DNA of 64,000 nucleotides from NCBI GenBank assembly GCA_947258545.1, contig CAMYJI010000004.1:6701-70700 (forward strand). Direction: 5' to 3'. This document shows positions 1 to 64,000 of this stretch, one piece after another. Under the pieces are notes generated by a model. That model worked only from the letters and a program-made list of their open reading frames with translations, was not told the DNA's origin and did not search any database. Within the stretch, counting starts at the first letter, position 1. The number at the start of each line of letters is the position of its first letter. The position numbers and the translations under genes are program-made. The DNA comes from an uncultured Ectothiorhodospiraceae bacterium. Lineage in GTDB: Bacteria; Pseudomonadota; Gammaproteobacteria; UBA9214.

Positions 1-48
1 CCGGCCTTCGCCGGAATGACGAAAGATGAGTTAATCAGGCCTTCCCTA
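1..48. repeat. CGTC-type REP palindrome plus terminal motif (truncated by window edge)
   Basis: CCGGCCTTCGCCGGAATGACG followed by ATCAGGCCTTCCCTA; the same motifs occur at 13080-13214 and 45289-45425. Confidence 0.8.
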
Positions 49-477
49 AAGGATTTTGCTCATTTTGACATGGGCGATGCGGTTAAACAGCATGTGTCCG
101 GGCCCGGTGGTGATATAGCCCTGCTTGCAGTAGAAGCCTAGCGCGGTTTCGCGCGCATCGAGCACAATGCGGGTGGCGCCCAGCACCGCGCCCCGGGTCT
201 CCAGGGTCTTCAATATCAGGGTACCGATACCCTGGCGCTGCTGCCCCACATCAACTGCCATGTAGCGGATCTGGGCTTCGGAGATGGAGTTGAAGTGGAG
301 GCGCCCGACCCCCAGCGCCGCCTTGCCGGCGCCGATGACCATGATATGGGTGCTGGTGGCATCGAGTGCATCCCGTTCGCTGCCGCGCGGCTGGTTCCAG
401 GGAGCGCGCAGGATCTTCCAGCGCAGTTCATAATACTGTTCGAATTCGGCGGCGCTGACCGGCTCAATCAGTCTCAC
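46..477 (-). CDS. GNAT family N-acetyltransferase (YiiD N-terminal-like)
   Basis: 143 aa; LRWKILRAPW, AQIRYMAV, QRQGIG (acetyl-CoA motif A), ARETALGFY. Confidence 0.85.
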   Translation of the reverse strand: MRLIEPVSAAEFEQYYELRWKILRAPWNQPRGSERDALDATSTHIMVIGAGKAALGVGRLHFNSISEAQIRYMAVDVGQQRQGIGTLILKTLETRGAVLGATRIVLDARETALGFYCKQGYITTGPGHMLFNRIAHVKMSKIL

Positions 478-491
478 GTCAGAGTGTGGCT

Positions 492-1088
492 TCAGGCGAA
501 TACCACCCAGGTTGTGGCAATGTACTTCACGCCCTTCTCGAGCACGGCGCCGCGGTGTTCGTGGGTCCAGAAGGGGGGGAACAGCAGCAGCTTGCCGGCC
601 TCAGGGCGGATCTGCACCTTCTGGTAGGAGAAATCCGTGGTCCCGCCGGGACCGGGGACATCGTTCAGGTACCAGACCGCAACCAGCTGACGCAGGCTGA
701 ATTCATGGCTGCCACCGTCGATGTGCCAGTGGTAGTACTCGCCCGGGTTGGTGCGCTGGATTGCGTAGCCGGAATCCTTGAAGGGCCCCTTGAAAAACGG
801 GTAGGTCTCGCGGAACTCGTGAATGGCGGTTCCCAGCGAGCGGAACAGGGCCTGGTCGATGTCCTTCCAGTGCGTCTTGCCGCTGATCACCAGGTCGGTC
901 GACTTCTTGATGCTGCGGTCTGTTGCCACCGTCTGCCCGATACGCCCCTGGTACTGTTCTTCCTCGAGTTCCTCGAAGCGGCGGACCATCTCGTTGCAGA
1001 CATCAATGGGCAGTGCCCCGGGTTTCTCGAAAATAAAGCTATTTTCCCTGACCTCGGTGATGCTGTTGAGTGCGCTGCGTGGTTCCAC
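492..1088 (-). CDS. 2OG-Fe(II) oxygenase family protein
   Basis: HxD (YHWHID), WYLNDV..GGTTDF, LLLFPPFWTHEHRG, KYIATTW; start moved to GTG 1088 to avoid overlap with the upstream gene. Confidence 0.85.
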   Translation of the reverse strand: MEPRSALNSITEVRENSFIFEKPGALPIDVCNEMVRRFEELEEEQYQGRIGQTVATDRSIKKSTDLVISGKTHWKDIDQALFRSLGTAIHEFRETYPFFKGPFKDSGYAIQRTNPGEYYHWHIDGGSHEFSLRQLVAVWYLNDVPGPGGTTDFSYQKVQIRPEAGKLLLFPPFWTHEHRGAVLEKGVKYIATTWVVFA

Positions 1089-1137
1089 TGTCCGGTTCTG
1101 CCTGCGGCTGCTGTGCTGGTGTCTGACTGGCGGGCAG

Positions 1138-2223
1138 TCAGAGGATGCGTTGCTCCACCAGGGCGGTGATCTCATCCTGACAGTTGCTGCCCCTGTGGCG
1201 ATAAAGCTCGAGCACTTCCTCTGCCAGCATGAGCCAGTGTCCGCGTGCGCTGCTGGCGGCCCTGTTCAGTTCGACAGGGCTGCCGCTCCTTGTCCAGCTT
1301 TCGTAGGCCGACAGCAGCGTGGGGAACAGCGATTTGCGCAGATTGCCCATATTGGCGATATAAAAATGCAGTGAGGCCGGGGTGATGTCATCCAGCAGTG
1401 TGGGCAGGGTGGACAGGGCATCCGCTGCATGGTCACGCACGGCGCGCAGCAGGAGTTCGGTCTTGCTGTGCGGTACGGTGGCCAGCAGTTCTTCCCAGTC
1501 GCTGCCCAGTTCATTGCCCACCATGACCTCGCCGATCTCGTGCAGCATGACGGTGCGGATTTCATTGTTGGTCATTTCATCCAGGGCCTGTTCCGGCAGG
1601 CTGTCGAAACTGTAGCAGTTGATGGCCCTTTGCATGGCATTGGCCGGCCGGTTCCAGCGCCATTCCTCGATTTTCTCCCACAGCATGCGCCGCAGCGATT
1701 CGCGGCGGATGAAGATCCTGTTGTTCAGGCTCATCGCGGGGGGGGCCGTCAGGTCGCGTGCGTATTCCCGGCCGGAGATATACAGGGTATAGCCGTCGTG
1801 GCGGCGCTGTTCATCCAGGCTGCCCAGAAAGAAATGCGTACGCCTGTTGCGGCCGATGCCGCTGCTGTAGACATAGCCAAGGCTGTTGAGGTGGTGGTTG
1901 ATGGCGTCGGCGTCAAACGGGTCACACTGCCGGTCAGGCAGGGGTATGGACTCGAACGGTTTTCCTGCAACCGTCTCCCAGAGATCTTCCCGGGCGCTCA
2001 GCCAGGCGGTCAAATCCGCGTGCGGCAGCGGACTGCTGAAGGGCAGATTATTTTCCCAGCGGTAGTATTCGCGCATCTTGAGCAGGTAGACGCACAGGGT
2101 ATAGTCCGTGGCATGGCGGGCATCGCTGATATGGCAGTTTGCCCGCACCGCCGCCAGGGTTGGGGCCAGTTCGTCACTGATGTCAGAGGTGCCGGACAGG
2201 GCTGGATTGGGGGCTGTGGACAC
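1138..2223 (-). CDS. Conserved hypothetical protein, Sfum_1244-like family
   Basis: 361 aa; NCHISDARHA..YTLCVYLLKMREYYRWE, EYARDLTAPPAM, LHEIGE; family recognised from memory. Confidence 0.65.
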   Translation of the reverse strand: MSTAPNPALSGTSDISDELAPTLAAVRANCHISDARHATDYTLCVYLLKMREYYRWENNLPFSSPLPHADLTAWLSAREDLWETVAGKPFESIPLPDRQCDPFDADAINHHLNSLGYVYSSGIGRNRRTHFFLGSLDEQRRHDGYTLYISGREYARDLTAPPAMSLNNRIFIRRESLRRMLWEKIEEWRWNRPANAMQRAINCYSFDSLPEQALDEMTNNEIRTVMLHEIGEVMVGNELGSDWEELLATVPHSKTELLLRAVRDHAADALSTLPTLLDDITPASLHFYIANMGNLRKSLFPTLLSAYESWTRSGSPVELNRAASSARGHWLMLAEEVLELYRHRGSNCQDEITALVEQRIL

Positions 2224-2337
2224 ACCGAATACCTTACTGAAATCCTCGGTTTTTCTATGCTAGCATGCAGGCATAATCCCTGCCAGCAGCCCATGACAGC
2301 GGTCTGAAGTCGATTGTATTTTCCAAGGAGTAGCAGC

Positions 2338-2883
2338 GTGCGCGTCAAGAGCAAATGGAACCTCAAGGACAAGCAGCGTTCCCTGTCGGAGACCGGCGGG
2401 GCCATGGCCTTTATCCTGTGGCGGATCGCCCAGCAGGGGGTGCTGAACCTGGAGAACGAGGGCTTCCAGACCGATACCAATGCGCAGCGTCTCGATATCA
2501 TGGCCGAGTTCCTGGCCTTCCTGGTACACCTGGTCGATCGCATCACCAGCGCTGACCTGGGCCAGGAGGAGCGGGTGGAATTCATCACCTCGCTGGCCAG
2601 GCACCTTGCCGACAACATGCAGCAAAACCGTACCGACGCCGAGGGCAAGGGTGAGTACCGCCAGGCCCTGGTGACCCTGCTGAATGAGCGGGCGGCCGAT
2701 TATGCGGAATTTGCATTCACGGACAATGAGCCGGGCTTCGCCTTTCGGCGCTACTTTGGCGAGAACGTCAGGGCCGTGATGGGCGCAAAGGACAACAAGT
2801 GGATCACCGACCAGGTCATGGATATCGAGGTCCCCGAGGCCCTGAAACCGCTCGGGAAGGCGCTGCGTGACCTGTTTGCCTAG
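2338..2883 (+). CDS. Conserved hypothetical protein
   Basis: AAGGAG RBS before GTG 2338; typical codon usage; ends just before a bidirectional terminator. Confidence 0.75.
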   Translation: MRVKSKWNLKDKQRSLSETGGAMAFILWRIAQQGVLNLENEGFQTDTNAQRLDIMAEFLAFLVHLVDRITSADLGQEERVEFITSLARHLADNMQQNRTDAEGKGEYRQALVTLLNERAADYAEFAFTDNEPGFAFRRYFGENVRAVMGAKDNKWITDQVMDIEVPEALKPLGKALRDLFA

Positions 2884-2915
2884 CCCGCGTTCCCCGACGG
2901 CTTGTCCCGGGCAAT

Positions 2916-2943
2916 AAAAAAGGCGGGCACTGCCCGCCTTTTT
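2916..2943. terminator. Bidirectional intrinsic terminator
   Basis: AAAAAAGGCGGGCA-C-TGCCCGCCTTTTT between convergent genes. Confidence 0.85.
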
Positions 2944-2959
2944 CGGAGTCAGCGGATGC

Positions 2960-3154
2960 CTACTTGACCCATTTCGAGAAGTTGTCCGTGTTGCGGGCCT
3001 TGCCATCCTCGTAACCGGCGGAGTAGGCCTCGGTGACACGCTGTTCCTCGCGTTCCGGGTTCAGCAGAAAACCGCCCTGCCAGCCCTGGATGTATTCCGG
3101 GTCCACGCCCATCTCTTCCATTTTCGTGTTAGCGTCATAGTATGTCTGGTCCAT
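2960..3154 (-). CDS. Small protein, Alvin_2107-like (sulfur-globule oxidation associated)
   Basis: 64 aa MDQTYYD..GVDPEYIQGWQGGFLLNPEREEQRVTEAYSAGYEDGK; AGGAG RBS; family recognised from memory. Confidence 0.75.
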   Translation of the reverse strand: MDQTYYDANTKMEEMGVDPEYIQGWQGGFLLNPEREEQRVTEAYSAGYEDGKARNTDNFSKWVK

Positions 3155-3215
3155 CTTCAACTCCTCGTGTTGTCTGAATTAGTAAACAATCAAAATAAAC
3201 AGCCGGCGGCCCCGG

Positions 3216-4349
3216 TTAACCGGTGGCTGCCCTGAATCTGCTCAACGCCTCTCCCGAATCGATGGCCTTGCGCACCGTGTCGGCGGCCTCAACGAGCGAC
3301 CCGTTGCGACCCAGCTGGTTCAGGATGATAGCTGCCGCATAGACCAGGCTGTCACGTGCCGGTCCGGCCTTGCCGCCGAGCGCCTCCATTCCGGTATCGG
3401 CAGCCGCCCTGGCGGCGGCCTCGATATCCACTGTAGTTGCAATGGCGTCGCCCTGCGTCCCGGCCATGGTAGTGTTTTCCGGCAGGGGGACGGCCCGGGT
3501 CGGTTGGTCTATGCCGATGGAGCGGGGATCATAGTCCAGCGGGTATTCTTCACCGGCGTCATGATAACAGAATACCCGCGCAGGCTGTTTCAGTGACGGT
3601 ATGACACCGCCCTCAACACCCCGGATAATCGCTGCCGAGTCGAAACCGGCCTGTCGGGCCAGTCGCGCATACACCGGAGGATAGGCCTTGTGGACATAGC
3701 CGACCATCAGGTGTGTTTTTTGCCTGCCCCGTACCGGGCCAGTGAGGTTTTCGACCGTCGTCAGTACCGGGCGTTTGACGATGCGTGAACGCAATGCGGT
3801 CAAATTATGCAGGCTCGGGCAGGACCGTTTCTGATCCACGTAACCCCAGCCGATGTCCGGGTTTGCGAGCCGCCCGGCGCTGTCCTGGGCGTTCAAATCC
3901 ACGTTGATACCGGCCGCCTTGAGGACCTTGCGATGGGTGGCGCCGTTCTTGGGGCCGACACTGTCCAGGCCGTGGGAGATGGCAGGCAGGCCGCAGGCGG
4001 CGAACACCGCTGGCAGGAACGGGGAAATCGCCAGGCCACGGGTGATACCGTCATAGGGGTCGGCGATATCCAGGACTTCGTCGACATCGGCCACGACACT
4101 GTGCATGGTATCCAGGATGGCCTGCAGGACCCCGGCATTTTCCTCGTCGGTCTCGCGCTTCATGCGCAACGCAATCAGCAAGACCGCCGCCTGGACGGGG
4201 TCGGCCTTTCCTTCCAGGATCAGGCGCATCGCGGCATGGGTTTCATCGAAAGACAGGTCTTTGCTGAACTCGGGGCCAGTCGCGACCTTCTGGATGCAGG
4301 AGCGCATGACCGGGTCTGAGGTACTGTCAGGGATCACTTGAGCAGACAT
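3216..4349 (-). CDS. Anthranilate phosphoribosyltransferase-like protein (glycosyl transferase family 3, YbiB-like)
   Basis: 377 aa; N-terminal helical domain AAVLLIALRMKRET, DIADPYDG, HGLDSVGPK, RGVEGG; lacks the canonical TrpD GTGGD motif. Confidence 0.75.
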   Translation of the reverse strand: MSAQVIPDSTSDPVMRSCIQKVATGPEFSKDLSFDETHAAMRLILEGKADPVQAAVLLIALRMKRETDEENAGVLQAILDTMHSVVADVDEVLDIADPYDGITRGLAISPFLPAVFAACGLPAISHGLDSVGPKNGATHRKVLKAAGINVDLNAQDSAGRLANPDIGWGYVDQKRSCPSLHNLTALRSRIVKRPVLTTVENLTGPVRGRQKTHLMVGYVHKAYPPVYARLARQAGFDSAAIIRGVEGGVIPSLKQPARVFCYHDAGEEYPLDYDPRSIGIDQPTRAVPLPENTTMAGTQGDAIATTVDIEAAARAAADTGMEALGGKAGPARDSLVYAAAIILNQLGRNGSLVEAADTVRKAIDSGEALSRFRAATG

Positions 4350-4615
4350 GAAATTCGGCTACACCATTGTTTCAATTAGAGTTACTGAAAGCTGGCGCAA
4401 GTATACAGCAGCCCCACGGGCCCCCGAATATCCCCATGGGGGGGGAAATCAGCTGCCGGCACATGGATGGTTTCCATAATTAAATCAGATACATTCCCCC
4501 TTTGGGGGTATTCGAACAGCATCCCTGAGTGGATAGCATAGCCACTGGTTAATTTTGGCCCGGCCTGGCGTGCATTCATTGCGCTTGTGGACCGGCCAGC
4601 ACAACGAGGCAGACG

Positions 4616-5047
4616 ATGGCGGAAATGTACGACCCGAATTTTACCAGTGGTGTGGCGGCCTTCGAGGCCAAGAACTTTTCCCTTGCCATGCGGCTGCTTT
4701 CCCCCCTGGCCGAGGCCGGTGATCCCGATGCCCAGCACCGGGTTGCGATAATGTGCCAGAACGGTCTGGGCGTCGTCCGCAACGAAAAGATGGCCTATGA
4801 AATGATGCGTGCGGCGGCCGAGCAGGGACTTGCCCTGGCGCAGCACGGCCTGGGCTTCATGTACCTCGAGGGGGACTGTGTGGAGCAGGACAGCGCCGCA
4901 GCCGTCGAGTGGTTCCGCAAGGCCTCGGAGCAGGGATTGGCAGGCTCGCTCACCACCCTGGCCAAGATGTACGAGGATGGTAACGGCGTCGAAAAAGACC
5001 CGGAGATGGCCAAAAAGCTGTATGCCCAGGCAGGATTCGACTTCTGA
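4616..5047 (+). CDS. Sel1-repeat protein
   Basis: Three SLR repeats (AEAGDPDAQ, AAEQGLALAQHGLGFMYLEG, ASEQGLAG..LAKMYEDGNGV). Confidence 0.9.
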   Translation: MAEMYDPNFTSGVAAFEAKNFSLAMRLLSPLAEAGDPDAQHRVAIMCQNGLGVVRNEKMAYEMMRAAAEQGLALAQHGLGFMYLEGDCVEQDSAAAVEWFRKASEQGLAGSLTTLAKMYEDGNGVEKDPEMAKKLYAQAGFDF

Positions 5048-5086
5048 TCACGGACAGTGTGCGCATAATCGAGCGGGTCGCTTGAG

Positions 5087-6208
5087 ATGGAGCTGTCAGC
5101 TGAAGATGCCCTGCGGATCAACGTCCTGTTGGCGAGCCCCATTGAGGCTGTCCGCATCGATGAATCCAGCATGACCCTGTATGCGCTGTCCGAGAAGGGG
5201 GAGGCCAGGGTCAAGCTGAATCCCAACTGCCGCGACGAATCCTACCTGCGCCGCGTGCGTGAGGCGCTCTCGAGCCACGTTCTGGGCTCACCCGGGGGCT
5301 ACCCTGTCTACCTGAAGCGCTGGACACGGATGGGGCAGACCCGCCACGGAATGCTCGAGTCACTGCTGTTGCTCGGCGAACCCGAGGCCGTTGTGGCCGT
5401 CGTCAACGCCAGCGGGATCAGCAGCGAGATTGCCCGGCGGGCCTGGTGGGCGTCGCAGTCCGCCGAGAACGCACGCTGCATGCTCCGGCAAAAACCGGTT
5501 GCGGAAGGGGAGATGGGTGCCATACTGGCGGATTTCCTGGTGGAATTTCTGCCATTCGAGGAGGAGGCGAAAGATGTGATCGCCTCGGTGCGGCTGGTCC
5601 TGCAACCGGGTCTGATCAGTGCCGAGTCCAGGCGGAAGATCTGGGAGAGGGGCAGGCACAAGAACGCCTATTATGTGGGTTTTCTTCATGGCACCCCGGA
5701 TGAGCTGCCGGGCAAGTCGACGCCACACCCTGCCTGGGAGCAGGCCCGCTCGAGACTCGCAGGCCTGCGTGGGAGTGACAACCCCTATGCGATTCAGCTA
5801 TGCCGATTGCTGAGCGCCAAGGGCCAGGGTTTTCTGGCAACCGTGGAAGAGGTGATCAGGAAGCCATCCAATCAGGACGTGGTCGTTGAACTATTGCTGG
5901 CGATTGCCGCCTATTTCGGGCCACTTCGCATGAATAGCTGCAGGCATGAGGACATGGAAGCAATCCTGCACGGCGCCGATGAAGACCTCGCGGCATACCG
6001 TGCACGGGGAAACGCAATTGGCGATGTGCTGGCAGCAATACCTGAGCTGGAGCAGCAGCTGCGTGCAATGCTGGTGCTTGCGAACGTGGATGAACCGCTG
6101 GTCAATCCCATCTTTTCGCGTACGGATGCCATCGGGTCCGTGATGCACAAGAAGCTCAAGCCGGTTAGCGAGCCGTTGCAGGAGCAAATCAATATTTTGA
6201 GGAAGTAA
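5087..6208 (+). CDS. dsrS: Sulfur oxidation protein DsrS
   Basis: MELSAEDALRINVLLA..AVRIDES..LNPNCRDESYL..VLGSPGGYPVYLKRWTRMGQ, as recalled for DsrS; next to cysG. Confidence 0.85.
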   Translation: MELSAEDALRINVLLASPIEAVRIDESSMTLYALSEKGEARVKLNPNCRDESYLRRVREALSSHVLGSPGGYPVYLKRWTRMGQTRHGMLESLLLLGEPEAVVAVVNASGISSEIARRAWWASQSAENARCMLRQKPVAEGEMGAILADFLVEFLPFEEEAKDVIASVRLVLQPGLISAESRRKIWERGRHKNAYYVGFLHGTPDELPGKSTPHPAWEQARSRLAGLRGSDNPYAIQLCRLLSAKGQGFLATVEEVIRKPSNQDVVVELLLAIAAYFGPLRMNSCRHEDMEAILHGADEDLAAYRARGNAIGDVLAAIPELEQQLRAMLVLANVDEPLVNPIFSRTDAIGSVMHKKLKPVSEPLQEQINILRK

Positions 6209-6312
6209 GGCATGTTATTTTTGTAATATCCGGTCAGCGTGACTTGCACCTGCCGTGCAGTTTGCGCGCACTGGATAAACGCGTACCTTTTCTTGGACTT
6301 CAGACTCTGTAA

Positions 6313-7716
6313 ATGAAATTTCTACCTGTTTTTCTGGATGTGAATGATCGGTCTTGCCTGGTCGTTGGCGGCGGCAAGGTCGCGGCGCGCAAGGTTGCCT
6401 TGCTGAGGCGCTCGGGTGCCGATGTCACGGTGGTGGCGCCTGCCCTGTGCGATGAACTCGCAACACTACGGGATAGTGGCGGGCTACATTATGAAGCCAG
6501 GGTATTCGATGACCAGGATGTCCATGACAGGGTGCTGGTCATCGCGGCCACTGATGACGAAGGCGTGAACCGTAAAGTATCGGAGCTGGCCGCGAGCAGG
6601 CAGATACCGGTCAATGTGGTGGATACCCCCGGGCTTTGCAGTTTTATTGTGCCGTCAATCGTCGACCGCTCACCGGTTCAGGTCGCCATCTCGACGGGGG
6701 GTGCCTCCCCGGTGCTGGCGCGCCTGTTGCGTGCACGCATCGAAAGCTTTATCCCCTCGGCCTATGGTCGGCTTGCAGCGCTGGTGGACGAGTACCGGCA
6801 CAAGGTGAAGGACCGGTTTGCCAAGTCGGACCAGCGGCGTTACTTCTGGGAGAGCGTCCTGCAGGGACGGGTAGCGGAATTGCTGTTTGCCGGTCATGAC
6901 AAGCAGGCACGCAGTGCGCTTGAAGAGGCCATTGATGACACCAGCCAGTCCTATGAGACCCGAGGTGAGGTCTACCTGGTGGGTGCAGGACCAGGTGATC
7001 CGGACCTGATCACCTTTCGTGCACTACGCCTGATGCAACAGGCTGATGTCGTGGTCTATGACAGGCTGGTTTCCCAGCCGATACTTGACCTGGTGCGGCG
7101 TGATGCCGAAATGATCTATGCCGGCAAGGAACGTGATAATCACACCCTCTCGCAGGAGAGTATCAACGAGCTGCTGGTGAGATTGGCCAGGGAGGGCAAG
7201 CGTGTGCTCCGCCTCAAGGGCGGTGACCCGTTTATTTTCGGACGCGGCGGTGAGGAGATCGAGACGCTGGCTGAGGAGGGCATCCCCTTCCAGGTGGTGC
7301 CTGGAATTACTGCAGCGGCAGGCTGTGCGTCCTATGCCGGCATACCACTCACACACCGCGACTATGCCCAGTCATGCACCTTTGTCACAGGACATCTGAA
7401 AGACGGCAGCGTAGACCTTGATTGGGAGAAGCTGGCCAAGCCGGCCCAGACCATCGTGTTTTACATGGGATTGCACAGTATCGAAATCATCAGCCGGGAA
7501 CTGATTGCGCACGGGCTTTCGGAGACCACCCCGGTGGCGCTGGTGCAGAAAGGCACTACGCCGGAACAACGCGTGTTTGTTGAGACGCTTGGGTCGTTGC
7601 CTGGTCTTATTAAGAAGAAAGAGCTTAAACCACCCACCATTATTATCGTGGGTGAGGTGGTGCAACTGCAGAAGAAACTGAGATGGTTTGGGGTGAGTGA
7701 TGCTAGTAAAGGTTGA
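6313..7716 (+). CDS. cysG: Siroheme synthase CysG
   Basis: N-terminal GGGKVAARK dehydrogenase/chelatase domain and C-terminal VYLVGAGPGDPDLIT, RLKGGDPFIFGRGGEE methyltransferase domain. Confidence 0.97.
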   Translation: MKFLPVFLDVNDRSCLVVGGGKVAARKVALLRRSGADVTVVAPALCDELATLRDSGGLHYEARVFDDQDVHDRVLVIAATDDEGVNRKVSELAASRQIPVNVVDTPGLCSFIVPSIVDRSPVQVAISTGGASPVLARLLRARIESFIPSAYGRLAALVDEYRHKVKDRFAKSDQRRYFWESVLQGRVAELLFAGHDKQARSALEEAIDDTSQSYETRGEVYLVGAGPGDPDLITFRALRLMQQADVVVYDRLVSQPILDLVRRDAEMIYAGKERDNHTLSQESINELLVRLAREGKRVLRLKGGDPFIFGRGGEEIETLAEEGIPFQVVPGITAAAGCASYAGIPLTHRDYAQSCTFVTGHLKDGSVDLDWEKLAKPAQTIVFYMGLHSIEIISRELIAHGLSETTPVALVQKGTTPEQRVFVETLGSLPGLIKKKELKPPTIIIVGEVVQLQKKLRWFGVSDASKG

Positions 7717-7767
7717 TAATTATTGTTTGGCCCAATTTCGCATTAATTCGAATAGATTAATACCTTT

Positions 7768-9450
7768 GTGAATAAGAATCCGGAATTTGAGCAATCCATG
7801 TTGAGGGTTGCTGGTATTGCTATAGTTGCTCTATATATATTCACGCTACAAAATTATAGAGATATTCCTGTTTTACAAATAAATTATGTAATCGTATTTG
7901 GAGTAATCTATTTTTCTATATCATTGCTTATAATGCTTTTCTCTGGCATTGAGGTGGGGAATAAATCCCTACGTCGTGTGTCAGGTATGGCGCTGGATAT
8001 TCTGATGACATCAGTGTATCTGAATATATTATCTGAATATGGTGCGCCCCTGTTTGCAGTATATCTTTGGGTGATAATAGGCAATGGCTTCCGCTTTGGT
8101 GTTGAATATCTCCTGGCAAGCGCTGTCCTTTCTATTGCTGGATTCTTGTGGGTTGCCAATAACAGTTCATACTGGGGTGAATTACCCGCCATAGTAGCAA
8201 CTGGCGTGGTAATACTGGCCGTGGTACCGGGTTACGTGGCAGTACTCCTAAGGAGGTTGCAGACTGAGAAAATCAGGGCAGAGGCGGCCAATAGAGAGAA
8301 ATCCCGTTTTATTGCGAACATAAGCCATGAAATCAGGACTCCGCTGAATGCAGTCGCGGGATTCAGCGAGCTGCTGGATGAGACGTATGACAAGGCATAC
8401 ATGCAGCGTCTGATCAAGGGTATCCAGAGCTCGGCACGCAGCCTGGCAATGCTCGTTGACGGTGTGCTCGAGTTCTCCAGGATCGAGGCCGGGCGTATCG
8501 ATGTCGAGTGCGTGCCGTTCGAGATGGAGGAGCTGCTGGATGGCATCAGGAGTGTATTCTCGCTGCAGGCCGAGAACAAAGGCATCCGGTTTTCCTGCGA
8601 AATCGATCCAGGTGTCCCGCCTGTTATCCTTGGCGATGTCAATCGCCTTCGCCAGGTCCTTGTTAACCTGGTTGGCAATGCCATGAAATTCACAGACACA
8701 GGATATATCAGCCTGAGGCTCGCGAAGCAACGTGATCAGCAGCAAGGCGACATCATCCGCTTCGAGGTGCAGGATAGCGGCATCGGGATCAGGCAGGACA
8801 TACAGCCTTATATCTTTGATCGCTTTCGTCAGGCAGACGATTCGGCCCGGAGAGCGCATGGCGGTACCGGGCTGGGTACGGCGATAGCCAGGCACCTGGT
8901 TGAATTGATGGGCGGGCAAATCGGACTGGAAAGTGAATATGGACAGGGGAGTACCTTCTGGTTCACCATCCCGTGCCAGGTAAGTACTGATACAGGCATG
9001 TCTGCGGCGATCGCTAAGGAACAGCCGCTTGCCGGCCAGCTGCCGGGTGAGGGCAAGGCCATCAGGGTCCTGGTTGCGGATGACAACGAAATGAACCGGC
9101 ATGTTTTCAGAGGGATGCTCAGGAAGCTGGGCATCACGGCAAGTTTCGCCGAATCAGGTCCGGTTGCCCTTGGGAAACTCCTGCAGGACAGGTTTGATCT
9201 TGTCATGCTCGACATCCAGATGCCCGGCATGTCGGGTTTCGATGTGATCGCCCGATACCATGAGGACACGGCCGCTCCTGACAGGGTCCCGATCGTCATT
9301 GTGACAGGGGATGCGACTGCCGATATACAGGCGCAGTGTCATCAGCTGGGGGTCAGCCGCTACCTGATCAAGCCGGTCGAACTGGGCGAGCTGCGACGTG
9401 TTGTCACCGAACTGGCAGGTTTCAATGGCCATGCAGCTGTGCCCGTGTGA
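7768..9450 (+). CDS. RpfC-like membrane hybrid sensor histidine kinase (TM sensor-HisKA-HATPase-receiver)
   Basis: About 5 TM helices with [18 protein letters not shown]; H-box SHEIRTPLN; N-box [10 protein letters not shown]; GGTGLG; receiver [18 protein letters not shown]; no HPt visible. Confidence 0.9.
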
Positions 9451-9548
9451 GTCGCTCACCGGATCACGACTGTCGCGAACATAAAGCACAATCAGATTAA
9501 CTATCTGCTCTACTATCGAACCGATTTACAAGACTGCCCAATCTCCAT

Positions 9549-10958
9549 ATGACAACAAAAACAAGATTCGCACCCAGCCCGACCGGTTATCTGCACGTTG
9601 GCGGTGCACGCACGGCCCTGTTCTCCTGGTTGCATGCACGCAAGCACGGTGGAAGATTTGTCCTGCGTATCGAGGACACCGATCTCGAGCGTTCCACGGC
9701 AGAGTCTGTCAACGCCATACTGGAGGGCATGACCTGGCTGGGCCTGGAATACGATGAGGGACCTTTCTACCAGACCGACCGTTTTGACCGTTACAACGCG
9801 GTCATCAAGGAACTGATTGGCAAGGACCTGGCCTACTATTGCGACTGTCCCAAGGAGCGTCTGGAGGCGTTGCGCGAGCAACAGATGCAGCGCAAGGAGA
9901 AGCCGCGCTATGACGGGCATTGCCGTGCACGCGAGGTCGACCCGGGGAAACCGCATGTGGTCCGCTTCCGCAACCCGGTTGAAGGCAGGGTGCTGGTGGA
10001 TGACCTGGTGCGCGGCAAGGTCGCCTTCGAGAATGACGAGCTCGATGACCTCATCATCCGCCGCACAGACGGCTCACCCACCTACAACCTGACGGTCGTG
10101 GTGGATGACTCCGACATGGAGGTCACCCATGTCATCCGCGGCGACGACCATCTCAATAACACACCCCGGCAGATCAACATCCTGCAGGCCCTGGGTAAGA
10201 AGCCGCCCCGCTATGCACATGTGCCGATGATTCTCGGCGACGACGGGGCGCGCCTGTCCAAGCGCCATGGTGCGGTCAGTGTCATGGAATACCGCAACCA
10301 GGGAATCCTGCCCGAGGCCCTGTTGAACTACCTGGTACGCCTCGGCTGGTCACATGGCGACCAGGAGATCTTTTCGCTGGATGAAATGATAGAACTGTTC
10401 GATATTTCCGAGGTCAACCGGGCGGCCTCGTCGTTCAATAGCGACAAGCTCCTGTGGCTGAACCAGCATTACATCAAGCACGCCGATCCGGCCCGTATTG
10501 CCCATCTGCTGAGCCCGCACCTGGGCGACCTGGGTATCGATCCGGCAAACGGGCCCAACCTGGTCGATGTCGCAATGGCGCAACAGGAACGGGCGCAGAC
10601 GCTGGTGGAGATGGCCGGGATCAGTGCCTTTTTCTACAAGGACTTCGATGACTACGACGAGAAGGCCGCCAGGAAGCACCTGCGGCCGGTCGCAGGAGCG
10701 GCGCTTGAAAAGATGCGTCATGTGCTGGCCGAGATGACGCTGTGGACACCGGAAAGCCTGCACCAGGCGGTTGCCGACGTGGCCGAATCCCTGGACCTGA
10801 AGCTCGGCAAGGTCGCCCAGCCACTGCGCGTCGCCGTTGTCGGCAGGGCCGCTTCCCCGGGCATCGATGTGACCCTGCAGCTGGTCGGCCAGCAGGCCTG
10901 CCTGCGCAGGATTGACAGGGCGCTGGACTATATCGCCCACCGCGCAACCGCGAATTGA
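9549..10958 (+). CDS. gltX: Glutamate--tRNA ligase
   Basis: [14 protein letters not shown] (HIGH), LSKR (KMSKS), IRGDDH. Confidence 0.98.
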
Positions 10959-10984
10959 TCGGGCTGGATCCAAGGACGCAATCT

Positions 10985-12682
10985 ATGAGTAACGACAAGG
11001 CAGCTACTCCCGGCAACTTTATCCGCACCATCATCGATGCCGACCGGCAGGCCAACAGGAATGACGGCCGGGTGGCCACCCGTTTCCCGCCGGAGCCGAA
11101 CGGTTACCTCCACATTGGCCATGCAAAATCGATCTGCCTTAATTTCGGTATTGCCAGGGACTACCAGGGCACCTGCAACCTGCGTTTCGATGACACCAAT
11201 CCGCACAAGGAGAACATCGAATACGTCGAGGCGATCAAGGAGGACATCCGCTGGCTCGGCTATGACTGGGGAGGACGCCTGTTCTTCGCATCTGATTATT
11301 TCGAGCCACTCTATGAGCTCGCCTGTGAACTGATCCGCAACGGCAGGGCCTATGTCTGCGACCTGACGGCGGAGCAGATCCGTGAATTCCGCGGCACCCT
11401 CACCGAGGCCGGACGCGACAGCCCCTACCGCGATCGCCCCATAGAGGAAAACCTGGACCTGTTTGCACGCATGCGCGCGGGTGAATTCGAAGACGGGGCG
11501 CGGGTGTTGCGGGCCCGGATCGACATGGGTTCGCCGAACATGAACCTGCGCGACCCCACCCTGTACCGCATCCGCCACGGCGTCATCCATCACCAGACCG
11601 GGGAGGAGTGGTGTATCTACCCGATGTATGATTTCACCCACCCGGTCTCGGATGCCCTTGAGGGCATCACCCATTCGATCTGCACCCTGGAGTTCGAGGA
11701 CCACCGGCCACTGTATGACTGGGTGCTGGACAACGTATCGGTCCCGTGTCATCCGCAGCAGATCGAGTTCTCGCGCCTGAACCTGCAGTACACGGTCATG
11801 AGCAAGCGCAAGCTCACCCAGCTGGTCGAGGACGGGCACGTGGAGGGCTGGGACGACCCGCGCATGCCGACGCTTGCCGGGATGCGCCGGCGCGGCTTCA
11901 CGCCGGCCTCGATCCGCGATTTTTGTGAGCGTATCGGGGTCACCAAGTCGGAAAATTCGGTCGAGATGGGGATGCTTGAATACAGTATCCGCGAGGATCT
12001 GAATGCTCATGCAGCGCGCCGCATGGGCGTGATCCATCCGCTGAAGGTGGTGATCCTGAACTACCCGGAAGACCGGGTGGAACAGCTGCCGGCGGCGAAC
12101 CATCCCCAGGATGAATCGATGGGGCAGCGGGAGCTGCCGTTCACCCGTGAGCTGTACATCGATCGCGAGGACTTCCGGGAGGAGGCCCCAAGGAAATTCA
12201 AACGACTCGTGTCCGGCGGCGAAGTGCGGCTGCGCAATGCCTATGTGATCCGTTGCGAGGAGGTCATCAAGGACGTCGATGGCAACGTCATCGAGCTCCA
12301 TTGCAGCTACGATTCAGCGACCCTGGGGGCGAACCCCGAGGGCCGCAAGGTGAAGGGTGTCATCCACTGGGTCTCGGCGCCGTATGGCCTGGAAGCTGAA
12401 GTGCGCCTCTATGACCGCCTGTTCACCCACGCCAGTCCGGATACGGCCCGGGACGGCAAGGACTACCGGGAGTACCTGAATCCCGATTCCCTGCGTACGG
12501 TGACCCGCTGCATTGTGGAGCCGAGCCTGGCGGACGCCCGGCCCGGCGATCAGTTCCAGTTCGAGCGCGAGGGTTATTTCTGCATCGATACCCGGCTGTC
12601 GGGCGGGACATCCCTGGTTTTCAACCGCACCGTGACCCTGCGCGACTCCTGGGCGAAGATCGAGCAGCAACAACAGGTCTAA
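10985..12682 (+). CDS. glnS: Glutamine--tRNA ligase
   Basis: [39 protein letters not shown]. Confidence 0.98.
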
Positions 12683-12728
12683 GACCGCCTTGCTCACCGA
12701 TTGAACTCACCCCCTTAACGGTATAATC

Positions 12729-12757
12729 TTGACAGCAATGGGCGCCTGACGTAAATT
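12729..12757 (+). promoter_or_regulatory. Sigma70 promoter of the tRNA gene
   Basis: TTGACA-17 bp-TAAATT followed by GC-rich discriminator GCGCGC. Confidence 0.75.
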
Positions 12758-12773
12758 GCGCGCTTCGTTTTCC

Positions 12774-12849
12774 GGGGCCATAGCTCAGCTGGGAGAGCAC
12801 TTGCATGGCATGCAAGGGGTCGGCGGTTCGATCCCGCCTGGCTCCACCA
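12774..12849 (+). tRNA. tRNA-Ala(GGC)
   Basis: 76 nt GGGGCCA..TGGCTCCACCA; anticodon arm CTTGC-ATGGCAT-GCAAG; G3:U70 pair; TTCGA T-loop. Confidence 0.97.
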
Positions 12850-12854
12850 ATTTC

Positions 12855-12884
12855 CGGGGGCTGATTCTTCAGCCCCCGTTTTTT
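12855..12884 (+). terminator. Intrinsic terminator after tRNA-Ala
   Basis: CGGGGGCTGA-TTCT-TCAGCCCCCG followed by a T run. Confidence 0.85.
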
Positions 12885-12999
12885 ATTCCGCTACCGCAAC
12901 ACGCAGCTGCCTTCTGATTATTCTGTAGTGCAGCAGCCCCGTGTCCACATCTCAATTTTTGGCTCTTCAGGGGAATTTGTGATTAGACTTCCCTGATTT

Positions 13000-13214
13000 C
13001 GTCATTCCGGCGCATGCCGGAATCCAGGTGTTCCACTCAATTATCAAGCGATTGTTTTGCGGCAACACGCACTTATCGCTAAGGAAGACCTGATCAAATC
13101 ATCCTTCGTCATTCCGGCGAAAGCCGGAATCCAGCAACCGCCTTATTAGCACCTGCTGGATTCCGGGTCTCCGATACGCTTCGCCCGGAATGACGGCTTG
13201 ATAAGGCCTTCCTA
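13000..13214. repeat. CGTC-type REP cluster (3 units) downstream of the GIY-YIG gene
   Basis: CGTCATTCCGG-N-CCGGAATCCAG at 13000-13027 and 13107-13134; inverted copy at 13156-13195. Confidence 0.9.
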
Positions 13215-13502
13215 AATCAGATCCGGATATAAATCTCCCCAGCGCGGGTTCAGTTCTTCAATCGTCTTTATCTTCCACGCCCGCTTCCAGTTTTTGATGG
13301 CTTTTTCCCGCTGAATGGCGGATTCCATCGTGTCATGCATTTCATACCAGACCAAAATATACACACCATATTTACCGGTAAAGCTTTCAACCAGATTATT
13401 CTTGTGTTCCCAAACCCGCTTAAGCAGGTTTGAAGTAACGCCCGTGTATAGAGTTCCATTGCGTTTACTGGCTAAAATATACACGCACGGTTGCTTCTCC
13501 AT
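13212..13502 (-). CDS. Small stand-alone GIY-YIG nuclease
   Basis: 96 aa; VYILAS.RNGTLYTGVT.NL.KRVWEH, AIQREKAIKNWKRAWKI..IEELNPRW.DL. Confidence 0.92.
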   Translation of the reverse strand: MEKQPCVYILASKRNGTLYTGVTSNLLKRVWEHKNNLVESFTGKYGVYILVWYEMHDTMESAIQREKAIKNWKRAWKIKTIEELNPRWGDLYPDLI

Positions 13503-13523
13503 ACCACCTTTCTAGCATAATCC

Positions 13524-13801
13524 CTGGATTCCGGCCTTCGCCGGAATGACGTCTTTATACACAGTATTAGGGAAAGTCTGGTAATACCATCATTCCGGGA
13601 GCAGCGTAGCGGATACCCGAAATCCAGTCCTTGGTCATCAGGCAGCTACTGGATTCCGGCCTTCGCCGGAATGACGTCTTTATACACAGTATTAGGGAAA
13701 GTCTGATAAAACCGTCATTCCGGTCGGAGCGTAGCGGATACCCGGAATCCAGTAGTTAATAATCTGTCAGGTATTGGATTCCGGCGTGCGCCGGAATGAC
13801 G
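13524..13801. repeat. CGTC-type REP cluster (5 units) upstream of the GIY-YIG gene, with a 57-bp exact duplication
   Basis: Units at 13524-13551, 13588-13627, 13649-13676, 13713-13752 and 13774-13801 in alternating orientation; 13524-13580 is identical to 13649-13705. Confidence 0.9.
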
Positions 13802-13849
13802 AATCATTCAAGGGCGCCCACGAATATTTCTACCGAGGCCAATTTCCAT

Positions 13850-14590
13850 TCAGGGTGAGATGATATTGCCCAGATGTTTGCGCAGCTTGTCCGGCGAGGC
13901 CTGGCTGGACTCTGTCAAGGTCAGCAGAAAATAACTCGGTTCTTCGTCGCGTATCATGTCGATGGTGGCCGAATAGGAGCGCACCTCCCCGGGGTCCAGT
14001 TCGACCCGGTCCACGTCGGTGGTCGCATCGCTGGACGTGACCTGGGCAACACCGATCTGTATCCCAATATCATTGAATAAAAAGATTTCGACCTTCGGCC
14101 GTACGATCCCCAGGCTGTCATTGTGCACAACCAGCCGGTATTCATAGATCTTCTTCTTGCCGCTCTTCACCAGGGTGAAAATGACGTTGCGGACGTATTC
14201 ATTGCCGATGGCAATCGCCTCGTCATAGGTCAACGGTAGCAGGTTGGGTATCCGGCCTTGCACCAGGGCATCCCGCTCGCGGCGTACCGTTTCGAGTTCA
14301 CCGCTGACGTCCTCCAGTGTGGCCTCCAGCTTTCGCACTTGCATGGTCGATTGCTGAAGCTCGCTGGATTTCCCGCTTATATAGAACCAGGTGAAGATGT
14401 AGATGAGAGTGAAAAGTACCGATATGCCGATAAGCATGAAGCGATAGCGACTCAACCTGGTCTCACTGTGGTACCTGGCGCGTGAACGCCGGACACGACG
14501 GGACCTGCCATTGGCCGGTTTGTCACCCTCGACGACTGCGGTGCCGATCGTATTCACGCCATTTCCCCGATTCGATTCAGTTTCGCCCAT
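13850..14590 (-). CDS. Hypothetical single-TM protein (Arg-rich N-terminus, TM, coiled coil, beta-rich C-terminal domain)
   Basis: 246 aa; TM FMLIGISVLFTLIYIFTWFYI; heptads VRKLEATLEDVSGELETV; preceded by a sigma54 promoter. Confidence 0.75.
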   Translation of the reverse strand: MGETESNRGNGVNTIGTAVVEGDKPANGRSRRVRRSRARYHSETRLSRYRFMLIGISVLFTLIYIFTWFYISGKSSELQQSTMQVRKLEATLEDVSGELETVRRERDALVQGRIPNLLPLTYDEAIAIGNEYVRNVIFTLVKSGKKKIYEYRLVVHNDSLGIVRPKVEIFLFNDIGIQIGVAQVTSSDATTDVDRVELDPGEVRSYSATIDMIRDEEPSYFLLTLTESSQASPDKLRKHLGNIISP

Positions 14591-14624
14591 TCGCCCACCA
14601 GTTTCCCGCGTTGCTTATTGTTAT

Positions 14625-14719
14625 CGCAAATAAGATGCCAATATATTTAATACATTAAAAAACAATAAGTAACATAATACCATTTGTTTTTAAAGACAAT
14701 TTTGTCAAATAATGTGACA
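14625..14719 (-). promoter_or_regulatory. Sigma54 promoter plus upstream TGT-N11-ACA activator (PrsR-type) box
   Basis: Minus strand TTGGCATCTTATTTGCG (14641-14625); box TGTCAAATAATGTGACA at 14703-14719; AT-rich spacer. Confidence 0.7.
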
Positions 14720-14982
14720 CCCGGCTGTTGTTTCAACCGGGTCCCCTGGGTTGCTGCCCGCACGGATGACGCCGGCGTGAAATGGCGAGACGCCGCTGGG
14801 CCCGGGTTCCCCCGGGGACCCCGATCAAACTGCTAACTATCAAGGAATTACATGTCATGCCGATATTAATCCCGTGATTCAAACAAACCGGGTCTATGCT
14901 GGCATGTATCCGCAATACGCTCTCCGCACCCTGCAATCCGAGCAGGTAGCCTTCCAGGAACCCCGCTGACCGGTAGTTTCCC

Positions 14983-15465
14983 GTGAAAGGCATATGTGAA
15001 AAATTACTGGCACATCCCGGGTTCAGGGAAGGTGAACACTGGAAACGGCTGTATTTTTCGGCAAATGAGGACATCATTTCAGAAGGCGATAACGGCCGCG
15101 AAGTCTTTTTGCTGCAGCGCGGGACCGTGAGGGTGACGGGTTCGGTCCAGTTGCAAAAGGGGAGCGCGATCCATCCGGGTTTTTGTGACCTCACGGACAA
15201 TGCCGTGTTCGGTGAATTCGGTCTCCTCAGTCGCAACCAGCGCAGCGCCTCGGTGTGTAGCGTCAGCGACTGCGAGATCATCGTCATGGACGGAAGTCGC
15301 CTGCTGGAGTTCTTCGAGCACCAGCCCGAAATGGGCTACCGTTTCCTGCTGGAATTGCTGGAGAACTCGGCCCGGCGTCTTGACCAGACCAACCGCAAGC
15401 TGCTCAAGATGCTGGCCTGGGGGCTACAGGCCCGCAACCTGGATTCCTGCCTTTCCGGGACATAG
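14983..15465 (+). CDS. Stand-alone cyclic nucleotide-binding domain protein
   Basis: IISEGD..VFLLQRGTVRV, FGEFGLL..RSASV; no C-terminal HTH visible. Confidence 0.85.
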   Translation: MKGICEKLLAHPGFREGEHWKRLYFSANEDIISEGDNGREVFLLQRGTVRVTGSVQLQKGSAIHPGFCDLTDNAVFGEFGLLSRNQRSASVCSVSDCEIIVMDGSRLLEFFEHQPEMGYRFLLELLENSARRLDQTNRKLLKMLAWGLQARNLDSCLSGT

Positions 15466-15904
15466 CCACCTCGACTGATACCTTACTCTACGGGTCTTCG
15501 AAGCAAATCCATCCTCCCCGCCGGCGCCAGTGCGGTCATGCGCCGCGTTACCGGCATGCCTGCAGGGCGGGTGTGTGTCCCTGGACTTTATATTCTCCAA
15601 GGGCTTGCGAAACCAGATGTATTAATCACTAATAATATAATGCATCATTAATAAATTGGTTCGGTGTCCCGATAAAGCCTGCGGCCGCGGCAGTCGGGTG
15701 GATAGTGGCAGGGATTGCCAGGTTGGTGTACGGCATGGGTGGTGTTTATGTTTCCGTCGCCCGTGCCGTTAATACACTATATTGATATATAACCTACTGA
15801 AGTGCAAAGGGTTAGGGATGACAACAAGAACCAGTCAGCGGTGCATCTGCGAACCGGGGTGTGAATGCTCCGGGTATCCCGGGATCGGCAGGTGATGTGA
15901 TCCC

Positions 15905-17314
15905 ATGCCGGTCTTCCGCATCTTCCGCCACTATATCCCGGCATCGTTCCTGTTCCTTGGCCTCATCGAGGCGCTGATCTGTTTCCTGGGTTTCTATGCC
16001 GGGGTCTACACGCGTTTTGCGGGCGATGCGGCAATTGTCGCCAATAATTTCGGGACCTTGTGGCCGAAGGCCCTCGTCTTCATGTTGGTCATGCTGCTCG
16101 TCATGATCTCACTGGGGCTCTATGACCGCACGGCCTGGTCACTGGAGGGCCGTTCCGCGATGCTGTTGCGGGTGTTCGCCAGTTTCCTGGTCGCGATCTT
16201 TCCCCTGAGCTTCCTGTTCTACCTGGTACCGACTGTACACCTCTGGCGTGGTGCGACCTTGATGGTGCTGATCCTGTCACTGATCGGCGTGATCCTCACC
16301 CGCCTGGTTTTCATCAAGGTGGTCGATCGCAAGGCCTTCAGGCGTCGTATCCTGGTGCTTGGCGCGGGCAAGCGTGCCTGCCACATCCGGACGCTGGAAG
16401 ATGAATTGCCCTTGCTGGGCGTCGAGGTGGTGGGGTACAAGCACGTGGACAGGGACCATGACGTCATCGATGACGATCGTGTATTCGCGTCCGAAGTTCC
16501 GATACGGGATATCATCAGGGACAATAAGGTCGATGAGATCATCCTGGCCGTCGATGACCGCCGCAAGGCCTTGCCGGTGGGCGAGCTCCTGGATTGCAAG
16601 ATGGATGGTGTGGGCGTACTCGACATGCTGAGCTTTTTCGAGCGGGAAACCGGCCGGATCAAGCTGGACCTCATGAACCCGAGCTGGCTGTTCCTGTCGG
16701 ATGGCTTCCGTATCAATACCTTCCGCATCGTGATGAAACGGGTATTCGATATCGGGGTCAGCCTGCTGCTGTTGCCGGTCTTTGTGCCGCTGATGATCAT
16801 CGTCGCCATTGCCATCTGGATCGAGAGCCGGGGTGAGGGGCCCATCCTCTACACCCAGAACCGGGTTGGCATGAACAACAAGCAATTCACCATCTACAAA
16901 TTCCGCAGCATGCGGCCCGACGCCGAGAGTGACGGCGTGGCCCGCTGGGCGCAGGCCGGAGACAGCCGGGTGACCCGTGTCGGTGCCTTCATCCGCAAGG
17001 GGCGGCTGGATGAGTTGCCCCAGATATTCAACATCCTCAGGGGCGACATGAGCTTCGTCGGCCCTCGCCCCGAGCGTCCGGCGTTCGTGGAACAGTTACA
17101 GCAGCAATACCCCTACTACCGCGAGCGCCACCGCATGCGCCCGGGACTGACGGGCTGGGCCCAGATCTCCTATCAATACGGCGATTCGCCGGAGGACGCC
17201 TTCCGCAAGCTCGAGTACGATTTGTATTACGTGAAAAATTACAGTATTTTTCTGGACTTGCTGATAATTCTTCACACAATACAGGTGGTACTCACAGGCA
17301 AGGGCGCCCACTGA
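15905..17314 (+). CDS. PEP-CTERM/exosortase A-associated polyprenyl glycosylphosphotransferase (TIGR03013-like)
   Basis: N-terminal TMs; KFRSM, RLDELPQ..GDMSFVGPRPE, PGLTGWAQ, KLEYDLYY; directly upstream of prsK. Confidence 0.93.
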   Translation: MPVFRIFRHYIPASFLFLGLIEALICFLGFYAGVYTRFAGDAAIVANNFGTLWPKALVFMLVMLLVMISLGLYDRTAWSLEGRSAMLLRVFASFLVAIFPLSFLFYLVPTVHLWRGATLMVLILSLIGVILTRLVFIKVVDRKAFRRRILVLGAGKRACHIRTLEDELPLLGVEVVGYKHVDRDHDVIDDDRVFASEVPIRDIIRDNKVDEIILAVDDRRKALPVGELLDCKMDGVGVLDMLSFFERETGRIKLDLMNPSWLFLSDGFRINTFRIVMKRVFDIGVSLLLLPVFVPLMIIVAIAIWIESRGEGPILYTQNRVGMNNKQFTIYKFRSMRPDAESDGVARWAQAGDSRVTRVGAFIRKGRLDELPQIFNILRGDMSFVGPRPERPAFVEQLQQQYPYYRERHRMRPGLTGWAQISYQYGDSPEDAFRKLEYDLYYVKNYSIFLDLLIILHTIQVVLTGKGAH

Positions 17315-17404
17315 CCCGGATGTCCGCAACCACAGGGGCTGCATGATATCCACCCTGATCCCCATGACGAATTCACTGGACTTCACGTATGAAGGGCGCC
17401 GGGT

Positions 17405-19510
17405 GTGATTGACGCGGCTGCCATCGATATCGGTGTCGCGAGTTACGCGCTGGGCGCGCTGGCCTACCTGGTGCTGACGGCGCTGCTGTTGACCGGCTGG
17501 CGGGGGCGGTTGCAGGGCGGCCTGCTGGTGGCGGCGACGCTGGTGACGGCCCTGTGGTGCGCCGCCGAGGCGCTGTGGGCCGGCTGGAGACTGCCGCCGG
17601 GCGCCGTGGTGCAGACCGGGGAGACACTGCACCTTGTCGCCTGGGTCGCCTTCCTGTCCGGCCTGCTGGGGCATGCCCGCAGCCGGGTGCGCCTGGTCAG
17701 CCTGTTGATCTATGCCCTGGCGGCCATCCTGTTGCTGGGGCCGCTGGCCTTTCCCTGGCTGTCGGCCTGGCTCCCGCAGGCGCCATCCGTCCCGAAGGCC
17801 TTCTTCCTCGGCTATGTGCTGCTGAGCGTGGGCGGCCTGTTCCTGGTGGAGAACCTGTACCGCAACACCCGTCCCGAGCAGCGCTGGGGGATCAAGTTCC
17901 TGTGCCTGGGCGTGGGCGCGCTGTTCGCCTATGACTTCTTTCTCTATGCCGAGGCCCTGCTGTTCGGGCAGCTGAACCCGACCCTGGTCTCGGCGCGCGG
18001 TGCCGTGTACATGCTGGTGATGCCGCTGATCGGGATTTCGGTGGCGCGCAATCCCGAGTGGTCGGTCTCGATGTTCATCTCCAGGGAACTCGCCGTGCAC
18101 ACGGCCACTCTGCTGGCGGCCGGGGCGTACCTGCTGCTGATGGCCGTCGCCGGCTACTACCTCCGCTATGTCGGGGGCGAGTGGGGCGGCTTTCTGCAGG
18201 TCGTGTTCCTGTTCGGGGCCGGTGTGGTCCTGCTGGTGCTGCTGTTTTCCGGGCAGCTGCGCGCCCGTATCCGGGTCCTGCTCGGCAAGCACTTCATCCA
18301 CCACCGCTACGACTACCGGGCGCAGTGGCTCAGCTTCACCCAGGCCCTGTCGCAGTGCAAGCAGGAGGCCCTGCCGCATGAGTGCGTGGTGCGCGCCATC
18401 GCGGAGGTGGTGGACAGCCCCGGGGGGATGCTGTGGTTGCGCAACAAGAACGGTGCCCTGGAACAGGTCGCGCACTGGGGGGTCTCCGGCGGGGAAGACC
18501 GGACCCTTGCCGCTGACGCCCCGCTGGCCCGCTTCCTGGTCGAGCCCGCCTGGGTGATCGACCTGGAAGAATACCGAATGGACCCGGAGCTTTATACATC
18601 GCTGGAATTGCCGGAATGGGTACTCGAGCTGCCACGCGCCTGGCTGCTGGTACCACTGCTCGACCAGGGGCAGTTGCTGGGTTTTGTGGTCATCACCCAG
18701 CCGCGCGCCCGGGTGCCGTTCAACTGGGAGCTGCGTGACCTGCTGAAGACCGCCGCCTCCCAGGCGGCCAGCCACCTGGCGCAGCTGGAGGCCGTGGAGG
18801 CGCTGGCCGAGGCCCGCCAGTTCGAGGGCTTCCACCGTCTGTCCGCCTTCGTGCTGCACGACATCAAGAACCTGATTGCCCAGCAGTCCCTGCTGGTCGG
18901 CACCGCCGCGCGCCACAAGCACAAGCCGGAGTTCATCGACGATGCCATCGACATCATGGAGCATTCCGTGGCCAGGATGCAGCGCCTGATGCAGTTGCTG
19001 CGGGCCGGGGACCCCGGCAGCACGCCACGGGCAGCGGACCTGGTAAAGGTCCTGCAGGATGCCGTTCAGCAGCGCAGCGGGAGCCGGCCCGTGCCCCGTT
19101 TGGAGGCGTCCCTCCAAGCGGCCCGGGTGCTGATGGACCAGGACCGGATGACCTCGGTGATCGGGAACCTGATCCAGAATGCCCAGGACGCCACCGCCGA
19201 TGACGGCACGATCAGCATCAGCCTGACCCGGGACGGTGGCCGGGCCGTGATCGAGATCAGGGACAACGGCTGCGGCATGGACGCGGCCTTCGTGCGCGAG
19301 CGCCTGTTCCGTCCCTTCGATACGACCAAGGGGGACACCGGTATGGGCATCGGGGCCTACGAATGCCGGGAGTACGTGCAGGGCCTGGGGGGCAAACTCA
19401 ATGTCGAGAGTGAACCCGGGGCGGGGACCCGGGTGCAAATTACGCTACCATTGGCAGCCGGGGATGTGACAACACAGGACACCCGTCAACACAAGGAGCC
19501 CGTCGGTTGA
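17405..19510 (+). CDS. prsK: PEP-CTERM system histidine kinase PrsK
   Basis: Multi-TM N-terminus (ENLYRN..RWGIKFLC), GAF-like middle, SAFVLHDIKNL, FRPFDTTK..GMGIGAYE. Confidence 0.95.
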   Translation: MIDAAAIDIGVASYALGALAYLVLTALLLTGWRGRLQGGLLVAATLVTALWCAAEALWAGWRLPPGAVVQTGETLHLVAWVAFLSGLLGHARSRVRLVSLLIYALAAILLLGPLAFPWLSAWLPQAPSVPKAFFLGYVLLSVGGLFLVENLYRNTRPEQRWGIKFLCLGVGALFAYDFFLYAEALLFGQLNPTLVSARGAVYMLVMPLIGISVARNPEWSVSMFISRELAVHTATLLAAGAYLLLMAVAGYYLRYVGGEWGGFLQVVFLFGAGVVLLVLLFSGQLRARIRVLLGKHFIHHRYDYRAQWLSFTQALSQCKQEALPHECVVRAIAEVVDSPGGMLWLRNKNGALEQVAHWGVSGGEDRTLAADAPLARFLVEPAWVIDLEEYRMDPELYTSLELPEWVLELPRAWLLVPLLDQGQLLGFVVITQPRARVPFNWELRDLLKTAASQAASHLAQLEAVEALAEARQFEGFHRLSAFVLHDIKNLIAQQSLLVGTAARHKHKPEFIDDAIDIMEHSVARMQRLMQLLRAGDPGSTPRAADLVKVLQDAVQQRSGSRPVPRLEASLQAARVLMDQDRMTSVIGNLIQNAQDATADDGTISISLTRDGGRAVIEIRDNGCGMDAAFVRERLFRPFDTTKGDTGMGIGAYECREYVQGLGGKLNVESEPGAGTRVQITLPLAAGDVTTQDTRQHKEPVG

Positions 19511-20877
19511 GTAATCCGGACAAGACATTGCTGGTGGTGGAAGATGACCCCGGCCTGCAGAAGGCCCTGCGCTGGGCCTTCAGCGAGTTCGAGGTGGTCA
19601 CTGCCGAGGACCGCAACAGCGCCATCGCCCAGCTGCGCCGCCACGAACCCCAGATCGTCACCCTCGACCTGGGGCTGCCGCCGGATTCGGGGGGCGCCAC
19701 GGAGGGGCTGGCGACGCTTGAGGAGATCCTCGGCCTGGCACCGGACACCAAGGTGATCGTGGTCACCGGCAACAACGACCGGGAAAATGCCGTACGCGCC
19801 ATCGGGCTGGGGGCCTGGCTGTTTTTCCAGAAACCGGTGGATGCCGAGCTGCTGAGCTTTATCGTGGAACGCGCCTCTACCCTGTACCAGCTGGAGCAGG
19901 AGAACCGGGCACTGTCGCGGCGCAACATCAAGGAACCGATGGCCGGCATTATCGCGACCAGCCCGCAGATGCTGGAGGCCTGCCGGACGGTCGAGAAGGT
20001 GGCGCCCACGGATGCCACGACGATGTTACTGGGCGAGAGCGGGACCGGCAAGGAACTGCTGGCGCGGGCCCTGCACGATCTCAGCCCCCGTGCCAAAGAA
20101 CGGTTTGTCGCCATCAACTGCGCCGCCATCCCGGATACCCTGCTGGAAAGCGAGCTGTTCGGCTATGAGAAGGGGGCCTTTACCGGCGCGGCCAAGCAGA
20201 CCATCGGCAATATTGAATACGCCGACGGCGGCACCCTGTTCCTGGACGAGGTGGGAGACCTGCCGCTGTCCCTGCAGGCCAAGCTGCTGCGGTTTCTGCA
20301 GGAGCGGATCATTGTCCGCGTCGGCGGGCGCAAGGAGATCCCGGTGGATGTGCGCGTGGTCTCGGCCACCCACCAGGACCTGGCTGAACTGATAGCGCAG
20401 GGCAGCTTCAGGGAGGACCTTTATTACCGGATCAGCGAAATCGAGATCAGGATCCCTGCACTCCGGGAGCGACAGGGCGAGGCCGCGGTCCTGGCCAATT
20501 ACTTCCTGGACAAGGAACGGGAGCAGCAGCACAAGGGCAAGCTTGCATTCAGCCCGGAGGCCCTGGCGGCAATCGACGCCTATACCTGGCCGGGTAATGT
20601 GCGCGAACTGGCCAACAAGGTCAAACGCGCGGTCATCATGGCCGATGGCAATCTGGTGACGGCGCGCGGGCTGGAACTGGCAGAGCCCGAGGGCGATGCC
20701 CAGCCGCTCAACCTGCGAGAAGTGCGGGAGGCCGCCGAAGGCCAGGCCCTGCTACGGGCGCTGAATCACGCCGGGGGCAATGTCTCCCAGGCCGCGACCC
20801 TGCTGGGGATCACCCGGCCCACCTTCTATGCGCTGATCAAGAAATACAAGCTGGATCTCGGCCAGACCGGGACGTAG
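19507..20877 (+). CDS. prsR: PEP-CTERM-box sigma54-dependent response regulator PrsR
   Basis: Receiver (VTLDLGLPPD), AAA+ (GESGTGKE, GAFTGA, WPGNVREL), Fis-type HTH; overlaps the prsK stop. Confidence 0.95.
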   Translation: MSNPDKTLLVVEDDPGLQKALRWAFSEFEVVTAEDRNSAIAQLRRHEPQIVTLDLGLPPDSGGATEGLATLEEILGLAPDTKVIVVTGNNDRENAVRAIGLGAWLFFQKPVDAELLSFIVERASTLYQLEQENRALSRRNIKEPMAGIIATSPQMLEACRTVEKVAPTDATTMLLGESGTGKELLARALHDLSPRAKERFVAINCAAIPDTLLESELFGYEKGAFTGAAKQTIGNIEYADGGTLFLDEVGDLPLSLQAKLLRFLQERIIVRVGGRKEIPVDVRVVSATHQDLAELIAQGSFREDLYYRISEIEIRIPALRERQGEAAVLANYFLDKEREQQHKGKLAFSPEALAAIDAYTWPGNVRELANKVKRAVIMADGNLVTARGLELAEPEGDAQPLNLREVREAAEGQALLRALNHAGGNVSQAATLLGITRPTFYALIKKYKLDLGQTGT

Positions 20878-21239
20878 TGCTGTGGTTCTGTGCTGGCCGA
20901 CTGCAGGGCAGATGCACCAGGCTGGGGACATGGTGCGAGAGAGAACACTATAGGAAACACTAATAGTATGGATGCATCACAACAGGACCACAATTCCCCA
21001 GCCTGTCTTTACCTCGTCGTTGCAGGAGCGACCGCCCAGGCCTCAAGCCTGGCAAGGTGAGCGTCCTCGTGCCGTCAATTGCCCGGTCCGGACGGCTGGC
21101 ATTGTCGCTGCACGGGGAGGTAACGAACACACGGCGGCATTAGGCCAGGTAACACATTTAGTTAGGGACGCAGGAGAAACCGCACCCTGATGGCGGCGAA
21201 TGAAAACGTCACTAAAGCGCGAACGAGGGCAAATCTACC

Positions 21240-23231
21240 ATGCAACAACCCTTCGACTACGATTCCGCCTTTTCCCGCAACATCGGCTGGATTACGGAAA
21301 CCGAACAGGCCCTGCTGAGAACCCGGCGTATTGCCATCGCTGGTCTCGGCGGCGTCGGTGGGAGTCACCTGCTTACACTGACACGCCTGGGCATCGGCAG
21401 ATTCAACATCTCGGACCTGGACAGCTTCGAGCTGGCCAACTTCAACCGCCAGGCCGGGGCCAGCCTGAGCCAGGTGGGTCGCCCGAAGGTGGAGGTACTG
21501 TCGGAGATGGCGCTCGATATCAATCCGGAGCTGCAGATCAACGCATTCCCCGAAGGCGTGAACCAGGAGAACCTCGATCGGTTCCTGGAAGATGTTGACC
21601 TCTACGTGGACGGCCTCGACTTCTTCGCGCTGCAAGCCCGCCGGGCGGTATTTGCCGCCTGTGCGGAGAAAGGCATTCCGGCCATTACCGCCGCGCCGCT
21701 GGGTATGGGGGCGGCACTACTCAACTTCCTGCCGGGCAAGATGACCTTCGAGGAATACTTCCGGCTGGAGGGGCACTCAGAGGACGAACAACTGCTGCGG
21801 TTCCTGCTGGGCCTCTCACCCGCTATGCTGCAGATGCCCTACCTGGTGGACGACAGCCGCGTCGATCTGGCGAACCACAAGGGCCCCTCGACCCCCATGG
21901 CCTGCGAACTCTGTGCCGGGATGGCGGCAACGCATGCGCTGAAGATCCTTCTTAACCGCGGCAACGTGCCGACGGCACCACGGGGGGTGCATCTCGATGC
22001 CTTCCGCAATAAATTGTCGTCTACGTGGCGACCGGGTGGGAATGGTAATCCTATCCAGCGGCTGGGATTGAAGATTGCGAGGAATCGACTATCAGAAAAA
22101 TTAACCATGTCTGTTGAAAGAGAAACCCTTCAGCGGTACGAAACGCCGATTGAAAGGATCCTGGATCTCGCCCGCTGGGCCCCCAGCGGCGACAACACCC
22201 AGCCCTGGCGGTTCGAACTCGTGGATGATACCCGCTTTATTATCCACGCCCACGATACGCGTGACTGGTGCGTCTATGACCTGGATGGCCGGGCGAGTCA
22301 GACGGCCGTGGGCGCCCTGCTGGAGACAATAGCGATTGCCGCTTCGGGCGAGGGGCTGGCTGCAGCGTTTTCCCGCAGGGAGGAATCACCGGAAAACAAT
22401 CCGGTCATCGAGGTAACCCTCTCTGAGTCATCTGCCCCGGAACCAGATCCCCTCCTGCCGTACATCCGCGCAAGGGTCACCCAGCGTCGGGGCTTCTCCA
22501 CCAGGGCGTTGACCGGTGCCCAGAAGAAAGTGCTGGAAGCATCAGTAGGTCCCGGATACCGCATCGTCTGGCTAGAAGGGTGGCAGCGGAAGTGGCAGAT
22601 GGCCAGGCTCCTCTTCCGTAATGCCCGCATACGCCTGACCATCCCCGAGGCCTACGAGGTTCATAAGCGGATAATCCAGTGGGATGCGCAGTTCAGCGAG
22701 GACCGGATCCCTGATCAGGCCGTGGGATTGGACCCGGTTGCACTCAAACTCATGAAATGGGCCATGCAGAGTTGGGGGAGGGTGCAGATGCTGAACCGCT
22801 ATTTTGCAGGCACCTGGATGCCCAGGGTTCAACTGGATCTGATCCCGGCACTTCGATGTGGTGCGCATTTTGCCATTGTCGCCGACAAACCAGTCGTGGA
22901 AATCGACGATTATCTGGCCGGTGGTAGGGCCTTGCAACGATTCTGGTTGACGACAACGAGACTGGGACTGCAGTTTCAGGCGGAAATGACGCCGTTAATC
23001 TTTTCTCGTTATACAGCGGTGTCAAGAAAATTTACAGTGGAAGAAAGGGCGATGAAAATGGCCACGGTGTTGGCGGCAGAATTAGTCGATCTGTTCGGCG
23101 ATGATTCGGTCTCCTGTAGCGTGTTCATGGGCCGCATGGGGAGCGGGAATGCACCGTTTTCGCGTTCCGTACGGCGAACAATATCGAATCTGTTCCTGCC
23201 AAGAATCAACCTAGGGCGTTCGTTGAAATAG
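21240..23231 (+). CDS. ThiF-like adenylyltransferase / nitroreductase di-domain enzyme (OxzB oxazolone synthetase architecture)
   Basis: N-terminal AFSRNIG..IAGLGGVGG..DLDSFELANFNRQ..DGLDFF (ThiF); C-terminal ARWAPSGDNTQPWRF..GRALQRFWL (nitroreductase). Confidence 0.88.
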   Translation: MQQPFDYDSAFSRNIGWITETEQALLRTRRIAIAGLGGVGGSHLLTLTRLGIGRFNISDLDSFELANFNRQAGASLSQVGRPKVEVLSEMALDINPELQINAFPEGVNQENLDRFLEDVDLYVDGLDFFALQARRAVFAACAEKGIPAITAAPLGMGAALLNFLPGKMTFEEYFRLEGHSEDEQLLRFLLGLSPAMLQMPYLVDDSRVDLANHKGPSTPMACELCAGMAATHALKILLNRGNVPTAPRGVHLDAFRNKLSSTWRPGGNGNPIQRLGLKIARNRLSEKLTMSVERETLQRYETPIERILDLARWAPSGDNTQPWRFELVDDTRFIIHAHDTRDWCVYDLDGRASQTAVGALLETIAIAASGEGLAAAFSRREESPENNPVIEVTLSESSAPEPDPLLPYIRARVTQRRGFSTRALTGAQKKVLEASVGPGYRIVWLEGWQRKWQMARLLFRNARIRLTIPEAYEVHKRIIQWDAQFSEDRIPDQAVGLDPVALKLMKWAMQSWGRVQMLNRYFAGTWMPRVQLDLIPALRCGAHFAIVADKPVVEIDDYLAGGRALQRFWLTTTRLGLQFQAEMTPLIFSRYTAVSRKFTVEERAMKMATVLAAELVDLFGDDSVSCSVFMGRMGSGNAPFSRSVRRTISNLFLPRINLGRSLK

Positions 23232-23441
23232 TGAAAATGCTATTTAATTGGTGATTACGTCGGTGTCGGAAGGCGTATCCTGCTATGCGCGCATTGATCG
23301 GTAAACGGGATTGCTGGAACTGGGTACCGAGCGGTTGCCTGTCGCGAAGTTCGTGCACAATGGGTTGATCCTCGGCGACGGGCGACGTCGTCTAGCGGAC
23401 AGATACCATGCATGCGAGCCATAAAGTCCTAGGGATAATAC

Positions 23442-23548
23442 CGTCAGTCTTTTTTACAATCTTATGAGTTCGGCAATCACCAGGGCGCGAATAAGATAAA
23501 ATAATACATATAAAACAGTAAAGTAGAAATTTTGGCACATGTCGTGCT
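23442..23548 (+). promoter_or_regulatory. PrsR-type box plus sigma54 promoter of PEP-CTERM gene 1
   Basis: CGTCAGTCTTTTTTACA (23442-23458); TGGCACATGTCGTGCT (23533-23548) with correct GG-N10-GC spacing. Confidence 0.75.
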
Positions 23549-23619
23549 TCTATATAAAGCAAAAATGTTAAAGTAAACACGGCTTAAGTCATGGCTGATC
23601 TAGTAGAGGAGATATCACA

Positions 23620-24645
23620 GTGGATACAAAAATATTACGTGACACATTGTTATTGGGTGCGATCTCTGTTGGCTTGATCGCTCCGGCACAAGCCACGACG
23701 CTGTTACTTAACGATTGGACATTGGACTTAACCGGTCTTGCTGAAGGGCTCGATGGCGGATTTTTAAGCACAGAACAACAGCACATCGTAACCGATATTT
23801 CACAAATCACCTTTTTGAGCGTGTTTCATTCGGTTACCAGTGACACGGTTACTGCCGACGGGCTCCCTACGGTGGGTGAAACCTTCCGTGTAACAGCGGG
23901 AGGTACTGGAACTGATTTCTTTGATGCTTCCAACACAAATGTATCGCCAACACTGTTTGGCTCGATACTAACAATACCGGGGAATACCCAAGCCGATGGA
24001 TCCGGCTCCGCCGTTGCCTTGGACGGATGGGAATTCACCTTCACGTTTGATATCAACGGCCAATACACCAATATTGACGGGCAGGACGCGAATTTCACCC
24101 ACCTTTCCGCAGCAGATTACTCCGGCACCGATGCAGGAACCGGTCAGCTGAAGCTGTACATCGATAATATCACCGATGGATCAGAAGCTACCTTGAACAG
24201 CCTTAACCAGAATGTGACAAATGGCACTTTGATCGCCACATTCGATGTGCGGTCCGGTGACGGCGGTGTTTTTGATTTTGGAGTCGGCGATGGTTCTGAC
24301 GACGCAACATTTGAGCTGGTCTCGGCATTAGCGGGAGTATTATTTGACGCGGATGGCAATGATCTCTCCTTGCTTACGGGTGATCCCATTTTAATCGGTG
24401 TCACGGACTCTAACTTTGATGCAAGTCCTGAGAACCCAGATGGAGGGGGCTTTGTGTTTGCTCCACAAGCCTTTGAATGCAATACACTGACTCTAAGTGC
24501 AATAAATTTCTGTGGGGAAGAAGATGGAAGCTTCCGCATCGGAACGCAAATACCCGAGCCTGCAACTATCGCCCTTTTAGGGATGGGATTCCTGGGGCTC
24601 GGAGGCGCAGCAGTCCGCCGTAAGAGAAAGGCGGCAACTCAATAA
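23620..24645 (+). CDS. PEP-CTERM sorting domain protein 1 (possibly flocculation-associated PepA-like)
   Basis: Signal peptide (..APAQA); Asp/Thr/Gly-rich body; C-terminal IPEPATIALLGMGFLGLGGAAVRRKRK; AGGAG RBS. Confidence 0.93.
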   Translation: MDTKILRDTLLLGAISVGLIAPAQATTLLLNDWTLDLTGLAEGLDGGFLSTEQQHIVTDISQITFLSVFHSVTSDTVTADGLPTVGETFRVTAGGTGTDFFDASNTNVSPTLFGSILTIPGNTQADGSGSAVALDGWEFTFTFDINGQYTNIDGQDANFTHLSAADYSGTDAGTGQLKLYIDNITDGSEATLNSLNQNVTNGTLIATFDVRSGDGGVFDFGVGDGSDDATFELVSALAGVLFDADGNDLSLLTGDPILIGVTDSNFDASPENPDGGGFVFAPQAFECNTLTLSAINFCGEEDGSFRIGTQIPEPATIALLGMGFLGLGGAAVRRKRKAATQ

Positions 24646-24674
24646 AATAACTCAGTAATCGAAAACGTTTGTAG

Positions 24675-24705
24675 GAAGGGGAGGCGCCGCGAGGTGCCTC
24701 TCTTC
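24675..24705 (+). terminator. Hairpin after PEP-CTERM gene 1
   Basis: GAAGGGGAGGCGCC-GCGA-GGTGCCTCTCTTC; no clear U-tract. Confidence 0.45.
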
Positions 24706-24941
24706 GCATGCGTCGCCCATACCCCGAGACTTACGGGGATCACCTCCACACTTCCTCAATCAACAGTAGAGCGGCTCCAGGACCCGCAACAGAAGCATCG
24801 CTACCCCATTCGACACGACGTAAATAAAAAGACCTACAATAGGGATGCAGCACGCACCGAATAAGATTAAGCTAGGCCTCGGCAGTAGAGAGCGCCGGCT
24901 ATCCAGCCTACTATTTTAGGTTTTTCGCATAAGATGACAAT

Positions 24942-25823
24942 ATGCCGAGTGTAAGTGTCCTCTTGACGGTCTTGCGTGAACTGACCACCAATGAACGCAG
25001 TCCTCGTGTTAACGAACCTGATCTCGTCATGGACGATCCGGAGAAGGTTGCGGCCTATACCCGTGCCGGCCGGGAAGACGGGGTCATGGCGCCGGTCTAT
25101 CTTTATCACTGCGCCCAGATCTGTGAAGTGATTCGCCCAGGTGATACAGTGATCGATCTCGGATGCGGACCCGCCACCCAGCTGGCCATGGTAGCCCGGC
25201 TCAATCCCGAAACTCAATTTATTGGCCTGGACCTCTCGCGCGAAATGTTGCAGCGAGCTCAAAGTCATGTGGAAGAACAAGACCTCAACAACGTCGAGCT
25301 ACGACAAGCAGATATAACTGACCTGGCATTTCTCCAGGAAAACAGCGTGGAGGCAGTCATATCGACAATGGTCCTGCACCACCTTCCTAACGTTGATGCC
25401 TTGGGGAAAACCTTTGCTGAGATCGGTCGCGTGTTAAAACCATACGGTGGGCTTTATCTGGTTGATTTCGGACACTTGAGATCTGAGAAGTCGATTAACT
25501 ACTTCGCCTACCAGTACGTTGATCGACAGCCCGAGTTGTTCACGCTCGATTACCTTTACTCGCTACGCGCGGCCTTCCAGCGCGATGAGTTCAAGCGGTT
25601 AGCGGAAAAATATCTATCCGGTCACACGCGCATCTACTCCACTTTCCTAATGCCGTTCATGGTAGCGATAAAGAGCCCTCCCCGTGCCAACGGCGATCCA
25701 CAAGTAAGAGAACGATTGGCACATATAAAGTCTCGACTGCCCGACTACCACAAAACCGATCTGTTGGATTTGTGCACCTTTTTCCGGCTCGGCGGACTGA
25801 AGAGTGCGCTATTATTCCCTTAA
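24942..25823 (+). CDS. Class I SAM-dependent methyltransferase
   Basis: VIDLGCGPA, IGLDLS.EML, STMVLHH, RVLKPYGGLYLVD; N-terminal RVNEPDLVMDD. Confidence 0.9.
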   Translation: MPSVSVLLTVLRELTTNERSPRVNEPDLVMDDPEKVAAYTRAGREDGVMAPVYLYHCAQICEVIRPGDTVIDLGCGPATQLAMVARLNPETQFIGLDLSREMLQRAQSHVEEQDLNNVELRQADITDLAFLQENSVEAVISTMVLHHLPNVDALGKTFAEIGRVLKPYGGLYLVDFGHLRSEKSINYFAYQYVDRQPELFTLDYLYSLRAAFQRDEFKRLAEKYLSGHTRIYSTFLMPFMVAIKSPPRANGDPQVRERLAHIKSRLPDYHKTDLLDLCTFFRLGGLKSALLFP

Positions 25824-26063
25824 ACAAAGGAAAGCCTTAATCTCTGATCAGACTGCTCGACAAACACTGGCGGGGCACTACTTCAGAGCCAATAGGTGAG
25901 CAGATCAAGCCCATTATTTTGAGACAGGCTAAAAGGTTACATGGGCCCCTGCAATAGTAAAGTTACGGGCTATTTTCTTCACATTTATCGCTCAGTCACG
26001 TACTGGGCACTTCGAATATAATTACCATATATTTACGTTTGATCCGCAGGACGGGATATTATT

Positions 26064-28838
26064 ATGAACATTATTTTTAAGGGATTACTGGGTCTATGTG
26101 TGATTTGGTTGTCTATCGCCTGTAGTGGCAGCCTCACTGATGCGCAACACGTGGAAAGAGCCCAGGATTACTTTGACCGGGGTGAACTGAAGACGGCCAC
26201 TATCGAACTTAAGAATGCCTTGATGCAGAACCGTGAAAACGCCCAGGCCCGCTGGCTGCTGGGTAAACTGTATCTTGAAGTTGGCAATGCTGCGGGAGCA
26301 GAAAAGGAGTTGCGGTATGCCAGCAAATTCGGCGTAGTGGATGGCGCGGTACTGCCCTTGTTGGCTCGGGCACTTCTGGCTCAGGGCAAGCATGATGACC
26401 TACAGGCGCTATCCTTGGCAAATCTCGCGGCCAAGGACCAGAAAGCCGTGGTCCTGGCTGTTAAGGGGCTTGGCAAGCTCGTTCAAGGGGAAGTCGATGG
26501 GGCCGCAGAGCAGATCGAGGAGGCAGTATCGCTGAACCCCCAATCGGCTTATGTGCGCGTGGCCAAGGCGCGCCTGTTGGCGGCAAAACGGGAAGATGAC
26601 CTTGCTCGCAAGGAACTGGACCAGGTCTTTTTGCTGGATGCCGATTATGCGCTGGCCTGGAGTCTGCAGGGTGACCTGGAAAGCCGGGACAAGAATCTGG
26701 CGGAGGCGGAGGCGGCCTATACAAAGGCCGTGGAAATGCGCGCGAACAGCCGTTCCGATTTGCTGAAACGGGCGCAGGTCCGCATCCAGCAGAAAAAGTA
26801 TGAGGCCGCCCAGGAGGATATCGATGTCCTGAAAAAGCGGGCCCCGCGACATGCAGGCGTCAATTATGCGCAGGGCCTGATTCATTTCCAGAAGAACCGC
26901 TTGCCAGAGGCCAAGGAAGCCTTTGATCTCACGTTAGCGGTTAATAATCGCCACCTGCAAGCCATGTATTACTTAAGTCTGACCCATCTGCGCCTGGGCA
27001 ACCTGGAACAGGGCGAAGAATACGGCAACCGGTTTCTCGCGGCGGCCCCTCTCTCCATTGCTGGTCGCAAGCTCATGGCAACCATAGAACTCGGAAACCG
27101 GCAATATGCTGTGGCAGAGCAACTGATACGCCCGGTTGTGGCCTCCCGGGAAGATGATATGGCGGCCCTCAATTTACTGGCCTTTGCTGTTTTTAAACAA
27201 AACAAAACGGACGAGGCGGTTGAACTGCTGGGAAAAGCGGCCAGGCTGCAGCCGGATTCCGCCGTTGCTCAATTTCTATTGGGAGCAGGCCTGCTGGCGG
27301 CTGGGAAGCAGGCCGAGGGGATTGAGCATATTGAAAAAGCCCTCGAGTTGGAGCCCCAGTTTCAGCAAGCAGATGTCCTGTTGGTTCAGAACTACCTGGA
27401 GCAGAAGGAGTTCGCCAAGGCCTTTAATGCGGCGCAGGCCTATCGGAATCGCCACCCGGACAGCTCGGCCCCCTATAATTTTATTGGACAATTACAGCTT
27501 GTTTCCGGACAGGAGACGAAAGCCAAACAAGCCTTCGAGCGTGCCCGCGAGATTGCACCGGGTGATCCGGAGGCCAGTCACAGCCTGGCAGAACTGGCCA
27601 TCAGTAAAAAGGACTACCAGGAAGCCCGCAGCTATTACCAAAATGTGCTGGAGCACCACGAGAACCACCTCTCGACCCTATTGAAACTGGCTGTCCTAGA
27701 TGCGCTGGAGAAAAAGAAGCAGCCCATGGTGGTGCATCTCCAGCAGGCGGTATTGGCACACCCACAAGCACTCCAGCCGAAGGTGTTGTTGGCCCGCTAC
27801 TATCTGACTCAGGGCCAGCTCGCGGAGGTGCAGGCGCTCATGATTGGATTGAGCAATAAGCAAAGGTACACACCCGCTGTTCTCGAAGTGATGGCGCTGT
27901 ACCAGTTGGTGCAGAAGCAATATTCCGAGGCGAAGAACAGTCTGGAACAGTTGATCGAGCAACAACCCAATTCCGCTCAGATTCATATCCTGTTGGCGCA
28001 GGCATACGCGGGTTTGGGAGAACGCGCCGGCCTTAAGGGGGAACTGGAGAAAACCATTGAATTGATGCCAAGGCACTTTGCTGCCCGTCTGGCGCTGGCC
28101 CGGCTGATGTTGCTGGAAGGGCAGAGAGATAAGGTCGATGAGCAGCTTGCGGTGCTCAACGAGCTTTCCCCCGAACACCCCGACGTATTGCTGCTAAAAG
28201 CTGAGTTGGCACGGGTTCAGGGTGACCAGAAGACAGCAACGGGCCTGCTGGAGGATGTGTTTGAAAAGTCACCCAGTACTGCCAGTATGCTTTCTGTCGC
28301 CCGTCAGAAATGGGCCACGGGCGATCAGATGGCGGCATTGGAATTGCAGGAACAGTGGACGGTGGAGCATCCGGATGATCTAGTCGCACCACTGGCGTTG
28401 GCAGGCGCCTACCTCCAGCAAGATCAAGTCCAACGGGCAATTGCTCAATTTCAGCGGGTGTTGGAGAAAGAGGAGCAGAATGTTGTTGCGCTCAACGAGC
28501 TCGCATGGCATCTGCGCGATAAGGAGCCTGCGAAGGCGTTGGAGTATGCGGAACGTGCTGCCGAACTCGCGCCGGAATCTGCTGAAGTGATGGATACGCT
28601 TGCGATGGTCTTGTTGAAAAACGGTGACATTGTGCGCGCAAAACGGAACATAGAGCGGGCACTGGCAAAAAAGCCGAAAAAACCTGTTTTTCATTATCAC
28701 GGTGCTATGATAGATGCAGCCGCAGGGGATAAGGCATCTGCGATCGAGGCGTTGGAATCTCTGCTGAGTGAGGGCAGCGATTTTTCTGAAAAGGCGGAGG
28801 CGCAGCAGTTGTTGGCCGAACTGCAGGCGGGCGGTTGA
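26064..28838 (+). CDS. prsT: PEP-CTERM system TPR-repeat lipoprotein PrsT (copy 1)
   Basis: Lipobox SIAC; ATIELKNAL..ARWLLGKLYL..AEKEL; many TPRs; ALNELAW, DTLA near the C-terminus. Confidence 0.9.
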   Translation: MNIIFKGLLGLCVIWLSIACSGSLTDAQHVERAQDYFDRGELKTATIELKNALMQNRENAQARWLLGKLYLEVGNAAGAEKELRYASKFGVVDGAVLPLLARALLAQGKHDDLQALSLANLAAKDQKAVVLAVKGLGKLVQGEVDGAAEQIEEAVSLNPQSAYVRVAKARLLAAKREDDLARKELDQVFLLDADYALAWSLQGDLESRDKNLAEAEAAYTKAVEMRANSRSDLLKRAQVRIQQKKYEAAQEDIDVLKKRAPRHAGVNYAQGLIHFQKNRLPEAKEAFDLTLAVNNRHLQAMYYLSLTHLRLGNLEQGEEYGNRFLAAAPLSIAGRKLMATIELGNRQYAVAEQLIRPVVASREDDMAALNLLAFAVFKQNKTDEAVELLGKAARLQPDSAVAQFLLGAGLLAAGKQAEGIEHIEKALELEPQFQQADVLLVQNYLEQKEFAKAFNAAQAYRNRHPDSSAPYNFIGQLQLVSGQETKAKQAFERAREIAPGDPEASHSLAELAISKKDYQEARSYYQNVLEHHENHLSTLLKLAVLDALEKKKQPMVVHLQQAVLAHPQALQPKVLLARYYLTQGQLAEVQALMIGLSNKQRYTPAVLEVMALYQLVQKQYSEAKNSLEQLIEQQPNSAQIHILLAQAYAGLGERAGLKGELEKTIELMPRHFAARLALARLMLLEGQRDKVDEQLAVLNELSPEHPDVLLLKAELARVQGDQKTATGLLEDVFEKSPSTASMLSVARQKWATGDQMAALELQEQWTVEHPDDLVAPLALAGAYLQQDQVQRAIAQFQRVLEKEEQNVVALNELAWHLRDKEPAKALEYAERAAELAPESAEVMDTLAMVLLKNGDIVRAKRNIERALAKKPKKPVFHYHGAMIDAAAGDKASAIEALESLLSEGSDFSEKAEAQQLLAELQAGG

Positions 28839-29213
28839 TTGCAGAGGTTGCCCATGCTTCTTTGTGTGTTAGCGGTTCGTTGAAATTTTCCGGACGAGGC
28901 ATGTGCTTGGTACCGTGCCTGGGCCGGTAATCTGGACCTGGTGATATGCCAGAATTCCCCGCCAATGAGAAGCTGTTTCTCGATGGACTATCGGTGTGTG
29001 ACCTGTTTGATCGTATCCATCTGAAATTAATATAATAAATACTATTCTAAGGGCATGAGTCGAAGGCCTGAGAAACAATTATTTGTTGTTGACTAAGTTC
29101 CTGCACATGCCGGCCGATGTATATCAATAGTATTTGATAAACGGTGTGCGAGGCGGGCTGCAAGGGGCAGATCTGAATTGGCCTCGTGATCGCCGTGTGG
29201 CTGGTACCGGGAC

Positions 29214-29993
29214 ATGGTCAATATGCGCGAATTATTCTATCGGTATTTCGATGTCATCTGTAATGATGAACAGGATGTCCTTGATGAGGCACTCCAGCTT
29301 CGCTACCAGGTTTACTGCCTCGAGCAAGGCTTCGAGGAGGCATCCCGGTTCCCTGACGGCAGGGAGTCGGACGGGTTTGATGGGCGCGCGGTCCACAGTA
29401 TTGTGCGTCACCTCGATTCAGGCCTGACCGCTGCGACTGTCAGGCTGGTGCTGCCGGATCCGAATGAACCGGAAGCACTCTTTCCCATAGAAGAGAACTG
29501 CGCAGCTTCGATTCAGTCAGCCGCCTCGCTGGTGCAGGGGGTCCCGCGGGCATCGATAGCGGAGATATCCCGGTTTGCGGTTTCCAAGGAATTCAAGCGC
29601 CGGCTCGGGGAGAAGGGCTCCGTGGCCGGGATAGGCCCGGACCCGGGTGTGTATGTCAGACCTGACCCGAAAAAGGTCCGGCAGCTGCCGCACCTGATAT
29701 TGGGTCTGTTCGCCGCCATTGTGAAAATGAGTGCTCAACACAATGTCACGCACTGGTATGCCGTGATGGACGTGTCCCTGCTGCGCCTGTTGTCCCGCTT
29801 TGGCATCCGCTTTTTGCCCATGGGTGAACAGGTGGATTACCATGGTTTTCGCCAACCGTGTTTCGGCAGCATCGATGCAGTGCTCGCCGGTATATGGGAA
29901 AAACGTCCGGACATCTGGCAGCTGATCACGGCCGATGGCAGCGTGTGGCCGGCGCCGGCGACTGCCAGTCGGGATGCGTGTGCTGGCGGATAA
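29214..29993 (+). CDS. PEP-CTERM/exosortase-associated acyltransferase (N-acyl amino acid synthase, FeeM/TIGR03694-like), copy 1
   Basis: LRYQVYCLE, ESDGFD, TVRLVLP, AEISRFAV, WYAVMD..LLRLL, VDYHGFRQP. Confidence 0.9.
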   Translation: MVNMRELFYRYFDVICNDEQDVLDEALQLRYQVYCLEQGFEEASRFPDGRESDGFDGRAVHSIVRHLDSGLTAATVRLVLPDPNEPEALFPIEENCAASIQSAASLVQGVPRASIAEISRFAVSKEFKRRLGEKGSVAGIGPDPGVYVRPDPKKVRQLPHLILGLFAAIVKMSAQHNVTHWYAVMDVSLLRLLSRFGIRFLPMGEQVDYHGFRQPCFGSIDAVLAGIWEKRPDIWQLITADGSVWPAPATASRDACAGG

Positions 29994-30252
29994 CATGTGA
30001 CCTGGCCCGGCAATTAGTGTATTTCCCTCCGGCCACCAGCCAAATTTCTTCTGAACCTGTACCGTCTCCAATCGGAGACAAACTTACCTAAATCAAATCA
30101 GTTAGATAACGCATTTAGCAACCGGTGCGTCGTTAGTCAGTGACAATTCCAGCCTGTTAAAGGCCTTATCTACCTGCTAGTATAAGCGACCTTCAAGATA
30201 CTAATAATCTAAGCGACTGATCGAACAGTAAAAAATAATTAAATTATATTTC

Positions 30253-30268
30253 TGGCACGGTCATTGCA
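30253..30268 (+). promoter_or_regulatory. Consensus sigma54 promoter of acyltransferase copy 2
   Basis: TGGCACGGTCATTGCA matches TGGCACG-N4-TTGCW, preceded by an AT-rich tract. Confidence 0.8.
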
Positions 30269-30360
30269 GCCATATGGTAGGAGCGACCGTTGTCCAGGCT
30301 GGGGCGATACAACGCCGACCGCTCCAGGCTTGAATTCTTCTATTGGGGGTGCACTGGCAC

Positions 30361-31146
30361 ATGAATGATCTCTACGAGGCATTTCATCACCATTTCGATG
30401 TGGTTTCGGCAGATACCACCCGCCTGATCGAGACGGCCTACCGGTTGCGCTACCAGGTCTATTGTCTGGAGAGACCCTACGAGGACTCGCAGGCATTTCC
30501 GCAGCAGATGGAACATGATGAATTTGATCTGCACTCGATCCACAGCCTGGTGAAGTGCAGGAGATCGGGTAATTATACCGGCCTGGTCAGGCTGGTCTTG
30601 CCGAATCCGGTCGACCCGGAGGCCCACCTGCCCATGGAAAAATTCTGTTACGCCGACCCGAAAAGTACCGGGATCGATTTGTCACACGTGCCCCGGGAAT
30701 CGATTGCGGAGATATCGAGGTTTTCTGTCTCCAAGGCGTTAATGCAGCAGTGCGTTGCGAAGAGTGAACTCGTTTCCGTCGACAGGGATTTTGGAAGAGA
30801 GGATGAAGGCGTGCAGCAGGGCGGTGTGAAGGCGTCCCAGATGCTACCGCATATCACCCTGGGCCTGTTCGCAGGCATCGTCCGGATGAGTGCCCAACAC
30901 AGGATCACCCACTGGCTCGCGGTCATGGAGCCCACCTTGCTCCGGTTCCTGACCCGCTACGGGATTCATTTCCAGTCAGCCGGTCCCCTGGTCAACTATC
31001 ACGGCAAGCGCCAGCCGGCGGTGGCTGAAATCGACACCGTACTGGCCGGTATTCATGCCAAACGCAGGGATGTCTGGAACATCATCACGGACTATGGGCG
31101 TATCTGGCCGCTCAACGGTTCCGCAGAAGTGGCCGGGGCCAGATAA
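30361..31146 (+). CDS. PEP-CTERM/exosortase-associated acyltransferase (N-acyl amino acid synthase-like), copy 2
   Basis: AYRLRYQVYCLE, EHDEFD, LVRLVLP, AEISRFSV, WLAVMEP.LLRFL, VNYHGKRQP; clear paralog of the preceding gene. Confidence 0.9.
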   Translation: MNDLYEAFHHHFDVVSADTTRLIETAYRLRYQVYCLERPYEDSQAFPQQMEHDEFDLHSIHSLVKCRRSGNYTGLVRLVLPNPVDPEAHLPMEKFCYADPKSTGIDLSHVPRESIAEISRFSVSKALMQQCVAKSELVSVDRDFGREDEGVQQGGVKASQMLPHITLGLFAGIVRMSAQHRITHWLAVMEPTLLRFLTRYGIHFQSAGPLVNYHGKRQPAVAEIDTVLAGIHAKRRDVWNIITDYGRIWPLNGSAEVAGAR

Positions 31147-31244
31147 CAGGACTGCCTGTTGCCCCTTCAGTACCCGATTGCCCGGTATCAGGCAATTCAC
31201 CCCGTCTTTATTGGAACGCGTTCACTGCACCCTGGTGCGGTGCC

Positions 31245-32942
31245 TCAGAAATACCGGGCCAGTTCGATCTGCAGGTAATCATCATTTCTGAATGAAAACA
31301 TCGCATCATTCAGGGGGATATTCGAGAAGAACCGCGCTTCCAGTTCCAGCATCCAGTTCTCTCCGATGCGGCGGCTGGCCTCAAGATTGAAGCTCTTGCC
31401 GCTTGTATCCAGGTCGGAGATGATGCCGAACAGGGCCTCGGTGGACTGCATATCATTCAGGGCCAGGCGCAGGCCCACCATGATGTCATCCTCGAACGGC
31501 GTCGGTGCCGATTCTCCGCGATCGTCGAAGTGGTATTCGCCGATGACGCCCAGGTCGGCTGATGTGTCGAGTATACCGACGGCGGTGTATTCAAAGCCCC
31601 CGACCAGCGCGGTGTAGCGATCGCCCTGTCCTGAACGGGTCAGCCATTCGAGCTTCCATAACCAGTCCCCCTTGGTGGCCTGGAGGTCCAGGCTGGTCTG
31701 GTCGATGGTGTCATACAGCGGCACCAGCACCATCTCACCGCCGGGTCTCAGGTCCGGTACAAATCGCGGGTCCCGGCTGGTGCCGGCGAAGTGGGCGAGG
31801 CCGAAGTCCCAGTCACCGATGTAATGTGACCAGCGGATCGCGAAATCGACGTGTTTTTCCTCTGCCGCAGAGGCGTATAACGGATTGTCGACGTCGACGC
31901 GCGGCAGGCTGCGCAAACGTCCTTCCTGCCCGGGAAAGGTGCGCTCCCGGAAGCCGGGCAGCAGAAACAGGTCAACGGTGCCGAAGTCACGAATCAGCGC
32001 CAGGTTGATCATGGGCTGTCCCAGCTTGTCCTCACGATCGATGTTTTCGACCAGGTCGGTCTGGTTGATGATGTCGACCAGGTGCTGTGATTCCGCCACC
32101 CCCCAGAAGACCTTGCTGATCCCGGCGCGCAGCTCCCAGCTATCTGCGGCGATTTGCCATAACAGCTCGCGGATATCGGCATGGGTGCGCTCATCATCGT
32201 GCTGGTCCCAGCGATAGAAGGGTTCGAAGGTGAGGCTTTGCCTGCCGTTTGCCCAGGTGGTGTGGAACTCGGGCTGGATGTAAAACGAAAGGTTGTTGCC
32301 ATGCTGGGATGGATCCACAGGGTCATGGGGAAACAGGCGGGCCTCCAGTGCAATAAAGCCGGATGACTTGCCCTCGCGGAGTACTATCGGCAGTACAAAG
32401 GGGGGTAATTTTTTTTCTGAAGCAGGGCGGTCTTCCGGGTCTTTTTTCAGCGCCAGTATTCGGGGCTGTTCCGGGCTGCCTGACATCGCTGGTCCTGACC
32501 CGCCGCTTGCGTCGTCAGTCCTTTCTTGTGTGGGGTCAGCAGCTGACGAGGCCCGGGGCGGGGCCTGTGACTTCAGGCTAGTACGGGTTGAGCCGCTGGC
32601 CGTGCCCGGCGTGGTGGTGTGGACAACAAACCCCTTCAAGCCCGCCTGGAGGAGCTGGCTACGCATGATATCTGCGCTTTCCCTGTCCGGATACGGGCCG
32701 ACCCTGACGCGCGTCAGGTTGCCCGGGTTGCGTTCTGGCGGTGACGGAGTGGCCGGAAAACCCTGGTCCTGTAGCTGCGTGGCAAGCCGCACCGCCTTGT
32801 CATGATTTTTAAAGGCGCCGACCTGGACGGTGAATTCAGCCAGGGCCATGCCGCAAGCCTGCATTAGACAAATACCCAGGATACCGGCGGTTGGCCAGTG
32901 CCAGGTGCGGCGTATGCGTCTTGTGCTATTCATCCTGGTCAT
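31245..32942 (-). CDS. SPOR domain fused to a putative outer-membrane beta-barrel
   Basis: Signal peptide; SPOR FTVQVGAF..RVRVGPY; low-complexity linker; beta-strand-rich region (VFWGVAES.HLVDIINQ) ending in ELARYF; start uncertain. Confidence 0.8.
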   Translation of the reverse strand: MTRMNSTRRIRRTWHWPTAGILGICLMQACGMALAEFTVQVGAFKNHDKAVRLATQLQDQGFPATPSPPERNPGNLTRVRVGPYPDRESADIMRSQLLQAGLKGFVVHTTTPGTASGSTRTSLKSQAPPRASSAADPTQERTDDASGGSGPAMSGSPEQPRILALKKDPEDRPASEKKLPPFVLPIVLREGKSSGFIALEARLFPHDPVDPSQHGNNLSFYIQPEFHTTWANGRQSLTFEPFYRWDQHDDERTHADIRELLWQIAADSWELRAGISKVFWGVAESQHLVDIINQTDLVENIDREDKLGQPMINLALIRDFGTVDLFLLPGFRERTFPGQEGRLRSLPRVDVDNPLYASAAEEKHVDFAIRWSHYIGDWDFGLAHFAGTSRDPRFVPDLRPGGEMVLVPLYDTIDQTSLDLQATKGDWLWKLEWLTRSGQGDRYTALVGGFEYTAVGILDTSADLGVIGEYHFDDRGESAPTPFEDDIMVGLRLALNDMQSTEALFGIISDLDTSGKSFNLEASRRIGENWMLELEARFFSNIPLNDAMFSFRNDDYLQIELARYF

Positions 32943-33390
32943 GTCTGCAGGCGGGGTTACTGGTGGAGACTCGCGCCTGTTTTCCCTCGACCGGCGTCTC
33001 CACAAACACTATCGGTTTATGGAAGATACAGGGCGGAATGTTCGAACCTCGGCTATGATACCGCATCAACCGCACCGGCTCCTACAGGAAGTCGGTTCCG
33101 GTCACTGTCCCGTGCCCCCTTATTCGCGTGACCTGACATCCGCGTGCGCCCTTGACATGCGTGGATGCCGGGCGCCGTCACCTGCTATCTTTCTCCCGGT
33201 GATTTGTCTAAGATGTCAAATTACAGTCGCAACACCGGGCCGGGACGGGGCTTCGCCCTGCCATCACAGATGTACTCCCTAATGACGTAACAGGAGCCGG
33301 CAGACTCGATTTGTTCCTAACCACCCGAGATGTTTTGCCAAATCACGTTTTGACCCGTTTTATCAACCATCAGTCTTTTTATATCTCTCT

Positions 33391-36195
33391 ATGAAGCAGT
33401 TGCTACCGTGTACCCGCCTCCCGTGGCTTGCCCTGGTGCTGGCCACCCTCCTGACCGGCTGTTCCGACAATAGCGAGGACCTGCTGAGTTTCGCCGAACA
33501 CCTGGAAAACGCGACCGCCTACCGGGAGCAGGGCAAGCTCGAGGAGGCCGTGATCGAGTTCAAGAACGCCCTGCAGTCCAATCCCCGCAGCCTGGAGACC
33601 CGCGCGGCCCTGGGAGACCTGTACATGCAGCTGGGTGATGCCGTCAACGCGGACAAGGAGTTTCGTCATGTCCAGGACGGGCGCGGCGACCCCGCGCTGT
33701 ACATGGTTGGCCTGGGCGACGCCCTGCTGCGTTTGTACTCCTGGCAGGATGTCCTTGACCGCGTCCAGCCGGACCCGCGCCTGAGCGTGGCCGACCAGGC
33801 CGTGGTCCATGCCCAGCAGGGTTCGGCCTACATCGAGCTGGAAAACCTGGAGGCGGCACGCAAGGCCTTCAAGACGGCGCTCGAGCTTGATCCCAACTGT
33901 GCGGCGGGTTTGCTTGGGCAGGCGGCCCTGGCAACCGGCGAGGGCCGGCGTGCATCGGCACGCCAGCTGATCGACCAGGCGCGTGCGCAGGGGACGGGCG
34001 AGGATGCGGCCGAGGCCTGGCGCCTGACGGCTGAGCTGGCACGGCTCGAGGGTGATGACGAACAGGCGGAAGCGGCCTACGGCCAGGCCATCGGGTTGAC
34101 GGCCTTCAAGGGGAAAATACTGGCCGCGCGCGCGAATCTCCGGACCGAGAACGGGGACTATGCCGGTGCCCACCAGGACCTGGACGAGGTGGGCCGCATC
34201 TATAATCGCGGACACCTCTACGTCCTTTATGGCGAGGGCCTGCTGGCCATCCGCGAAGGGCGTTTCGAGGACGGGCGCAAGTTTCTGGAAGAACTGCTCC
34301 AGCGGCAGCCTTCACACCTCAAGGGGCAGTTCTACCTCGGTGTTGCGCAGTTTGCCCTGGGTAACCTCGAGGATGCCGAGACCTACCTGGACCGCGTGGT
34401 GAAGCAAACGCCGCGTTCCTTTTCGGCCGCCCTGCTGCTGGGCAAGGCCCGTTTCCAGCTGGGCAGGTACCGCGCAGCGGCACGGGTACTGGAACCGCTG
34501 CTGGTGGTTGCGCCTGACAACACGGAATTGCAAAGCCTTATGGGCAGCGTTTATCTGTCCATGGGGGCGACGGCGAAGGGCAGCGAACTGTTGCGCGAGG
34601 TGGTGGCCCGGCAGCCCGACAAGGTCAGTGACCGGATGAAACTGGGCCTCAGCCTGATCCGGCTGGGGGAGCATGAAACCGGCATCAAGGAGCTCGAGCA
34701 GGTTGTCCTGGATGTCCCGGAGTCGGACCGTGCCCGCGTCATGCTCCTGACCGGGTATCTACGGGCGGGCAATCACGCCGCCGCCCGCGAACTGGCGGCC
34801 GGGTTGCAGGCGGCGGCGCCGGACCAGGCCACGTCCTGGCTCTATGTCGGGGTGGTGGAACTGGTGGCCGGTGAGCGGCCCGCGGCACGGGAGGCCTTGG
34901 AACGGGCGCTGGCGATCTCTCCGGGGTGGCCGCCCGCCGGGTATAACCTGGCTCGCCTGGAACTGGTGGAAGGCGATGTTGACCGCGCCAGGGCCTTGTA
35001 TGCGGAAGTCCTAGACCAGCACCCCGAACACTTGCAGGTCCTGATGGCCCTGGTATCGCTGGAGGCGGCCAGTGGACGCATGGAGGCCGCGCAGGAACTG
35101 GCCGAACGGGCCATGAAACACCACCCGGAGACACTGGGCCCGCGGCTGTGGCTGGGGCGCTGGTTTCTCTCCCAGGGGGATGCGGATAAGGCCCTGTCCC
35201 TGTTCGAGGAGGTCAAGGAACACCACCCGGAGGACCCGGGTTTTCTGGCGGTACTGGGCGAGGCGGAACTGCGTGCGGGCAACACCCGGGCGGCCCTGAA
35301 CACCCACCAGGCGCTGGCGAAGCTGGCGCCGAACGATGCCCATATCCAGTACATGTATGCGCGCGCCTGCGCCCTGCATGGCGAATACCTGTGCCTGGGG
35401 GATGCCCTCATCGGGGCGCTGCGGCTGCAGCCCGAGCATCCGGGACTGCCGGTGCTGCTGCAGCGTGTGATTGCGTTGTCCGCCAGCCCCGCCAGCACCA
35501 GCAAGTTGCTGTGGCAGATGCAGCAGGTGGCGCCGGACAACCTGTTGCTCACCCGGGTGCGGGGTGATTTCGCCCTGCACCAGGGCCAGTACAGCGACGC
35601 GGTCGCCATTTTCAAGGCGGCACGCAAGCGTTCCCCGGAGCTGTGGGAATGGTCTGAGCGGCTGGCCTATGCCTATGCCCGTGGAAACGAGACCGACCAG
35701 GCCCTGGTGGTCGTCGATGAATGGCTGGCCGCGCATCCCGACGCGGCGGCTGCCTGGCTGTTGCAGGGCAAGATCCGGCTGGGCAGGGGTGAAACCGACC
35801 GGGCCCGGGAGGACTTTGCCCGGGTACTGACATTCGACCCCGACAACGTGCAGGCGCTCAACAACCTGGCCTGGTTGCTGCGGGAACAGGATACAGGACA
35901 GGCCAGGAAATACGCCGAACGGGCGGTGAAACTGGCGCCCGGCCATATCACGCGCGACACCCTGGGGGTGATCCTGCTACGGCTGGGAGAGAACGAGCGG
36001 GCCGAGCAGCTGTTGCGCGAGGCCTTTGGCGAGCGGCCGGAATCCGTGGCCGTGCGCTTTCACCTCGCCGAGGCCTTGGCCGGCCTGGAAAAGACGCTGG
36101 AGGCCCGTTCCCTGTTGCGCGAGGTGTTGCAGGATGCGGCGGATTTCGATGGGCGCGATCGGGCGGAAGCGCTGTTGCGTGAGTTGGGAGGGTGA
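33391..36195 (+). CDS. prsT: PEP-CTERM system TPR-repeat lipoprotein PrsT (copy 2)
   Basis: Lipobox LTGC; AVIEFKNALQ.NP; many TPRs; ALNNLAWLL, DTLG. Confidence 0.88.
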   Translation: MKQLLPCTRLPWLALVLATLLTGCSDNSEDLLSFAEHLENATAYREQGKLEEAVIEFKNALQSNPRSLETRAALGDLYMQLGDAVNADKEFRHVQDGRGDPALYMVGLGDALLRLYSWQDVLDRVQPDPRLSVADQAVVHAQQGSAYIELENLEAARKAFKTALELDPNCAAGLLGQAALATGEGRRASARQLIDQARAQGTGEDAAEAWRLTAELARLEGDDEQAEAAYGQAIGLTAFKGKILAARANLRTENGDYAGAHQDLDEVGRIYNRGHLYVLYGEGLLAIREGRFEDGRKFLEELLQRQPSHLKGQFYLGVAQFALGNLEDAETYLDRVVKQTPRSFSAALLLGKARFQLGRYRAAARVLEPLLVVAPDNTELQSLMGSVYLSMGATAKGSELLREVVARQPDKVSDRMKLGLSLIRLGEHETGIKELEQVVLDVPESDRARVMLLTGYLRAGNHAAARELAAGLQAAAPDQATSWLYVGVVELVAGERPAAREALERALAISPGWPPAGYNLARLELVEGDVDRARALYAEVLDQHPEHLQVLMALVSLEAASGRMEAAQELAERAMKHHPETLGPRLWLGRWFLSQGDADKALSLFEEVKEHHPEDPGFLAVLGEAELRAGNTRAALNTHQALAKLAPNDAHIQYMYARACALHGEYLCLGDALIGALRLQPEHPGLPVLLQRVIALSASPASTSKLLWQMQQVAPDNLLLTRVRGDFALHQGQYSDAVAIFKAARKRSPELWEWSERLAYAYARGNETDQALVVVDEWLAAHPDAAAAWLLQGKIRLGRGETDRAREDFARVLTFDPDNVQALNNLAWLLREQDTGQARKYAERAVKLAPGHITRDTLGVILLRLGENERAEQLLREAFGERPESVAVRFHLAEALAGLEKTLEARSLLREVLQDAADFDGRDRAEALLRELGG

Positions 36196-36223
36196 CTCTC
36201 AGCGCGGCTGAATGTCAATAAAC

Positions 36224-36418
36224 TGTCAGTTAATTTTACACCAATCTCGATAAGCTAACGATTTGTTTATTAAGTATAAGTATCGGTTTCCCCGGGAATC
36301 ACCCGATTTAGTTGCCTCTAGCCTGTCTCGATGCTTTACAGAATGGCGCCCGGTGACTTCGCTTGTATAAAAAAAGAACCAGAAAACAAGTAGATGCGTT
36401 GTAGGAATGAAGATTGCA
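36224..36418 (+). promoter_or_regulatory. Two PrsR-type boxes plus sigma54 promoter of PEP-CTERM gene 2
   Basis: TGTCAGTTAATTTTACA (36224-36240), TGTCTCGATGCTTTACA (36324-36340), AGGAATGAAGATTGCA (36403-36418, GG-N10-GC). Confidence 0.75.
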
Positions 36419-36515
36419 TGTTAATTGACAGACAGGTGGGCGTTACCGGAATGGCGCACATGTACTATGATGACCACTGTGAACTTGATGTAATGACACT
36501 TCGATTTGTAGGGAC

Positions 36516-37520
36516 ATGACGAAGGGTATAACAAGAATGGTTAAATACAGTTTTTCACTCATCACGGCATCCGCGCTGGTGTTGATGGCCGGCGCCGTCA
36601 ATGCCGATATCTATGACCTCAGTTCTGACCCGGGCGGTGTTGATGCATTGACCGTCAGCGGGGATGGCCGGGTGGGCAGCGCTGCGAATTTTGAGGTCTA
36701 TGTCGAGCAACCGGCGGGCACGGGCTACATCGATCCCTTCCTGCGCACCCATGTCCCCGGGCAGAGCGAGGAGGGCGCCTGGTGCGCCACGGGCGGTGGA
36801 ACGCTTGATGGTAGATGCGAGCAGGGCTACAACACCGACGGCCGTCCCGTCGAGTTCGACACCAAGGACGAAAATCAATGGACCAAGTCCCTCCTGCTGA
36901 GCGACTTGCAGATCACCAGTGAGGGCTATGTGGAGTTCCTGCTGGACATCAACCAGGACCAGGGTGGCGCCGGAGAGGACCAGCAGCTGTCCCTGGACGA
37001 ACTCCAGTTTTTCGTCACCACGGATCCCAACCTCCTGGGTTACGATGACGTAAACAATAGATTTATTGACGATGTGGCCGGCGTGGCAGATAACGTCGCG
37101 CTGGCGTGGGAGCTGGATCGTTATCAAGACTGGAATCCCGGTGATGACCCCCCCGGGGAAGACGACTACATTCTGCTGGAGAACTGCAAGGCCCCCGGCA
37201 CCTGCGGCAGCGGTGATTACGATATGCTGGCCCAGATTGCCTACCAGGATTTCATAGACGCGGCTCTAGGGACCGGTGATTCTGATTCAGGAGGGATCGT
37301 AGATTATACCGAGGGTGACGAGCTCTATGTCGTATTGTTCAACCGCTTCGGCGACAACCAGGGCGAGGGCCGAAACAACCCGGGTTCGAACGACGGCTTC
37401 GAGGAATGGTCCGGCGTCCTCTTTACGGCTCCCGAGGTGCCCGAACCGGCAGTGGCCTCGCTGCTGTTCGCCGGCCTTGTCGGGGTGTGGGCCACGCGGC
37501 GTCGCCGCAGGAGCCCCTGA
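36516..37520 (+). CDS. PEP-CTERM sorting domain protein 2
   Basis: Signal peptide (..AGAVNA); very Asp/Glu-rich; GTGYIDPFL, EQGYNTD, FLLDINQ, GSGDYDM, NDGFEEW; C-terminal VPEPAVASLLFAGLVGVWATRRRRR. Confidence 0.93.
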   Translation: MTKGITRMVKYSFSLITASALVLMAGAVNADIYDLSSDPGGVDALTVSGDGRVGSAANFEVYVEQPAGTGYIDPFLRTHVPGQSEEGAWCATGGGTLDGRCEQGYNTDGRPVEFDTKDENQWTKSLLLSDLQITSEGYVEFLLDINQDQGGAGEDQQLSLDELQFFVTTDPNLLGYDDVNNRFIDDVAGVADNVALAWELDRYQDWNPGDDPPGEDDYILLENCKAPGTCGSGDYDMLAQIAYQDFIDAALGTGDSDSGGIVDYTEGDELYVVLFNRFGDNQGEGRNNPGSNDGFEEWSGVLFTAPEVPEPAVASLLFAGLVGVWATRRRRRSP

Positions 37521-37547
37521 CCTCAAACAACACCAACACCAATCCAC

Positions 37548-37572
37548 AGGCCGGCTTCATGCCGGCCTTTTT
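37548..37572 (+). terminator. Intrinsic terminator after PEP-CTERM gene 2
   Basis: AGGCCGGC-TTCAT-GCCGGCCT followed by TTTT. Confidence 0.8.
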
Positions 37573-37861
37573 AGTGCCTGTCGAAAAAAGGGGCATTCCG
37601 GTTTTTGTATTGTTTCGCCGGCCTGGATTTCCCGATGGCCGAAAAACCGGGATGTCCCCTTGATTCAGAAAGATAATTCCCCGTGGCAATTCAGTGGAAT
37701 TGGTGTATGTTTGCAGACAGATTTAATGTGACATTCTGCACAGAAAAGAATATAGTTAATGATTACAGGCGCCTTAAATTTGACGGTGCCTTGTATAACT
37801 ATATGATATCCAGAAGAATTAAGGATTAATCCACGGACCACTATCTACCAGGGGATCGACC

Positions 37862-38494
37862 ATGAAGACGCTCAACTCTTCGCCTCGCGTTGTCAATACG
37901 GTTTTTTCATTGCTGCTGCTGGTGCTGATATCCGGTTGCGCCAGCAAGTACCCGACACTCGAGGGGGGCGCGCCCCCGGTCCAGGTGACACCCGACTACC
38001 TGGTCGGCGCCGGTGACAGTGTCAATATCTTCGTCTGGCGCAATCCCGAGCTTTCAGAGACCGTGACCGTCCGCCCGGACGGGAAAATCACCACCCCGTT
38101 GATCGAGGACGTGCCGGCCAGCGGCAAGACCCCGACCCAGCTGGCGCGGGACATGGAAAAGGAACTCTCGGTGTATGTGAAGAACCCGGTGGTCACGGTC
38201 ATGGTCGATGGTTTCGTCGGCCCCTACAGTGAACAGATCCGCGTGGTCGGTGAAGCAGCCAATCCCCAGTCGCTGGCCTACCGTGACCAGATGACCCTGC
38301 TGGACCTGGTGATCGCGGTCGGTGGCTTGACCGAGTTCGCGGACGGCAACAAGGCCAGCATCGTGCGGGTGGTCGACGGTGAGTGGAAACAGTTCGGCGT
38401 GCGTATCGATGACCTCATCGACGATGCGGATATCGGCGCGAACGCCTACATGCTGCCCGGCGATATCCTCATCATCCCCGAGTCCTGGTTCTAG
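37862..38494 (+). CDS. PEP-CTERM system polysaccharide export lipoprotein (Wza-like)
   Basis: Lipobox ISGC; IFVWRNPELS..VRPDGKITTPL; PGDILIIPESWF. Confidence 0.93.
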   Translation: MKTLNSSPRVVNTVFSLLLLVLISGCASKYPTLEGGAPPVQVTPDYLVGAGDSVNIFVWRNPELSETVTVRPDGKITTPLIEDVPASGKTPTQLARDMEKELSVYVKNPVVTVMVDGFVGPYSEQIRVVGEAANPQSLAYRDQMTLLDLVIAVGGLTEFADGNKASIVRVVDGEWKQFGVRIDDLIDDADIGANAYMLPGDILIIPESWF

Positions 38495-38688
38495 CGCGGC
38501 CGGTCCCGGGAGACGGGCAGTAACCGGCAGACAGGCATATCAGGCGTTCATAGCCGGATTTACAACAAACAAGGGAGCCCGGCCGGTCGTGGGGATTATA
38601 AGTACCGGTCTGAATAACCAGGCAGGAGGCGACATTATCCCGCGCGCAGTGTGGGCAGTCTTTTAGCGGGGCGAAGGAAGATTCTGAA

Positions 38689-40254
38689 ATGCGTGAACTC
38701 TACGAGCTGTTTCTGGCCTATGTAAGCGGCATCTGGCGGTATCGCTGGTATATGATGCTGGCGGCCTGGGGCGTATCCATCGCGGGTTGGGGCTATGTCC
38801 ACCAGCTCCCTGATGAGTACGAGGCCACGGCACGGGTCAATGTCGACACCCAGTCCATTCTCCAGCCGCTGCTCCGGGGGCTGACCATCGGTACGAATAC
38901 CTCTGCGCGGGTCCGGCTGGTGACCAGCACGCTGTTAAGCCGCCCGAATCTCGAGAAGCTGACGCGGATGACGGACCTCGACCTGGTCGCGACCACGCCG
39001 GGAGAAATGGAGGAACTGCTGGATGACCTTGGCAGTGATATCCGCATCTCCAGCACCCGCGAGAATGATCTCTACACGATTTCATACCAGGACAGTGACC
39101 CCCAGGTGGCCAAGCGGGTGGTGCAGTCGCTGCTGACGATATTCGTGGAAAGCACCCTGGGCGAGCGACGCGCCGAAACCGACACGGCACAGGAGTTCGT
39201 GGAGGGGCAGATCAAGGGATACGAGGCCAAGCTGAGAGAGGCAGAAGTCAGGCTGGCTGATTTCAAGCGGACCCATGTCGGCCAGATGCCGGGATCGGGG
39301 GAGGATTATTACAGCCAGTTAAAGATGGCCATGGATGATCTCCAGCAGGCGCAGCTGGCATTGCGGGAGGCCCGTAACCGGAGCAACCGCCTCAAACAGC
39401 AAATGGAAGATGATGAGGATTCCTATCTCATGTTCAGCGAGCTGCAGCCCGGTACCGGCTCGGCGCTGGACATGCGCATACAGAACCTCAATGAACGCAT
39501 GGATGAGTTGCTGCTCAAATACACCGAAAAGCACCCGGACGTGGTCGAGATAAGATATTTGGTCGCAGACCTGGAGAAACAACGGGAAGAAGAACGTGCA
39601 TTGATGGATGAAATGGACATGGGTCCCTCGGACAATCCCGTCTACCAGCAAATGAAGATGCAGCTGGCGCAGGCCGATGCCCAGGTCTCGTCCATCCGGG
39701 CACGGGTCGGCGAATACCAGCACCGCGTGAACCGGCTCAAGGAGATGGTCGATACCATCCCCAAGGTCGAGGCCGAACTCAAACAGCTCAACCGCGACTA
39801 TGAGGTGCACCAGCAGAACTTCCAGACCCTGCTCCAGCGCCGTGAAGCGGCCCAAATCTCGGAACAGGCGGAAATCAGCGGTGACCAGATAAAATTCCGC
39901 GTGGTTGATCCCCCGCGGGTGCCGCTCACCCCCTCCGCACCCAACCGGCCCTTGCTGATGACGGGGGTGCTCCTGTTCAGTTTCGCCGTCGGGGCCGCGC
40001 TGGCGCTGTTTCTGTACCTGCTGCGGCCGACACTGGACAATCCGCGCACCGTCATGGATATCCTCGGGAAGCCGGTGCTGGGAGCAATTTCCATGGTGCA
40101 TGATGCACAGTTTGGCAGGCAGCGTCGTAATGCCGTGCTGGCCTATGTGGCGGCCTGCCTGATGTTGCTGGTCCTGTATGTCGGGGTGATGGCGGTTGGT
40201 GAGATGGAGATCAGTATGGCGGGACTACCCAAGGCACTGATGGGGAGCGGTTGA
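38689..40254 (+). CDS. Polysaccharide chain-length determinant (XrtA system, Wzc N-terminal-like)
   Basis: Two TMs flanking a long coiled coil; LLSRPNLE, YTEKHPDV, FRVVDPP..P..PSAPNR. Confidence 0.92.
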   Translation: MRELYELFLAYVSGIWRYRWYMMLAAWGVSIAGWGYVHQLPDEYEATARVNVDTQSILQPLLRGLTIGTNTSARVRLVTSTLLSRPNLEKLTRMTDLDLVATTPGEMEELLDDLGSDIRISSTRENDLYTISYQDSDPQVAKRVVQSLLTIFVESTLGERRAETDTAQEFVEGQIKGYEAKLREAEVRLADFKRTHVGQMPGSGEDYYSQLKMAMDDLQQAQLALREARNRSNRLKQQMEDDEDSYLMFSELQPGTGSALDMRIQNLNERMDELLLKYTEKHPDVVEIRYLVADLEKQREEERALMDEMDMGPSDNPVYQQMKMQLAQADAQVSSIRARVGEYQHRVNRLKEMVDTIPKVEAELKQLNRDYEVHQQNFQTLLQRREAAQISEQAEISGDQIKFRVVDPPRVPLTPSAPNRPLLMTGVLLFSFAVGAALALFLYLLRPTLDNPRTVMDILGKPVLGAISMVHDAQFGRQRRNAVLAYVAACLMLLVLYVGVMAVGEMEISMAGLPKALMGSG

Positions 40255-41198
40255 TGAGCATTTTCGAGAAGGCATTTGAAAAGATGGGTGACAAGCCCGG
40301 CCCGGACCAGGGGGAGGGCTTGGCGGACATGACGGAAACCCGCGAATCCGTGGTTAACGATGCACCTTCCACAGAATTCCCGGGCGACACGGCGCAACCG
40401 GGCGATGGCCTGTACCGGGGTGACGGCCACGGGAAGCCGATCAAGCTGGACCTCACCGGTCTCAAGGCGGCAGGCCTGGTCGATCCCCGCTCGGACAAGA
40501 CCAACCGCACAGCGGAAGAATTCCGGCGCATCAAGCGCCCCTTGCTGATGCATGCCGAGGGCAGGGGTGCCAGCCAGGTCGGTAACGCCAACCTGATCAT
40601 GGTGACCAGCTCCATGCCCGGGGAAGGCAAGACGTTCACCTCGATCAACCTCGCCATGAGCATTGCCATGGAGATGGACAAGACCGTGCTGCTGGTGGAT
40701 TCCGATGTGGCCAAACCCGATGTGACCTCCAGGCTGGGCATAGAGGCCAAGGCGGGCCTGATCGATGTGCTGCTGGACGAGGGGACGGTGCTGCAGGACG
40801 TGTTGCTGAAGACCGACATCCCCAAGTTGAGCCTGCTGCCATCCGGCCGGCGCCATGTGCATGCGACGGAACTGCTGGCCAGTGAACGCATGCGCCAGCT
40901 GACGCTGGAATTGGCCACCCGCTACCCCGACCGGATCGTCATCTTTGACTCCCCGCCCTTGCTGCTGACCAGCGAGGCCCGTGTGCTGGCGGGCTTGATG
41001 GGACAGATTGTCGTCGTTGTCGAGGAGGGGAAGACCTCTCAGGATGTGGTCAAGGACGCGGTGGCCATGCTGGCTGCCAATGAGATCGTCGGTGTGGTGC
41101 TGAACAAGGGCGTGCGCCGGGTGCGCGGGAAACACTACGGAGGGTATGGCTACGACTATGGCTATGGATACGGATACGGATATGGTCGGGGCCGCTAA
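40254..41198 (+). CDS. XrtA-associated tyrosine autokinase (BY-kinase)
   Basis: EEFRRIK, Walker A PGEGKT, VLLVDSD, VIFDSPP; C-terminal Tyr cluster YGGYGYDYGYGYGYGYG. Confidence 0.93.
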   Translation: MSIFEKAFEKMGDKPGPDQGEGLADMTETRESVVNDAPSTEFPGDTAQPGDGLYRGDGHGKPIKLDLTGLKAAGLVDPRSDKTNRTAEEFRRIKRPLLMHAEGRGASQVGNANLIMVTSSMPGEGKTFTSINLAMSIAMEMDKTVLLVDSDVAKPDVTSRLGIEAKAGLIDVLLDEGTVLQDVLLKTDIPKLSLLPSGRRHVHATELLASERMRQLTLELATRYPDRIVIFDSPPLLLTSEARVLAGLMGQIVVVVEEGKTSQDVVKDAVAMLAANEIVGVVLNKGVRRVRGKHYGGYGYDYGYGYGYGYGRGR

Positions 41199-41205
41199 TA
41201 CCCGC

Positions 41206-42753
41206 ATGCGCGCCCAAAGAACCCTGCCAGGCCGGCCCTCAACAGTCTGTGGGCCTAGGCTGGCACTGGGGTGTCTGCTGCTGTCTCTTACTGCAGCCGA
41301 GGCGGGGGAGTGGGACATCACCCCGCGCCTGTCGGTGGCCGAGGTCTACAGCGACAATATCAATCTCGACGACAACGACAAGGAGAGCGACCTGATCACG
41401 GAGATCACGCCCGGGCTCAGTGTCCATGGCCAAGGGGGGCGACTCTCGGTCGATTTTGATTACCAGTTGCAGAACACGATCTTTATCGACAACAGCGACG
41501 CCAACGGCAGTTTCCACCAGTTGTCCGCGGATGCCACGGCCGAGCTGGCGAAGGACCTCTTTTTTCTGGACGCCTCGAGCAGCATGGGGCAGGCCATTAT
41601 CGATGCCGATGAGACCTTTTCCGTGGGCAACCTGAACACCGCAGGCAACCGGACCGATTTCATCACCTATAGCCTGAGCCCCTATCTTCAGCCCCATTTC
41701 GGCGGCTACGCGGACGCGACGCTGCGCTATACCTACAGCGATATAGCCTACGACGAGGGCGCCTCCGATGGTGCGCAGGATCGCTTCGATGCCAGCATCG
41801 TCAGCGGGCGCAAGTTCGGGCCGCTGTCCTGGTCTGCCAACTATGAATTCGCGGATGTCGAACGCGACGACAGCAGCGACGAACGCTTCGAAAATGCCGA
41901 TGCCAGCGCGCGCTATCGCATCAATGACCAGTTCAGCCTGGTCGCTTATGGCGGCTATTCCAACGATGAGCTACAGACCACCGAGGCCATTGAAAACGGC
42001 TCTTACTGGTCCCTGGGTGCCTTCTGGCAGCCCAGCCGCTACTACTCCATCGAGGCCACCAAGGGTGAGCGGCAAGAGACCGCCAGCCTGGGACTGTATC
42101 CCACGCGGCGCACCTCGCTGCTTATCAACTACCGCGACCGGGAGGTCGGCACGAATCCGGGGGCGGTCTGGAGCGGCTCCCTGCAACACCGCACCCGGCG
42201 CACCACCTGGTCTGCGAACTACCTCGAGGACACCACGACCGAGCAGCAGCTGCGGCTGTTAGCCGATTCGATATTCCTCGGGATCGATCCCCTCACCGGT
42301 GAGATCAATACCAATCCCCAGCCCGGCGACCTGGTGGTCGAGGTGCCGATCGATCCCGTCTTCTCGCTCACGAACGAGGTCATCGAGCGCGAACGTGCCT
42401 CTGCGTCGGTCGGCATGAAGACCGGCCGTAGCGGCCTGCAGTTCACGGTCTTCGACGAGCGCCGCACGCGCCTGACCTCGCTCACAGAAGAGCACACCCG
42501 GGGGCTGAGCGCCTCCTGGAACCGGCGGGTTGCCCCGCGCACCAATTCAACGCTGACAGGTTCGTGGCAACGGTTCTCGGACGTGGACGACACCGACAGC
42601 GACTTCTGGTATGTACAGGCGCAGCTCCGGCGCCAGATCAGGCCCAAACTGAACGGCTCGGTCGAATATCGCTTCACCCGCCAGGACGACGATGATGACC
42701 TGAATGACTATGATGAGAACCGGGTCATGGCCCGCCTGACAGCGTATTTCTAG
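41206..42753 (+). CDS. PEP-CTERM system-associated outer membrane beta-barrel protein (TIGR03016-like)
   Basis: WDITPRLSVAEVYSDNI..ITEITPG; terminal YDENRVMARLTAYF; conserved position between kinase and ATPase. Confidence 0.88.
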   Translation: MRAQRTLPGRPSTVCGPRLALGCLLLSLTAAEAGEWDITPRLSVAEVYSDNINLDDNDKESDLITEITPGLSVHGQGGRLSVDFDYQLQNTIFIDNSDANGSFHQLSADATAELAKDLFFLDASSSMGQAIIDADETFSVGNLNTAGNRTDFITYSLSPYLQPHFGGYADATLRYTYSDIAYDEGASDGAQDRFDASIVSGRKFGPLSWSANYEFADVERDDSSDERFENADASARYRINDQFSLVAYGGYSNDELQTTEAIENGSYWSLGAFWQPSRYYSIEATKGERQETASLGLYPTRRTSLLINYRDREVGTNPGAVWSGSLQHRTRRTTWSANYLEDTTTEQQLRLLADSIFLGIDPLTGEINTNPQPGDLVVEVPIDPVFSLTNEVIERERASASVGMKTGRSGLQFTVFDERRTRLTSLTEEHTRGLSASWNRRVAPRTNSTLTGSWQRFSDVDDTDSDFWYVQAQLRRQIRPKLNGSVEYRFTRQDDDDDLNDYDENRVMARLTAYF

Positions 42754-42755
42754 TC

Positions 42756-43649
42756 ATGTACGAGCAGTTCTACAATCTGAAAGCGAACCCCTTCCGGCTG
42801 AGTCCGGATCCGCGATTGCTGTTTCACGCTAGCGGGCACCGCAAGGCGCTGGCCTGCCTTCATTACGGCCTGCAGCAGGGGGAGGGTTTCATTGTGGTGA
42901 CCGGGCATGTCGGCGCCGGCAAGACGCTGCTGGCCCGCGCCATGCTGTCGCAGGTCGACAAGGCCAGGGTGCTGGCCGTCGAACTGGTCACCACGCAGCC
43001 GGATTCCGATGATGTGCTGCGCCTGGTGGCGGCGGCCCTGGGGCTGACTCACCGGGGGCTGGCCCGGTCGGCCCTGTTGAAGCATATCGAGACCTTCCTG
43101 GTGGCACGGGCCCGGGAAGGCCGGCGCGTGATGTTGCTGGTGGACGAGGCCCAGAACCTTACGGCGGATGCGCTTGAAGAGCTGCGCATGTTGTCCAACT
43201 TTCAAGTGGGCGAGAAGACGCAGTTGCAAAGCTTGCTGTTCGGCCAGGAGGCGTTCCGCATGACATTGAGCGCCCCCGGGATGGAACAGTTGCGCCAGCG
43301 GGTCATCGCCACCGCTCACCTGGGGCCGCTCAGCCGGGAGGAGACCCGGGACTATATTCTGCATCGCCTGAAACTTTGCGGCTGGGAGGATGATCCCCGC
43401 TTCACCGACGGGGCCTGCGCACTGATCTTCGAGGACACCGGCGGAAACCCGCGCCGGATCAACCTGCTGTGTGAGCGGGTATTGCTGTTCGGCAGCATCG
43501 AGGAGTTGCATGAAATCGATCATCTCGCGGTGCGGACGGTCATGGACGAGATGCGCCAGGAGCACTGCATCCCCGACGCTGCAGCGGCGCCATCCACCAC
43601 AATGGGGGCCGGTAGCGGTAAACAATTCGGGATCCTCAAGCGGGCCTGA
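42756..43649 (+). CDS. XrtA/PEP-CTERM system-associated ATPase (ExeA-like)
   Basis: MYEQFYNL..PFRLSPDP, GHVGAGKT, LVDEAQNL, LEELRMLSN, GNPRRIN. Confidence 0.93.
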   Translation: MYEQFYNLKANPFRLSPDPRLLFHASGHRKALACLHYGLQQGEGFIVVTGHVGAGKTLLARAMLSQVDKARVLAVELVTTQPDSDDVLRLVAAALGLTHRGLARSALLKHIETFLVARAREGRRVMLLVDEAQNLTADALEELRMLSNFQVGEKTQLQSLLFGQEAFRMTLSAPGMEQLRQRVIATAHLGPLSREETRDYILHRLKLCGWEDDPRFTDGACALIFEDTGGNPRRINLLCERVLLFGSIEELHEIDHLAVRTVMDEMRQEHCIPDAAAAPSTTMGAGSGKQFGILKRA

Positions 43650-43836
43650 GTCGTCGAAATCAGACGTGGTCGTCTATTGCCCCGGTTCCTGATGCTGTGC
43701 AACCGGGCTGCGTGCCAGGACCGTCAGCGCTGTGAACGACGGCTGACTACACTGGAGAAGAACTAAAGGCAAAGGCAGCCGAGCCATAAGACCCGACCAG
43801 GTCAGCGGACCCGGCGCTTCGACCGAGACAAGAACA

Positions 43837-45012
43837 ATGAATGACGACGTGTCAGCATTTAACCATGGCCCCATCCTCTGCGTGGTCGGCGCGCGCCCGA
43901 ACTACATGAAAATAGCACCGATTATCAAAGAGTTGAAACGCATACCTGATTCCATATCGACAAGGCTCGTGCACACCGGACAGCACTATGATCCGGAAAT
44001 GAATGACGCCTTCTTTACCCAGCTGCAGATCCCCCCGCCCGATATCGAGCTGAACGTCGGTTCGGCCAGCCATGCCGTGCAGACCGCCGAAATCATGCAG
44101 CGCTTCGAGCCGGTGATTGAAGCGGAGAATCCGGCGGCGGTCCTGGTGGTCGGCGATGTGAACTCGACCATTGCCTGTGCACTGGTCGCTTCCAAGAGGC
44201 AGATCCCGGTCATCCATGTGGAGGCGGGTCTGCGCAGCTACGATCGCAGTATGCCCGAAGAGATCAACCGCGTGCTGACCGACCAGATTGCAGAACTGCT
44301 GTTTATCACCGAACCGGAGGCGCACGGGAACTTGCTGCGGGAAGGGGTGGCGGCTGACAGGATCCATTTTGTCGGCAATGTCATGATCGACACCCTGCGG
44401 CGCTGCCAGGCGAGGGCGGTACCGCCGCAGGTTACGCTGGCTGCCGTTGATCAGCGGGACCTGTTCCTGTCTGCTGACGCCGGTTATTGCATCCTGACCC
44501 TGCACCGTCCCTCCAATGTGGATGATCCCCGGGTCTTCAGACATATCCTGGAAACGGTGCGCACCGTGAGCGAGCGGATCCCGGTGGTCTTTCCCGTTCA
44601 TCCGCGTACCCGCAAGCAGGCAGCCACGCTGAATCTGCAGGGTCTGCTCGAATCGCCGCGCATCGCGCTCCTGCAACCCCTGGGGTATCTGGAAATGCTC
44701 GGGCTGGTCTCCGGCGCCCAGGTGGTTCTGACGGACTCCGGCGGACTCCAGGAGGAGACCACGGCCCTGGGTATCCCGTGCATCACTCTGCGGCACAACA
44801 CCGAACGCCCGGTCACCGAGGAACAGGGCACCAACACCGTGGTCGGCCACGACCGGCAGCGCATCCTGGCTATTGTCGATGACGTGCTGCAGACCGGCGG
44901 CAAACGGGGCCGGGTGCCCGAGCTCTGGGATGGCAAGGCCGCGGTGCGCATCAAGCAGGTCCTGAACGAATGGCTGCAGCAACGCCAGGAAAAACTCGCC
45001 ATTGCTAATTAA
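43837..45012 (+). CDS. wecB: UDP-N-acetylglucosamine 2-epimerase (non-hydrolysing)
   Basis: VGARPNYMK, HTGQHYD, HVEAGLRS.D..MPEEINR, TDSGGLQEE. Confidence 0.95.
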   Translation: MNDDVSAFNHGPILCVVGARPNYMKIAPIIKELKRIPDSISTRLVHTGQHYDPEMNDAFFTQLQIPPPDIELNVGSASHAVQTAEIMQRFEPVIEAENPAAVLVVGDVNSTIACALVASKRQIPVIHVEAGLRSYDRSMPEEINRVLTDQIAELLFITEPEAHGNLLREGVAADRIHFVGNVMIDTLRRCQARAVPPQVTLAAVDQRDLFLSADAGYCILTLHRPSNVDDPRVFRHILETVRTVSERIPVVFPVHPRTRKQAATLNLQGLLESPRIALLQPLGYLEMLGLVSGAQVVLTDSGGLQEETTALGIPCITLRHNTERPVTEEQGTNTVVGHDRQRILAIVDDVLQTGGKRGRVPELWDGKAAVRIKQVLNEWLQQRQEKLAIAN

Positions 45013-45017
45013 CAGCC

Positions 45018-45425
45018 GTAGGGTGCGCTGTGCGCACCAGAGATAGCCACGGAATCCACGGAAGAACACGGAAAGATAAAAGCTCGAAACGTGAAACACG
45101 ATGCGAGTAGGTTGGGTAAAGGAGCGAAAGCGACGTACCCAACATGATACGGGACTGATTTTATCCCCTCTCCCCAACCCTCTCCCGGAGGGAGAGGGAG
45201 TTAACGGGTAGCAAGTAGGTTGGGTAAAGGAGCAATAGCGACGTACCCAACACAAGGCGGGACTGCTTGACGCTGGCGATAATTAAGTTGAGGAAGGCCT
45301 GATTAACGCATCTTGCGTCATTCCGGCGAAGGCCGGAATCCAGTAGCGTTGTGATTACCAACTACTGGATTCCGGGTCGCAGCTCAGCTCCGCCCGGAAT
45401 GACGGCTTGATCAGACTTATCTTAA
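45018..45425. repeat. Mosaic of five short repeat families
   Basis: GTAG-GGTGCGC-TGT-GCGCACC (45018-45038); CACGGAA x3 (45047-45074); GTAGGTTGGGTA..TACCCAAC x2 (45107, 45215); CCCCTCTCCCCAACCCTCTCCC..GGGAGAGGG (45165-45210); CGTC REP pair (45316-45404). Confidence 0.85.
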
Positions 45426-45461
45426 ACAGGCAACCGTTTTTTGCAGGGAGAATGCACCGCA

Positions 45462-46334
45462 GTGCCGAAGTCGACAGACAACAATACAACGGCGATCAAC
45501 GCCATGACGGTCGACGTGGAAGACTATTTCCAGGTGTCCGCCTTCGAGCCCCACATCGATCGCGGTGACTGGGACCGGCTGCCCTGTCGGGTTGAACACA
45601 ATACCAACCGGATCCTGGAGCTGTTTGCCGAGCACGGCCTGCAGGCCACCTTCTTTACCCTCGGCTGGGTGGCGGAGCGTTACCCGCAACTGGTACGACA
45701 GATTGTCGACTCCGGCCACGAGCTGGCCAGCCACGGTTTCTCGCACGTGCGGGTGACGCAGCAGACACCGGAGGACTTCAGGCAGGACGTCAGCCGGACC
45801 AAGGGGCTGCTCGAGGACACGGGTGGCTGCGCGGTGCGCGGCTACCGCGCCGCCAGTTATTCCATTGTCACGGATACCCTGTGGGCGCACGACCTGCTGC
45901 AGGAGGCCGGCTACCGTTACAGCTCCAGTGTCTACCCGATCCACCACGACCTGTACGGCATCCCCGGGGCGCCGCGCTTTTCCTACCATCACCGGGACGG
46001 GGGTCTGCTGGAGATCCCCATCACCACGGTCTCCCTGCTCAGGCGCAACCTGCCCTGCGGGGGCGGCGGCTATTTCCGGCTGTTGCCCTACCGTATTTCG
46101 CGCTGGGCCATGAAGCGCGTCAACCATAAGGACGGGCAGCCCTGCGTGTTCTACTTCCATCCCTGGGAAATCGACCCGGACCAGCCCCGCCAGGCAGGAA
46201 TATCCCGGAAGACCCGGTTCCGCCACTACCTGAATCTCGAACGCATGCAGGCGCGGCTGACGCGGCTGCTCGGTGACTTCCGCTGGGACCGCATGGATCG
46301 CGTGTTTCTGGGTCAGGAGGGGGGAGTCCCATGA
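45462..46334 (+). CDS. XrtA system polysaccharide deacetylase
   Basis: NAMTVDVEDYFQVSAF, ATFFTLGW, HELASHG, GYRAASYS, GGGGYFRL, FYFHPWEID. Confidence 0.93.
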   Translation: MPKSTDNNTTAINAMTVDVEDYFQVSAFEPHIDRGDWDRLPCRVEHNTNRILELFAEHGLQATFFTLGWVAERYPQLVRQIVDSGHELASHGFSHVRVTQQTPEDFRQDVSRTKGLLEDTGGCAVRGYRAASYSIVTDTLWAHDLLQEAGYRYSSSVYPIHHDLYGIPGAPRFSYHHRDGGLLEIPITTVSLLRRNLPCGGGGYFRLLPYRISRWAMKRVNHKDGQPCVFYFHPWEIDPDQPRQAGISRKTRFRHYLNLERMQARLTRLLGDFRWDRMDRVFLGQEGGVP

Positions 46335-47410
46335 GCCAGGCAGCGACCGTGGCCGAGTCACAGGCAGCGCCGGAGCGGAGTCCGGATGCCCGTATCCAGG
46401 TGCTGGCCCCCGCGGACAGAGGTCGCTGGGACGCCTTCGTGGAGGCCTGCCCGGAGGCCACGTTTTTCCATCGCGCCGGCTGGCAGGAGGTCATCGAGCG
46501 CGCCTTCGGTCACCGTACCCGTTACCTGTATGCCGAGTGCGGGGGTCGGATCACCGGGGTCCTGCCGCTGGGCCATATCCGCAGCCGCCTGTTTGGCAAC
46601 GCACTGATCTCCAGTCCCTTCGGTGTCTATGGCGGTGTCGCCACGGAGGATGAACATGCCCGTCAGCAGCTGGAGTCGGCCGCCTGCGAGCTGGCGGAGG
46701 AACTCGGGGTCGACTACCTGGAGCTGCGCAACCGCGCGGCCCGCCACCCGGACTGGCCCACCAAGCAGCTCTATGTCACCTTCCGCAAGACCATCGACCC
46801 CGATCCGGAACAGAACCTGCTGGCCATCCCCCGCAAGCAGCGCGCCATGGTGCGCAAGGGCATCAAGGCGGGTCTGGAGAGCGGATTCGATCCCACGGTC
46901 GAGCGCTTCTACCGGGCCTACTCGGAGAGCGTGCGCAGTCTCGGCACGCCGGTGTTTTCGCGCCGCTATTTCGAGATCCTGCGCGAGGTCTTCCGGGAGC
47001 AGAGTTCGATCCTCACGGTAACCCACCGCGGCGAACTGGTCGCCAGCGTGTTGAGTTTCTATTTCCGCGACGAGGTCCTGCCATACTACGGTGGCGGGAC
47101 GGCGCGGGCGCGCCGGCTCAAGGGCAACGACTTCATGTATTGGGAGCTGATGCGCCACAGCTGCGAACGCGGTGTGCGGGTGTTCGACTACGGGCGCAGC
47201 AAGGTGGGGTCCGGTTCCTGGAGCTTCAAAAAGAACTGGGGGTTCGAGCCGAGCCCGCTCCACTATGAATACCACCTGGTCAGGGCCACGCAAATGCCGG
47301 ACGTCAGCCCGATGAACCCGAAGTACCGTCTTTTCATCAACACCTGGAAACGGCTGCCCCTGCCGGTCACCCGGCTGGTCGGTCCGCTGCTGGCGCGCAA
47401 CCTGGGCTGA
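46331..47410 (+). CDS. FemAB-related protein, PEP-CTERM system-associated
   Basis: ATFFHRAGW, PFGVYGG, IPRKQRAMVRK, VLPYYGGG, FDYGRSK, FKKNWGF. Confidence 0.92.
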   Translation: MSQAATVAESQAAPERSPDARIQVLAPADRGRWDAFVEACPEATFFHRAGWQEVIERAFGHRTRYLYAECGGRITGVLPLGHIRSRLFGNALISSPFGVYGGVATEDEHARQQLESAACELAEELGVDYLELRNRAARHPDWPTKQLYVTFRKTIDPDPEQNLLAIPRKQRAMVRKGIKAGLESGFDPTVERFYRAYSESVRSLGTPVFSRRYFEILREVFREQSSILTVTHRGELVASVLSFYFRDEVLPYYGGGTARARRLKGNDFMYWELMRHSCERGVRVFDYGRSKVGSGSWSFKKNWGFEPSPLHYEYHLVRATQMPDVSPMNPKYRLFINTWKRLPLPVTRLVGPLLARNLG

Positions 47411-47414
47411 TCTC

Positions 47415-48638
47415 ATGGAAGAGCTGCTGTTTCTCGCCCATCGCATTCCCTATCCCCCCAACAAGGGGGACAAGATCCGCTCCTGGCATATCCTCAGGCA
47501 CCTGGCCCAATCCTACCGGGTACACCTGGGTGCCTTTGTGGACGACCCGGATGACTGGCGCTATCGGGACAAGCTCGAGGCGCAATGTGCGTCCACCTGC
47601 CTGTTGCCATTATCACCTCGACGGGCCCGGCTGCGGAGCCTGTCCGGACTGGTTCAGGAACAGGCGCTGAGTCTGTCCTATTTCCACGACCGGCGGATGC
47701 AGGACTGGGTGGATGCGCGCCTGCAGCGGGCGGCCCTGCGCCGGGTGTTCGTGTTTTCCTCGCCCATGGCCCAATACGTGATGACAGACACCACACCGGA
47801 CGTGCGACGCATCGTGGATTTTGTCGATGTCGATTCGGACAAGTGGCGCCAGTACGCCGAGCGCAAGACCTGGCCACTGAACTGGCTCTATCGAAGGGAA
47901 GGGCGGACCCTGCTCGAGTATGAGCGGGCGGTGGCGTGTGCGTTCGATGCCAGTATTTTTGTTTCCGCGGAAGAAGCCGCCTTGTTCAAGCGGCTTGCCC
48001 CGGAGGCCCCCAGCGGCACGGGCTATTTGGAAAATGGCGTTGACCATGATTACTTCACGCCGGACCTCGGCTATCCGGACCCCTATGACGGGTGTGGCGA
48101 GGTGCTGGTGTTCACTGGCGCTATGGACTACTGGGCAAACATCGATGCGGTCAAATGGTTTGCGCAGGAGGTATTTCCGCAGATCCGGGATGCGGTTAAC
48201 ACTGCCCGGTTCGCCATTGTTGGGGCGCAGCCAACCAGGGAAGTACAGGCGCTTGCATCGCTCCCCGGGGTAATGGTCACTGGTGCCGTAAAGGATATCC
48301 GGCCCTATCTGGCCCATGCGCGGGCGGCTGTCGCACCACTGCGCATCGCACGTGGAGTGCAGAACAAGGTGCTGGAGGCAATGGCAATGGCCAGGCCAAT
48401 GGTAGCAACCTCTGTGGCTGTTGAAGGGATTGAAGTTGCCGGGAACGACGGCCTGGAGATAGCCGACAGCAGTGCTGAATTTGCTGAAAAAACCCTTCGA
48501 TTCCTCAGGTCCTCGGGCCCTGACAGCTTTATGGGTTCACGGCGCTGGGTTTGCCGGAGATATGACTGGGATCACAACCTTGAGAAACTGGATGACCATT
48601 TTGGTATCCGGCAACATGAGCGAAGGCATATAGCCTGA
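47415..48638 (+). CDS. PEP-CTERM/XrtA-associated GT4 glycosyltransferase (TIGR03087-like)
   Basis: LLFLAHRIPYPPNKGDKIRS, DFVDVDSDKW, FTGAMDYWAN, RGVQNKVLEAMA. Confidence 0.93.
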   Translation: MEELLFLAHRIPYPPNKGDKIRSWHILRHLAQSYRVHLGAFVDDPDDWRYRDKLEAQCASTCLLPLSPRRARLRSLSGLVQEQALSLSYFHDRRMQDWVDARLQRAALRRVFVFSSPMAQYVMTDTTPDVRRIVDFVDVDSDKWRQYAERKTWPLNWLYRREGRTLLEYERAVACAFDASIFVSAEEAALFKRLAPEAPSGTGYLENGVDHDYFTPDLGYPDPYDGCGEVLVFTGAMDYWANIDAVKWFAQEVFPQIRDAVNTARFAIVGAQPTREVQALASLPGVMVTGAVKDIRPYLAHARAAVAPLRIARGVQNKVLEAMAMARPMVATSVAVEGIEVAGNDGLEIADSSAEFAEKTLRFLRSSGPDSFMGSRRWVCRRYDWDHNLEKLDDHFGIRQHERRHIA

Positions 48639-48684
48639 ACATGAATAGTCGTTGCATTAATTACAAACAGGACAACACTGATGC

Positions 48685-48752
48685 CCCATTAACTCCCTTT
48701 CCCTCCGGGACTCTTTTTAGTACCCCCTCGAGGGGTAGAGGGTTGGGGAGAG
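48685..48752. repeat. Interrupted copy of the CCCTCTCCC hairpin repeat
   Basis: CCCATTAACTCCCTTTCCCTCCGGGA..AGAGGGTTGGGGAGAG matches the reverse complement of 45165-45210 with an internal insertion. Confidence 0.6.
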
Positions 48753-48763
48753 GTGCTCGCAAT

Positions 48764-49150
48764 GTAGGGCCGAATTTATTCGGCCAATCTTAACTAACAT
48801 ATTGAGAATTTGAGGGCCCACCGGGCAACAGCTTACACCTGTAGGGCTGAATTTATTCGGCCAATCTGAACCGGTCGAATGAATTCGACCCTACAGTTTT
48901 TCCTCGATGCGTGATGGTGCAGCGGGGTGAGGTGCTCGCAATGTAGGGCCGAATTTATTCGGCCAATCTTAACTAACATATTGAGATTTTGAGGACCCAC
49001 CGGGCAAAAGGTTACACCTGTAGGGCCGAATTTATTCGGCCAATCTTAACTAACATATTGAGATTTTGAGGGCCCGACGGGCAAAAGGTTACACTTGTAG
49101 GGCCGAATTTATTCGGCCAATCTCGACCGGTCGAATGAATTCAGCCCTAC
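48764..49150. repeat. GTAG-type REP array with no adjacent transposase, 77-bp tandem units
   Basis: GTAGGGCCGAATTTATTCGGCC-type units at 48764, 48841, 48943, 49020, 49097; inverted GGTCGAATGAATTC..CCCTAC at 48873 and 49129. Confidence 0.92.
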
Positions 49151-49182
49151 AGTGTTTATGGGGCAACAGTGAAAGGACTGTA

Positions 49183-50718
49183 ATGACGGGATTAGCACAC
49201 ATACAGGAACTGACAAGACGGGCGAATTTCCTCTGGAGTTTGCCTGGTATCCTCATGCTGTGTATTGCCGGACTGTTCTCATATGCCTACCTGGATACCT
49301 TCAAGGAACTCTGGTGGTACTGGATCGAGGGCTATAACTGGCAGTTTGTCGTCCCGATTGCCTTTGTCTACATGCTTTGGGACCGAAATGATTTATATGC
49401 CGGATTGCGCATAAAGCCGTGCATTCTTCCGGGTGTCACATTGCTGACAGGCGGTTGTGCCTTGCTGATCGTCGGTCAGCTCAGCAGTACCCACAGCCTG
49501 CGTGAAATATCGATCATCATCAATATCTTTGGTCTCGTTTTCCTGCTGTTCGGCGCCAAATATGTCAGGAACCTGTTTTGGCCGCTGGTCTACCTGGTGC
49601 TGATGACATCCCTGGCCTCCGACCTGCTGGAATATCTCCGCTACCCGCTGAAACTGATCTCTGCAACCGTCTCGGCGGATGCCCTTCAAATGGCTGGCTA
49701 CGCTGTTTATAGAGAAGGGACATTCCTGCAGCTTCCGCATATTACCCTGGAGATCGCGGATTCCTGCAGCGGACTGAATCAGATGATCTCATCGATTGCC
49801 CTGGGGATACCGATCGCCTTCACCATCCTCAACCAGTGGTGGAAACGGCTATTCATCATTTTACTATCCGTAGTGCTTGGTATTGTCATGAACTGGATCC
49901 GGGTCGTTCTCATTTCGATCTGGCACTACGGGTCGGCCAAGGAGGTTGTCCATGGGCCCTATGGCATCTATGAACTGCCCTTCATTTTCCTGATCGGCGT
50001 GTTCATCACCCTGGCCGTGGCAATGGCCATGGCGGGCAAGACAAGTGCAGAAGCCAGAAGTGGCCATGGGGTCGTGTCCGGTACTGCTCCGGGACAGCCT
50101 GTTGACAGGAGTCGTGTAGGTGCATCGGTAATTGCCATCCTGGTCGTGTCGGTCACCGCCATTTACCTGAATACATGGAAGGCAGAGGCCGTCTATTTGC
50201 AGCGCGGGCTCTCCGAGTTTCCCATGGCAATTGCCGGCTTCCAGGGTAGGCACATAAAGGGGCTCGGAAAACCGTTCTACACGGGTCTGGCGCATAATGA
50301 ACTCATTGCCGGCTTTACGAATGAATCCGGGGAGACCGCAAAGGTCTATATCGGTTATTTTCATTCCCAGAACCAGCAGGAGGAGGTGATCGACTACCGC
50401 TACAACTGGCTTCATGACGGTGCGCAGACCGTTGAGTTGCCATCGTCCCCGGCTACACGCTCCATGAAGAGGAACAGCCTGCGGGCTGGCGGCAAGAGCG
50501 CCACCGTATTCTTCTCCTACCATATCAACGGCAGAAATATCATCGATCCCAGGATGGTGAAGCTGGCATCGCTTTCCGATGCACTGCTAAAGCGACGCAA
50601 CAATGGCGCCATTGTCATGGTTATCTTTGACAAGGAAACGCCGGCCCTTTCAGATAGTGAGCAGGCCTTTCTGATGGAAGTAATGGACAAGGCAGGCACC
50701 CGCCTGCCCGGCGGATAG
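49183..50718 (+). CDS. Exosortase with C-terminal EpsI domain
   Basis: Multi-TM; catalytic triad Cys (IADSCSGL), Arg (NWIRV), His (EVVHG); C-terminal FPMAIAGF..VYIGYFHSQ EpsI-like region; start set downstream of the REP array. Confidence 0.88.
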   Translation: MTGLAHIQELTRRANFLWSLPGILMLCIAGLFSYAYLDTFKELWWYWIEGYNWQFVVPIAFVYMLWDRNDLYAGLRIKPCILPGVTLLTGGCALLIVGQLSSTHSLREISIIINIFGLVFLLFGAKYVRNLFWPLVYLVLMTSLASDLLEYLRYPLKLISATVSADALQMAGYAVYREGTFLQLPHITLEIADSCSGLNQMISSIALGIPIAFTILNQWWKRLFIILLSVVLGIVMNWIRVVLISIWHYGSAKEVVHGPYGIYELPFIFLIGVFITLAVAMAMAGKTSAEARSGHGVVSGTAPGQPVDRSRVGASVIAILVVSVTAIYLNTWKAEAVYLQRGLSEFPMAIAGFQGRHIKGLGKPFYTGLAHNELIAGFTNESGETAKVYIGYFHSQNQQEEVIDYRYNWLHDGAQTVELPSSPATRSMKRNSLRAGGKSATVFFSYHINGRNIIDPRMVKLASLSDALLKRRNNGAIVMVIFDKETPALSDSEQAFLMEVMDKAGTRLPGG

Positions 50719-50763
50719 TGCTCCGCTGCTGGAGCTGACATAAGCTTGTTGAAGCCGGCCGAT

Positions 50764-51930
50764 ATGAGTGCCCAAATGAAATCCGGATCGGTCGGGGTTG
50801 AGGCCCCGGGGATCACGCTGAGGCTGTTAAGTGAGGAGGATTTCAGCCAGTACAGGGGACCCTGGAATACGCTGCTGGAGGCGTCCACATCCGAGTCGTT
50901 TTTTCTGAAGTGGGAGTGGATTTACACTTTCTGGGAGACCATCGAAAAAAGGGACGCCATGCTCCTGGTATGGCTTTGCCATGACGGGACCGAACTCGTC
51001 GGTATCGCGCCCCTGTATTTGTATTCCTCAACATTCATGAGGCTGCCGGTCAGGAAGGTGGCCTTCCTCGGCGACCGCGTGGCCAGCGACTACATGGATG
51101 TTTTCACAAAACCCGGCTACGAGGAAATCTGCTGTCATGGTGTGTTACAGAAGATGCGCGAGCAAGGCGCGGTAGCCTATGACTTGCTCGAACTGAACGG
51201 TGTATGTGCCGATTCAAACCTTTATCATTATCTCTCATCCGGAAGTCCTCAGACCAAAGATGTCATGGTCCAACCGAGTTTCGAATGCCCCAGGACCCGG
51301 CTCGATACGTCGTTTGAAGAATACATCTCCAGGCTTGGTGCCGGCACACGTTACGATCTCGGGAGGAAGCAAAGGAGGATCGAGAGGGATCATGATTCGA
51401 TCCATACCGAACATTCAGACCTGGCACAGAGTCCGCAGATGCTGGATGTATTGTTCAGCCTGCACAAGGACCGCTGGGACTCGCTGAGGGGCAAGACCAG
51501 TACCTTTGATACCGCATTCCGGAAGTCGTTCAACGAGCGTTTGCTGCAGCGCCTGGGAGCTGGGGAGGGATTCTTTAGCTGCGTGAGTGTCGATGACAAG
51601 CCGGCCTCCATCCTGTACATCCTCGGCTACAAGGGAAATGCCTTCTTCTACCAGAATGGCTGGGCCCCGGCATTCGCGAACTACAGTATCGGCATATACA
51701 ACATTCAGCAGGCCATACACCATGCCATCGAGGCAGGATACAGGAGTTTTGATTTCCTGCGGGGGGAGGAGGAATACAAATACAGGTTTTGTGAAGGCGC
51801 CAGGCAGGCCTATGCTATTCTTTATTTCAATAAAGGTATCAGCGGCCATGCCTTGAGAAGAATCTTTCTTGCCAGGCAAAAAGTGAAAAAAATCCTCTCC
51901 AAGCGGCAGGTTGTCGGGAACAGGGAATAA
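50764..51930 (+). CDS. GNAT family acetyltransferase (CelD/BcsL-like)
   Basis: FFLKWEW, LVGIAPL, SDYMD, FDFLRGEEEYKYRF. Confidence 0.88.
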   Translation: MSAQMKSGSVGVEAPGITLRLLSEEDFSQYRGPWNTLLEASTSESFFLKWEWIYTFWETIEKRDAMLLVWLCHDGTELVGIAPLYLYSSTFMRLPVRKVAFLGDRVASDYMDVFTKPGYEEICCHGVLQKMREQGAVAYDLLELNGVCADSNLYHYLSSGSPQTKDVMVQPSFECPRTRLDTSFEEYISRLGAGTRYDLGRKQRRIERDHDSIHTEHSDLAQSPQMLDVLFSLHKDRWDSLRGKTSTFDTAFRKSFNERLLQRLGAGEGFFSCVSVDDKPASILYILGYKGNAFFYQNGWAPAFANYSIGIYNIQQAIHHAIEAGYRSFDFLRGEEEYKYRFCEGARQAYAILYFNKGISGHALRRIFLARQKVKKILSKRQVVGNRE

Positions 51931-51932
51931 TA

Positions 51933-54230
51933 GTGAAAAGCACCCTCAAAAAACTGTCTGCAAATGTCCTGGAAAGGACTGGAATGCTGCCTGTTCTGAG
52001 GCGCGTCAGTAACCATAACCTTGCAATACTTTCACTGCATCGGGTTGTGACGGTCGAGGAAAAGGCCAGAAGCCTGAATAAACCGATGATGACAACTGAG
52101 GCGCAATTCAGGTCATTGATCGATATGGTGCGGCGTTATGGGCATCCAATATCCCTCTCCAGCGCTATACAACAGATGCAGGATGGTGCAGGTTTCGAAC
52201 CTGGTACAGTGGTGATAACGTTTGATGACGGTTATTACGATGTCTATCAGAGGGCATTTCCACTGCTAAAGGAATATCAGATTCCAGCGACAATTTTCAC
52301 AACTACAGGGGTGATAGGAGACCGGGAAAACTATCTGTGGTGGGATGAAGTCGACTATTGCCTACAGAATCATAAGGTAATATTTAACGAGATAGGTGAG
52401 GGCCTGTCAGATGAATTGTCTGGTGCAATACGCCTGATTGCCGGGCTGGAAGGGGGCAGATCCGAACGAATTGAATCATCAATCCGTGAGACCTTATACA
52501 GAATTCCTGTAGAAGAACGTAACGAGTTAGTAGCGCGTATTAGAAATGAAATACCTGACATAGGGGCGCGCCCGCAATTGATGCTGTCATGGGACAATGT
52601 CAGAGAGATGTCCGGATTGATTGAGATCGGCAATCATACAGTACATCACCACTTGTTGAATCAACTGGAACCATCAGCGATCGTTACCGAGATCGCAGAT
52701 GCGAAAGCAAAGATCGAGCAGGAGACGGGGTACCCGTGCCCGGGTTTGGCATATCCCTCTGGGGCTTACACAAATAACGTGATTGAGGCCGCCAGGGAGT
52801 GCGGCGTTGAATATGCCGTGACTACGCGGTTTACGAATAATTCACACACCGCAGACCTGATGACGCTGGGCCGTAAGGATGCCGGGTATCTCAGTATTAA
52901 TGACGCGATATATCCCGACTATTTCAAGGTTGCACTGTCCGGCGTGACGGACTGGTACAGGCAGGACTATACATGGACCGGGTCCGGGGATATTCCTCCC
53001 GTAAATAAAAGCAGGTTGAGTCAGTTCGTAAGGGGAGACAGAAAGCCACGGACAACACGGGAAGTGCCGTTGATTGTGCATGTCATCTTCCATCTTGCAG
53101 TCGGAGGGCTTGAGAACGGGCTCGTTAATCTCGTCAACCGGATACCACGTGGTTCCTACCGGCACGCAATTATATGTCTGACGGACTATACGGACTTCAG
53201 GAACAGAATCCGGAACCCCGATGTTGATGTCTATATTTTAAACAAGCGACCCGGCAAGGATTGGCGACTTTACACTAATATCTGGCGTTTGTTTCGTCGC
53301 CTCAGGCCGGACATCGTGCATACACGCAATCTTTCGACCCTGGAGACCCAGCTGCCGGCGCTACTGGCCGGCGTACCGCATCGTGTCCATGGTGAGCATG
53401 GACGAGACATCACTGATATCGACGGCACCAGCAAGAAATACCAGTTGCTGCGCAGAATATACAGGCCGCTGATTCATCAATATATTGCGCTCTCAATGGA
53501 CTTGACCCGCTATCTCGCTAACCGGATCGGTGTACCCAGAGAAAAACTGACCCACATTCTGAATGGCGTGGATACAGACCGGTTCAGGCCGGGAGCTGAG
53601 TTCGCCAGGGAAGTCCTGCCCGAGAACTTTTCCGGTGATAATAAGATCATCATAGGTACGGTAGGCCGTATGGAGGCTGTGAAGGACCAGACCAACCTGG
53701 TTCATGCCTTTATCCACCTGGTTAAGCAGCAACCAGAGAACAAGGAGAATCTGCGCCTGATTATAATTGGTGATGGTGCGCTGCGTTTGCCGGCCATGTC
53801 ACTACTTGAAGAGGCGGGGCTGGATGACATTGCCTGGCTTCCCGGCGAGCGCGAGGATGTGCCGGAGCTGCTTCGGTCGATGGATGTCTTTGTGTTGCCC
53901 TCGCTCGCTGAAGGGATCTCGAACACCATCCTCGAGGCCATGGCCAGCGGCCTCCCTGTGGTTGCGACGGATGTTGGAGGCAATAGTGAACTTGTCGACC
54001 AGGACAAGACCGGTTACCTGGTGCCGCGTGCAGACCCTGTTGCGCTGTCACGAGCCATACAACGTTACACCTCCAGCCCCGGTTTGCGTCGCGAGCACGG
54101 TGAACGGGCGCGCAGGCGCTGCGAGGGCGATTTCAGCATTGAAACCATGGTTCGGAACTATCAGGCCCTTTATGACGGCCTGATGCAGGCGGACAAGAGA
54201 TCAAGCCTGGTGAGTACTTCGCAGTATTGA
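51933..54230 (+). CDS. Fusion of polysaccharide deacetylase and GT4 glycosyltransferase (TIGR03088-like)
   Basis: N-terminal VITFDDGY, IGNHT..H, AYPSG; C-terminal HVIFHLAVGGLENGLVNL, HGEHGRD, EGISNTILEAMA; one uninterrupted 765-aa ORF. Confidence 0.88.
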   Translation: MKSTLKKLSANVLERTGMLPVLRRVSNHNLAILSLHRVVTVEEKARSLNKPMMTTEAQFRSLIDMVRRYGHPISLSSAIQQMQDGAGFEPGTVVITFDDGYYDVYQRAFPLLKEYQIPATIFTTTGVIGDRENYLWWDEVDYCLQNHKVIFNEIGEGLSDELSGAIRLIAGLEGGRSERIESSIRETLYRIPVEERNELVARIRNEIPDIGARPQLMLSWDNVREMSGLIEIGNHTVHHHLLNQLEPSAIVTEIADAKAKIEQETGYPCPGLAYPSGAYTNNVIEAARECGVEYAVTTRFTNNSHTADLMTLGRKDAGYLSINDAIYPDYFKVALSGVTDWYRQDYTWTGSGDIPPVNKSRLSQFVRGDRKPRTTREVPLIVHVIFHLAVGGLENGLVNLVNRIPRGSYRHAIICLTDYTDFRNRIRNPDVDVYILNKRPGKDWRLYTNIWRLFRRLRPDIVHTRNLSTLETQLPALLAGVPHRVHGEHGRDITDIDGTSKKYQLLRRIYRPLIHQYIALSMDLTRYLANRIGVPREKLTHILNGVDTDRFRPGAEFAREVLPENFSGDNKIIIGTVGRMEAVKDQTNLVHAFIHLVKQQPENKENLRLIIIGDGALRLPAMSLLEEAGLDDIAWLPGEREDVPELLRSMDVFVLPSLAEGISNTILEAMASGLPVVATDVGGNSELVDQDKTGYLVPRADPVALSRAIQRYTSSPGLRREHGERARRRCEGDFSIETMVRNYQALYDGLMQADKRSSLVSTSQY

Positions 54231-54386
54231 TCCTGATTCGAATATCACACATAACGTTGAATACAGTCTATGTTTCGCGCACTATGGACAGTTGTCCTAC
54301 AGAACAGAATCATAGATATGACCCGGCCCGGCGAGTCCGCTTTTAGGCCGGTAGGCCTCTGCCAGATCAAATAATAATAAGAACTC

Positions 54387-56279
54387 ATGTGTGGCATAGC
54401 TGGAATATTCGATACCCGCGAACAGCGTCTCATCAACGAAGGATTGCTGGAGCGCATGAACCAGGCGCAGTTCCACCGCGGCCCCGATGATGGCGGAACG
54501 CACGTGGAGCCCGGGGTCGGCCTGGCCCACCGCCGCCTGTCCATTATCGACCTTTCCAACGGCCACCAGCCGCTGTTCAACGAGGACGGTTCGGTGGCGG
54601 TGGTCTACAACGGCGAGATCTACAACTTTCCCGAGCTGACCAGGGAACTCCTTGCAGCCGGGCATCAATTCAGGACCCATTGCGACACCGAGGTCATCGT
54701 CCACGCCTGGGAGGAGTGGGGCGAGGCCTGCGTGGAGCGCTTCCGCGGCATGTTTGCCTTCGCCCTCTGGGACCGCAACCGGCAGACCCTGTTCCTGGCG
54801 CGTGACCGCCTCGGTATCAAACCGCTGCATTACGCCCTGCTGCCTGACGGGCGCCTGCTGTTCGGATCGGAGCTCAAGTCCTTGCTGGTGTGTAATGACT
54901 TGCCCAGGCAGGTTGATCCACGCTCGGTGGAAGACTATTTCGCCCTCGGCTATGTCCCGGAGCCACGGACCATCTTCACCGGGGTCTTCAAGCTGTCACC
55001 CGGCCATACCCTCACCATACGGCGGGGTAATGCCGGACTCAGGCCGCAGCAGTACTGGGACGTGGATTTTTCTCCCAATGGCATCACCGATGAACGGGAG
55101 GCCGGTGAACAACTGATCGAGCGGCTGCAGGAGGCGGTACGGATCCGCCTGATCGCCGATGTGCCGCTGGGGGCCTTCCTCTCCGGCGGGGTGGATTCCA
55201 GCGCCGTGGTGGCCATGATGGCCGGTCTGAACAGCGAACCGGTCAACACCTGCTCCATCTCCTTCGGCGACCCGGCCTACAACGAGAGCGACTTCGCGGC
55301 GAGGGTGGCGGACCGGTACCGCACCAATCACCGGGTCGAGGAGGTCAATCCGGATGATTTTGACCTGATCGACAAGCTCGTCGATATCTATGACGAGCCC
55401 TACGCCGACAGCTCGGCCATGCCGACCTACCGGGTCTGCGAACTCGCCCGCAAGCGGGTGACCGTGGCGCTGTCCGGTGACGGTGGCGACGAAAATCTTG
55501 CCGGCTACCGGCGCTACCGCTGGCACCTGTATGAACAGCGCATGCGCTCCCTCCTGCCGCTGTCGCTGCGACGGCCGCTGTTCGGTACCCTGGGGCGGCT
55601 GTATCCGAAGGCGGACTGGGCGCCCAGGGTGTTTCGGGCCAAGTCGACCTTCGAGGCCCTGGCCCGGGATGATATCGAGGGGTATTTCCACAGTGTCTCG
55701 ATACTGGGCGATACCATACGTGAACAGCTTTTCAGCGGTGACTTCCGGCGGGATCTACAGGGCCACCGGGCGGTCGATGTGTTTCGCGAACATGCCGCAC
55801 GCGCCCCCGAACATCCGCTGTCCCGGGTGCAATACCTCGACCTGAAGACCTACCTGGTGGGCGACATATTGACCAAGGTGGACCGCGCCAGCATGGCCCA
55901 CGGGCTCGAGGTCCGGGTGCCCATCCTGGATCACCAGCTGGTCGAGTGGATGGCCGGCCTGCCGCCGGAGTTCAAGCTGCGCGGCCGGGAGGGCAAGTAC
56001 CTGTTCAAGAAATCCCTGGAGTCGCGCCTGCCGAAAGAGATCCTGTACCGGCCCAAGATGGGCTTTGCCGTGCCGCTGGCCAGCTGGTTTCGCGGCCCGC
56101 TCAGGGAGCGGGTCAGAACGGCGCTGCTAGGCCCCAATATGCAGGACAGCGGCATCTTCGACGCTGGTTTCCTGCAGCAGATTGTCGACCAGCACCAGTC
56201 CGGGCGCAGGAATTTCAGCGACCCCCTCTGGACCCTGATGATGTTCGAGGCCTTCCTGCGCAAGCAGCAGGGTCAGTGA
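54387..56279 (+). CDS. asnB: Asparagine synthase-like amidotransferase, exosortase A system-associated
   Basis: MCGIAG, HRGPD, HRRLSIID, NGEIYN, LSGGVDSS, SGDGGDE, KVDRASMAHGLEVRVP. Confidence 0.93.
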   Translation: MCGIAGIFDTREQRLINEGLLERMNQAQFHRGPDDGGTHVEPGVGLAHRRLSIIDLSNGHQPLFNEDGSVAVVYNGEIYNFPELTRELLAAGHQFRTHCDTEVIVHAWEEWGEACVERFRGMFAFALWDRNRQTLFLARDRLGIKPLHYALLPDGRLLFGSELKSLLVCNDLPRQVDPRSVEDYFALGYVPEPRTIFTGVFKLSPGHTLTIRRGNAGLRPQQYWDVDFSPNGITDEREAGEQLIERLQEAVRIRLIADVPLGAFLSGGVDSSAVVAMMAGLNSEPVNTCSISFGDPAYNESDFAARVADRYRTNHRVEEVNPDDFDLIDKLVDIYDEPYADSSAMPTYRVCELARKRVTVALSGDGGDENLAGYRRYRWHLYEQRMRSLLPLSLRRPLFGTLGRLYPKADWAPRVFRAKSTFEALARDDIEGYFHSVSILGDTIREQLFSGDFRRDLQGHRAVDVFREHAARAPEHPLSRVQYLDLKTYLVGDILTKVDRASMAHGLEVRVPILDHQLVEWMAGLPPEFKLRGREGKYLFKKSLESRLPKEILYRPKMGFAVPLASWFRGPLRERVRTALLGPNMQDSGIFDAGFLQQIVDQHQSGRRNFSDPLWTLMMFEAFLRKQQGQ

Positions 56280-56290
56280 GGTTGGCGACG

Positions 56291-57502
56291 ATGCGCGTGC
56301 TGCACATTCTTGATCATTCCATCCCCCTGCACAGCGGCTATACCTTCCGTACCCGCGCGATCCTCGAGCAGCAACGCGCGCTGGGATGGGAGACGTTCCA
56401 GCTGACCGGCGCCAAGCAGGGCAGGACCGGGGCAGCGGTCGAACAGGTGGGGGATCTGGCGTTTTACCGGACCCGGCCATCCTCGGGGCGCATGGCCCGC
56501 TTGCCTGTCATCAACCAGCTGGCGGTGGTCGCCGGGCTTGAAAGGCGACTGGCCGAGGTGATCCCCGAGGTGAAGCCCGACCTGCTGCATGCCCATTCGC
56601 CGGCCCTGAACGGCCTGGCTGCCCTGCGCGCCGCCAGGCGGTCCGGAATACCGCTCGTGTACGAGGTCCGGGCCTTCTGGGAGGACGCCGCGGCTGACCA
56701 CGGGACCAGCCGGGAGGGCGGGCTGCGCTATCGGTTGACCCGTGCCCTGGAGACCTACGTCCTGAGGCGTGCCAGCGCGGTGACCACCATCTGTGAAGGC
56801 CTGCGCGGCGACATCGTGGCGCGCGGCATCCCCGGGCGCAGGGTCACTGTCATCCCCAATGCCGTCGATATCGAACGCTTCCCGGTGGGCGGGCAGCCGG
56901 ACCCGGCCCGGCAGCAACAGCTCGGCCTTGAGGGCAAAACGGTGCTGGGTTTTATCGGTTCCTTCTATGCCTATGAAGGCCTGGCGCTGCTGCTGCAGGC
57001 CATGCCGGGGATCCTGGAGGCGGCGCCGGAAACGCGCCTGCTGCTGGTCGGCGGCGGGCCGGAAGAACAGCGCCTGAAGCAGATAACCGCTGCATCCGGC
57101 CTTGAGGGCTACGTCATTTTCACCGGTCGCGTCCCCCATGACGAGGTGCAGGACTACTACAACCTGGTTGATGTCCTGGTCTACCCCAGGCTGTCGATGC
57201 GGCTCACGGACCTGGTGACGCCCCTGAAACCGTTGGAGGCCATGGCTCAGGGGCGGCTGGTGCTGGCCTCGAATGTGGGTGGGCACCGCGAACTGATCCG
57301 GGACGGCGACACCGGGCAGTTGTTCCGTGCCGGCAGCACGGAAGACCTGCAACGGGCAGTGCTGGCCATGCTGGGTGACCGGGCCGGCTGGCAGGCACGG
57401 CGCGAGGCCGGCCGCCGGTTCGTGGAGGCGGAGCGCACCTGGGCGGCCAGCGTGTCCGGCTACCGGGCGGTCTACGCCGCCGCGCTCGGCAAGGATAGCT
57501 GA
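56291..57502 (+). CDS. PEP-CTERM/XrtA-associated GT4 glycosyltransferase (TIGR04063-like)
   Basis: MRVLHILDHSIPLHSGYTFRT, YEVRAFWEDA, LVTPLKPLEAMA. Confidence 0.93.
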   Translation: MRVLHILDHSIPLHSGYTFRTRAILEQQRALGWETFQLTGAKQGRTGAAVEQVGDLAFYRTRPSSGRMARLPVINQLAVVAGLERRLAEVIPEVKPDLLHAHSPALNGLAALRAARRSGIPLVYEVRAFWEDAAADHGTSREGGLRYRLTRALETYVLRRASAVTTICEGLRGDIVARGIPGRRVTVIPNAVDIERFPVGGQPDPARQQQLGLEGKTVLGFIGSFYAYEGLALLLQAMPGILEAAPETRLLLVGGGPEEQRLKQITAASGLEGYVIFTGRVPHDEVQDYYNLVDVLVYPRLSMRLTDLVTPLKPLEAMAQGRLVLASNVGGHRELIRDGDTGQLFRAGSTEDLQRAVLAMLGDRAGWQARREAGRRFVEAERTWAASVSGYRAVYAAALGKDS

Positions 57503-57503
57503 C

Positions 57504-58622
57504 ATGCCAGCGCTGCGCATCGGTCTGATCGGTCCCCTGCCGCCGCCTCCCGGAGGAATGGCGAACCAGACCCGGCAACTGGCCAGACTCCTGAGCGAGG
57601 AGGGGCTGCATGTCGAACTGTTGCAGACGAACCGACCCTACCGGCCCTCCTGGATAACACACCTGCGCGGGATCAGGGCGCTGTTTCGCCTGTTCCCCTA
57701 CCTCAGAGAACTCTGGAAAACTGCCGGGCGGGTTGACCTGTTCCACGTAATGGCCAACTCGGGCTGGTCCTGGCACCTGTTTGCAGCCCCCGCCATCTGG
57801 ATTGGCTGGTTGCGTGGTGTCCCTGTCGTCCTGAATTACCGGGGCGGGGAAGCCGAGGCATTTTTCCGGAAATCCTTCCGCTGGGTGCGGCCGAGTCTCA
57901 AGCGGGTTGCCGCAGTCGTTGTGCCCTCCGGCTTCCTTGCCGAAGTCTTCCGCAGGCGCGGCATCGACGTCCATACGGTGAAGAATATCATCGATCTACA
58001 GCGCTTCGACTCCGCTGGCACACGCGCACAACATCAACAGGACTGTCCGCATTTGCTGGTTACCCGCAACCTGGAGCCCATCTATGATATCGGCACCGCA
58101 CTGCGCGCATTCCGGCGTGTACAGGAGGTCTTTCCCGAGGCACGAATGACGGTGTGCGGATCCGGTCCCGAAAGGGAAAACCTGGTGACACAGGCCGAAG
58201 AACTCGGGATCGGTAGTGCGGTGACATTTACCGGTCGTCTTGATAATGACAGGGTGGCCGAGCTCTACCGGTCCGCTGATGCCATGATCAACCCGAGCCT
58301 GGCTGATAATATGCCTATATCCATCCTCGAGGCACTGGCCTGTGGTGTCCCGGTGGTGAGTACAGACGTTGGCGGCGTGCCCTATCTGGTAACCCATAAT
58401 AAGACGGCCCTGCTGGTCTCGCCCGGTGACGATCTGGCCATGGCACAGGCAGTGATATCACTCCTCAGGGATCCGGCTCTGGGCGAGCGGTTGGTAAAGG
58501 CCGGACAGGACGAGATTGATGCCTACACATGGCCCAGGGTGCGGGGGCAGCTGCTGGCTGTTTATGACGCTGTGTTGGCGAGCACAGTGAATGGCAACCC
58601 CGAGCAGCAGGATGCAAATTGA
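57504..58622 (+). CDS. GT4 family glycosyltransferase
   Basis: GPLPPPPGGMANQ, MANSGWSW, TRNLEPIYD, DNMPISILEALA. Confidence 0.92.
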   Translation: MPALRIGLIGPLPPPPGGMANQTRQLARLLSEEGLHVELLQTNRPYRPSWITHLRGIRALFRLFPYLRELWKTAGRVDLFHVMANSGWSWHLFAAPAIWIGWLRGVPVVLNYRGGEAEAFFRKSFRWVRPSLKRVAAVVVPSGFLAEVFRRRGIDVHTVKNIIDLQRFDSAGTRAQHQQDCPHLLVTRNLEPIYDIGTALRAFRRVQEVFPEARMTVCGSGPERENLVTQAEELGIGSAVTFTGRLDNDRVAELYRSADAMINPSLADNMPISILEALACGVPVVSTDVGGVPYLVTHNKTALLVSPGDDLAMAQAVISLLRDPALGERLVKAGQDEIDAYTWPRVRGQLLAVYDAVLASTVNGNPEQQDAN

Positions 58623-58673
58623 CAACCTCAAGGAACGCTTCCCATTGTCCGCTGGGCAGGTGACCGGACTGAC

Positions 58674-58772
58674 ATGATGCCTCCCGTCCTTGCCCGGCGC
58701 CTGGTCTACCCGCTGCACGAGCGCCTCTCGAAGCGGCCGGCCTTTGCCTATCCGGTGGACGGGCTGAAATGA
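58674..58772 (+). pseudogene. 32-codon diverged duplicate of the 5' end of the downstream CapK-like gene
   Basis: MMPPVLARRLVYPLHERLSKRPAFAYPVDGLK* versus MIQPVLARRLVYPLHERLLKRPTFAYL; its stop overlaps the next start (ATGA). Confidence 0.7.
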
Positions 58773-60160
58773 TCCAGCCAGTCCTTGCCCGGCGCCTGGT
58801 CTATCCGCTGCACGAGCGCCTCCTGAAACGGCCGACCTTTGCCTACCTGGCAGAGCTGGAACAGAGCCAGTGGCTGTCGCGGGAAGGGATGGAACAGCTG
58901 CAAGAGCTGAAGCTGGCCGGGTTGCTTGATGCGGCCTGGCAACATTGCCCCTGGCACCGGGAACGGCTGATGGCAACCGGTATTGACACCGAGAGACCTG
59001 TATCGCTCGCGGACCTGCAGCGCCTGCCCACCATGGACAAGCAGGCTGCCGTTACCCATGGCGAGCAGATGGTCTGGCACGGGGTGCCTGGAGGCACCTT
59101 TCAATACAACACCGGCGGCTCCAGCGGCCAGCCGCTGATCTTTTACTACGGCCGCCGGCGCCAGGCCTCGGATGCCGCGGGCCGCATGCGGGCCCGGCGC
59201 TGGTGGGGGGTGGAGCCGGGCGACCCGGAGGTCTACCTGTGGGGCGCCCCGGTGGAGCTCGACAAGACCGACCGCATCAAGGCGCTGCGTGACCGCCTGC
59301 TGAACCAGCTGGTACTGAACGCCTTCGAGATGTCACCCGCACATATGGACGAATATGCCCGGGCCATCCAGTCCTTCCAGCCGCACTGTCTCTACGGCTA
59401 TGCCAGCTCAGTGGCGCTGCTGGCCGCCCATGTCCTCGACCGGGGCATGCAACTGCACCTGCCCCGCTTGAAGGTGGTCTGCACCACGGGTGAGCCCCTG
59501 TTCGACCATCAGCGGCAACTGATCGGCGAGGCCTTCGGCGTGCCGGTGGCCAATGAATTCGGCAGCCGCGATATCGGCTTCACGGCCCACGAAACTCCGG
59601 AAGGCCAGCTGCTGCTGATGAGCGAGAGCATCATCCTGGAAGTGCTGGATGAGCAGGGACAGCCCGTGGCGCCCGGAGCGACCGGCGAGGCGGTGATGAC
59701 CGCACTGGAGTCCTTCGCCCAGCCCTTTATCCGCTACCGTACCGGTGACGTCGTGAGGCTGTCTGAGACGCCCTGCCAGGCTGGGCGAGGGCTGCATGTG
59801 ATTGACGAGGTAGTGGGCCGGAGCACCGACTTCGTCGTAACGACCGATGGCACTATCATGCATGCCCTGGCGGTGATCTATGTCCTGCGTGCGATACCCG
59901 GCGTGGGGGAGTTCAAGATCGTGCAGCACAGCCTGCAGGACATCGAGGTCCAGGTGGTGCCCAATGCCCGCTGGGAAGAGGGCGGCCGCGCGGCCATCGA
60001 ATCCGGGTTGCAGCAGCGCCTCGGCACGGATGTCCGCATCACCATTCGTCTGGTCGAGGCCATCCCCCCCGAGCCATCCGGCAAGCACCGTTACGTGGTC
60101 AGCCATGTCCCATTATCGGATGGTCTGAAGCAGGCCGGCCAAGAGCCGACCCATCAGTAG
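58769..60160 (+). CDS. Phenylacetate-CoA ligase family / CapK-like adenylate-forming enzyme
   Basis: NTGGSSGQP, NEFGSRD, PFIRYRTGD, GRSTD, SGKHRYV. Confidence 0.9.
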   Translation: MIQPVLARRLVYPLHERLLKRPTFAYLAELEQSQWLSREGMEQLQELKLAGLLDAAWQHCPWHRERLMATGIDTERPVSLADLQRLPTMDKQAAVTHGEQMVWHGVPGGTFQYNTGGSSGQPLIFYYGRRRQASDAAGRMRARRWWGVEPGDPEVYLWGAPVELDKTDRIKALRDRLLNQLVLNAFEMSPAHMDEYARAIQSFQPHCLYGYASSVALLAAHVLDRGMQLHLPRLKVVCTTGEPLFDHQRQLIGEAFGVPVANEFGSRDIGFTAHETPEGQLLLMSESIILEVLDEQGQPVAPGATGEAVMTALESFAQPFIRYRTGDVVRLSETPCQAGRGLHVIDEVVGRSTDFVVTTDGTIMHALAVIYVLRAIPGVGEFKIVQHSLQDIEVQVVPNARWEEGGRAAIESGLQQRLGTDVRITIRLVEAIPPEPSGKHRYVVSHVPLSDGLKQAGQEPTHQ

Positions 60161-60500
60161 GGCCGAATTCATTTGTAGGGCCGAATTCATTCGGCCAACA
60201 GCAGTAAGATCACCGTTGTAGGGCCGAATTCATTCGGCCAACAGCTGTGCTGACAGGATGAATGTTACTGGTCGAATGAATTCGACCCTACAGTTTGCTA
60301 GGAGAGGGTATGCCGCTGGTCGAATGAATTCGACCATACAGTTTACCAGGGGATGGAATGCCGCTGGTCGAATGAATTCGACCCTACAGCTGTCCTATGA
60401 AGAGCGAGCAGATAACCATTGTAGGGCCGAATTCATTCGGCCAACAACTATCCTGCGAAGAGCGAGCAGATCACCGTTGTAGGGCCGAATTCATTCGGCC
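60157..60500. repeat. GTAG-type REP array upstream of RAYT
   Basis: GTAGGGCCGAATTCATTCGGCC at 60157 (truncated), 60175, 60218, 60421, 60479; inverted copies at 60270, 60318, 60366. Confidence 0.92.
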
Positions 60501-60537
60501 AACAGCCACCATTACCATTGGAGACAAGGAGGTCACC

Positions 60538-61017
60538 ATGTCCTACGACACATTACGCCGGGGGCGTCATTCCCTGCAGCATCAGGTCTACTGCATCACC
60601 ACGGTTACCCGTGATCGCCAGCCTTTGTTCACGGATATCACCACAGCACGCCTGCTGGTTCGCGAACTCCGGCGCCTGCACGAACAGGGTGATGTTATAT
60701 CCCTTGCTTGGGTTGTCATGCCTGATCATCTACACTGGTTGATTCAACTCAATGAACACCGGCCCCTCTCCACGGTTGTGAAGACTCTCAAAGCCCGTTC
60801 AGCACTCTCTATCAACCGCTACCTGTGTCAGTACGGGAGCCTCTGGCAACGAGCGTATTATGACCGTGCTGCCAGGAAGGATGAGGATATTCGCCAGATT
60901 GCCCGATATATCGTTGCCAACCCGTTGCGAGCGGGCCTGGTCCGGGATATTGGCGATTACCCCCATTGGGATTGCATCTGGATGACGGATCGCGATGAAA
61001 CGCCGCTGGTCGAATGA
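60538..61017 (+). mobile_element. REP-associated tyrosine transposase (RAYT, Y1/HUH)
   Basis: LRRGRHS..VYCITTVT, WVVMPDHLHW (HUH), LWQRAYYDR, YIVANP; AGGAGG RBS; flanked by REPs. Confidence 0.92.
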
Positions 61018-61077
61018 ATTCGACCCTACAGTTTGCTAGGAGAGGGTATGTCGCTGGTCGAATGAATTCGACCCTAC
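61008..61077. repeat. Two inverted GTAG REPs downstream of RAYT
   Basis: GGTCGAATGAATTCGACCCTAC at 61008-61029 and 61056-61077. Confidence 0.9.
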
Positions 61078-61203
61078 AGTTTTGCTGACAGAAGGAAGGC
61101 ATCTTGTCTAAAATGGTTGAATTATTCACTCAATCAGCTGAAGAGCTAAAAAAATAAACACGGGGCTGGACATGAAGCAATCGGACAGGGATCTTTAAAG
61201 AAC

Positions 61204-62421
61204 ATGGATATCCTGAAGCTTGCCTCCCTGCCGTTCCGCTACCGCCCCTGGCGCCTGCGCCATGCCCGGCTCATTATTGCTGACCTGCTGAAACCCGCGT
61301 CCGGCGAGCAGCGGCCTCATCTAGATCACCTGCAGGGCGCCATCGACTGGCTGTGCCGGGCCCAGGATGTCCGGGACGCTGAAGCAGATGCCGGTAGCGT
61401 ATCCGCCGGCTGGAGTTTCGAGGACGGCTGGTTGCCCGGTTACCCCGAGACCACCGGCTACATCATCGAGACCTTCCTCCATGCGGCGGACATCCTCAAC
61501 CGGCCGGAGTTGGTCAAACGCGCCGGCCGCATGATCGACTGGGAGCTTTCCATCCAGCTGCCCGATGGCGCCTTCCCCGGGCACTTCGGGGAGGCCGGCA
61601 GCCAGCCGGTGATCTTCAACACGGGCCAGATCATGCACGGCCTGATCGCCGGTTACAGCCAGTTGGACCGCGCCGATTGCCTGGGGGCCGCTGTCCGTGC
61701 CGGGCACTGGCTGGTACGGCAACAGGACGACGATGGCTGCTGGCGTAAATACGAACATAATAATGTCCCCCATGTGTACAACACCCGCGCCACCTGGGCG
61801 CTGCTGGCCACGGGCCTGCTGGCCGCGGAGACGGATCTGATTGCCGCCGCACGCCGTAACCTGGACTGGGCCTTGAGCCGGCAAACGCCCTCTGGCTGGT
61901 TTGCCAACAACGCCTTTGTAGCGGACCGGGCACCGTTCACCCATACCATCGCCTATGCCATCCGCGGGCTTCTTGAATCCGGGGTGCTGCTTGATGAGCA
62001 GCGTTACTTGCAGGCTGCTGTGGTGGCCGGGCAGGGCATGGCGAAGGCCCAGCGCCAGGACGGCTGGCTGGCGGGGGCGTTTCAGGATGACTGGGTCGCT
62101 GCCGCGGGCTACTGTTGTCTCACGGGCCTGGCCCAGATGAGCCTCAACTGGACCCGGCTCGCGCAGATTACTGGCGATGAGGAATTCCGCGAGCATGCAC
62201 GGACAGGTCTGGCCTATCTCAAGACCACGCAAAAGCTGGACGCCGGGGACACCGTGGTGCGCGGCGCTATCGCCGGCTCTCTGCCTATCTGGGGTGACTA
62301 TTCCCGCTTCGAGTACCCCAACTGGGCGGCCAAGTTCTTTGCCGATGCCCTGATGATGGACATGAAAGACACCGTGGTGCCGCCGGTGCTGCAGATTGAG
62401 AGGGCGCAGGGACTTGGATAG
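61204..62421 (+). CDS. Prenyltransferase/squalene oxidase repeat (alpha/alpha toroid) protein
   Basis: QW-like repeats WELSIQLPDGAF, WLVRQQDDDGCW, WALSRQTPSGWF; YPETTGYII; YPNWAAKFF. Confidence 0.75.
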   Translation: MDILKLASLPFRYRPWRLRHARLIIADLLKPASGEQRPHLDHLQGAIDWLCRAQDVRDAEADAGSVSAGWSFEDGWLPGYPETTGYIIETFLHAADILNRPELVKRAGRMIDWELSIQLPDGAFPGHFGEAGSQPVIFNTGQIMHGLIAGYSQLDRADCLGAAVRAGHWLVRQQDDDGCWRKYEHNNVPHVYNTRATWALLATGLLAAETDLIAAARRNLDWALSRQTPSGWFANNAFVADRAPFTHTIAYAIRGLLESGVLLDEQRYLQAAVVAGQGMAKAQRQDGWLAGAFQDDWVAAAGYCCLTGLAQMSLNWTRLAQITGDEEFREHARTGLAYLKTTQKLDAGDTVVRGAIAGSLPIWGDYSRFEYPNWAAKFFADALMMDMKDTVVPPVLQIERAQGLG

Positions 62422-63220
62422 GCTCCGGATCATGATCCTGTGCGGGCGCTCGCCGCGCCACCTGTATGTGGCCAATGCCCTCTGCGAGGCGGCCGAGGTG
62501 CTGGCCATTGTGCAGGAAAGCGGTGGCGAGTGGAGCCTGCGCAAGGTGCTCAGGACGCTGCGGCCGGACACTTTTTTCCGCAAGGTTTGGCGCTGGCTGC
62601 GGGACCGCCGGCGTTATTACGGTAATCCCGAGGCACAGTTTTTTTTCGGAACGGCGATGCCAGGGCTGAAGCATCCCGAGCTGGTCAGGGAGGTGCCGCA
62701 CATCAACCACCCGGATGTGCTGCGGCTGGCCGATAAACTCAGGCCGGACCTGATCGCGGTATTCGGCACCTCGTTGATACGGGGTGAGCTGTTGACCAAA
62801 GCCCCCCTCGGCATGGTTAACCTGCACGGCGGGCTCTCGCCGGAGTACCGCGGCGCCGACTGCACCTTCTGGGCCCTCTACAACGGCGAACCGGAGAAGA
62901 TCGGCTGCACGCTGCATTACATCGACACAGGGATCGATACCGGCCGGCTGATTGCGCATGTATGCCCCGCGATATTCCCGACGGATACCGAGTTGCCCCT
63001 GTTCTGGCGAAGCGTGAAGGAAAGTGCGAAGGTGTACGCCGAGTTGATGCAAAAGCTGGCGCGGGGCGAGCAACCGGGGGCACCCCAGCAGGGAAGGGGG
63101 CGTCTCTATCAGGTCAAACAGCGCGGTCTTCGTCATGAAAGGAGAGTCAAAAAGTTACTGCATGATGGCTTGTTGCTGGATCTAAAGTTAGGACCCCGGA
63201 TTAGATGGTTCCAGGGATAA
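62414..63220 (+). CDS. Formyltransferase family protein
   Basis: PDLIAVFGT, VNLHGGLSPEYRG, TLHYIDTGIDTG. Confidence 0.88.
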   Translation: MDRLRIMILCGRSPRHLYVANALCEAAEVLAIVQESGGEWSLRKVLRTLRPDTFFRKVWRWLRDRRRYYGNPEAQFFFGTAMPGLKHPELVREVPHINHPDVLRLADKLRPDLIAVFGTSLIRGELLTKAPLGMVNLHGGLSPEYRGADCTFWALYNGEPEKIGCTLHYIDTGIDTGRLIAHVCPAIFPTDTELPLFWRSVKESAKVYAELMQKLARGEQPGAPQQGRGRLYQVKQRGLRHERRVKKLLHDGLLLDLKLGPRIRWFQG

Positions 63221-63262
63221 GTCCCTCTGTCCCTAATGGTACTTACTTAAGCCCATTGCCAC

Positions 63263-63341
63263 CGTCATCCCGGCGCAGGCCGGGATCCAGATCTACCAAA
63301 TAGCTTTATTTTCCTGGATTCCGGCCTGCGCCGGAATGACG
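63263..63341. repeat. Inverted pair of CGTC-type REPs
   Basis: CGTCATCCCGGCGCAGGCCGGGATCCAG (63263-63290) and CTGGATTCCGGCCTGCGCCGGAATGACG (63314-63341), between convergent genes. Confidence 0.88.
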
Positions 63342-63472
63342 GATAGAGTGACTGACTGGCATCTTTCAGCTTATGCAAGTGCTATTCCCTGCTATCCCGT
63401 TAACTCCCTGTCCCTCGTGGGCACCCACAAAACAGGCACAAAAGAGAAAGAATTCTCTTTTGTATTGACCGG

Positions 63473-64000
63473 TTATTGTTCGTGCGCCACGAGCCACTGC
63501 TCCAGCATCATGATGACCCAGATCATCACGCCGTAGTAGCCAGCATGTCCGGTGCGATGCTCTTTCAATAGATAATCAATATAGTCGTGACGGAGATAGC
63601 CGCGCTGCTTGAAAGCGCCCAGGCTGTCATAGGCCAGTTCTCTCAGCCCCGCATGTTCTGTCATCCAGACACCAAACGGCAGTCCGAATCCCTGCTTGTT
63701 TTTATCCAGGGTTTCCGGCGCCAGAAAATCCTTTACAGCGCGGCGGTAGAACGAGCGCAATTCCAGGCGGCGGATAAGCATGTTCGAGGGTACCCGGGTC
63801 GAAAATGCCACCAGTTCCTCGTCCAGCATCGGATAACGCACCTCGATACCGGCGATCTCGCACATGCGGTTGACCTTGCGCAGGTCATTGTCGGCAAGCG
63901 TTATCTTGAGATCCATGTGGAGCATCCGCTTCAGCATGGACTCTGTTTCGGGGCGGTCATAGGCCGCTTTAATGTTGATTAGAGGTGCTTTGGTGTCCAC
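63473..64000 (-). CDS. Asparagine synthase-related protein, C-terminal part (truncated by window edge)
   Basis: DLKITLADNDLRKV..EVRYPMLD..KQGFGLPF..IWVIMMLEQW. Confidence 0.85.
   Translation of the reverse strand: MDTKAPLINIKAAYDRPETESMLKRMLHMDLKITLADNDLRKVNRMCEIAGIEVRYPMLDEELVAFSTRVPSNMLIRRLELRSFYRRAVKDFLAPETLDKNKQGFGLPFGVWMTEHAGLRELAYDSLGAFKQRGYLRHDYIDYLLKEHRTGHAGYYGVMIWVIMMLEQWLVAHEQ

Follow-up and report, generated by a model that had tools for sequence, protein, structure and literature searches.

Palindromic hairpins tagged CGTC surround a small GIY-YIG nuclease gene in the draft genome of an uncultured Ectothiorhodospiraceae bacterium, and the locus raises the question of what the nuclease has to do with these repeats and what moves the gene and the hairpins. 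A sequence-only reading of the window (the whole 64,000-nucleotide stretch of DNA that was analyzed) had proposed that the nuclease is the cognate enzyme of the hairpins and may spread or maintain them. Our observations cover the anatomy of the locus, the family-wide association of gene and hairpins, an insertion with its target duplications, and the matches between element tips. We give odds of roughly three in four to the whole explanation developed here, in which the gene and hairpins belong to the Ssn/SRM system and travel as cargo mobilized by DDE transposases.

A single-domain nuclease gene within a hairpin island

The gene and the hairpins on either side of it are the following.

13000 to 13027, plus strand: short SRM (28 nt) by the left tip, inverted relative to the gene; published SRM pattern; ssDNA fold -9.0 kcal/mol, z -4.0
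13107 to 13134: low-coordinate-side hairpin (28 nt)
13156 to 13195: low-coordinate-side hairpin (40 nt, long loop)
13212 to 13502, minus strand: ssn, single-domain GIY-YIG nuclease gene, 96 aa (ORF list, Pfam, five-sequence alignment)
13524 to 13551, minus strand: canonical upstream SRM, on the gene strand; SRM pattern; fold -8.9 kcal/mol, z -4.5
13524 to 13773, no strand: two tandem 125-bp units (125-nt period, 88% identity), containing the next three hairpins
13588 to 13627: degenerate long hairpin
13649 to 13676: high-coordinate-side hairpin
13713 to 13752: long hairpin
13774 to 13801, minus strand: short SRM by the tip on the gene-upstream side, one base off the published pattern (tail CCAA)

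As the sequence-only reading had it, three CGTC...CCAG hairpins lie on one side of the 96-aa gene and five on the other. The nearest copies, which it had placed 17 to 22 bp from the ORF, lie 16 nt from the stop-codon end and 21 nt from the start codon, and a ribosome-binding stretch occupies the latter interval. In each 125-bp unit, 21 nt of spacer separate a short SRM from an inverted long hairpin, and a remnant of a MITE tip is also present. The short SRM at 13000 is the original downstream SRM of the ssn cassette.

The hairpin cluster is more than chance would produce: ATTCCGG-N6-CCGGAAT occurs seven times in the window and in none of 100 shuffles, and CGTCATTCCGG (at most one mismatch) occurs 15 times versus a shuffle mean of 2.16 and maximum of 8. 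Across the 3.26-Mb draft genome (G000), a regular expression found 26 core palindromes; seven, plus one degenerate copy, lie within the 0.8-kb ssn island. Short SRMs number 19 in the same 3.26 Mb. An integron attC reading was dropped for these hairpins, which presumably lack the attC core.

The ssn gene is single copy in G000, and its product is a stand-alone GIY-YIG domain within the size range of ~90 to 100 aa used to define the Ssn family. PF01541 matches residues 5 to 78 (E 8.4e-18, 64.9 bits, cut-off 22.6), and the Pfam search returned no other family. The NCBIfam search gave only a sub-threshold match (TIGR01453, 20.3 bits versus a cut-off of 56), and a sequence search of the PDB found no related solved structure, the matches being spurious WD40 hits. 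Residues Y8, Y19, and E66 are invariant in an alignment of five sequences; through a two-residue offset they would correspond to Y6, Y17, and E64, the catalytic residues of Neisseria meningitidis SsnA (PMC11893778). In PMC11893778, ssnA homologs were called by tblastn with N. meningitidis SsnA (E < 1e-10). A strong, indirect link to the published family is the sole Ssn-like gene of Dechloromonas denitrificans ATCC BAA-841, whose product is identical at 57 of 95 positions (60%, E 1e-44). Supplementary Data 4 of PMC11893778 marks a D. denitrificans assembly, which we assume to be ATCC BAA-841, as YES for an ssnA homolog (>60% identity, cd10448).

A homolog 88% identical to the window's protein is present in another genome, G042. 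Weaker matches in same-genus genomes (31 to 40% identity) were rejected as ssn; they belong to a different small GIY-YIG protein that has no SRM flanks and that we take to be YhbQ-like. The positions of ssn are not syntenic among G000, G022, and a Thiodiazotropha MAG.

Gene and hairpins pair across the family

The Ssn nucleases and their SRM (NTS) hairpins were described by Chenal et al. (Nat Commun 2025;16:2388, PMC11893778). Four purified members bind the single-stranded form of their flanking hairpin and cleave a few nucleotides to its 5' side, on one strand only and only in ssDNA; the sole in vivo function shown is the restriction of incoming ssDNA during transformation in Neisseria, where nearly 50% of the dRS3 copies are NTS. 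The same paper already draws the parallel to IS-like and RAYT/REP-like layouts. It was the only literature found on GIY-YIG together with dRS3, or on SsnA, GIY-YIG, and single-stranded DNA from 2024 onward; none was found on GIY-YIG together with repetitive extragenic palindromic sequences.

The SRM pattern of that paper, HGTCWYN(0-2)YYVSBRHN(0-5)WNVSBRGN(0-2)RNCYNB, matches seven hairpins of the ssn-island family in the window and one unrelated site. Matches fall on both sides of ssn: those at 13524 and 13649 share the strand of the gene, and those at 13000 and 13107 have the opposite orientation. The pairing of gene and hairpins is not new, in that it falls in the published Ssn/SRM system, and by their sequence the gene and hairpins of the window are very probably a member of it. 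By analogy with the published relatives, the nuclease would recognize the CGTC...CCAG hairpin in ssDNA and cut the strand that bears it at a point a few nucleotides to the 5' side of its CGTC tag. In the basic unit an SRM is followed by a ribosome-binding site, ssn, and a second SRM in inverted orientation, the two CGTC tags pointing outward.

Two checks proposed by the sequence-only reading, for enrichment of hairpins beside homologs and for their co-variation with the protein, both came out in its favor. An SRM lies within 200 bp at 60 of 79 homolog loci, and on both sides at 34; the density near the gene (121 in 31,341 bp, 3.86/kb) is 28-fold that of the outer flanks (83 in 610,532 bp, 0.136/kb). 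Where an upstream SRM was present, the nearest was on the gene strand at 33 of 45 loci, and the nearest downstream SRM was inverted at 41 of the 49 loci having one. Hairpin stem types cluster on the Ssn protein tree, requiring 11 changes, whereas 200 shuffles averaged 19.5 and never went below 15. The published system, this enrichment, and the stem clustering bear out the view of the nuclease as the cognate enzyme of CGTC hairpins.

It could instead be supposed that ssn is a passenger functionally unrelated to the hairpins, which would merely be inverted-repeat parts of MITEs. Most relatives do have hairpins without the gene, and the IS5-type tips described below also carry a different hairpin family, GTCATTGCGAG.... 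An incidental neighborhood is nevertheless very improbable in view of the 28-fold enrichment and fixed geometry over 79 loci in many phyla, the co-variation of stems with protein, and the specific SRM binding and cutting demonstrated for relatives (PMC11893778).

The ssn gene lies in an 880-bp inverted-repeat element

Extending outward from the hairpins, the following features border the island.

12774 to 12849, plus strand: tRNA-Ala (GGC), context; the 880-bp element starts 111 nt downstream
12953 to 12960, plus strand: left flanking octamer CAATTTTT, candidate target-site duplication
12961 to 13840, no strand: ssn-bearing element, 880 bp, imperfect inverted ends; outer tips unique in the genome; empty site in G004
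12961 to 12999, plus strand: outer left tip GGCTCTTCAGGGGAATTTGTG..., ISL3 type, resembling the ISL3 inverted repeat
13802 to 13840, minus strand: outer right tip GGCCTCGGTAGAAATATTCGTGGG... (minus-strand reading), 29/41 identical to the left tip of a G042 MITE
13840 to 13847: right partner octamer CAATTTCC, its first C common with the element end; 6/8 identical to the left octamer

The search for an empty site, also suggested by the sequence-only reading, succeeded in the same-genus genome G004, which has glnS, tRNA-Ala, and the downstream gene and lacks 12961 to 13840; its empty site matches the element borders to within 1 nt. A right edge coinciding with the outer limit of the final SRM was considered in this comparison and rejected once the shared tips were recognized. 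The two ends of the element are identical to one another at 47 of 68 positions, and the left end matches the right end of the G042 MITE at 57 of 67.

ISL3-family elements have the inverted repeat GGCTCTTCG and 8-bp direct repeats (PMC6305408 Table 3; PMC11448079). The window's element has inverted tips starting GGCTCTTC, with the tip GGCTCTTCAGG present at 12961, and 8-bp duplications that are found in the G042 relatives and in the window as a pair identical at 6 of 8 positions. These matches place both the tips and the 8-bp flanking duplications with ISL3. No ISL3-transposase partner sharing the GGCTCTTCAGG tip was found at six ISL3 loci examined; the full ISL3 transposase on contig C47 of G042 and the five other loci were rejected as partners, having no GGCTCTT tip. 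The missing partner and the imperfect match of the window's own octamers count against DDE-driven movement.

Most gene-less hairpin pairs have IS5-type tips

The gene-less copies that had been noted at 1-21, 45316-45404, and 63263-63341 are present, and a further hairpin pair is nested beside ssn itself.

1 to 45, no strand: end of a gene-less hairpin-pair MITE whose start lies before the window; tip at G000:C4:6745
13083 to 13212, no strand: nested hairpin-pair MITE, 130 bp, IS5-type tips, flanked by TAA on both sides
45292 to 45421, no strand: gene-less hairpin-pair MITE, IS5-type tips, hairpins at 45316-45404
63263 to 63341, no strand: gene-less short-SRM pair, no recognizable IS5-type tips

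The nested MITE encloses the short SRM at 13107-13134 and the long hairpin at 13156-13195; its 89-nt core folds at -31.1 kcal/mol (z -8.0), and the right tip of the MITE runs into the stop codon of ssn, with a stop preserved. The 130-bp hairpin-pair unit is repeated many times in genomes G001 to G003.

A resident insertion sequence of 1189 bp in the window's genome (G000:C22) has a 337-aa ORF that matches DDE_Tnp_1 (PF01609, 5.8e-31) and DUF772 (6.4e-22), and its tip GGAAGCTCTGATTAAT agrees with the MITE tip GGAAGGCCTGATTAAC at 13 of 16 bases. On the strength of such tip matches, the gene-less hairpin pairs of ~130 bp are MITEs with tips like those of a resident IS5-family insertion sequence. 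A T-N-A/G triplet precedes most of the 20 tips listed; clean matching triplets at both flanks were seen in only ~3 to 4 of the 8 pairs read.

What moves the gene and the hairpins

The ISL3- and IS5-type tips with their duplications, and the occurrence of hairpins without ssn in relatives, make movement look DDE-driven. The ssn unit would be the cargo of the 880-bp ISL3-type element inserted beside tRNA-Ala, one IS5-tipped MITE of ~130 bp would have landed within the island, at the stop codon of ssn, and gene and hairpins would be dispersed by DDE transposases acting in trans and not by the nuclease, a mover that we infer. We consider DDE-driven movement of the ssn element and the hairpin MITEs probable. 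The proposal that the nuclease spreads the repeats fared poorly: most gene-less pairs are IS5 tipped, the ssn element is of ISL3 type with target duplications, and of 24 same-family genomes, 23 contain SRMs (0 for a reversed-pattern control) and only 4 a close ssn. The accompanying remark that no mobilizer is established for CGTC-tagged repeats still stands.

Five of these relatives (G003, G012, G015, G018, and G025) hold 28 to 40 SRMs each with no ssn found; a profile search finds none in G015 (99% complete, 10 contigs, 37 SRMs) or G018 (95% complete, 9 contigs, 35 SRMs). An IS5-family transposase is present in 8 of the 24 same-family genomes and in 0 of 4 same-genus genomes and does not track SRM counts, which counts against DDE-driven movement. 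Because SRM counts across the 24 genomes follow neither ssn nor the IS5-family transposase, the cross-genome comparison decides nothing about the mover.

Related elements occur in other genomes. In G042, internally deleted copies with common tips are bounded by 8-bp direct repeats in all seven cases examined (six perfect, one at 7/8); one full-length copy coexists with at least eight near-full-length deletion derivatives that share a single deletion junction, and the tip motif is confined to small elements. The delta-proteobacterial MAG G044 contains 11 complete elements of 461 to 650 bp that carry no ORF other than Ssn, which is intact (96 aa) in 8; 11-bp duplications flank 10 of the 11, 6 of them perfect, and perfect 11-bp repeats also occur at loci L051 and L059. 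With its 11-bp duplications, CATAAGCGCTAACTTAA may be akin to the IS4/IS231 group; no useful information on an IS4-type tip emerged from a literature search. Four related tips that stand alone in G044 had ~200-bp MITEs or host genes as neighbors and no transposase. There are three vehicle types, with duplications of ~3, 8, and 11 bp, and a partner insertion sequence was not found for two of them.

Neither G042 nor G044 yielded a larger element sharing these tips, and the Ssn-only elements of G044 without such a partner look like what would be expected of an autonomous element, which counts against the DDE reading. MAGs often lose insertion sequences, and draft genomes too may lack them, so the missing partner is weak evidence either way. 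Ssn might itself be the transposase or an indispensable part of it, and the tip-SRM-ssn-SRM-tip elements (417 to 880 bp) autonomous miniature insertion sequences; gene-less pairs and internally deleted copies would be non-autonomous derivatives, and host repair would assist. This would fit Ssn being the only ORF of multicopy elements with inverted ends and duplications (those of G044, and the 11-bp repeats of L051 and L059), and also the G042 full-length copy with its derivatives. The text of PMC11893778 makes no mention of target duplications or terminal inverted repeats, and a full-text literature search, by titles and abstracts, showed no such bacterial element among the matches listed.

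Closely related Ssn proteins, however, differ in tip sequence and duplication length, and three duplication lengths are hard to reconcile with one nuclease as transposase. In each genome the tips are common to unrelated gene-less MITEs or true insertion sequences (IS5 type in G000, GGCTCTTCAGCAAAAT MITEs in G042, CATAAGCGCTCAAATA MITEs in G044). The published cut site adjoins the SRM, 35 to 71 nt inside the element tips, so Ssn cleavage cannot define the element ends, and SRMs are retained by genomes in which searches found no ssn. Hydrolysis is the chemistry of GIY-YIG nucleases, none of which is known to transfer strands or rejoin them. An Ssn transposase is in our judgment unlikely.

The model of the sequence-only reading, in which a RAYT-like Ssn copies or maintains SRMs or their pairs through cleavage of ssDNA at forks, independently of a transposase, is also raised for Ssn in the Discussion of PMC11893778. 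It draws on the strong association of gene and hairpins across phyla, on the SRM pair at 63263-63341 without recognizable IS tips, and on a layout shared with the RAYT gene and REPs of the same window. That likeness is real: PF01797, the Y1 transposase family, is matched at 60586-60915 (49.8 bits), with GTAGGGCCGAATTCATTCGGCC-type REPs on both sides, and again on three other contigs of the genome. Such a model must contend with the IS5-type tips of most gene-less pairs in G000, with the T-N-A/G triplet before most listed tips, and with SRM counts that do not follow ssn presence in the family, as in the five relatives named above. The rejoining that it calls for is not known GIY-YIG chemistry, and the only in vivo function shown is the Neisseria restriction activity (PMC11893778). 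We regard it as improbable, less likely still than an Ssn transposase.

DDE-driven movement would supply a concrete route for the multiplication of SRMs without the nuclease. With its ATTCCGG stem, the pair in the window is a new and more distant member of a family that attracts interest as programmable ssDNA cutters. Going beyond the text of PMC11893778, the analysis suggests that Ssn cassettes and hairpins ride inside conventional inverted-repeat elements with target duplications, which nest in each other and give rise to numerous copies that are internally deleted or lack the gene. Whether Ssn mobilizes anything becomes cleanly testable, by supplying ssn versus a DDE transposase in trans. 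Were Ssn a transposase after all, the 417- to 880-bp elements would be the smallest self-mobilizing bacterial elements, and a GIY-YIG class would join the known kinds of bacterial transposase.

Comparison with known systems

Like N. meningitidis SsnA (cd10448), the window's protein is a single-domain GIY-YIG enzyme of ~95 aa, with mutually inverted CGTCAT..stem..loop..stem..ATCCAG hairpins on either side of its gene and a patchy spread across phyla. The stem is ATTCCGG in the window versus ATTCCCGC in Neisseria, the number of copies is low, and a long-loop (16-nt) variant and hairpin pairs are common in the window's genome. The enclosing inverted-repeat element with target duplications is a further difference, being absent from the text of PMC11893778. 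The dRS3/NIME arrays of Neisseria belong to the same hairpin family and form clustered intergenic arrays as in the window; they number hundreds of copies versus tens in the window's genome, and a transformation role for hairpins of this type has been shown solely in Neisseria.

RAYT/REP systems (BIMEs, REPINs) resemble the ssn island in having one small gene amid its own hairpin repeats, with an asymmetric tag and frequent inverted pairs, and the window itself contains a genuine one at ~60.1 to 61.1 kb. The likeness of Ssn to RAYTs is one of architecture, not chemistry. RAYTs are HUH enzymes with a covalent tyrosine intermediate, whereas the ssn product has a GIY-YIG and not a Y1 (HUH) fold, the two folds being unrelated; GIY-YIG enzymes hydrolyze DNA with no covalent intermediate, unlike Y1 transposases. 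Terminal tips and target duplications mark both the ssn elements and the MITEs with hairpin pairs, whereas REPs and IS200/IS605 elements lack them.

Passenger-carrying cassettes mobilized in trans are familiar as the mobile insertion cassettes of Bacillus. The ssn elements also resemble DDE-mobilized MITEs, such as the ISL3-derived MITE of Microcystis (PMC11448079), in their short inverted tips that equal or resemble those of an IS family, family-length duplications, lack of a transposase gene, many copies, and internal deletions. They differ from such MITEs in carrying a nuclease and its cognate hairpins, which lie just inside both tips.

A GIY-YIG nuclease gene set among CGTC hairpins

The draft source genome (G000; 3.26 Mb, 164 contigs), from which the window spans G000:C4:6701-70700, was found by genome search to hold a single copy of ssn, around which lie eight hairpins of the common form CGTCATTCCGG, loop, CCGGAATCCAG.

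The ssn gene and its hairpins
13212-13502, minus strand: ssn ORF, 96 aa; Pfam GIY-YIG (PF01541), E 8.4e-18, residues 5-78
Starts 13000, 13107, 13524, 13649 and 13774: five 28-nt hairpins, with a 6-nt spacer separating the CCGG arms
Starts 13156, 13588 (degenerate) and 13713: three 40-nt long-loop hairpins

The core palindrome occurs seven times in the window and zero times in every one of 100 shuffles. Genome-wide, 26 regex-defined palindromes were counted, seven of them in the island around ssn, which also has one degenerate copy. Folded computationally as single-stranded DNA, the short form gave -8.9 kcal/mol (z -4.5) and an 89-nt inverted hairpin pair -31.1 kcal/mol (z -8.0). The sequence-only reading was correct in its description of these hairpins, gene-less copies included.

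Judged by sequence, the gene and its hairpins are very probably an Ssn/SRM pair, a system already known. The Neisseria version of the hairpin, NTS, is defined as CGTCATTCCCGCGMAVGCGGGAATCYRG, and SRM (Ssn-related motif) is the broader class (Chenal et al., Nat Commun 2025;16:2388, PMC11893778). SsnA is a 94-aa protein (cd10448). Both it and three homologs bind only the single-stranded DNA form of the hairpin and cleave a few nucleotides upstream of it; in N. meningitidis SsnA reduces transformation by NTS-bearing DNA (PMC11893778). The window protein is identical at 57 of 95 positions (E 1e-44) to the sole Ssn-like gene product of D. denitrificans, an assembly of which, taken to be the same genome, is listed as ssnA-positive at >60% identity and cd10448-positive (PMC11893778, Supplementary Data 4). 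Residues Y8, Y19 and E66, invariant in a five-sequence alignment (A1), appear to correspond, at an offset of two residues, to the published Y6, Y17 and E64. The published degenerate SRM pattern matches the window at 13000, 13107, 13524, 13649, 45316, 63263 and 63314. It also matches one unrelated sequence, inside a coding region at 15102-15128, an instance of the pattern's background rate, which outer flanking sequence at the homolog loci puts at 0.136 per kb.

Association of ssn with SRMs across relatives

A homolog scan with one genome per species returned at least 552 relatives; the best 80 of these yielded 79 loci from many phyla at 59-88% identity. The closest named records among the matches listed were a Candidatus Thiodiazotropha MAG (88%), a Solemya symbiont (79%) and a Sedimenticola MAG (78%). 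At these 79 loci, an SRM lay within 200 bp of the gene in 60 and on both sides in 34, and SRM density close to the gene was 3.86 per kb, against the 0.136 per kb of the outer flanks; published values for ssnA homologs are 71% with an SRM nearby and 42% with one on both sides (PMC11893778). The enrichment of CGTC hairpins near homologs, which the sequence-only reading proposed as a check, is thus borne out. Gene-SRM geometry is also fixed: at 33 of 45 loci the closest SRM upstream lies on the same strand as the gene, mostly ending 9-40 nt before the start codon, and the nearest downstream SRM is inverted at 41 of 49, with 23 of those 41 beginning 0-9 nt past the stop codon. Co-variation of protein and repeat, likewise proposed as a check, was seen as clustering of stem type (CCGG versus CCCGC) on the protein tree: the type changed 11 times, where 200 shuffles gave 19.5 changes on average and never fewer than 15, on a poorly resolved tree (96 columns, 61 of 80 rows labelled) whose labels are common to relatives.

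The island and its relatives as mobile elements

The same-genus genome G004 aligns across glnS, tRNA-Ala and the downstream gene without the island, an empty site of the kind the earlier reading had proposed to look for in close relatives. Deleting 12961-13840 together with one flanking octamer (CAATTTTT and CAATTTCC, 6/8 identical) reproduces the G004 spacing within 1 nt. On either side, the outermost 39 nt form inverted repeats found nowhere else in G000; the two ends, SRM included, are identical to each other at 47 of 68 positions, and the left end matches a repeat end in G042, which carries the 88%-identical homolog, at 57 of 67. The island is therefore an inserted element.

Relatives carry genuine marks of transposition. 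Beside one full-length ssn element, G042 contains at least eight dispersed, near-full-length, ssn-deleted copies (L104-L111, L115-L121; 79-100% identity), as well as fragments. The middle of ssn is deleted with the same junction throughout, the first 48 nt being joined to approximately the last 70 nt. Three copies are mutually 99-100% identical, which points to recent spread. All seven copies examined share sharp ends (GCTTGGTTAGATAAATTCGTGGG... and ...CCCACGAATTTTCCTGAAGAGCC) and are flanked by 8-bp A+T-rich direct repeats (six perfect, one at 7/8). Some copies carry an extra insertion in the right-hand SRM loop. Both GGCTCTTCG tips and duplications of 8 bp are features of the ISL3 family of insertion sequences (PMC6305408, table; PMC11448079, text). 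The ISL3-like tip motif is lineage-specific, with an exact match at one of the 79 loci from the best 80 of at least 552 relatives.

In a second lineage, the delta-proteobacterial MAG G044 holds 11 complete elements (L128-L138; 461-650 bp) with CATAAGCGCTAACTTA tips, whose sole ORF is ssn, intact at 96 aa in eight; insertions in SRM loops account for their varying size. Ten are flanked by 11-bp G/C-run duplications (six perfect, four with one mismatch), at targets bounded on both sides by runs of G or C. The 11-bp repeats are perfect in two further MAG copies.

Gene-less hairpin pairs as IS5-type MITEs

Most of the gene-less pairs of G000 are IS5-type MITEs. They consist of a short SRM, 21 nt and an inverted long SRM, in units of ~130 bp with GGAAGGCCTGATTAAC tips, and most of the tips are preceded by a T-N-A/G triplet. 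The tip recurs, at 13 of 16 bases, at the end of a 1189-bp insertion sequence whose 337-aa ORF matches DDE_Tnp_1 (5.8e-31) and DUF772 (6.4e-22). This insertion sequence lies at contig ends and probably exists in multiple copies, interrupting the assembly.

Elements of G000 outside the window
L140 (G000:C22:1-1189), also contig ends C35 and C47: IS5-family insertion sequence, 1189 bp, tips GGAAGCTCTGATTAAT
C40:1718, C41:22129, C47:6924 and 21694, C66:5234, C5:29600: second hairpin family (GTCATTGCGAGGAGCGAAGCGACGAAGC...)

The second hairpin family (GTCATTGCGAG...) sits on the same IS5-type tips as the SRM pairs and likewise starts with CGTCATT, which suggests either that tip and hairpin combine as modules or that there is another class of SRM-like hairpins, for which no nuclease was found here.

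One such MITE (13083-13212), with TAA on both flanks, has nested into the island directly at the stop codon of ssn, which makes the hairpin lying 17 bp off the ORF a secondary insertion. The insertion was at a TAA overlapping the stop (13212-13215; 13080-13082); the junction restores a stop (TAG) and leaves ORF length unchanged. The original downstream SRM of the cassette is that at 13000-13027, since in G042 51 nt of homologous sequence separate stop codon and SRM. Among the five hairpins upstream of the gene are two 125-bp units in tandem, which retain remnants of MITE tips.

Among 24 same-family genomes, 23 had the short-SRM pattern (the reversed-pattern control gave 0 in all), four had a close ssn at E below 1e-20 (G016, G022, G023 and a TGA-interrupted copy in G024) and eight had the IS5-family transposase. 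A close ssn was also present in G029, of another family. G022 has a second paralog, 48% identical (G022:C4:112823-113107), ~100 kb from its 79% copy on the same contig. Profile search found no ssn in G003, G012, G015, G018 or G025, which have 28-40 SRMs; G015 is 99% complete in 10 contigs and G018 95% complete in nine. SRM counts in the 24 genomes follow neither ssn nor the transposase, and many copies are therefore probably old.

What moves the gene and its hairpins

Most simply, ssn and its hairpins are moved here by DDE transposases acting on the tips (probability about 0.65). In the lineages described above, to which the examination of duplications was confined, three types of vehicle differ in duplication length, and the tips of each are common to other MITEs or an insertion sequence of the same genome. 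The position at which Ssn is published to cut is 35-71 nt inward of the tips. These same observations make it unlikely that Ssn is itself the transposase, a minority reading that we retain because the 11-copy G044 element has ssn as its only gene and because no partner insertion sequence for the 8-bp and 11-bp vehicles was found in G042, G044 or six ISL3-transposase loci. The preferred DDE reading bears on the proposal that the nuclease is the cognate enzyme spreading or maintaining the CGTC repeats: the pairing of enzyme and repeat agrees with the published Ssn/SRM system, whereas movement is most simply attributed to DDE transposases. Nowhere does the text of PMC11893778 speak of duplications, of direct or terminal inverted repeats, or of MITEs or REPINs, on which its supplementary figures may bear.

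The likeness to RAYT/REP layout drawn in the sequence-only reading has its counterpart in this window, where the RAYT gene with GTAG REPs (~60.1-61.1 kb) is present as described.

The RAYT locus
60157-61078: RAYT-type Y1 transposase gene region; Pfam match 60586-60915, ORF ~60538-61017 by eye

Its GTAGGGCCGAATTCATTCGGCC REPs occur in both orientations upstream of the gene, with two inverted copies downstream. NTS-ssnA-NTS had already been likened to insertion sequences and to RAYT/REP-BIME in the Discussion of PMC11893778.

Follow-up and report, generated by a model that had tools for sequence, protein, structure and literature searches.

Among the closest described systems is the OxzA/OxzB pathway to oxazolones (tyrazolone/phenazolone), known from Pseudoalteromonas rubra and four further proteobacteria (de Rond, Asay & Moore, 10.1101/2020.06.11.147165), in which a ThiF+nitroreductase di-domain enzyme is paired with a PF13444-type N-acyltransferase; the preprint contains no mention of exosortase, PEP-CTERM or methyltransferase. 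The mycobacterial TyzACB and TrzAS (Rv1355c) acyl-oxazolone pathways (PMC10404671, PMC12856293) also use ThiF and FDO-A chemistry on N-acyl aromatic amino acids, and N-acyl amino acids are broadly desaturated by FDO-A enzymes (PMC10404671). The stieleriacine cluster of the planctomycete Stieleria maiorica Mal15 (Kallscheuer et al. [quoted passage not shown] In the proposed scheme N-acyl tyrosine is cyclised by the TcdA-like enzyme, and the oxidoreductase creates the alpha,beta double bond. A pathway to ring-methylated N-acyl dehydrotyrosines was proposed from the annotation, not proven, and the methylated product has a biofilm-related effect; the accessible text reports no prsKR context (PMC7293339). 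The link between NAS and PEP-CTERM, for which Craig et al. 2011 is cited, dates from 2011 and concerns the acyltransferase alone, and none of the papers found in our searches mentions a ThiF-nitroreductase partner. In Methylomonas LW13 a mutant of the PEP-CTERM-associated NAS (ExoAT) does not form the polysaccharide band (PMC11072679). Given the 2011 link and the methylated product of 2020, the statement of an initial annotation of the present locus that it knew of no description of a link to floc/EPS formation, or of a methylated product, was overstated. In our literature search, no paper described OxzB-type enzymes as an accessory that recurs in proteobacterial PEP-CTERM loci.

The DNA analysed here (the window) is a 64,000-nucleotide stretch from an uncultured Ectothiorhodospiraceae bacterium. 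NCBIfam and Pfam profile matches show that a complete PEP-CTERM/exosortase EPS locus fills it from 15.9 to about 56 kb (Table 1). ORF and HMM analysis located on the + strand, where the initial annotation had placed them, the genes that follow prsK-prsR: a ThiF-nitroreductase fusion, a PepA-like PEP-CTERM gene (NF033554 PepA 52 bits, under the family cut-off of 80), a SAM methyltransferase, prsT and two TIGR03694 acyltransferases, AT1 and AT2. The window thus resembles the stieleriacine cluster in its several NAS genes, ThiF-family enzyme, oxidoreductase, methyltransferase, PEP-CTERM gene and EPS surroundings, but in the planctomycete the cyclase and the oxidoreductase are separate genes. It differs from OxzA/OxzB in the added methyltransferase and in the location beside prsKR within a PEP-CTERM/exosortase EPS locus, as exosortase and PrsK are both absent from the fusion-carrying Pseudoalteromonas ardens and Pseudoalteromonas sp. 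SMS1; the same is true of Fluoribacter gormanii.

Table 1. Coordinates, strand and supporting matches of the features of the window
Feature	Position	Strand	Evidence
TIGR03013 XrtA/PEP-CTERM priming glycosyltransferase, EPS locus start	15905..17314	+	TIGR03013 541 bits, cut-off 393
PrsK, PEP-CTERM sensor histidine kinase	17405..19510	+	TIGR02916 775 bits, cut-off 300; GAF + HATPase_c
PrsR, sigma-54-dependent PEP-CTERM-box response regulator	19507..20877	+	TIGR02915 687 bits, cut-off 503
OxzB-like ThiF + FMN nitroreductase (FDO) fusion, 663 aa	21240..23231	+	Pfam, NCBIfam
Sigma-54 -24/-12-like site, 72 nt 5' of PEP-CTERM gene	23533..23548	+	TGGCAC-N5-TTGCW, 1 mismatch
PepA-like PEP-CTERM sorting-signal protein	23620..24645	+	TIGR02595 23.1 bits, cut-off 16
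Class I SAM-dependent methyltransferase, accessory	24942..25823	+	Pfam Methyltransf_31/25/11
PrsT TPR lipoprotein, copy 1	26064..28838	+	TIGR02917 671 bits
AT1, N-acyl amino acid synthase-type acyltransferase	29214..29993	+	TIGR03694 257 bits, cut-off 112
Sigma-54 -24/-12 consensus, perfect, 75 nt 5' of AT2	30253..30268	+	0 mismatches, single site
AT2, AT1 paralogue	30343..31146	+	TIGR03694 259 bits, cut-off 112
SPOR-domain protein	31245..33005	-	PF05036
PrsT copy 2, PEP-CTERM protein 2, EPS export protein, chain-length determinant	33391..40254	+	TIGR02917, TIGR02595, TIGR03027, TIGR03007
Rest of PEP-CTERM EPS locus	40251..56279	+	TIGR03018, 03016, 03015, WecB, 03006, 03019, 03087, 03088, 03108
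Exosortase W	49066-50718	+	NF038142 483 bits, cut-off 425

The N-terminal half of the fusion matches PF00899 (ThiF, residues 12-260, E 7.7e-43) and the C-terminal half is of the nitroreductase type (PF00881, E 9.6e-6; NF047509, Acg-family FMN oxidoreductase, residues 307-580, E 1.9e-33). The AlphaFold2 model (pLDDT 90.3) consists of two domains, with residues 290-297 forming a linker of low confidence between them, the first similar to ThiF 1zud (TM 0.84) and the second to the Acg homologue 2ymv (TM 0.74). Among 29 diverse homologues GxGGxGG, D61, N69-R70-Q71, K83 and D127 are invariant in the ThiF half, as is PSGxNxQ in the nitroreductase half. Kinship to OxzB was judged through congeners of P. 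rubra, taken as a proxy for the characterised enzyme. The identity is 51% over residues 1-653 with the homologue from P. ardens R96 and 49% with that from SMS1, both of which are encoded directly 3' of a same-strand acyltransferase gene as a canonical oxzA-oxzB pair, and all three proteins belong to one 50-row gamma/beta clade (SH-aLRT 99). With this proxy the fusion falls in the OxzB clade, and the comparative evidence gives good support to its assignment as an OxzB-type enzyme and to an OxzAB-type interpretation of the locus. The nitroreductase half also matches the Rv1355c-family model (E 5.7e-54), but the fusion stays under the curated cut-offs of that family (NF005901, 183 vs 476) and of NF011424 (421 vs 1170). 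The mycobacterial pathways have other acyltransferase types as well, and they occur in actinobacterial hosts with no PEP-CTERM context.

The locus can probably be considered an EPS locus with a built-in accessory module, in which the product of the acyltransferases would be converted to an oxazolone by the fusion. As their family membership suggests, AT1 and AT2 would join a fatty acyl thioester and an amino acid into long-chain N-acyl amino acids. The ThiF domain would then adenylate the free carboxylate, allowing the amide oxygen to close the 5(4H)-oxazolone ring, and the FMN nitroreductase (FDO) domain would desaturate the alpha,beta bond to give an acyl-oxazolone, which in water may open to the N-acyl dehydroamino acid. 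Cyclisation and desaturation are predicted on the basis of the homology of the fusion to OxzB and TyzBC.

The acyltransferases are 46% identical to each other and both pass the TIGR03694 cut-off, in agreement with the known association of NAS with PEP-CTERM loci; so do the OxzA-like proteins of P. ardens and SMS1 (154.7 and 130.5 bits, cut-off 112). The description of AT1 and AT2 as FeeM-like paralogues stands as to family and paralogy, PF13444 being clear, but the Pfam FeeM match itself is weak (26.5 and 29.9 bits, cut-off 27). AT1 and AT2 belong to a TIGR03694 subclade of 17 rows (SH-aLRT 94) separate from the OxzA-type 'immediately upstream' clade (35 rows, SH-aLRT 98), and the window fusion has no adjoining acyltransferase, the nearest one being located 6 kb downstream, past three genes. 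The split oxzAB pathway of the initial annotation, although favoured by the fusion's clade, by co-occurrence and by natural domain fusions, is thus an analogy and not an orthology of the A component, and the interpretation as a whole is partly supported.

This separate subclade also favours the idea that N-acyl amino acids are the end products of the acyltransferases, as in NAS-only loci, while the fusion acts by E1/MccB/PaaA-like chemistry on some other carboxylate, which could belong to an EPS precursor or be the C-terminal one of a peptide or PEP-CTERM protein. This alternative would fit the presence of MccB, PaaA and AclA among the structural neighbours of the fusion, the protein, peptide or tRNA substrates of most characterised ThiF-family enzymes (10.1101/2020.06.11.147165), and the PEP-CTERM protein gene found directly 3' of the fusion in the window and in loci L107, L120 and L117. 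We consider it unlikely: N-acyl amino acids are the substrate of every biochemically characterised ThiF-FDO member in the sources available (OxzB, TyzBC, TrzS), the acyltransferase gene is immediately upstream of the fusion gene in 25 of 80 loci, and 9 of the 17 members of the AT1/AT2 subclade are divergently adjacent to a fusion gene. The nearest relative of AT1 (70% identical, genome G021) has this arrangement. NAS domains are, in addition, naturally fused to ThiF(-NTR): metagenomic proteins include NAS+ThiF, FeeM+ThiF+NTR, two MT+ThiF proteins, where MT is a methyltransferase domain, and MT+ThiF+FeeM. On pDV1 of Desulfovibrio (Nitratidesulfovibrio) vulgaris Hildenborough, the genes of PrsT, a TIGR03013 glycosyltransferase and PEP-CTERM proteins neighbour that of a 989-aa tri-domain protein (WP_011176612.1; NF011425/PRK14852) whose sole annotation is 'ThiF family adenylyltransferase'. 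This protein differs from the window fusion, to which it is 33-38% identical, in the NAS (FeeM) domain fused in front, the different phylum of its host and its position in the outgroup clade.

Co-occurrence was scored in a single sample of 400 class-level genomes, with overlaps counted by hand from the match tables. The ThiF gene was matched in 36 genomes from 26 families, and the expected association with PrsK was found (34/102 PrsK-positive vs 2/298 PrsK-negative genomes). A TIGR03694 protein above the cut-off was present in 29 of the 36 ThiF-positive genomes vs 18 of the 364 ThiF-negative ones, these last being consistent with acyltransferases that work without the fusion. Such ratios overstate the statistical weight because related genomes are not independent. 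Since 7 of the 36 ThiF-positive genomes have no TIGR03694 protein above the cut-off and 68 of the 102 PrsK-positive genomes have no ThiF gene, the module is accessory and not core. Within about 10 kb of the ThiF gene an acyltransferase was found in 22 and a PEP-CTERM-system marker in 24 of the 36 loci of this sample, and in 44 and 40, respectively, of a second set of 80 loci; the ThiF gene is usually inside a PEP-CTERM locus. In Pseudocolwellia agarivorans, for example, the row reads acyltransferase, fusion, PepA, PrsT, PrsT, exosortase. Chance falls far short of explaining either the HMM scores or the repeated appearance of this gene arrangement in other genomes.

The genes could instead be accidental neighbours, with no shared function, in a mosaic EPS island assembled by horizontal transfer. 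The GC content drops to 0.51-0.56 across 22-32 kb, between flanks of 0.61-0.66. The closest homologues of the fusion are from other orders (72% to L083), whereas for the acyltransferases the best relatives come from a genome of the same family, in which the fusion is only 58% identical; these differing nearest relatives suggest piecemeal assembly. Nevertheless, the same gene set is found in the 26 class-level families and also in Alphaproteobacteria and Desulfovibrio loci, and the domains of the module are fused in several lineages, so that accident, already disfavoured, is very improbable.

The methyltransferase may be an optional tailoring enzyme of the oxazolone module, with O, N or C as the putative substrate atom, a role proposed because of its context-specific distribution. 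The gene is rare and lies mostly beside the module: homologues (E<=1e-20) were found in 7 of the 400 genomes, all PrsK-positive, and a ThiF gene adjoins four of the six non-self copies within about 1-2 kb (G128, G441, G133, G198). The order fusion, PEP-CTERM gene, methyltransferase is common to the window, L107 and Thiobacillus denitrificans (L120). Methylation has also been recruited repeatedly to such chemistry, as the independent MT-ThiF and MT-ThiF-FeeM proteins indicate, and stieleriacines are methylated N-acyl dehydrotyrosines (PMC7293339); the enzyme of that cluster is described as an SfmM2-like tyrosine C3-methyltransferase. A less probable, though sizeable, alternative is that the methyltransferase acts outside the lipo-amino-acid pathway, on an EPS sugar or on a protein or lipid of the PEP-CTERM system. 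Only 5 of the 36 ThiF-positive genomes (G000, G128, G133, G198, G441) possess the gene, which was found in 4 of 40 and 5 of 80 loci, and the copy in G182 is within a PrsK-PrsR-acyltransferase locus without a ThiF gene. Furthermore, its similarity to solved enzymes (MitM, RebM-like, CouO/NovO) is that of a generic class I enzyme, and the similarity to ThiF-fused methyltransferase domains is weak (31% over 85 aa).

Both gene location and phylogenetic distribution tie the module to the PEP-CTERM system under PrsK/PrsR control, and for this reason the most likely role of its predicted product is in the physiology of flocs, EPS or biofilms, where it could be a signal, a surfactant or a modifier. 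Many bacteria share the pairing of probable lipo-amino-acid ring enzymes with slime or floc loci, which gives a hint of the purpose of these little-understood molecules.

No conserved sigma-54 promoter was found 5' of the fusion gene across 80 loci. The distance of the first sigma-54-like site in Table 1 from its gene agrees with the mean of 71 nt for the PEP-CTERM box (Haft 2006), but this site and the one preceding AT2 are only suggestive as promoters because window-wide counts are at chance level. Homologues of the SPOR-domain protein were detected by tblastn in 2 of 40 loci (L048, L081) and in 6 of 80 loci of the second set (L089, L091, L093, L094, L097, L156).

The genes between 15.9 and 40 kb of the window were called on the + strand from ORFs and from Pfam and NCBIfam profile matches (see the table), and these results therefore bear out the gene calls and coordinates of the initial annotation. 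Between prsR and prsT of a PEP-CTERM system, the window has a ThiF-nitroreductase fusion similar to OxzB, the cyclising partner of the N-acyltransferase OxzA in oxazolone formation. It has no adjoining OxzA, and its two acyltransferases (AT1 and AT2) belong to a sister subclade and are accompanied by a rare methyltransferase. Other PEP-CTERM-system families and an exosortase continue downstream to about 56 kb, and at least ten such families plus the exosortase are present in the window alongside the TIGR03694 genes. The families around the exosortase, which NCBIfam assigns to XrtW, are all "XrtA/PEP-CTERM" ones. Homologues of the SPOR-domain protein flank the module in the gammaproteobacterial loci L048, L081, L089, L091, L093, L094, L097 and L156. 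The 3.26-Mb assembly of this genome (164 contigs) includes one fusion of this kind, and its TIGR03694 genes are AT1 and AT2 alone. A second ThiF-family match in this genome (C55) is 32% identical over 160 amino acids and unrelated.

Features of the window with their coordinates and profile matches
Feature	Coordinates	Strand	Remarks
TIGR03013 priming glycosyltransferase	15905-17314	+	NCBIfam
PrsK	17405-19510	+	775 bits, above cut-off
PrsR	19507-20877	+	687 bits, above cut-off
ThiF + nitroreductase protein (fusion), 663 aa	21240-23231	+	
PEP-CTERM protein	23620-24645	+	PepA-like, under PepA cut-off
Class I SAM methyltransferase	24942-25823	+	
PrsT	26064-28838	+	above cut-off
AT1, TIGR03694 acyltransferase	29214-29993	+	257 bits, cut-off 112
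AT2, TIGR03694 acyltransferase	30343-31146	+	259 bits, cut-off 112
SPOR-domain protein, 586 aa	31245-33005	-	sole recognised domain SPOR, residues 57-128
Second PrsT, second PEP-CTERM gene, export protein, chain-length determinant	33391-40254	+	
Exosortase	49066-50718		exosortase W (XrtW) by NF038142, 483 bits against cut-off 425; not XrtA
REP-associated tyrosine transposase	60397-61017		NF047646, 152 bits; directly past the EPS locus

Pfam and NCBIfam place both domains of the fusion in one polypeptide, with an adenylating N-terminal half of the ThiF/E1 type and a C-terminal FMN nitroreductase half of the Acg/FDO type. The ThiF half clears the cut-off of NF006077 (435.6 bits versus 266), and the nitroreductase half matches NF047509 with an E value of 1.9e-33. 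The scores against the Rv1355c (TrzS) family NF005901 (E 5.7e-54, 183.5 bits) and the ThiF-NTR subfamily NF011424 (PRK14851; 421.5 bits) are below the curated cut-offs of 476 and 1170, respectively. An AlphaFold2 model built with 29 homologues has a mean pLDDT of 90.3, and in it a linker of low confidence (residues 290-297) connects the two domains. In Foldseek searches the first domain matched ThiF (1zud), AclA, PaaA and MccB, and the second matched the Acg homologue of M. smegmatis (2ymv); a sequence search of the PDB found no OxzB-type structure. In the alignment of the 29 homologues, residues G35/G37/G38/G40/G41, D61, N69-R70-Q71, K83 and D127 of the ThiF half and the motif P315-S316-G317-x-N319-x-Q321 (PSGxNxQ) of the flavin domain are invariant, and we take these motifs to be responsible for binding of ATP and FMN, respectively. 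The family comprises at least 2766 proteins at E≤1e-10 among 8000 scored candidates, and 693 representatives (50% clustering) at E≤1e-30. In the sampled genomes ThiF and nitroreductase are frequently encoded by adjoining separate genes instead of one fused gene.

A scan of species genomes matched at least 600 stretches, at least 440 of which encode relatives of the fusion, and 80 named loci were kept. The matches listed include Pseudoalteromonas ardens, Pseudoalteromonas sp. SMS1, Pseudocolwellia, Colwellia sp., Janthinobacterium and Massilia; none of the five species with a characterised OxzB (P. rubra and four others) is among them. The P. rubra protein is listed in PMC12596934 as UniProt A0A5S3UR53. 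Identity to the fusion is 51% for the homologue of P. ardens R96 (over residues 1-653), 49% for that of SMS1, 53% for Pseudocolwellia agarivorans and 47% for an uncultured Colwellia sp. Maximum likelihood analysis of 78 full-length fusions (quick search in IQ-TREE with LG+G4, the Desulfovibrio-type clade serving as root) placed the window's fusion and the Pseudoalteromonas/Pseudocolwellia proteins in one 50-row gamma- and betaproteobacterial clade (SH-aLRT 99), the sister of which is a 23-row clade rich in alphaproteobacteria. With congeners standing in for the characterised enzymes, the fusion, proposed by the initial annotation to be of the OxzB type, would therefore not fall outside the OxzB clade. 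Its closest relatives are gammaproteobacterial MAG proteins (L083-L085, 72-67% identical).

The two Pseudoalteromonas loci have the canonical oxzAB layout, in which an ORF for an acyltransferase stops a few bases 5' of the fusion ORF on the same strand, and the pair has RimK, aconitase and TonB receptors as neighbours. In Pseudocolwellia the acyltransferase gene is followed by those for the fusion, PepA (93 bits, which exceeds the cut-off), two copies of PrsT and an exosortase, in that order. No oxzA-type gene lies directly upstream of the window's fusion on the same strand, this position being occupied by prsR, and the acyltransferases are found 6 kb downstream. Exosortase (TIGR02602) and PrsK were each detected in two of five genomes checked: both are present in Janthinobacterium sp. 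GW456P and a Sedimenticolaceae MAG, and neither was above cut-off in the two Pseudoalteromonas genomes or Fluoribacter gormanii.

De Rond et al. (preprint 10.1101/2020.06.11.147165) showed the product of OxzA to be N-acyl tyrosine or N-acyl phenylalanine, and describe a base-labile yellow colour for the oxazolones. The OxzA-like proteins encoded 5' of the fusion score 154.7 (P. ardens), 130.5 (SMS1) and 266.6 bits (Pseudocolwellia) against TIGR03694 (cut-off 112), and are members of this family, named "PEP-CTERM/exosortase system-associated acyltransferase". AT1 and AT2 are 46% identical to each other. When 100 TIGR03694-type proteins drawn from all loci, 15 of them from ThiF-negative genomes, were placed in a tree, a 35-row clade (SH-aLRT 98) included the Pseudoalteromonas proteins and 23 of the 31 enzymes encoded immediately upstream of a fusion. 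AT1 and AT2 are located in a separate 17-row clade (SH-aLRT 94) and are thus not OxzA orthologues. Nine members of the latter clade are encoded divergently adjacent to a fusion gene, five nearby, and one is from a ThiF-negative genome; a tandem pair beside a fusion in a genome of the same family (G021, locus L081) is closest to AT1 (70% identity) and AT2 (62%). The split oxzAB pathway suggested by the initial annotation is therefore an analogy as far as the A component is concerned; the subclade of AT1 and AT2 is nevertheless a habitual partner of the fusion. Markers of the PEP-CTERM system were found in just 3 of the 15 acyltransferase loci from ThiF-negative genomes. In one such genome (G367, locus L170, 8330-10300) a TIGR03694-type acyltransferase divergently adjoins a methyltransferase 30% identical to that of the window, and may represent an acyltransferase-methyltransferase pair that acts without the cyclase.

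The fusion, TIGR03694 and PrsK were scored in the same 400 class-level genomes (G300 was unscored), with at most three candidates per genome in the fusion search and overlaps counted by hand; the acyltransferase and PrsK tallies include the unpublished genomes G348, G360, G092 and G194. The fusion or its ThiF half was present at E≤1e-30 in 36 genomes representing 26 family codes, TIGR03694 was above cut-off in 47, and PrsK matched 102 at E≤1e-40 and exceeded its cut-off in 98 of these. An acyltransferase accompanies 29 of the 36 ThiF-positive genomes (the exceptions are G147, G255, G331, G333, G368, G409 and G411) as against 18 of the 364 ThiF-negative ones. The association of the fusion with PrsK that the initial annotation implied is seen in 34 of the 36 ThiF-positive genomes, all except G234 (560 contigs) and G331; conversely, ThiF is found in 34 of 102 PrsK-positive and 2 of 298 PrsK-negative genomes, and all three genes occur together in 28 of the 400. 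Because kinship makes the genomes non-independent, these ratios serve as a description of the sample and not as a test. OxzB-like genes are, in this sample, nearly confined to PrsK-positive genomes. Within the window's own order a fusion match was found in 8 of 54 genomes (3 of the 26 of high quality), which makes the distribution of the gene patchy even between close relatives.

Gene neighbourhoods were compared by tblastn with the window's proteins in the other 35 ThiF-positive genomes, which gave 36 loci, and in 4 order-level genomes, each over a stretch of at most 20 kb surrounding the ThiF match; PrsK, PrsR, PrsT, TIGR03013 and the export or chain-length protein were taken as PEP-CTERM markers. 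In the class-level sample at least one TIGR03694-type acyltransferase is present in 22 of the 36 loci and two in 12; at least one marker is present in 24, or 18 when PrsT is left out. Six loci have neither, four of these being contigs or stretches no longer than 14 kb. The 80 named loci include an acyltransferase in 44 cases, immediately upstream on the same strand in 25, and a marker in 40 (30 when PrsT is left out), and 11 of the 51 with full flanks have neither. Three alphaproteobacterial loci (L141, L146 and L147) consist of consecutive genes for the acyltransferase, the fusion, TIGR03013 glycosyltransferase, PrsK, PrsR and PrsT. In Gammaproteobacteria, Betaproteobacteria, Alphaproteobacteria and Desulfovibrio, the usual location of OxzB-like genes is inside an EPS locus. 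Among the loci of another kind are those of Janthinobacterium spp. L109, L110 and L114, where ThiF and nitroreductase are encoded by separate neighbouring ORFs (both listed for L109), the ThiF ORF alone is about 290-300 amino acids long, and both acyltransferase and PEP-CTERM marker are absent within 10 kb. Two upstream ORFs were scanned in L109: one encodes a chemotaxis receptor and the other has weak, sub-cut-off matches to peptidase-like families, and PrsK and exosortases are found elsewhere in that genome. [quoted passage not shown]

The same domains are also found joined in single proteins. A tblastn search of plasmids matched five records, one of which, pDV1 of D. vulgaris Hildenborough (NC_005863.1, L012), includes at 5068-8037 a gene for a 989-amino acid protein composed of FeeM (150 bits), ThiF and nitroreductase (NF011425). 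The neighbours of this gene are PrsT, TIGR03013 glycosyltransferase and three PEP-CTERM proteins, in a plasmid-borne PEP-CTERM locus; its product is annotated merely as "ThiF family adenylyltransferase". A scan of 17 representatives of odd length identified Acetyltransf_5 + ThiF (P0188), FeeM + ThiF + nitroreductase (P0215) and, in metagenomic proteins, class I methyltransferase + ThiF (P0202 and P0259) and methyltransferase + ThiF + C-terminal FeeM (P0258), as well as four with the reversed order nitroreductase-ThiF (P0230, P0240, P0248 and P0257). Genome G366 has an acyltransferase-ThiF ORF of 673 amino acids.

Homologues of the window's methyltransferase (E≤1e-20) were found in 7 of the 400 genomes, all PrsK-positive: the window's own genome (G000), G128 (72% identity), G441 (63%), G133 (57%), G182 (38%), G198 (35%) and G362 (30%). 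In G128, G441, G133 and G198 no more than about 2 kb separates the gene from ThiF, and in G182 it is inside a PrsK-PrsR-acyltransferase locus without a ThiF gene. It is present in 5 of the 80 named loci, including those of Thiobacillus denitrificans RG and Ectothiorhodospira shaposhnikovii, and loci L107 and L120 share the window's order of fusion, PEP-CTERM gene and methyltransferase. Its relatives of solved structure are MitM, RebM-like enzymes, CouO/NovO and sterol C-methyltransferases, at E values of 1e-12 or weaker, and do not discriminate between O-, N- and C-methylation; its Atlas matches are generic class I families. Orthology to the methyltransferase domains fused to ThiF was considered and rejected, the similarity being generic only. 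We conclude that the methyltransferase is a rare, context-specific putative tailoring enzyme of the module.

The initial annotation knew of no description of a link between such a pathway and EPS formation, or of a methylated product. The same idea had in fact been proposed for the stieleriacines of a planctomycete, which the available text of Kallscheuer et al. 2020 (PMC7293339) describes as C12 N-acyl dehydrotyrosines with a C-methylated ring. As described there, the proposed cluster includes four NAS genes, a methyltransferase, a ThiF-family "tRNA threonylcarbamoyladenosine dehydratase" that would cyclise N-acyl tyrosine, and an oxidoreductase that would add the double bond, with a PEP-CTERM gene within the cluster and EPS genes around it; the text also cites a 2011 link between NAS and PEP-CTERM. 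By that description, NAS, ThiF-family cyclase, oxidoreductase, methyltransferase and PEP-CTERM gene are all present at 21240-31146 of the window, which differs in having cyclase and oxidoreductase fused and in its host; the pathway idea is the same, and in the planctomycete it was proposed from annotation alone. Two "UBA/THIF-type" genes appear, their function undiscussed in the text consulted, in a biofilm cluster of Rubrivivax gelatinosus (2013, PMC3684757). The terms "PEP-CTERM" and "TIGR03694" were not found in the oxazolone literature searched (de Rond preprint, JBC 2023, JBC 2025 and a 2025 ThiF review), and a search joining oxazolone with exosortase found nothing relevant. An OxzB-type gene with OxzA/TIGR03694 as a recurrent accessory of PrsK-type PEP-CTERM loci was likewise not found in the literature searched, which covered the de Rond work in its preprint form.

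The enzymology that the initial annotation had proposed for the module, in which amino acids would be acylated, cyclised and oxidised to oxazolones and methylated, is the best-supported reading of these sequences and is probably correct. A much bolder view, which we consider unlikely, is that PEP-CTERM/exosortase systems have long and repeatedly carried the OxzAB-type module as an accessory, the stand-alone pairs studied so far, such as those of Pseudoalteromonas, being escaped copies. On this view, the small-molecule partner missing from the system would be the electrophilic acyl-oxazolone of the module, or the N-acyl dehydroamino acid formed when its ring opens. The product could then be a labile AHL-like cue, sensed by membrane PrsK, that turns on PEP-CTERM/EPS genes, or else an activated lipo-amino-acid covalently transferred to exosortase substrates or polysaccharide, and the methyltransferase would tune its reactivity or diffusion. 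The chief value of the window is the cross-genome pattern, which offers a candidate biological context for oxazolones, compounds whose role the accessible text of the de Rond preprint (10.1101/2020.06.11.147165) states to be unknown. Oxazolone enzymes and PEP-CTERM-associated NAS are brought together as the same module, uniting two observations, and the reason why NAS travel with PEP-CTERM/exosortase systems is a question standing since 2011. This context, the formation of flocs and biofilms, bears on activated sludge. Tractable organisms share the arrangement, candidates among the non-pathogenic ones being Pseudocolwellia agarivorans QM50, Thiobacillus denitrificans RG (with fusion, PEP-CTERM gene and methyltransferase), Nitrosospira multiformis and floc formers of the Zoogloea or Aquincola type; through the cross-genome pattern a long-noted gene association becomes a matter of specific, testable experiments.

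A perfect sigma-54 -24/-12 consensus is located 75 nt 5' of AT2 and a one-mismatch site 72 nt 5' of the PEP-CTERM gene. By their position, these two sites may correspond to the PEP-CTERM box of Haft et al. 2006 (PMC1569441), for which the text available gives a mean distance of 71 nt and a few sites also before other genes; the fit is suggestive only. The window has no excess of TGGCAC-N5-TTGCW (36 sites with up to two mismatches versus 37.4 expected, and 2 with up to one versus 3.06). Over the 1300 nt that precede ThiF, the 80 named loci have two sites with up to one mismatch, as against 2, 0 and 0 in the controls, and a conserved sigma-54 promoter for the fusion was therefore rejected. With window counts at the level of chance and no conserved site before the fusion, co-regulation of the module by PrsR would be only a lead. 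The region upstream of the fusion (20917-21034) and the AT2 leader (30279-30304) share two 11-mers and a 9-mer in a different order; the 11-mers were treated as chance because the two regions gave no colinear alignment and Rfam had no match between 20 and 32 kb.

The G+C content is 0.51-0.56 over the block from the fusion to AT2 (22000-32000) versus 0.61-0.66 in prsKR and the second prsT, and comparable dips occur at 6-10, 12-16 and 48-54 kb. A mosaic assembly of the locus is suggested by this dip in combination with the mixed affinities that fusion and acyltransferases show.
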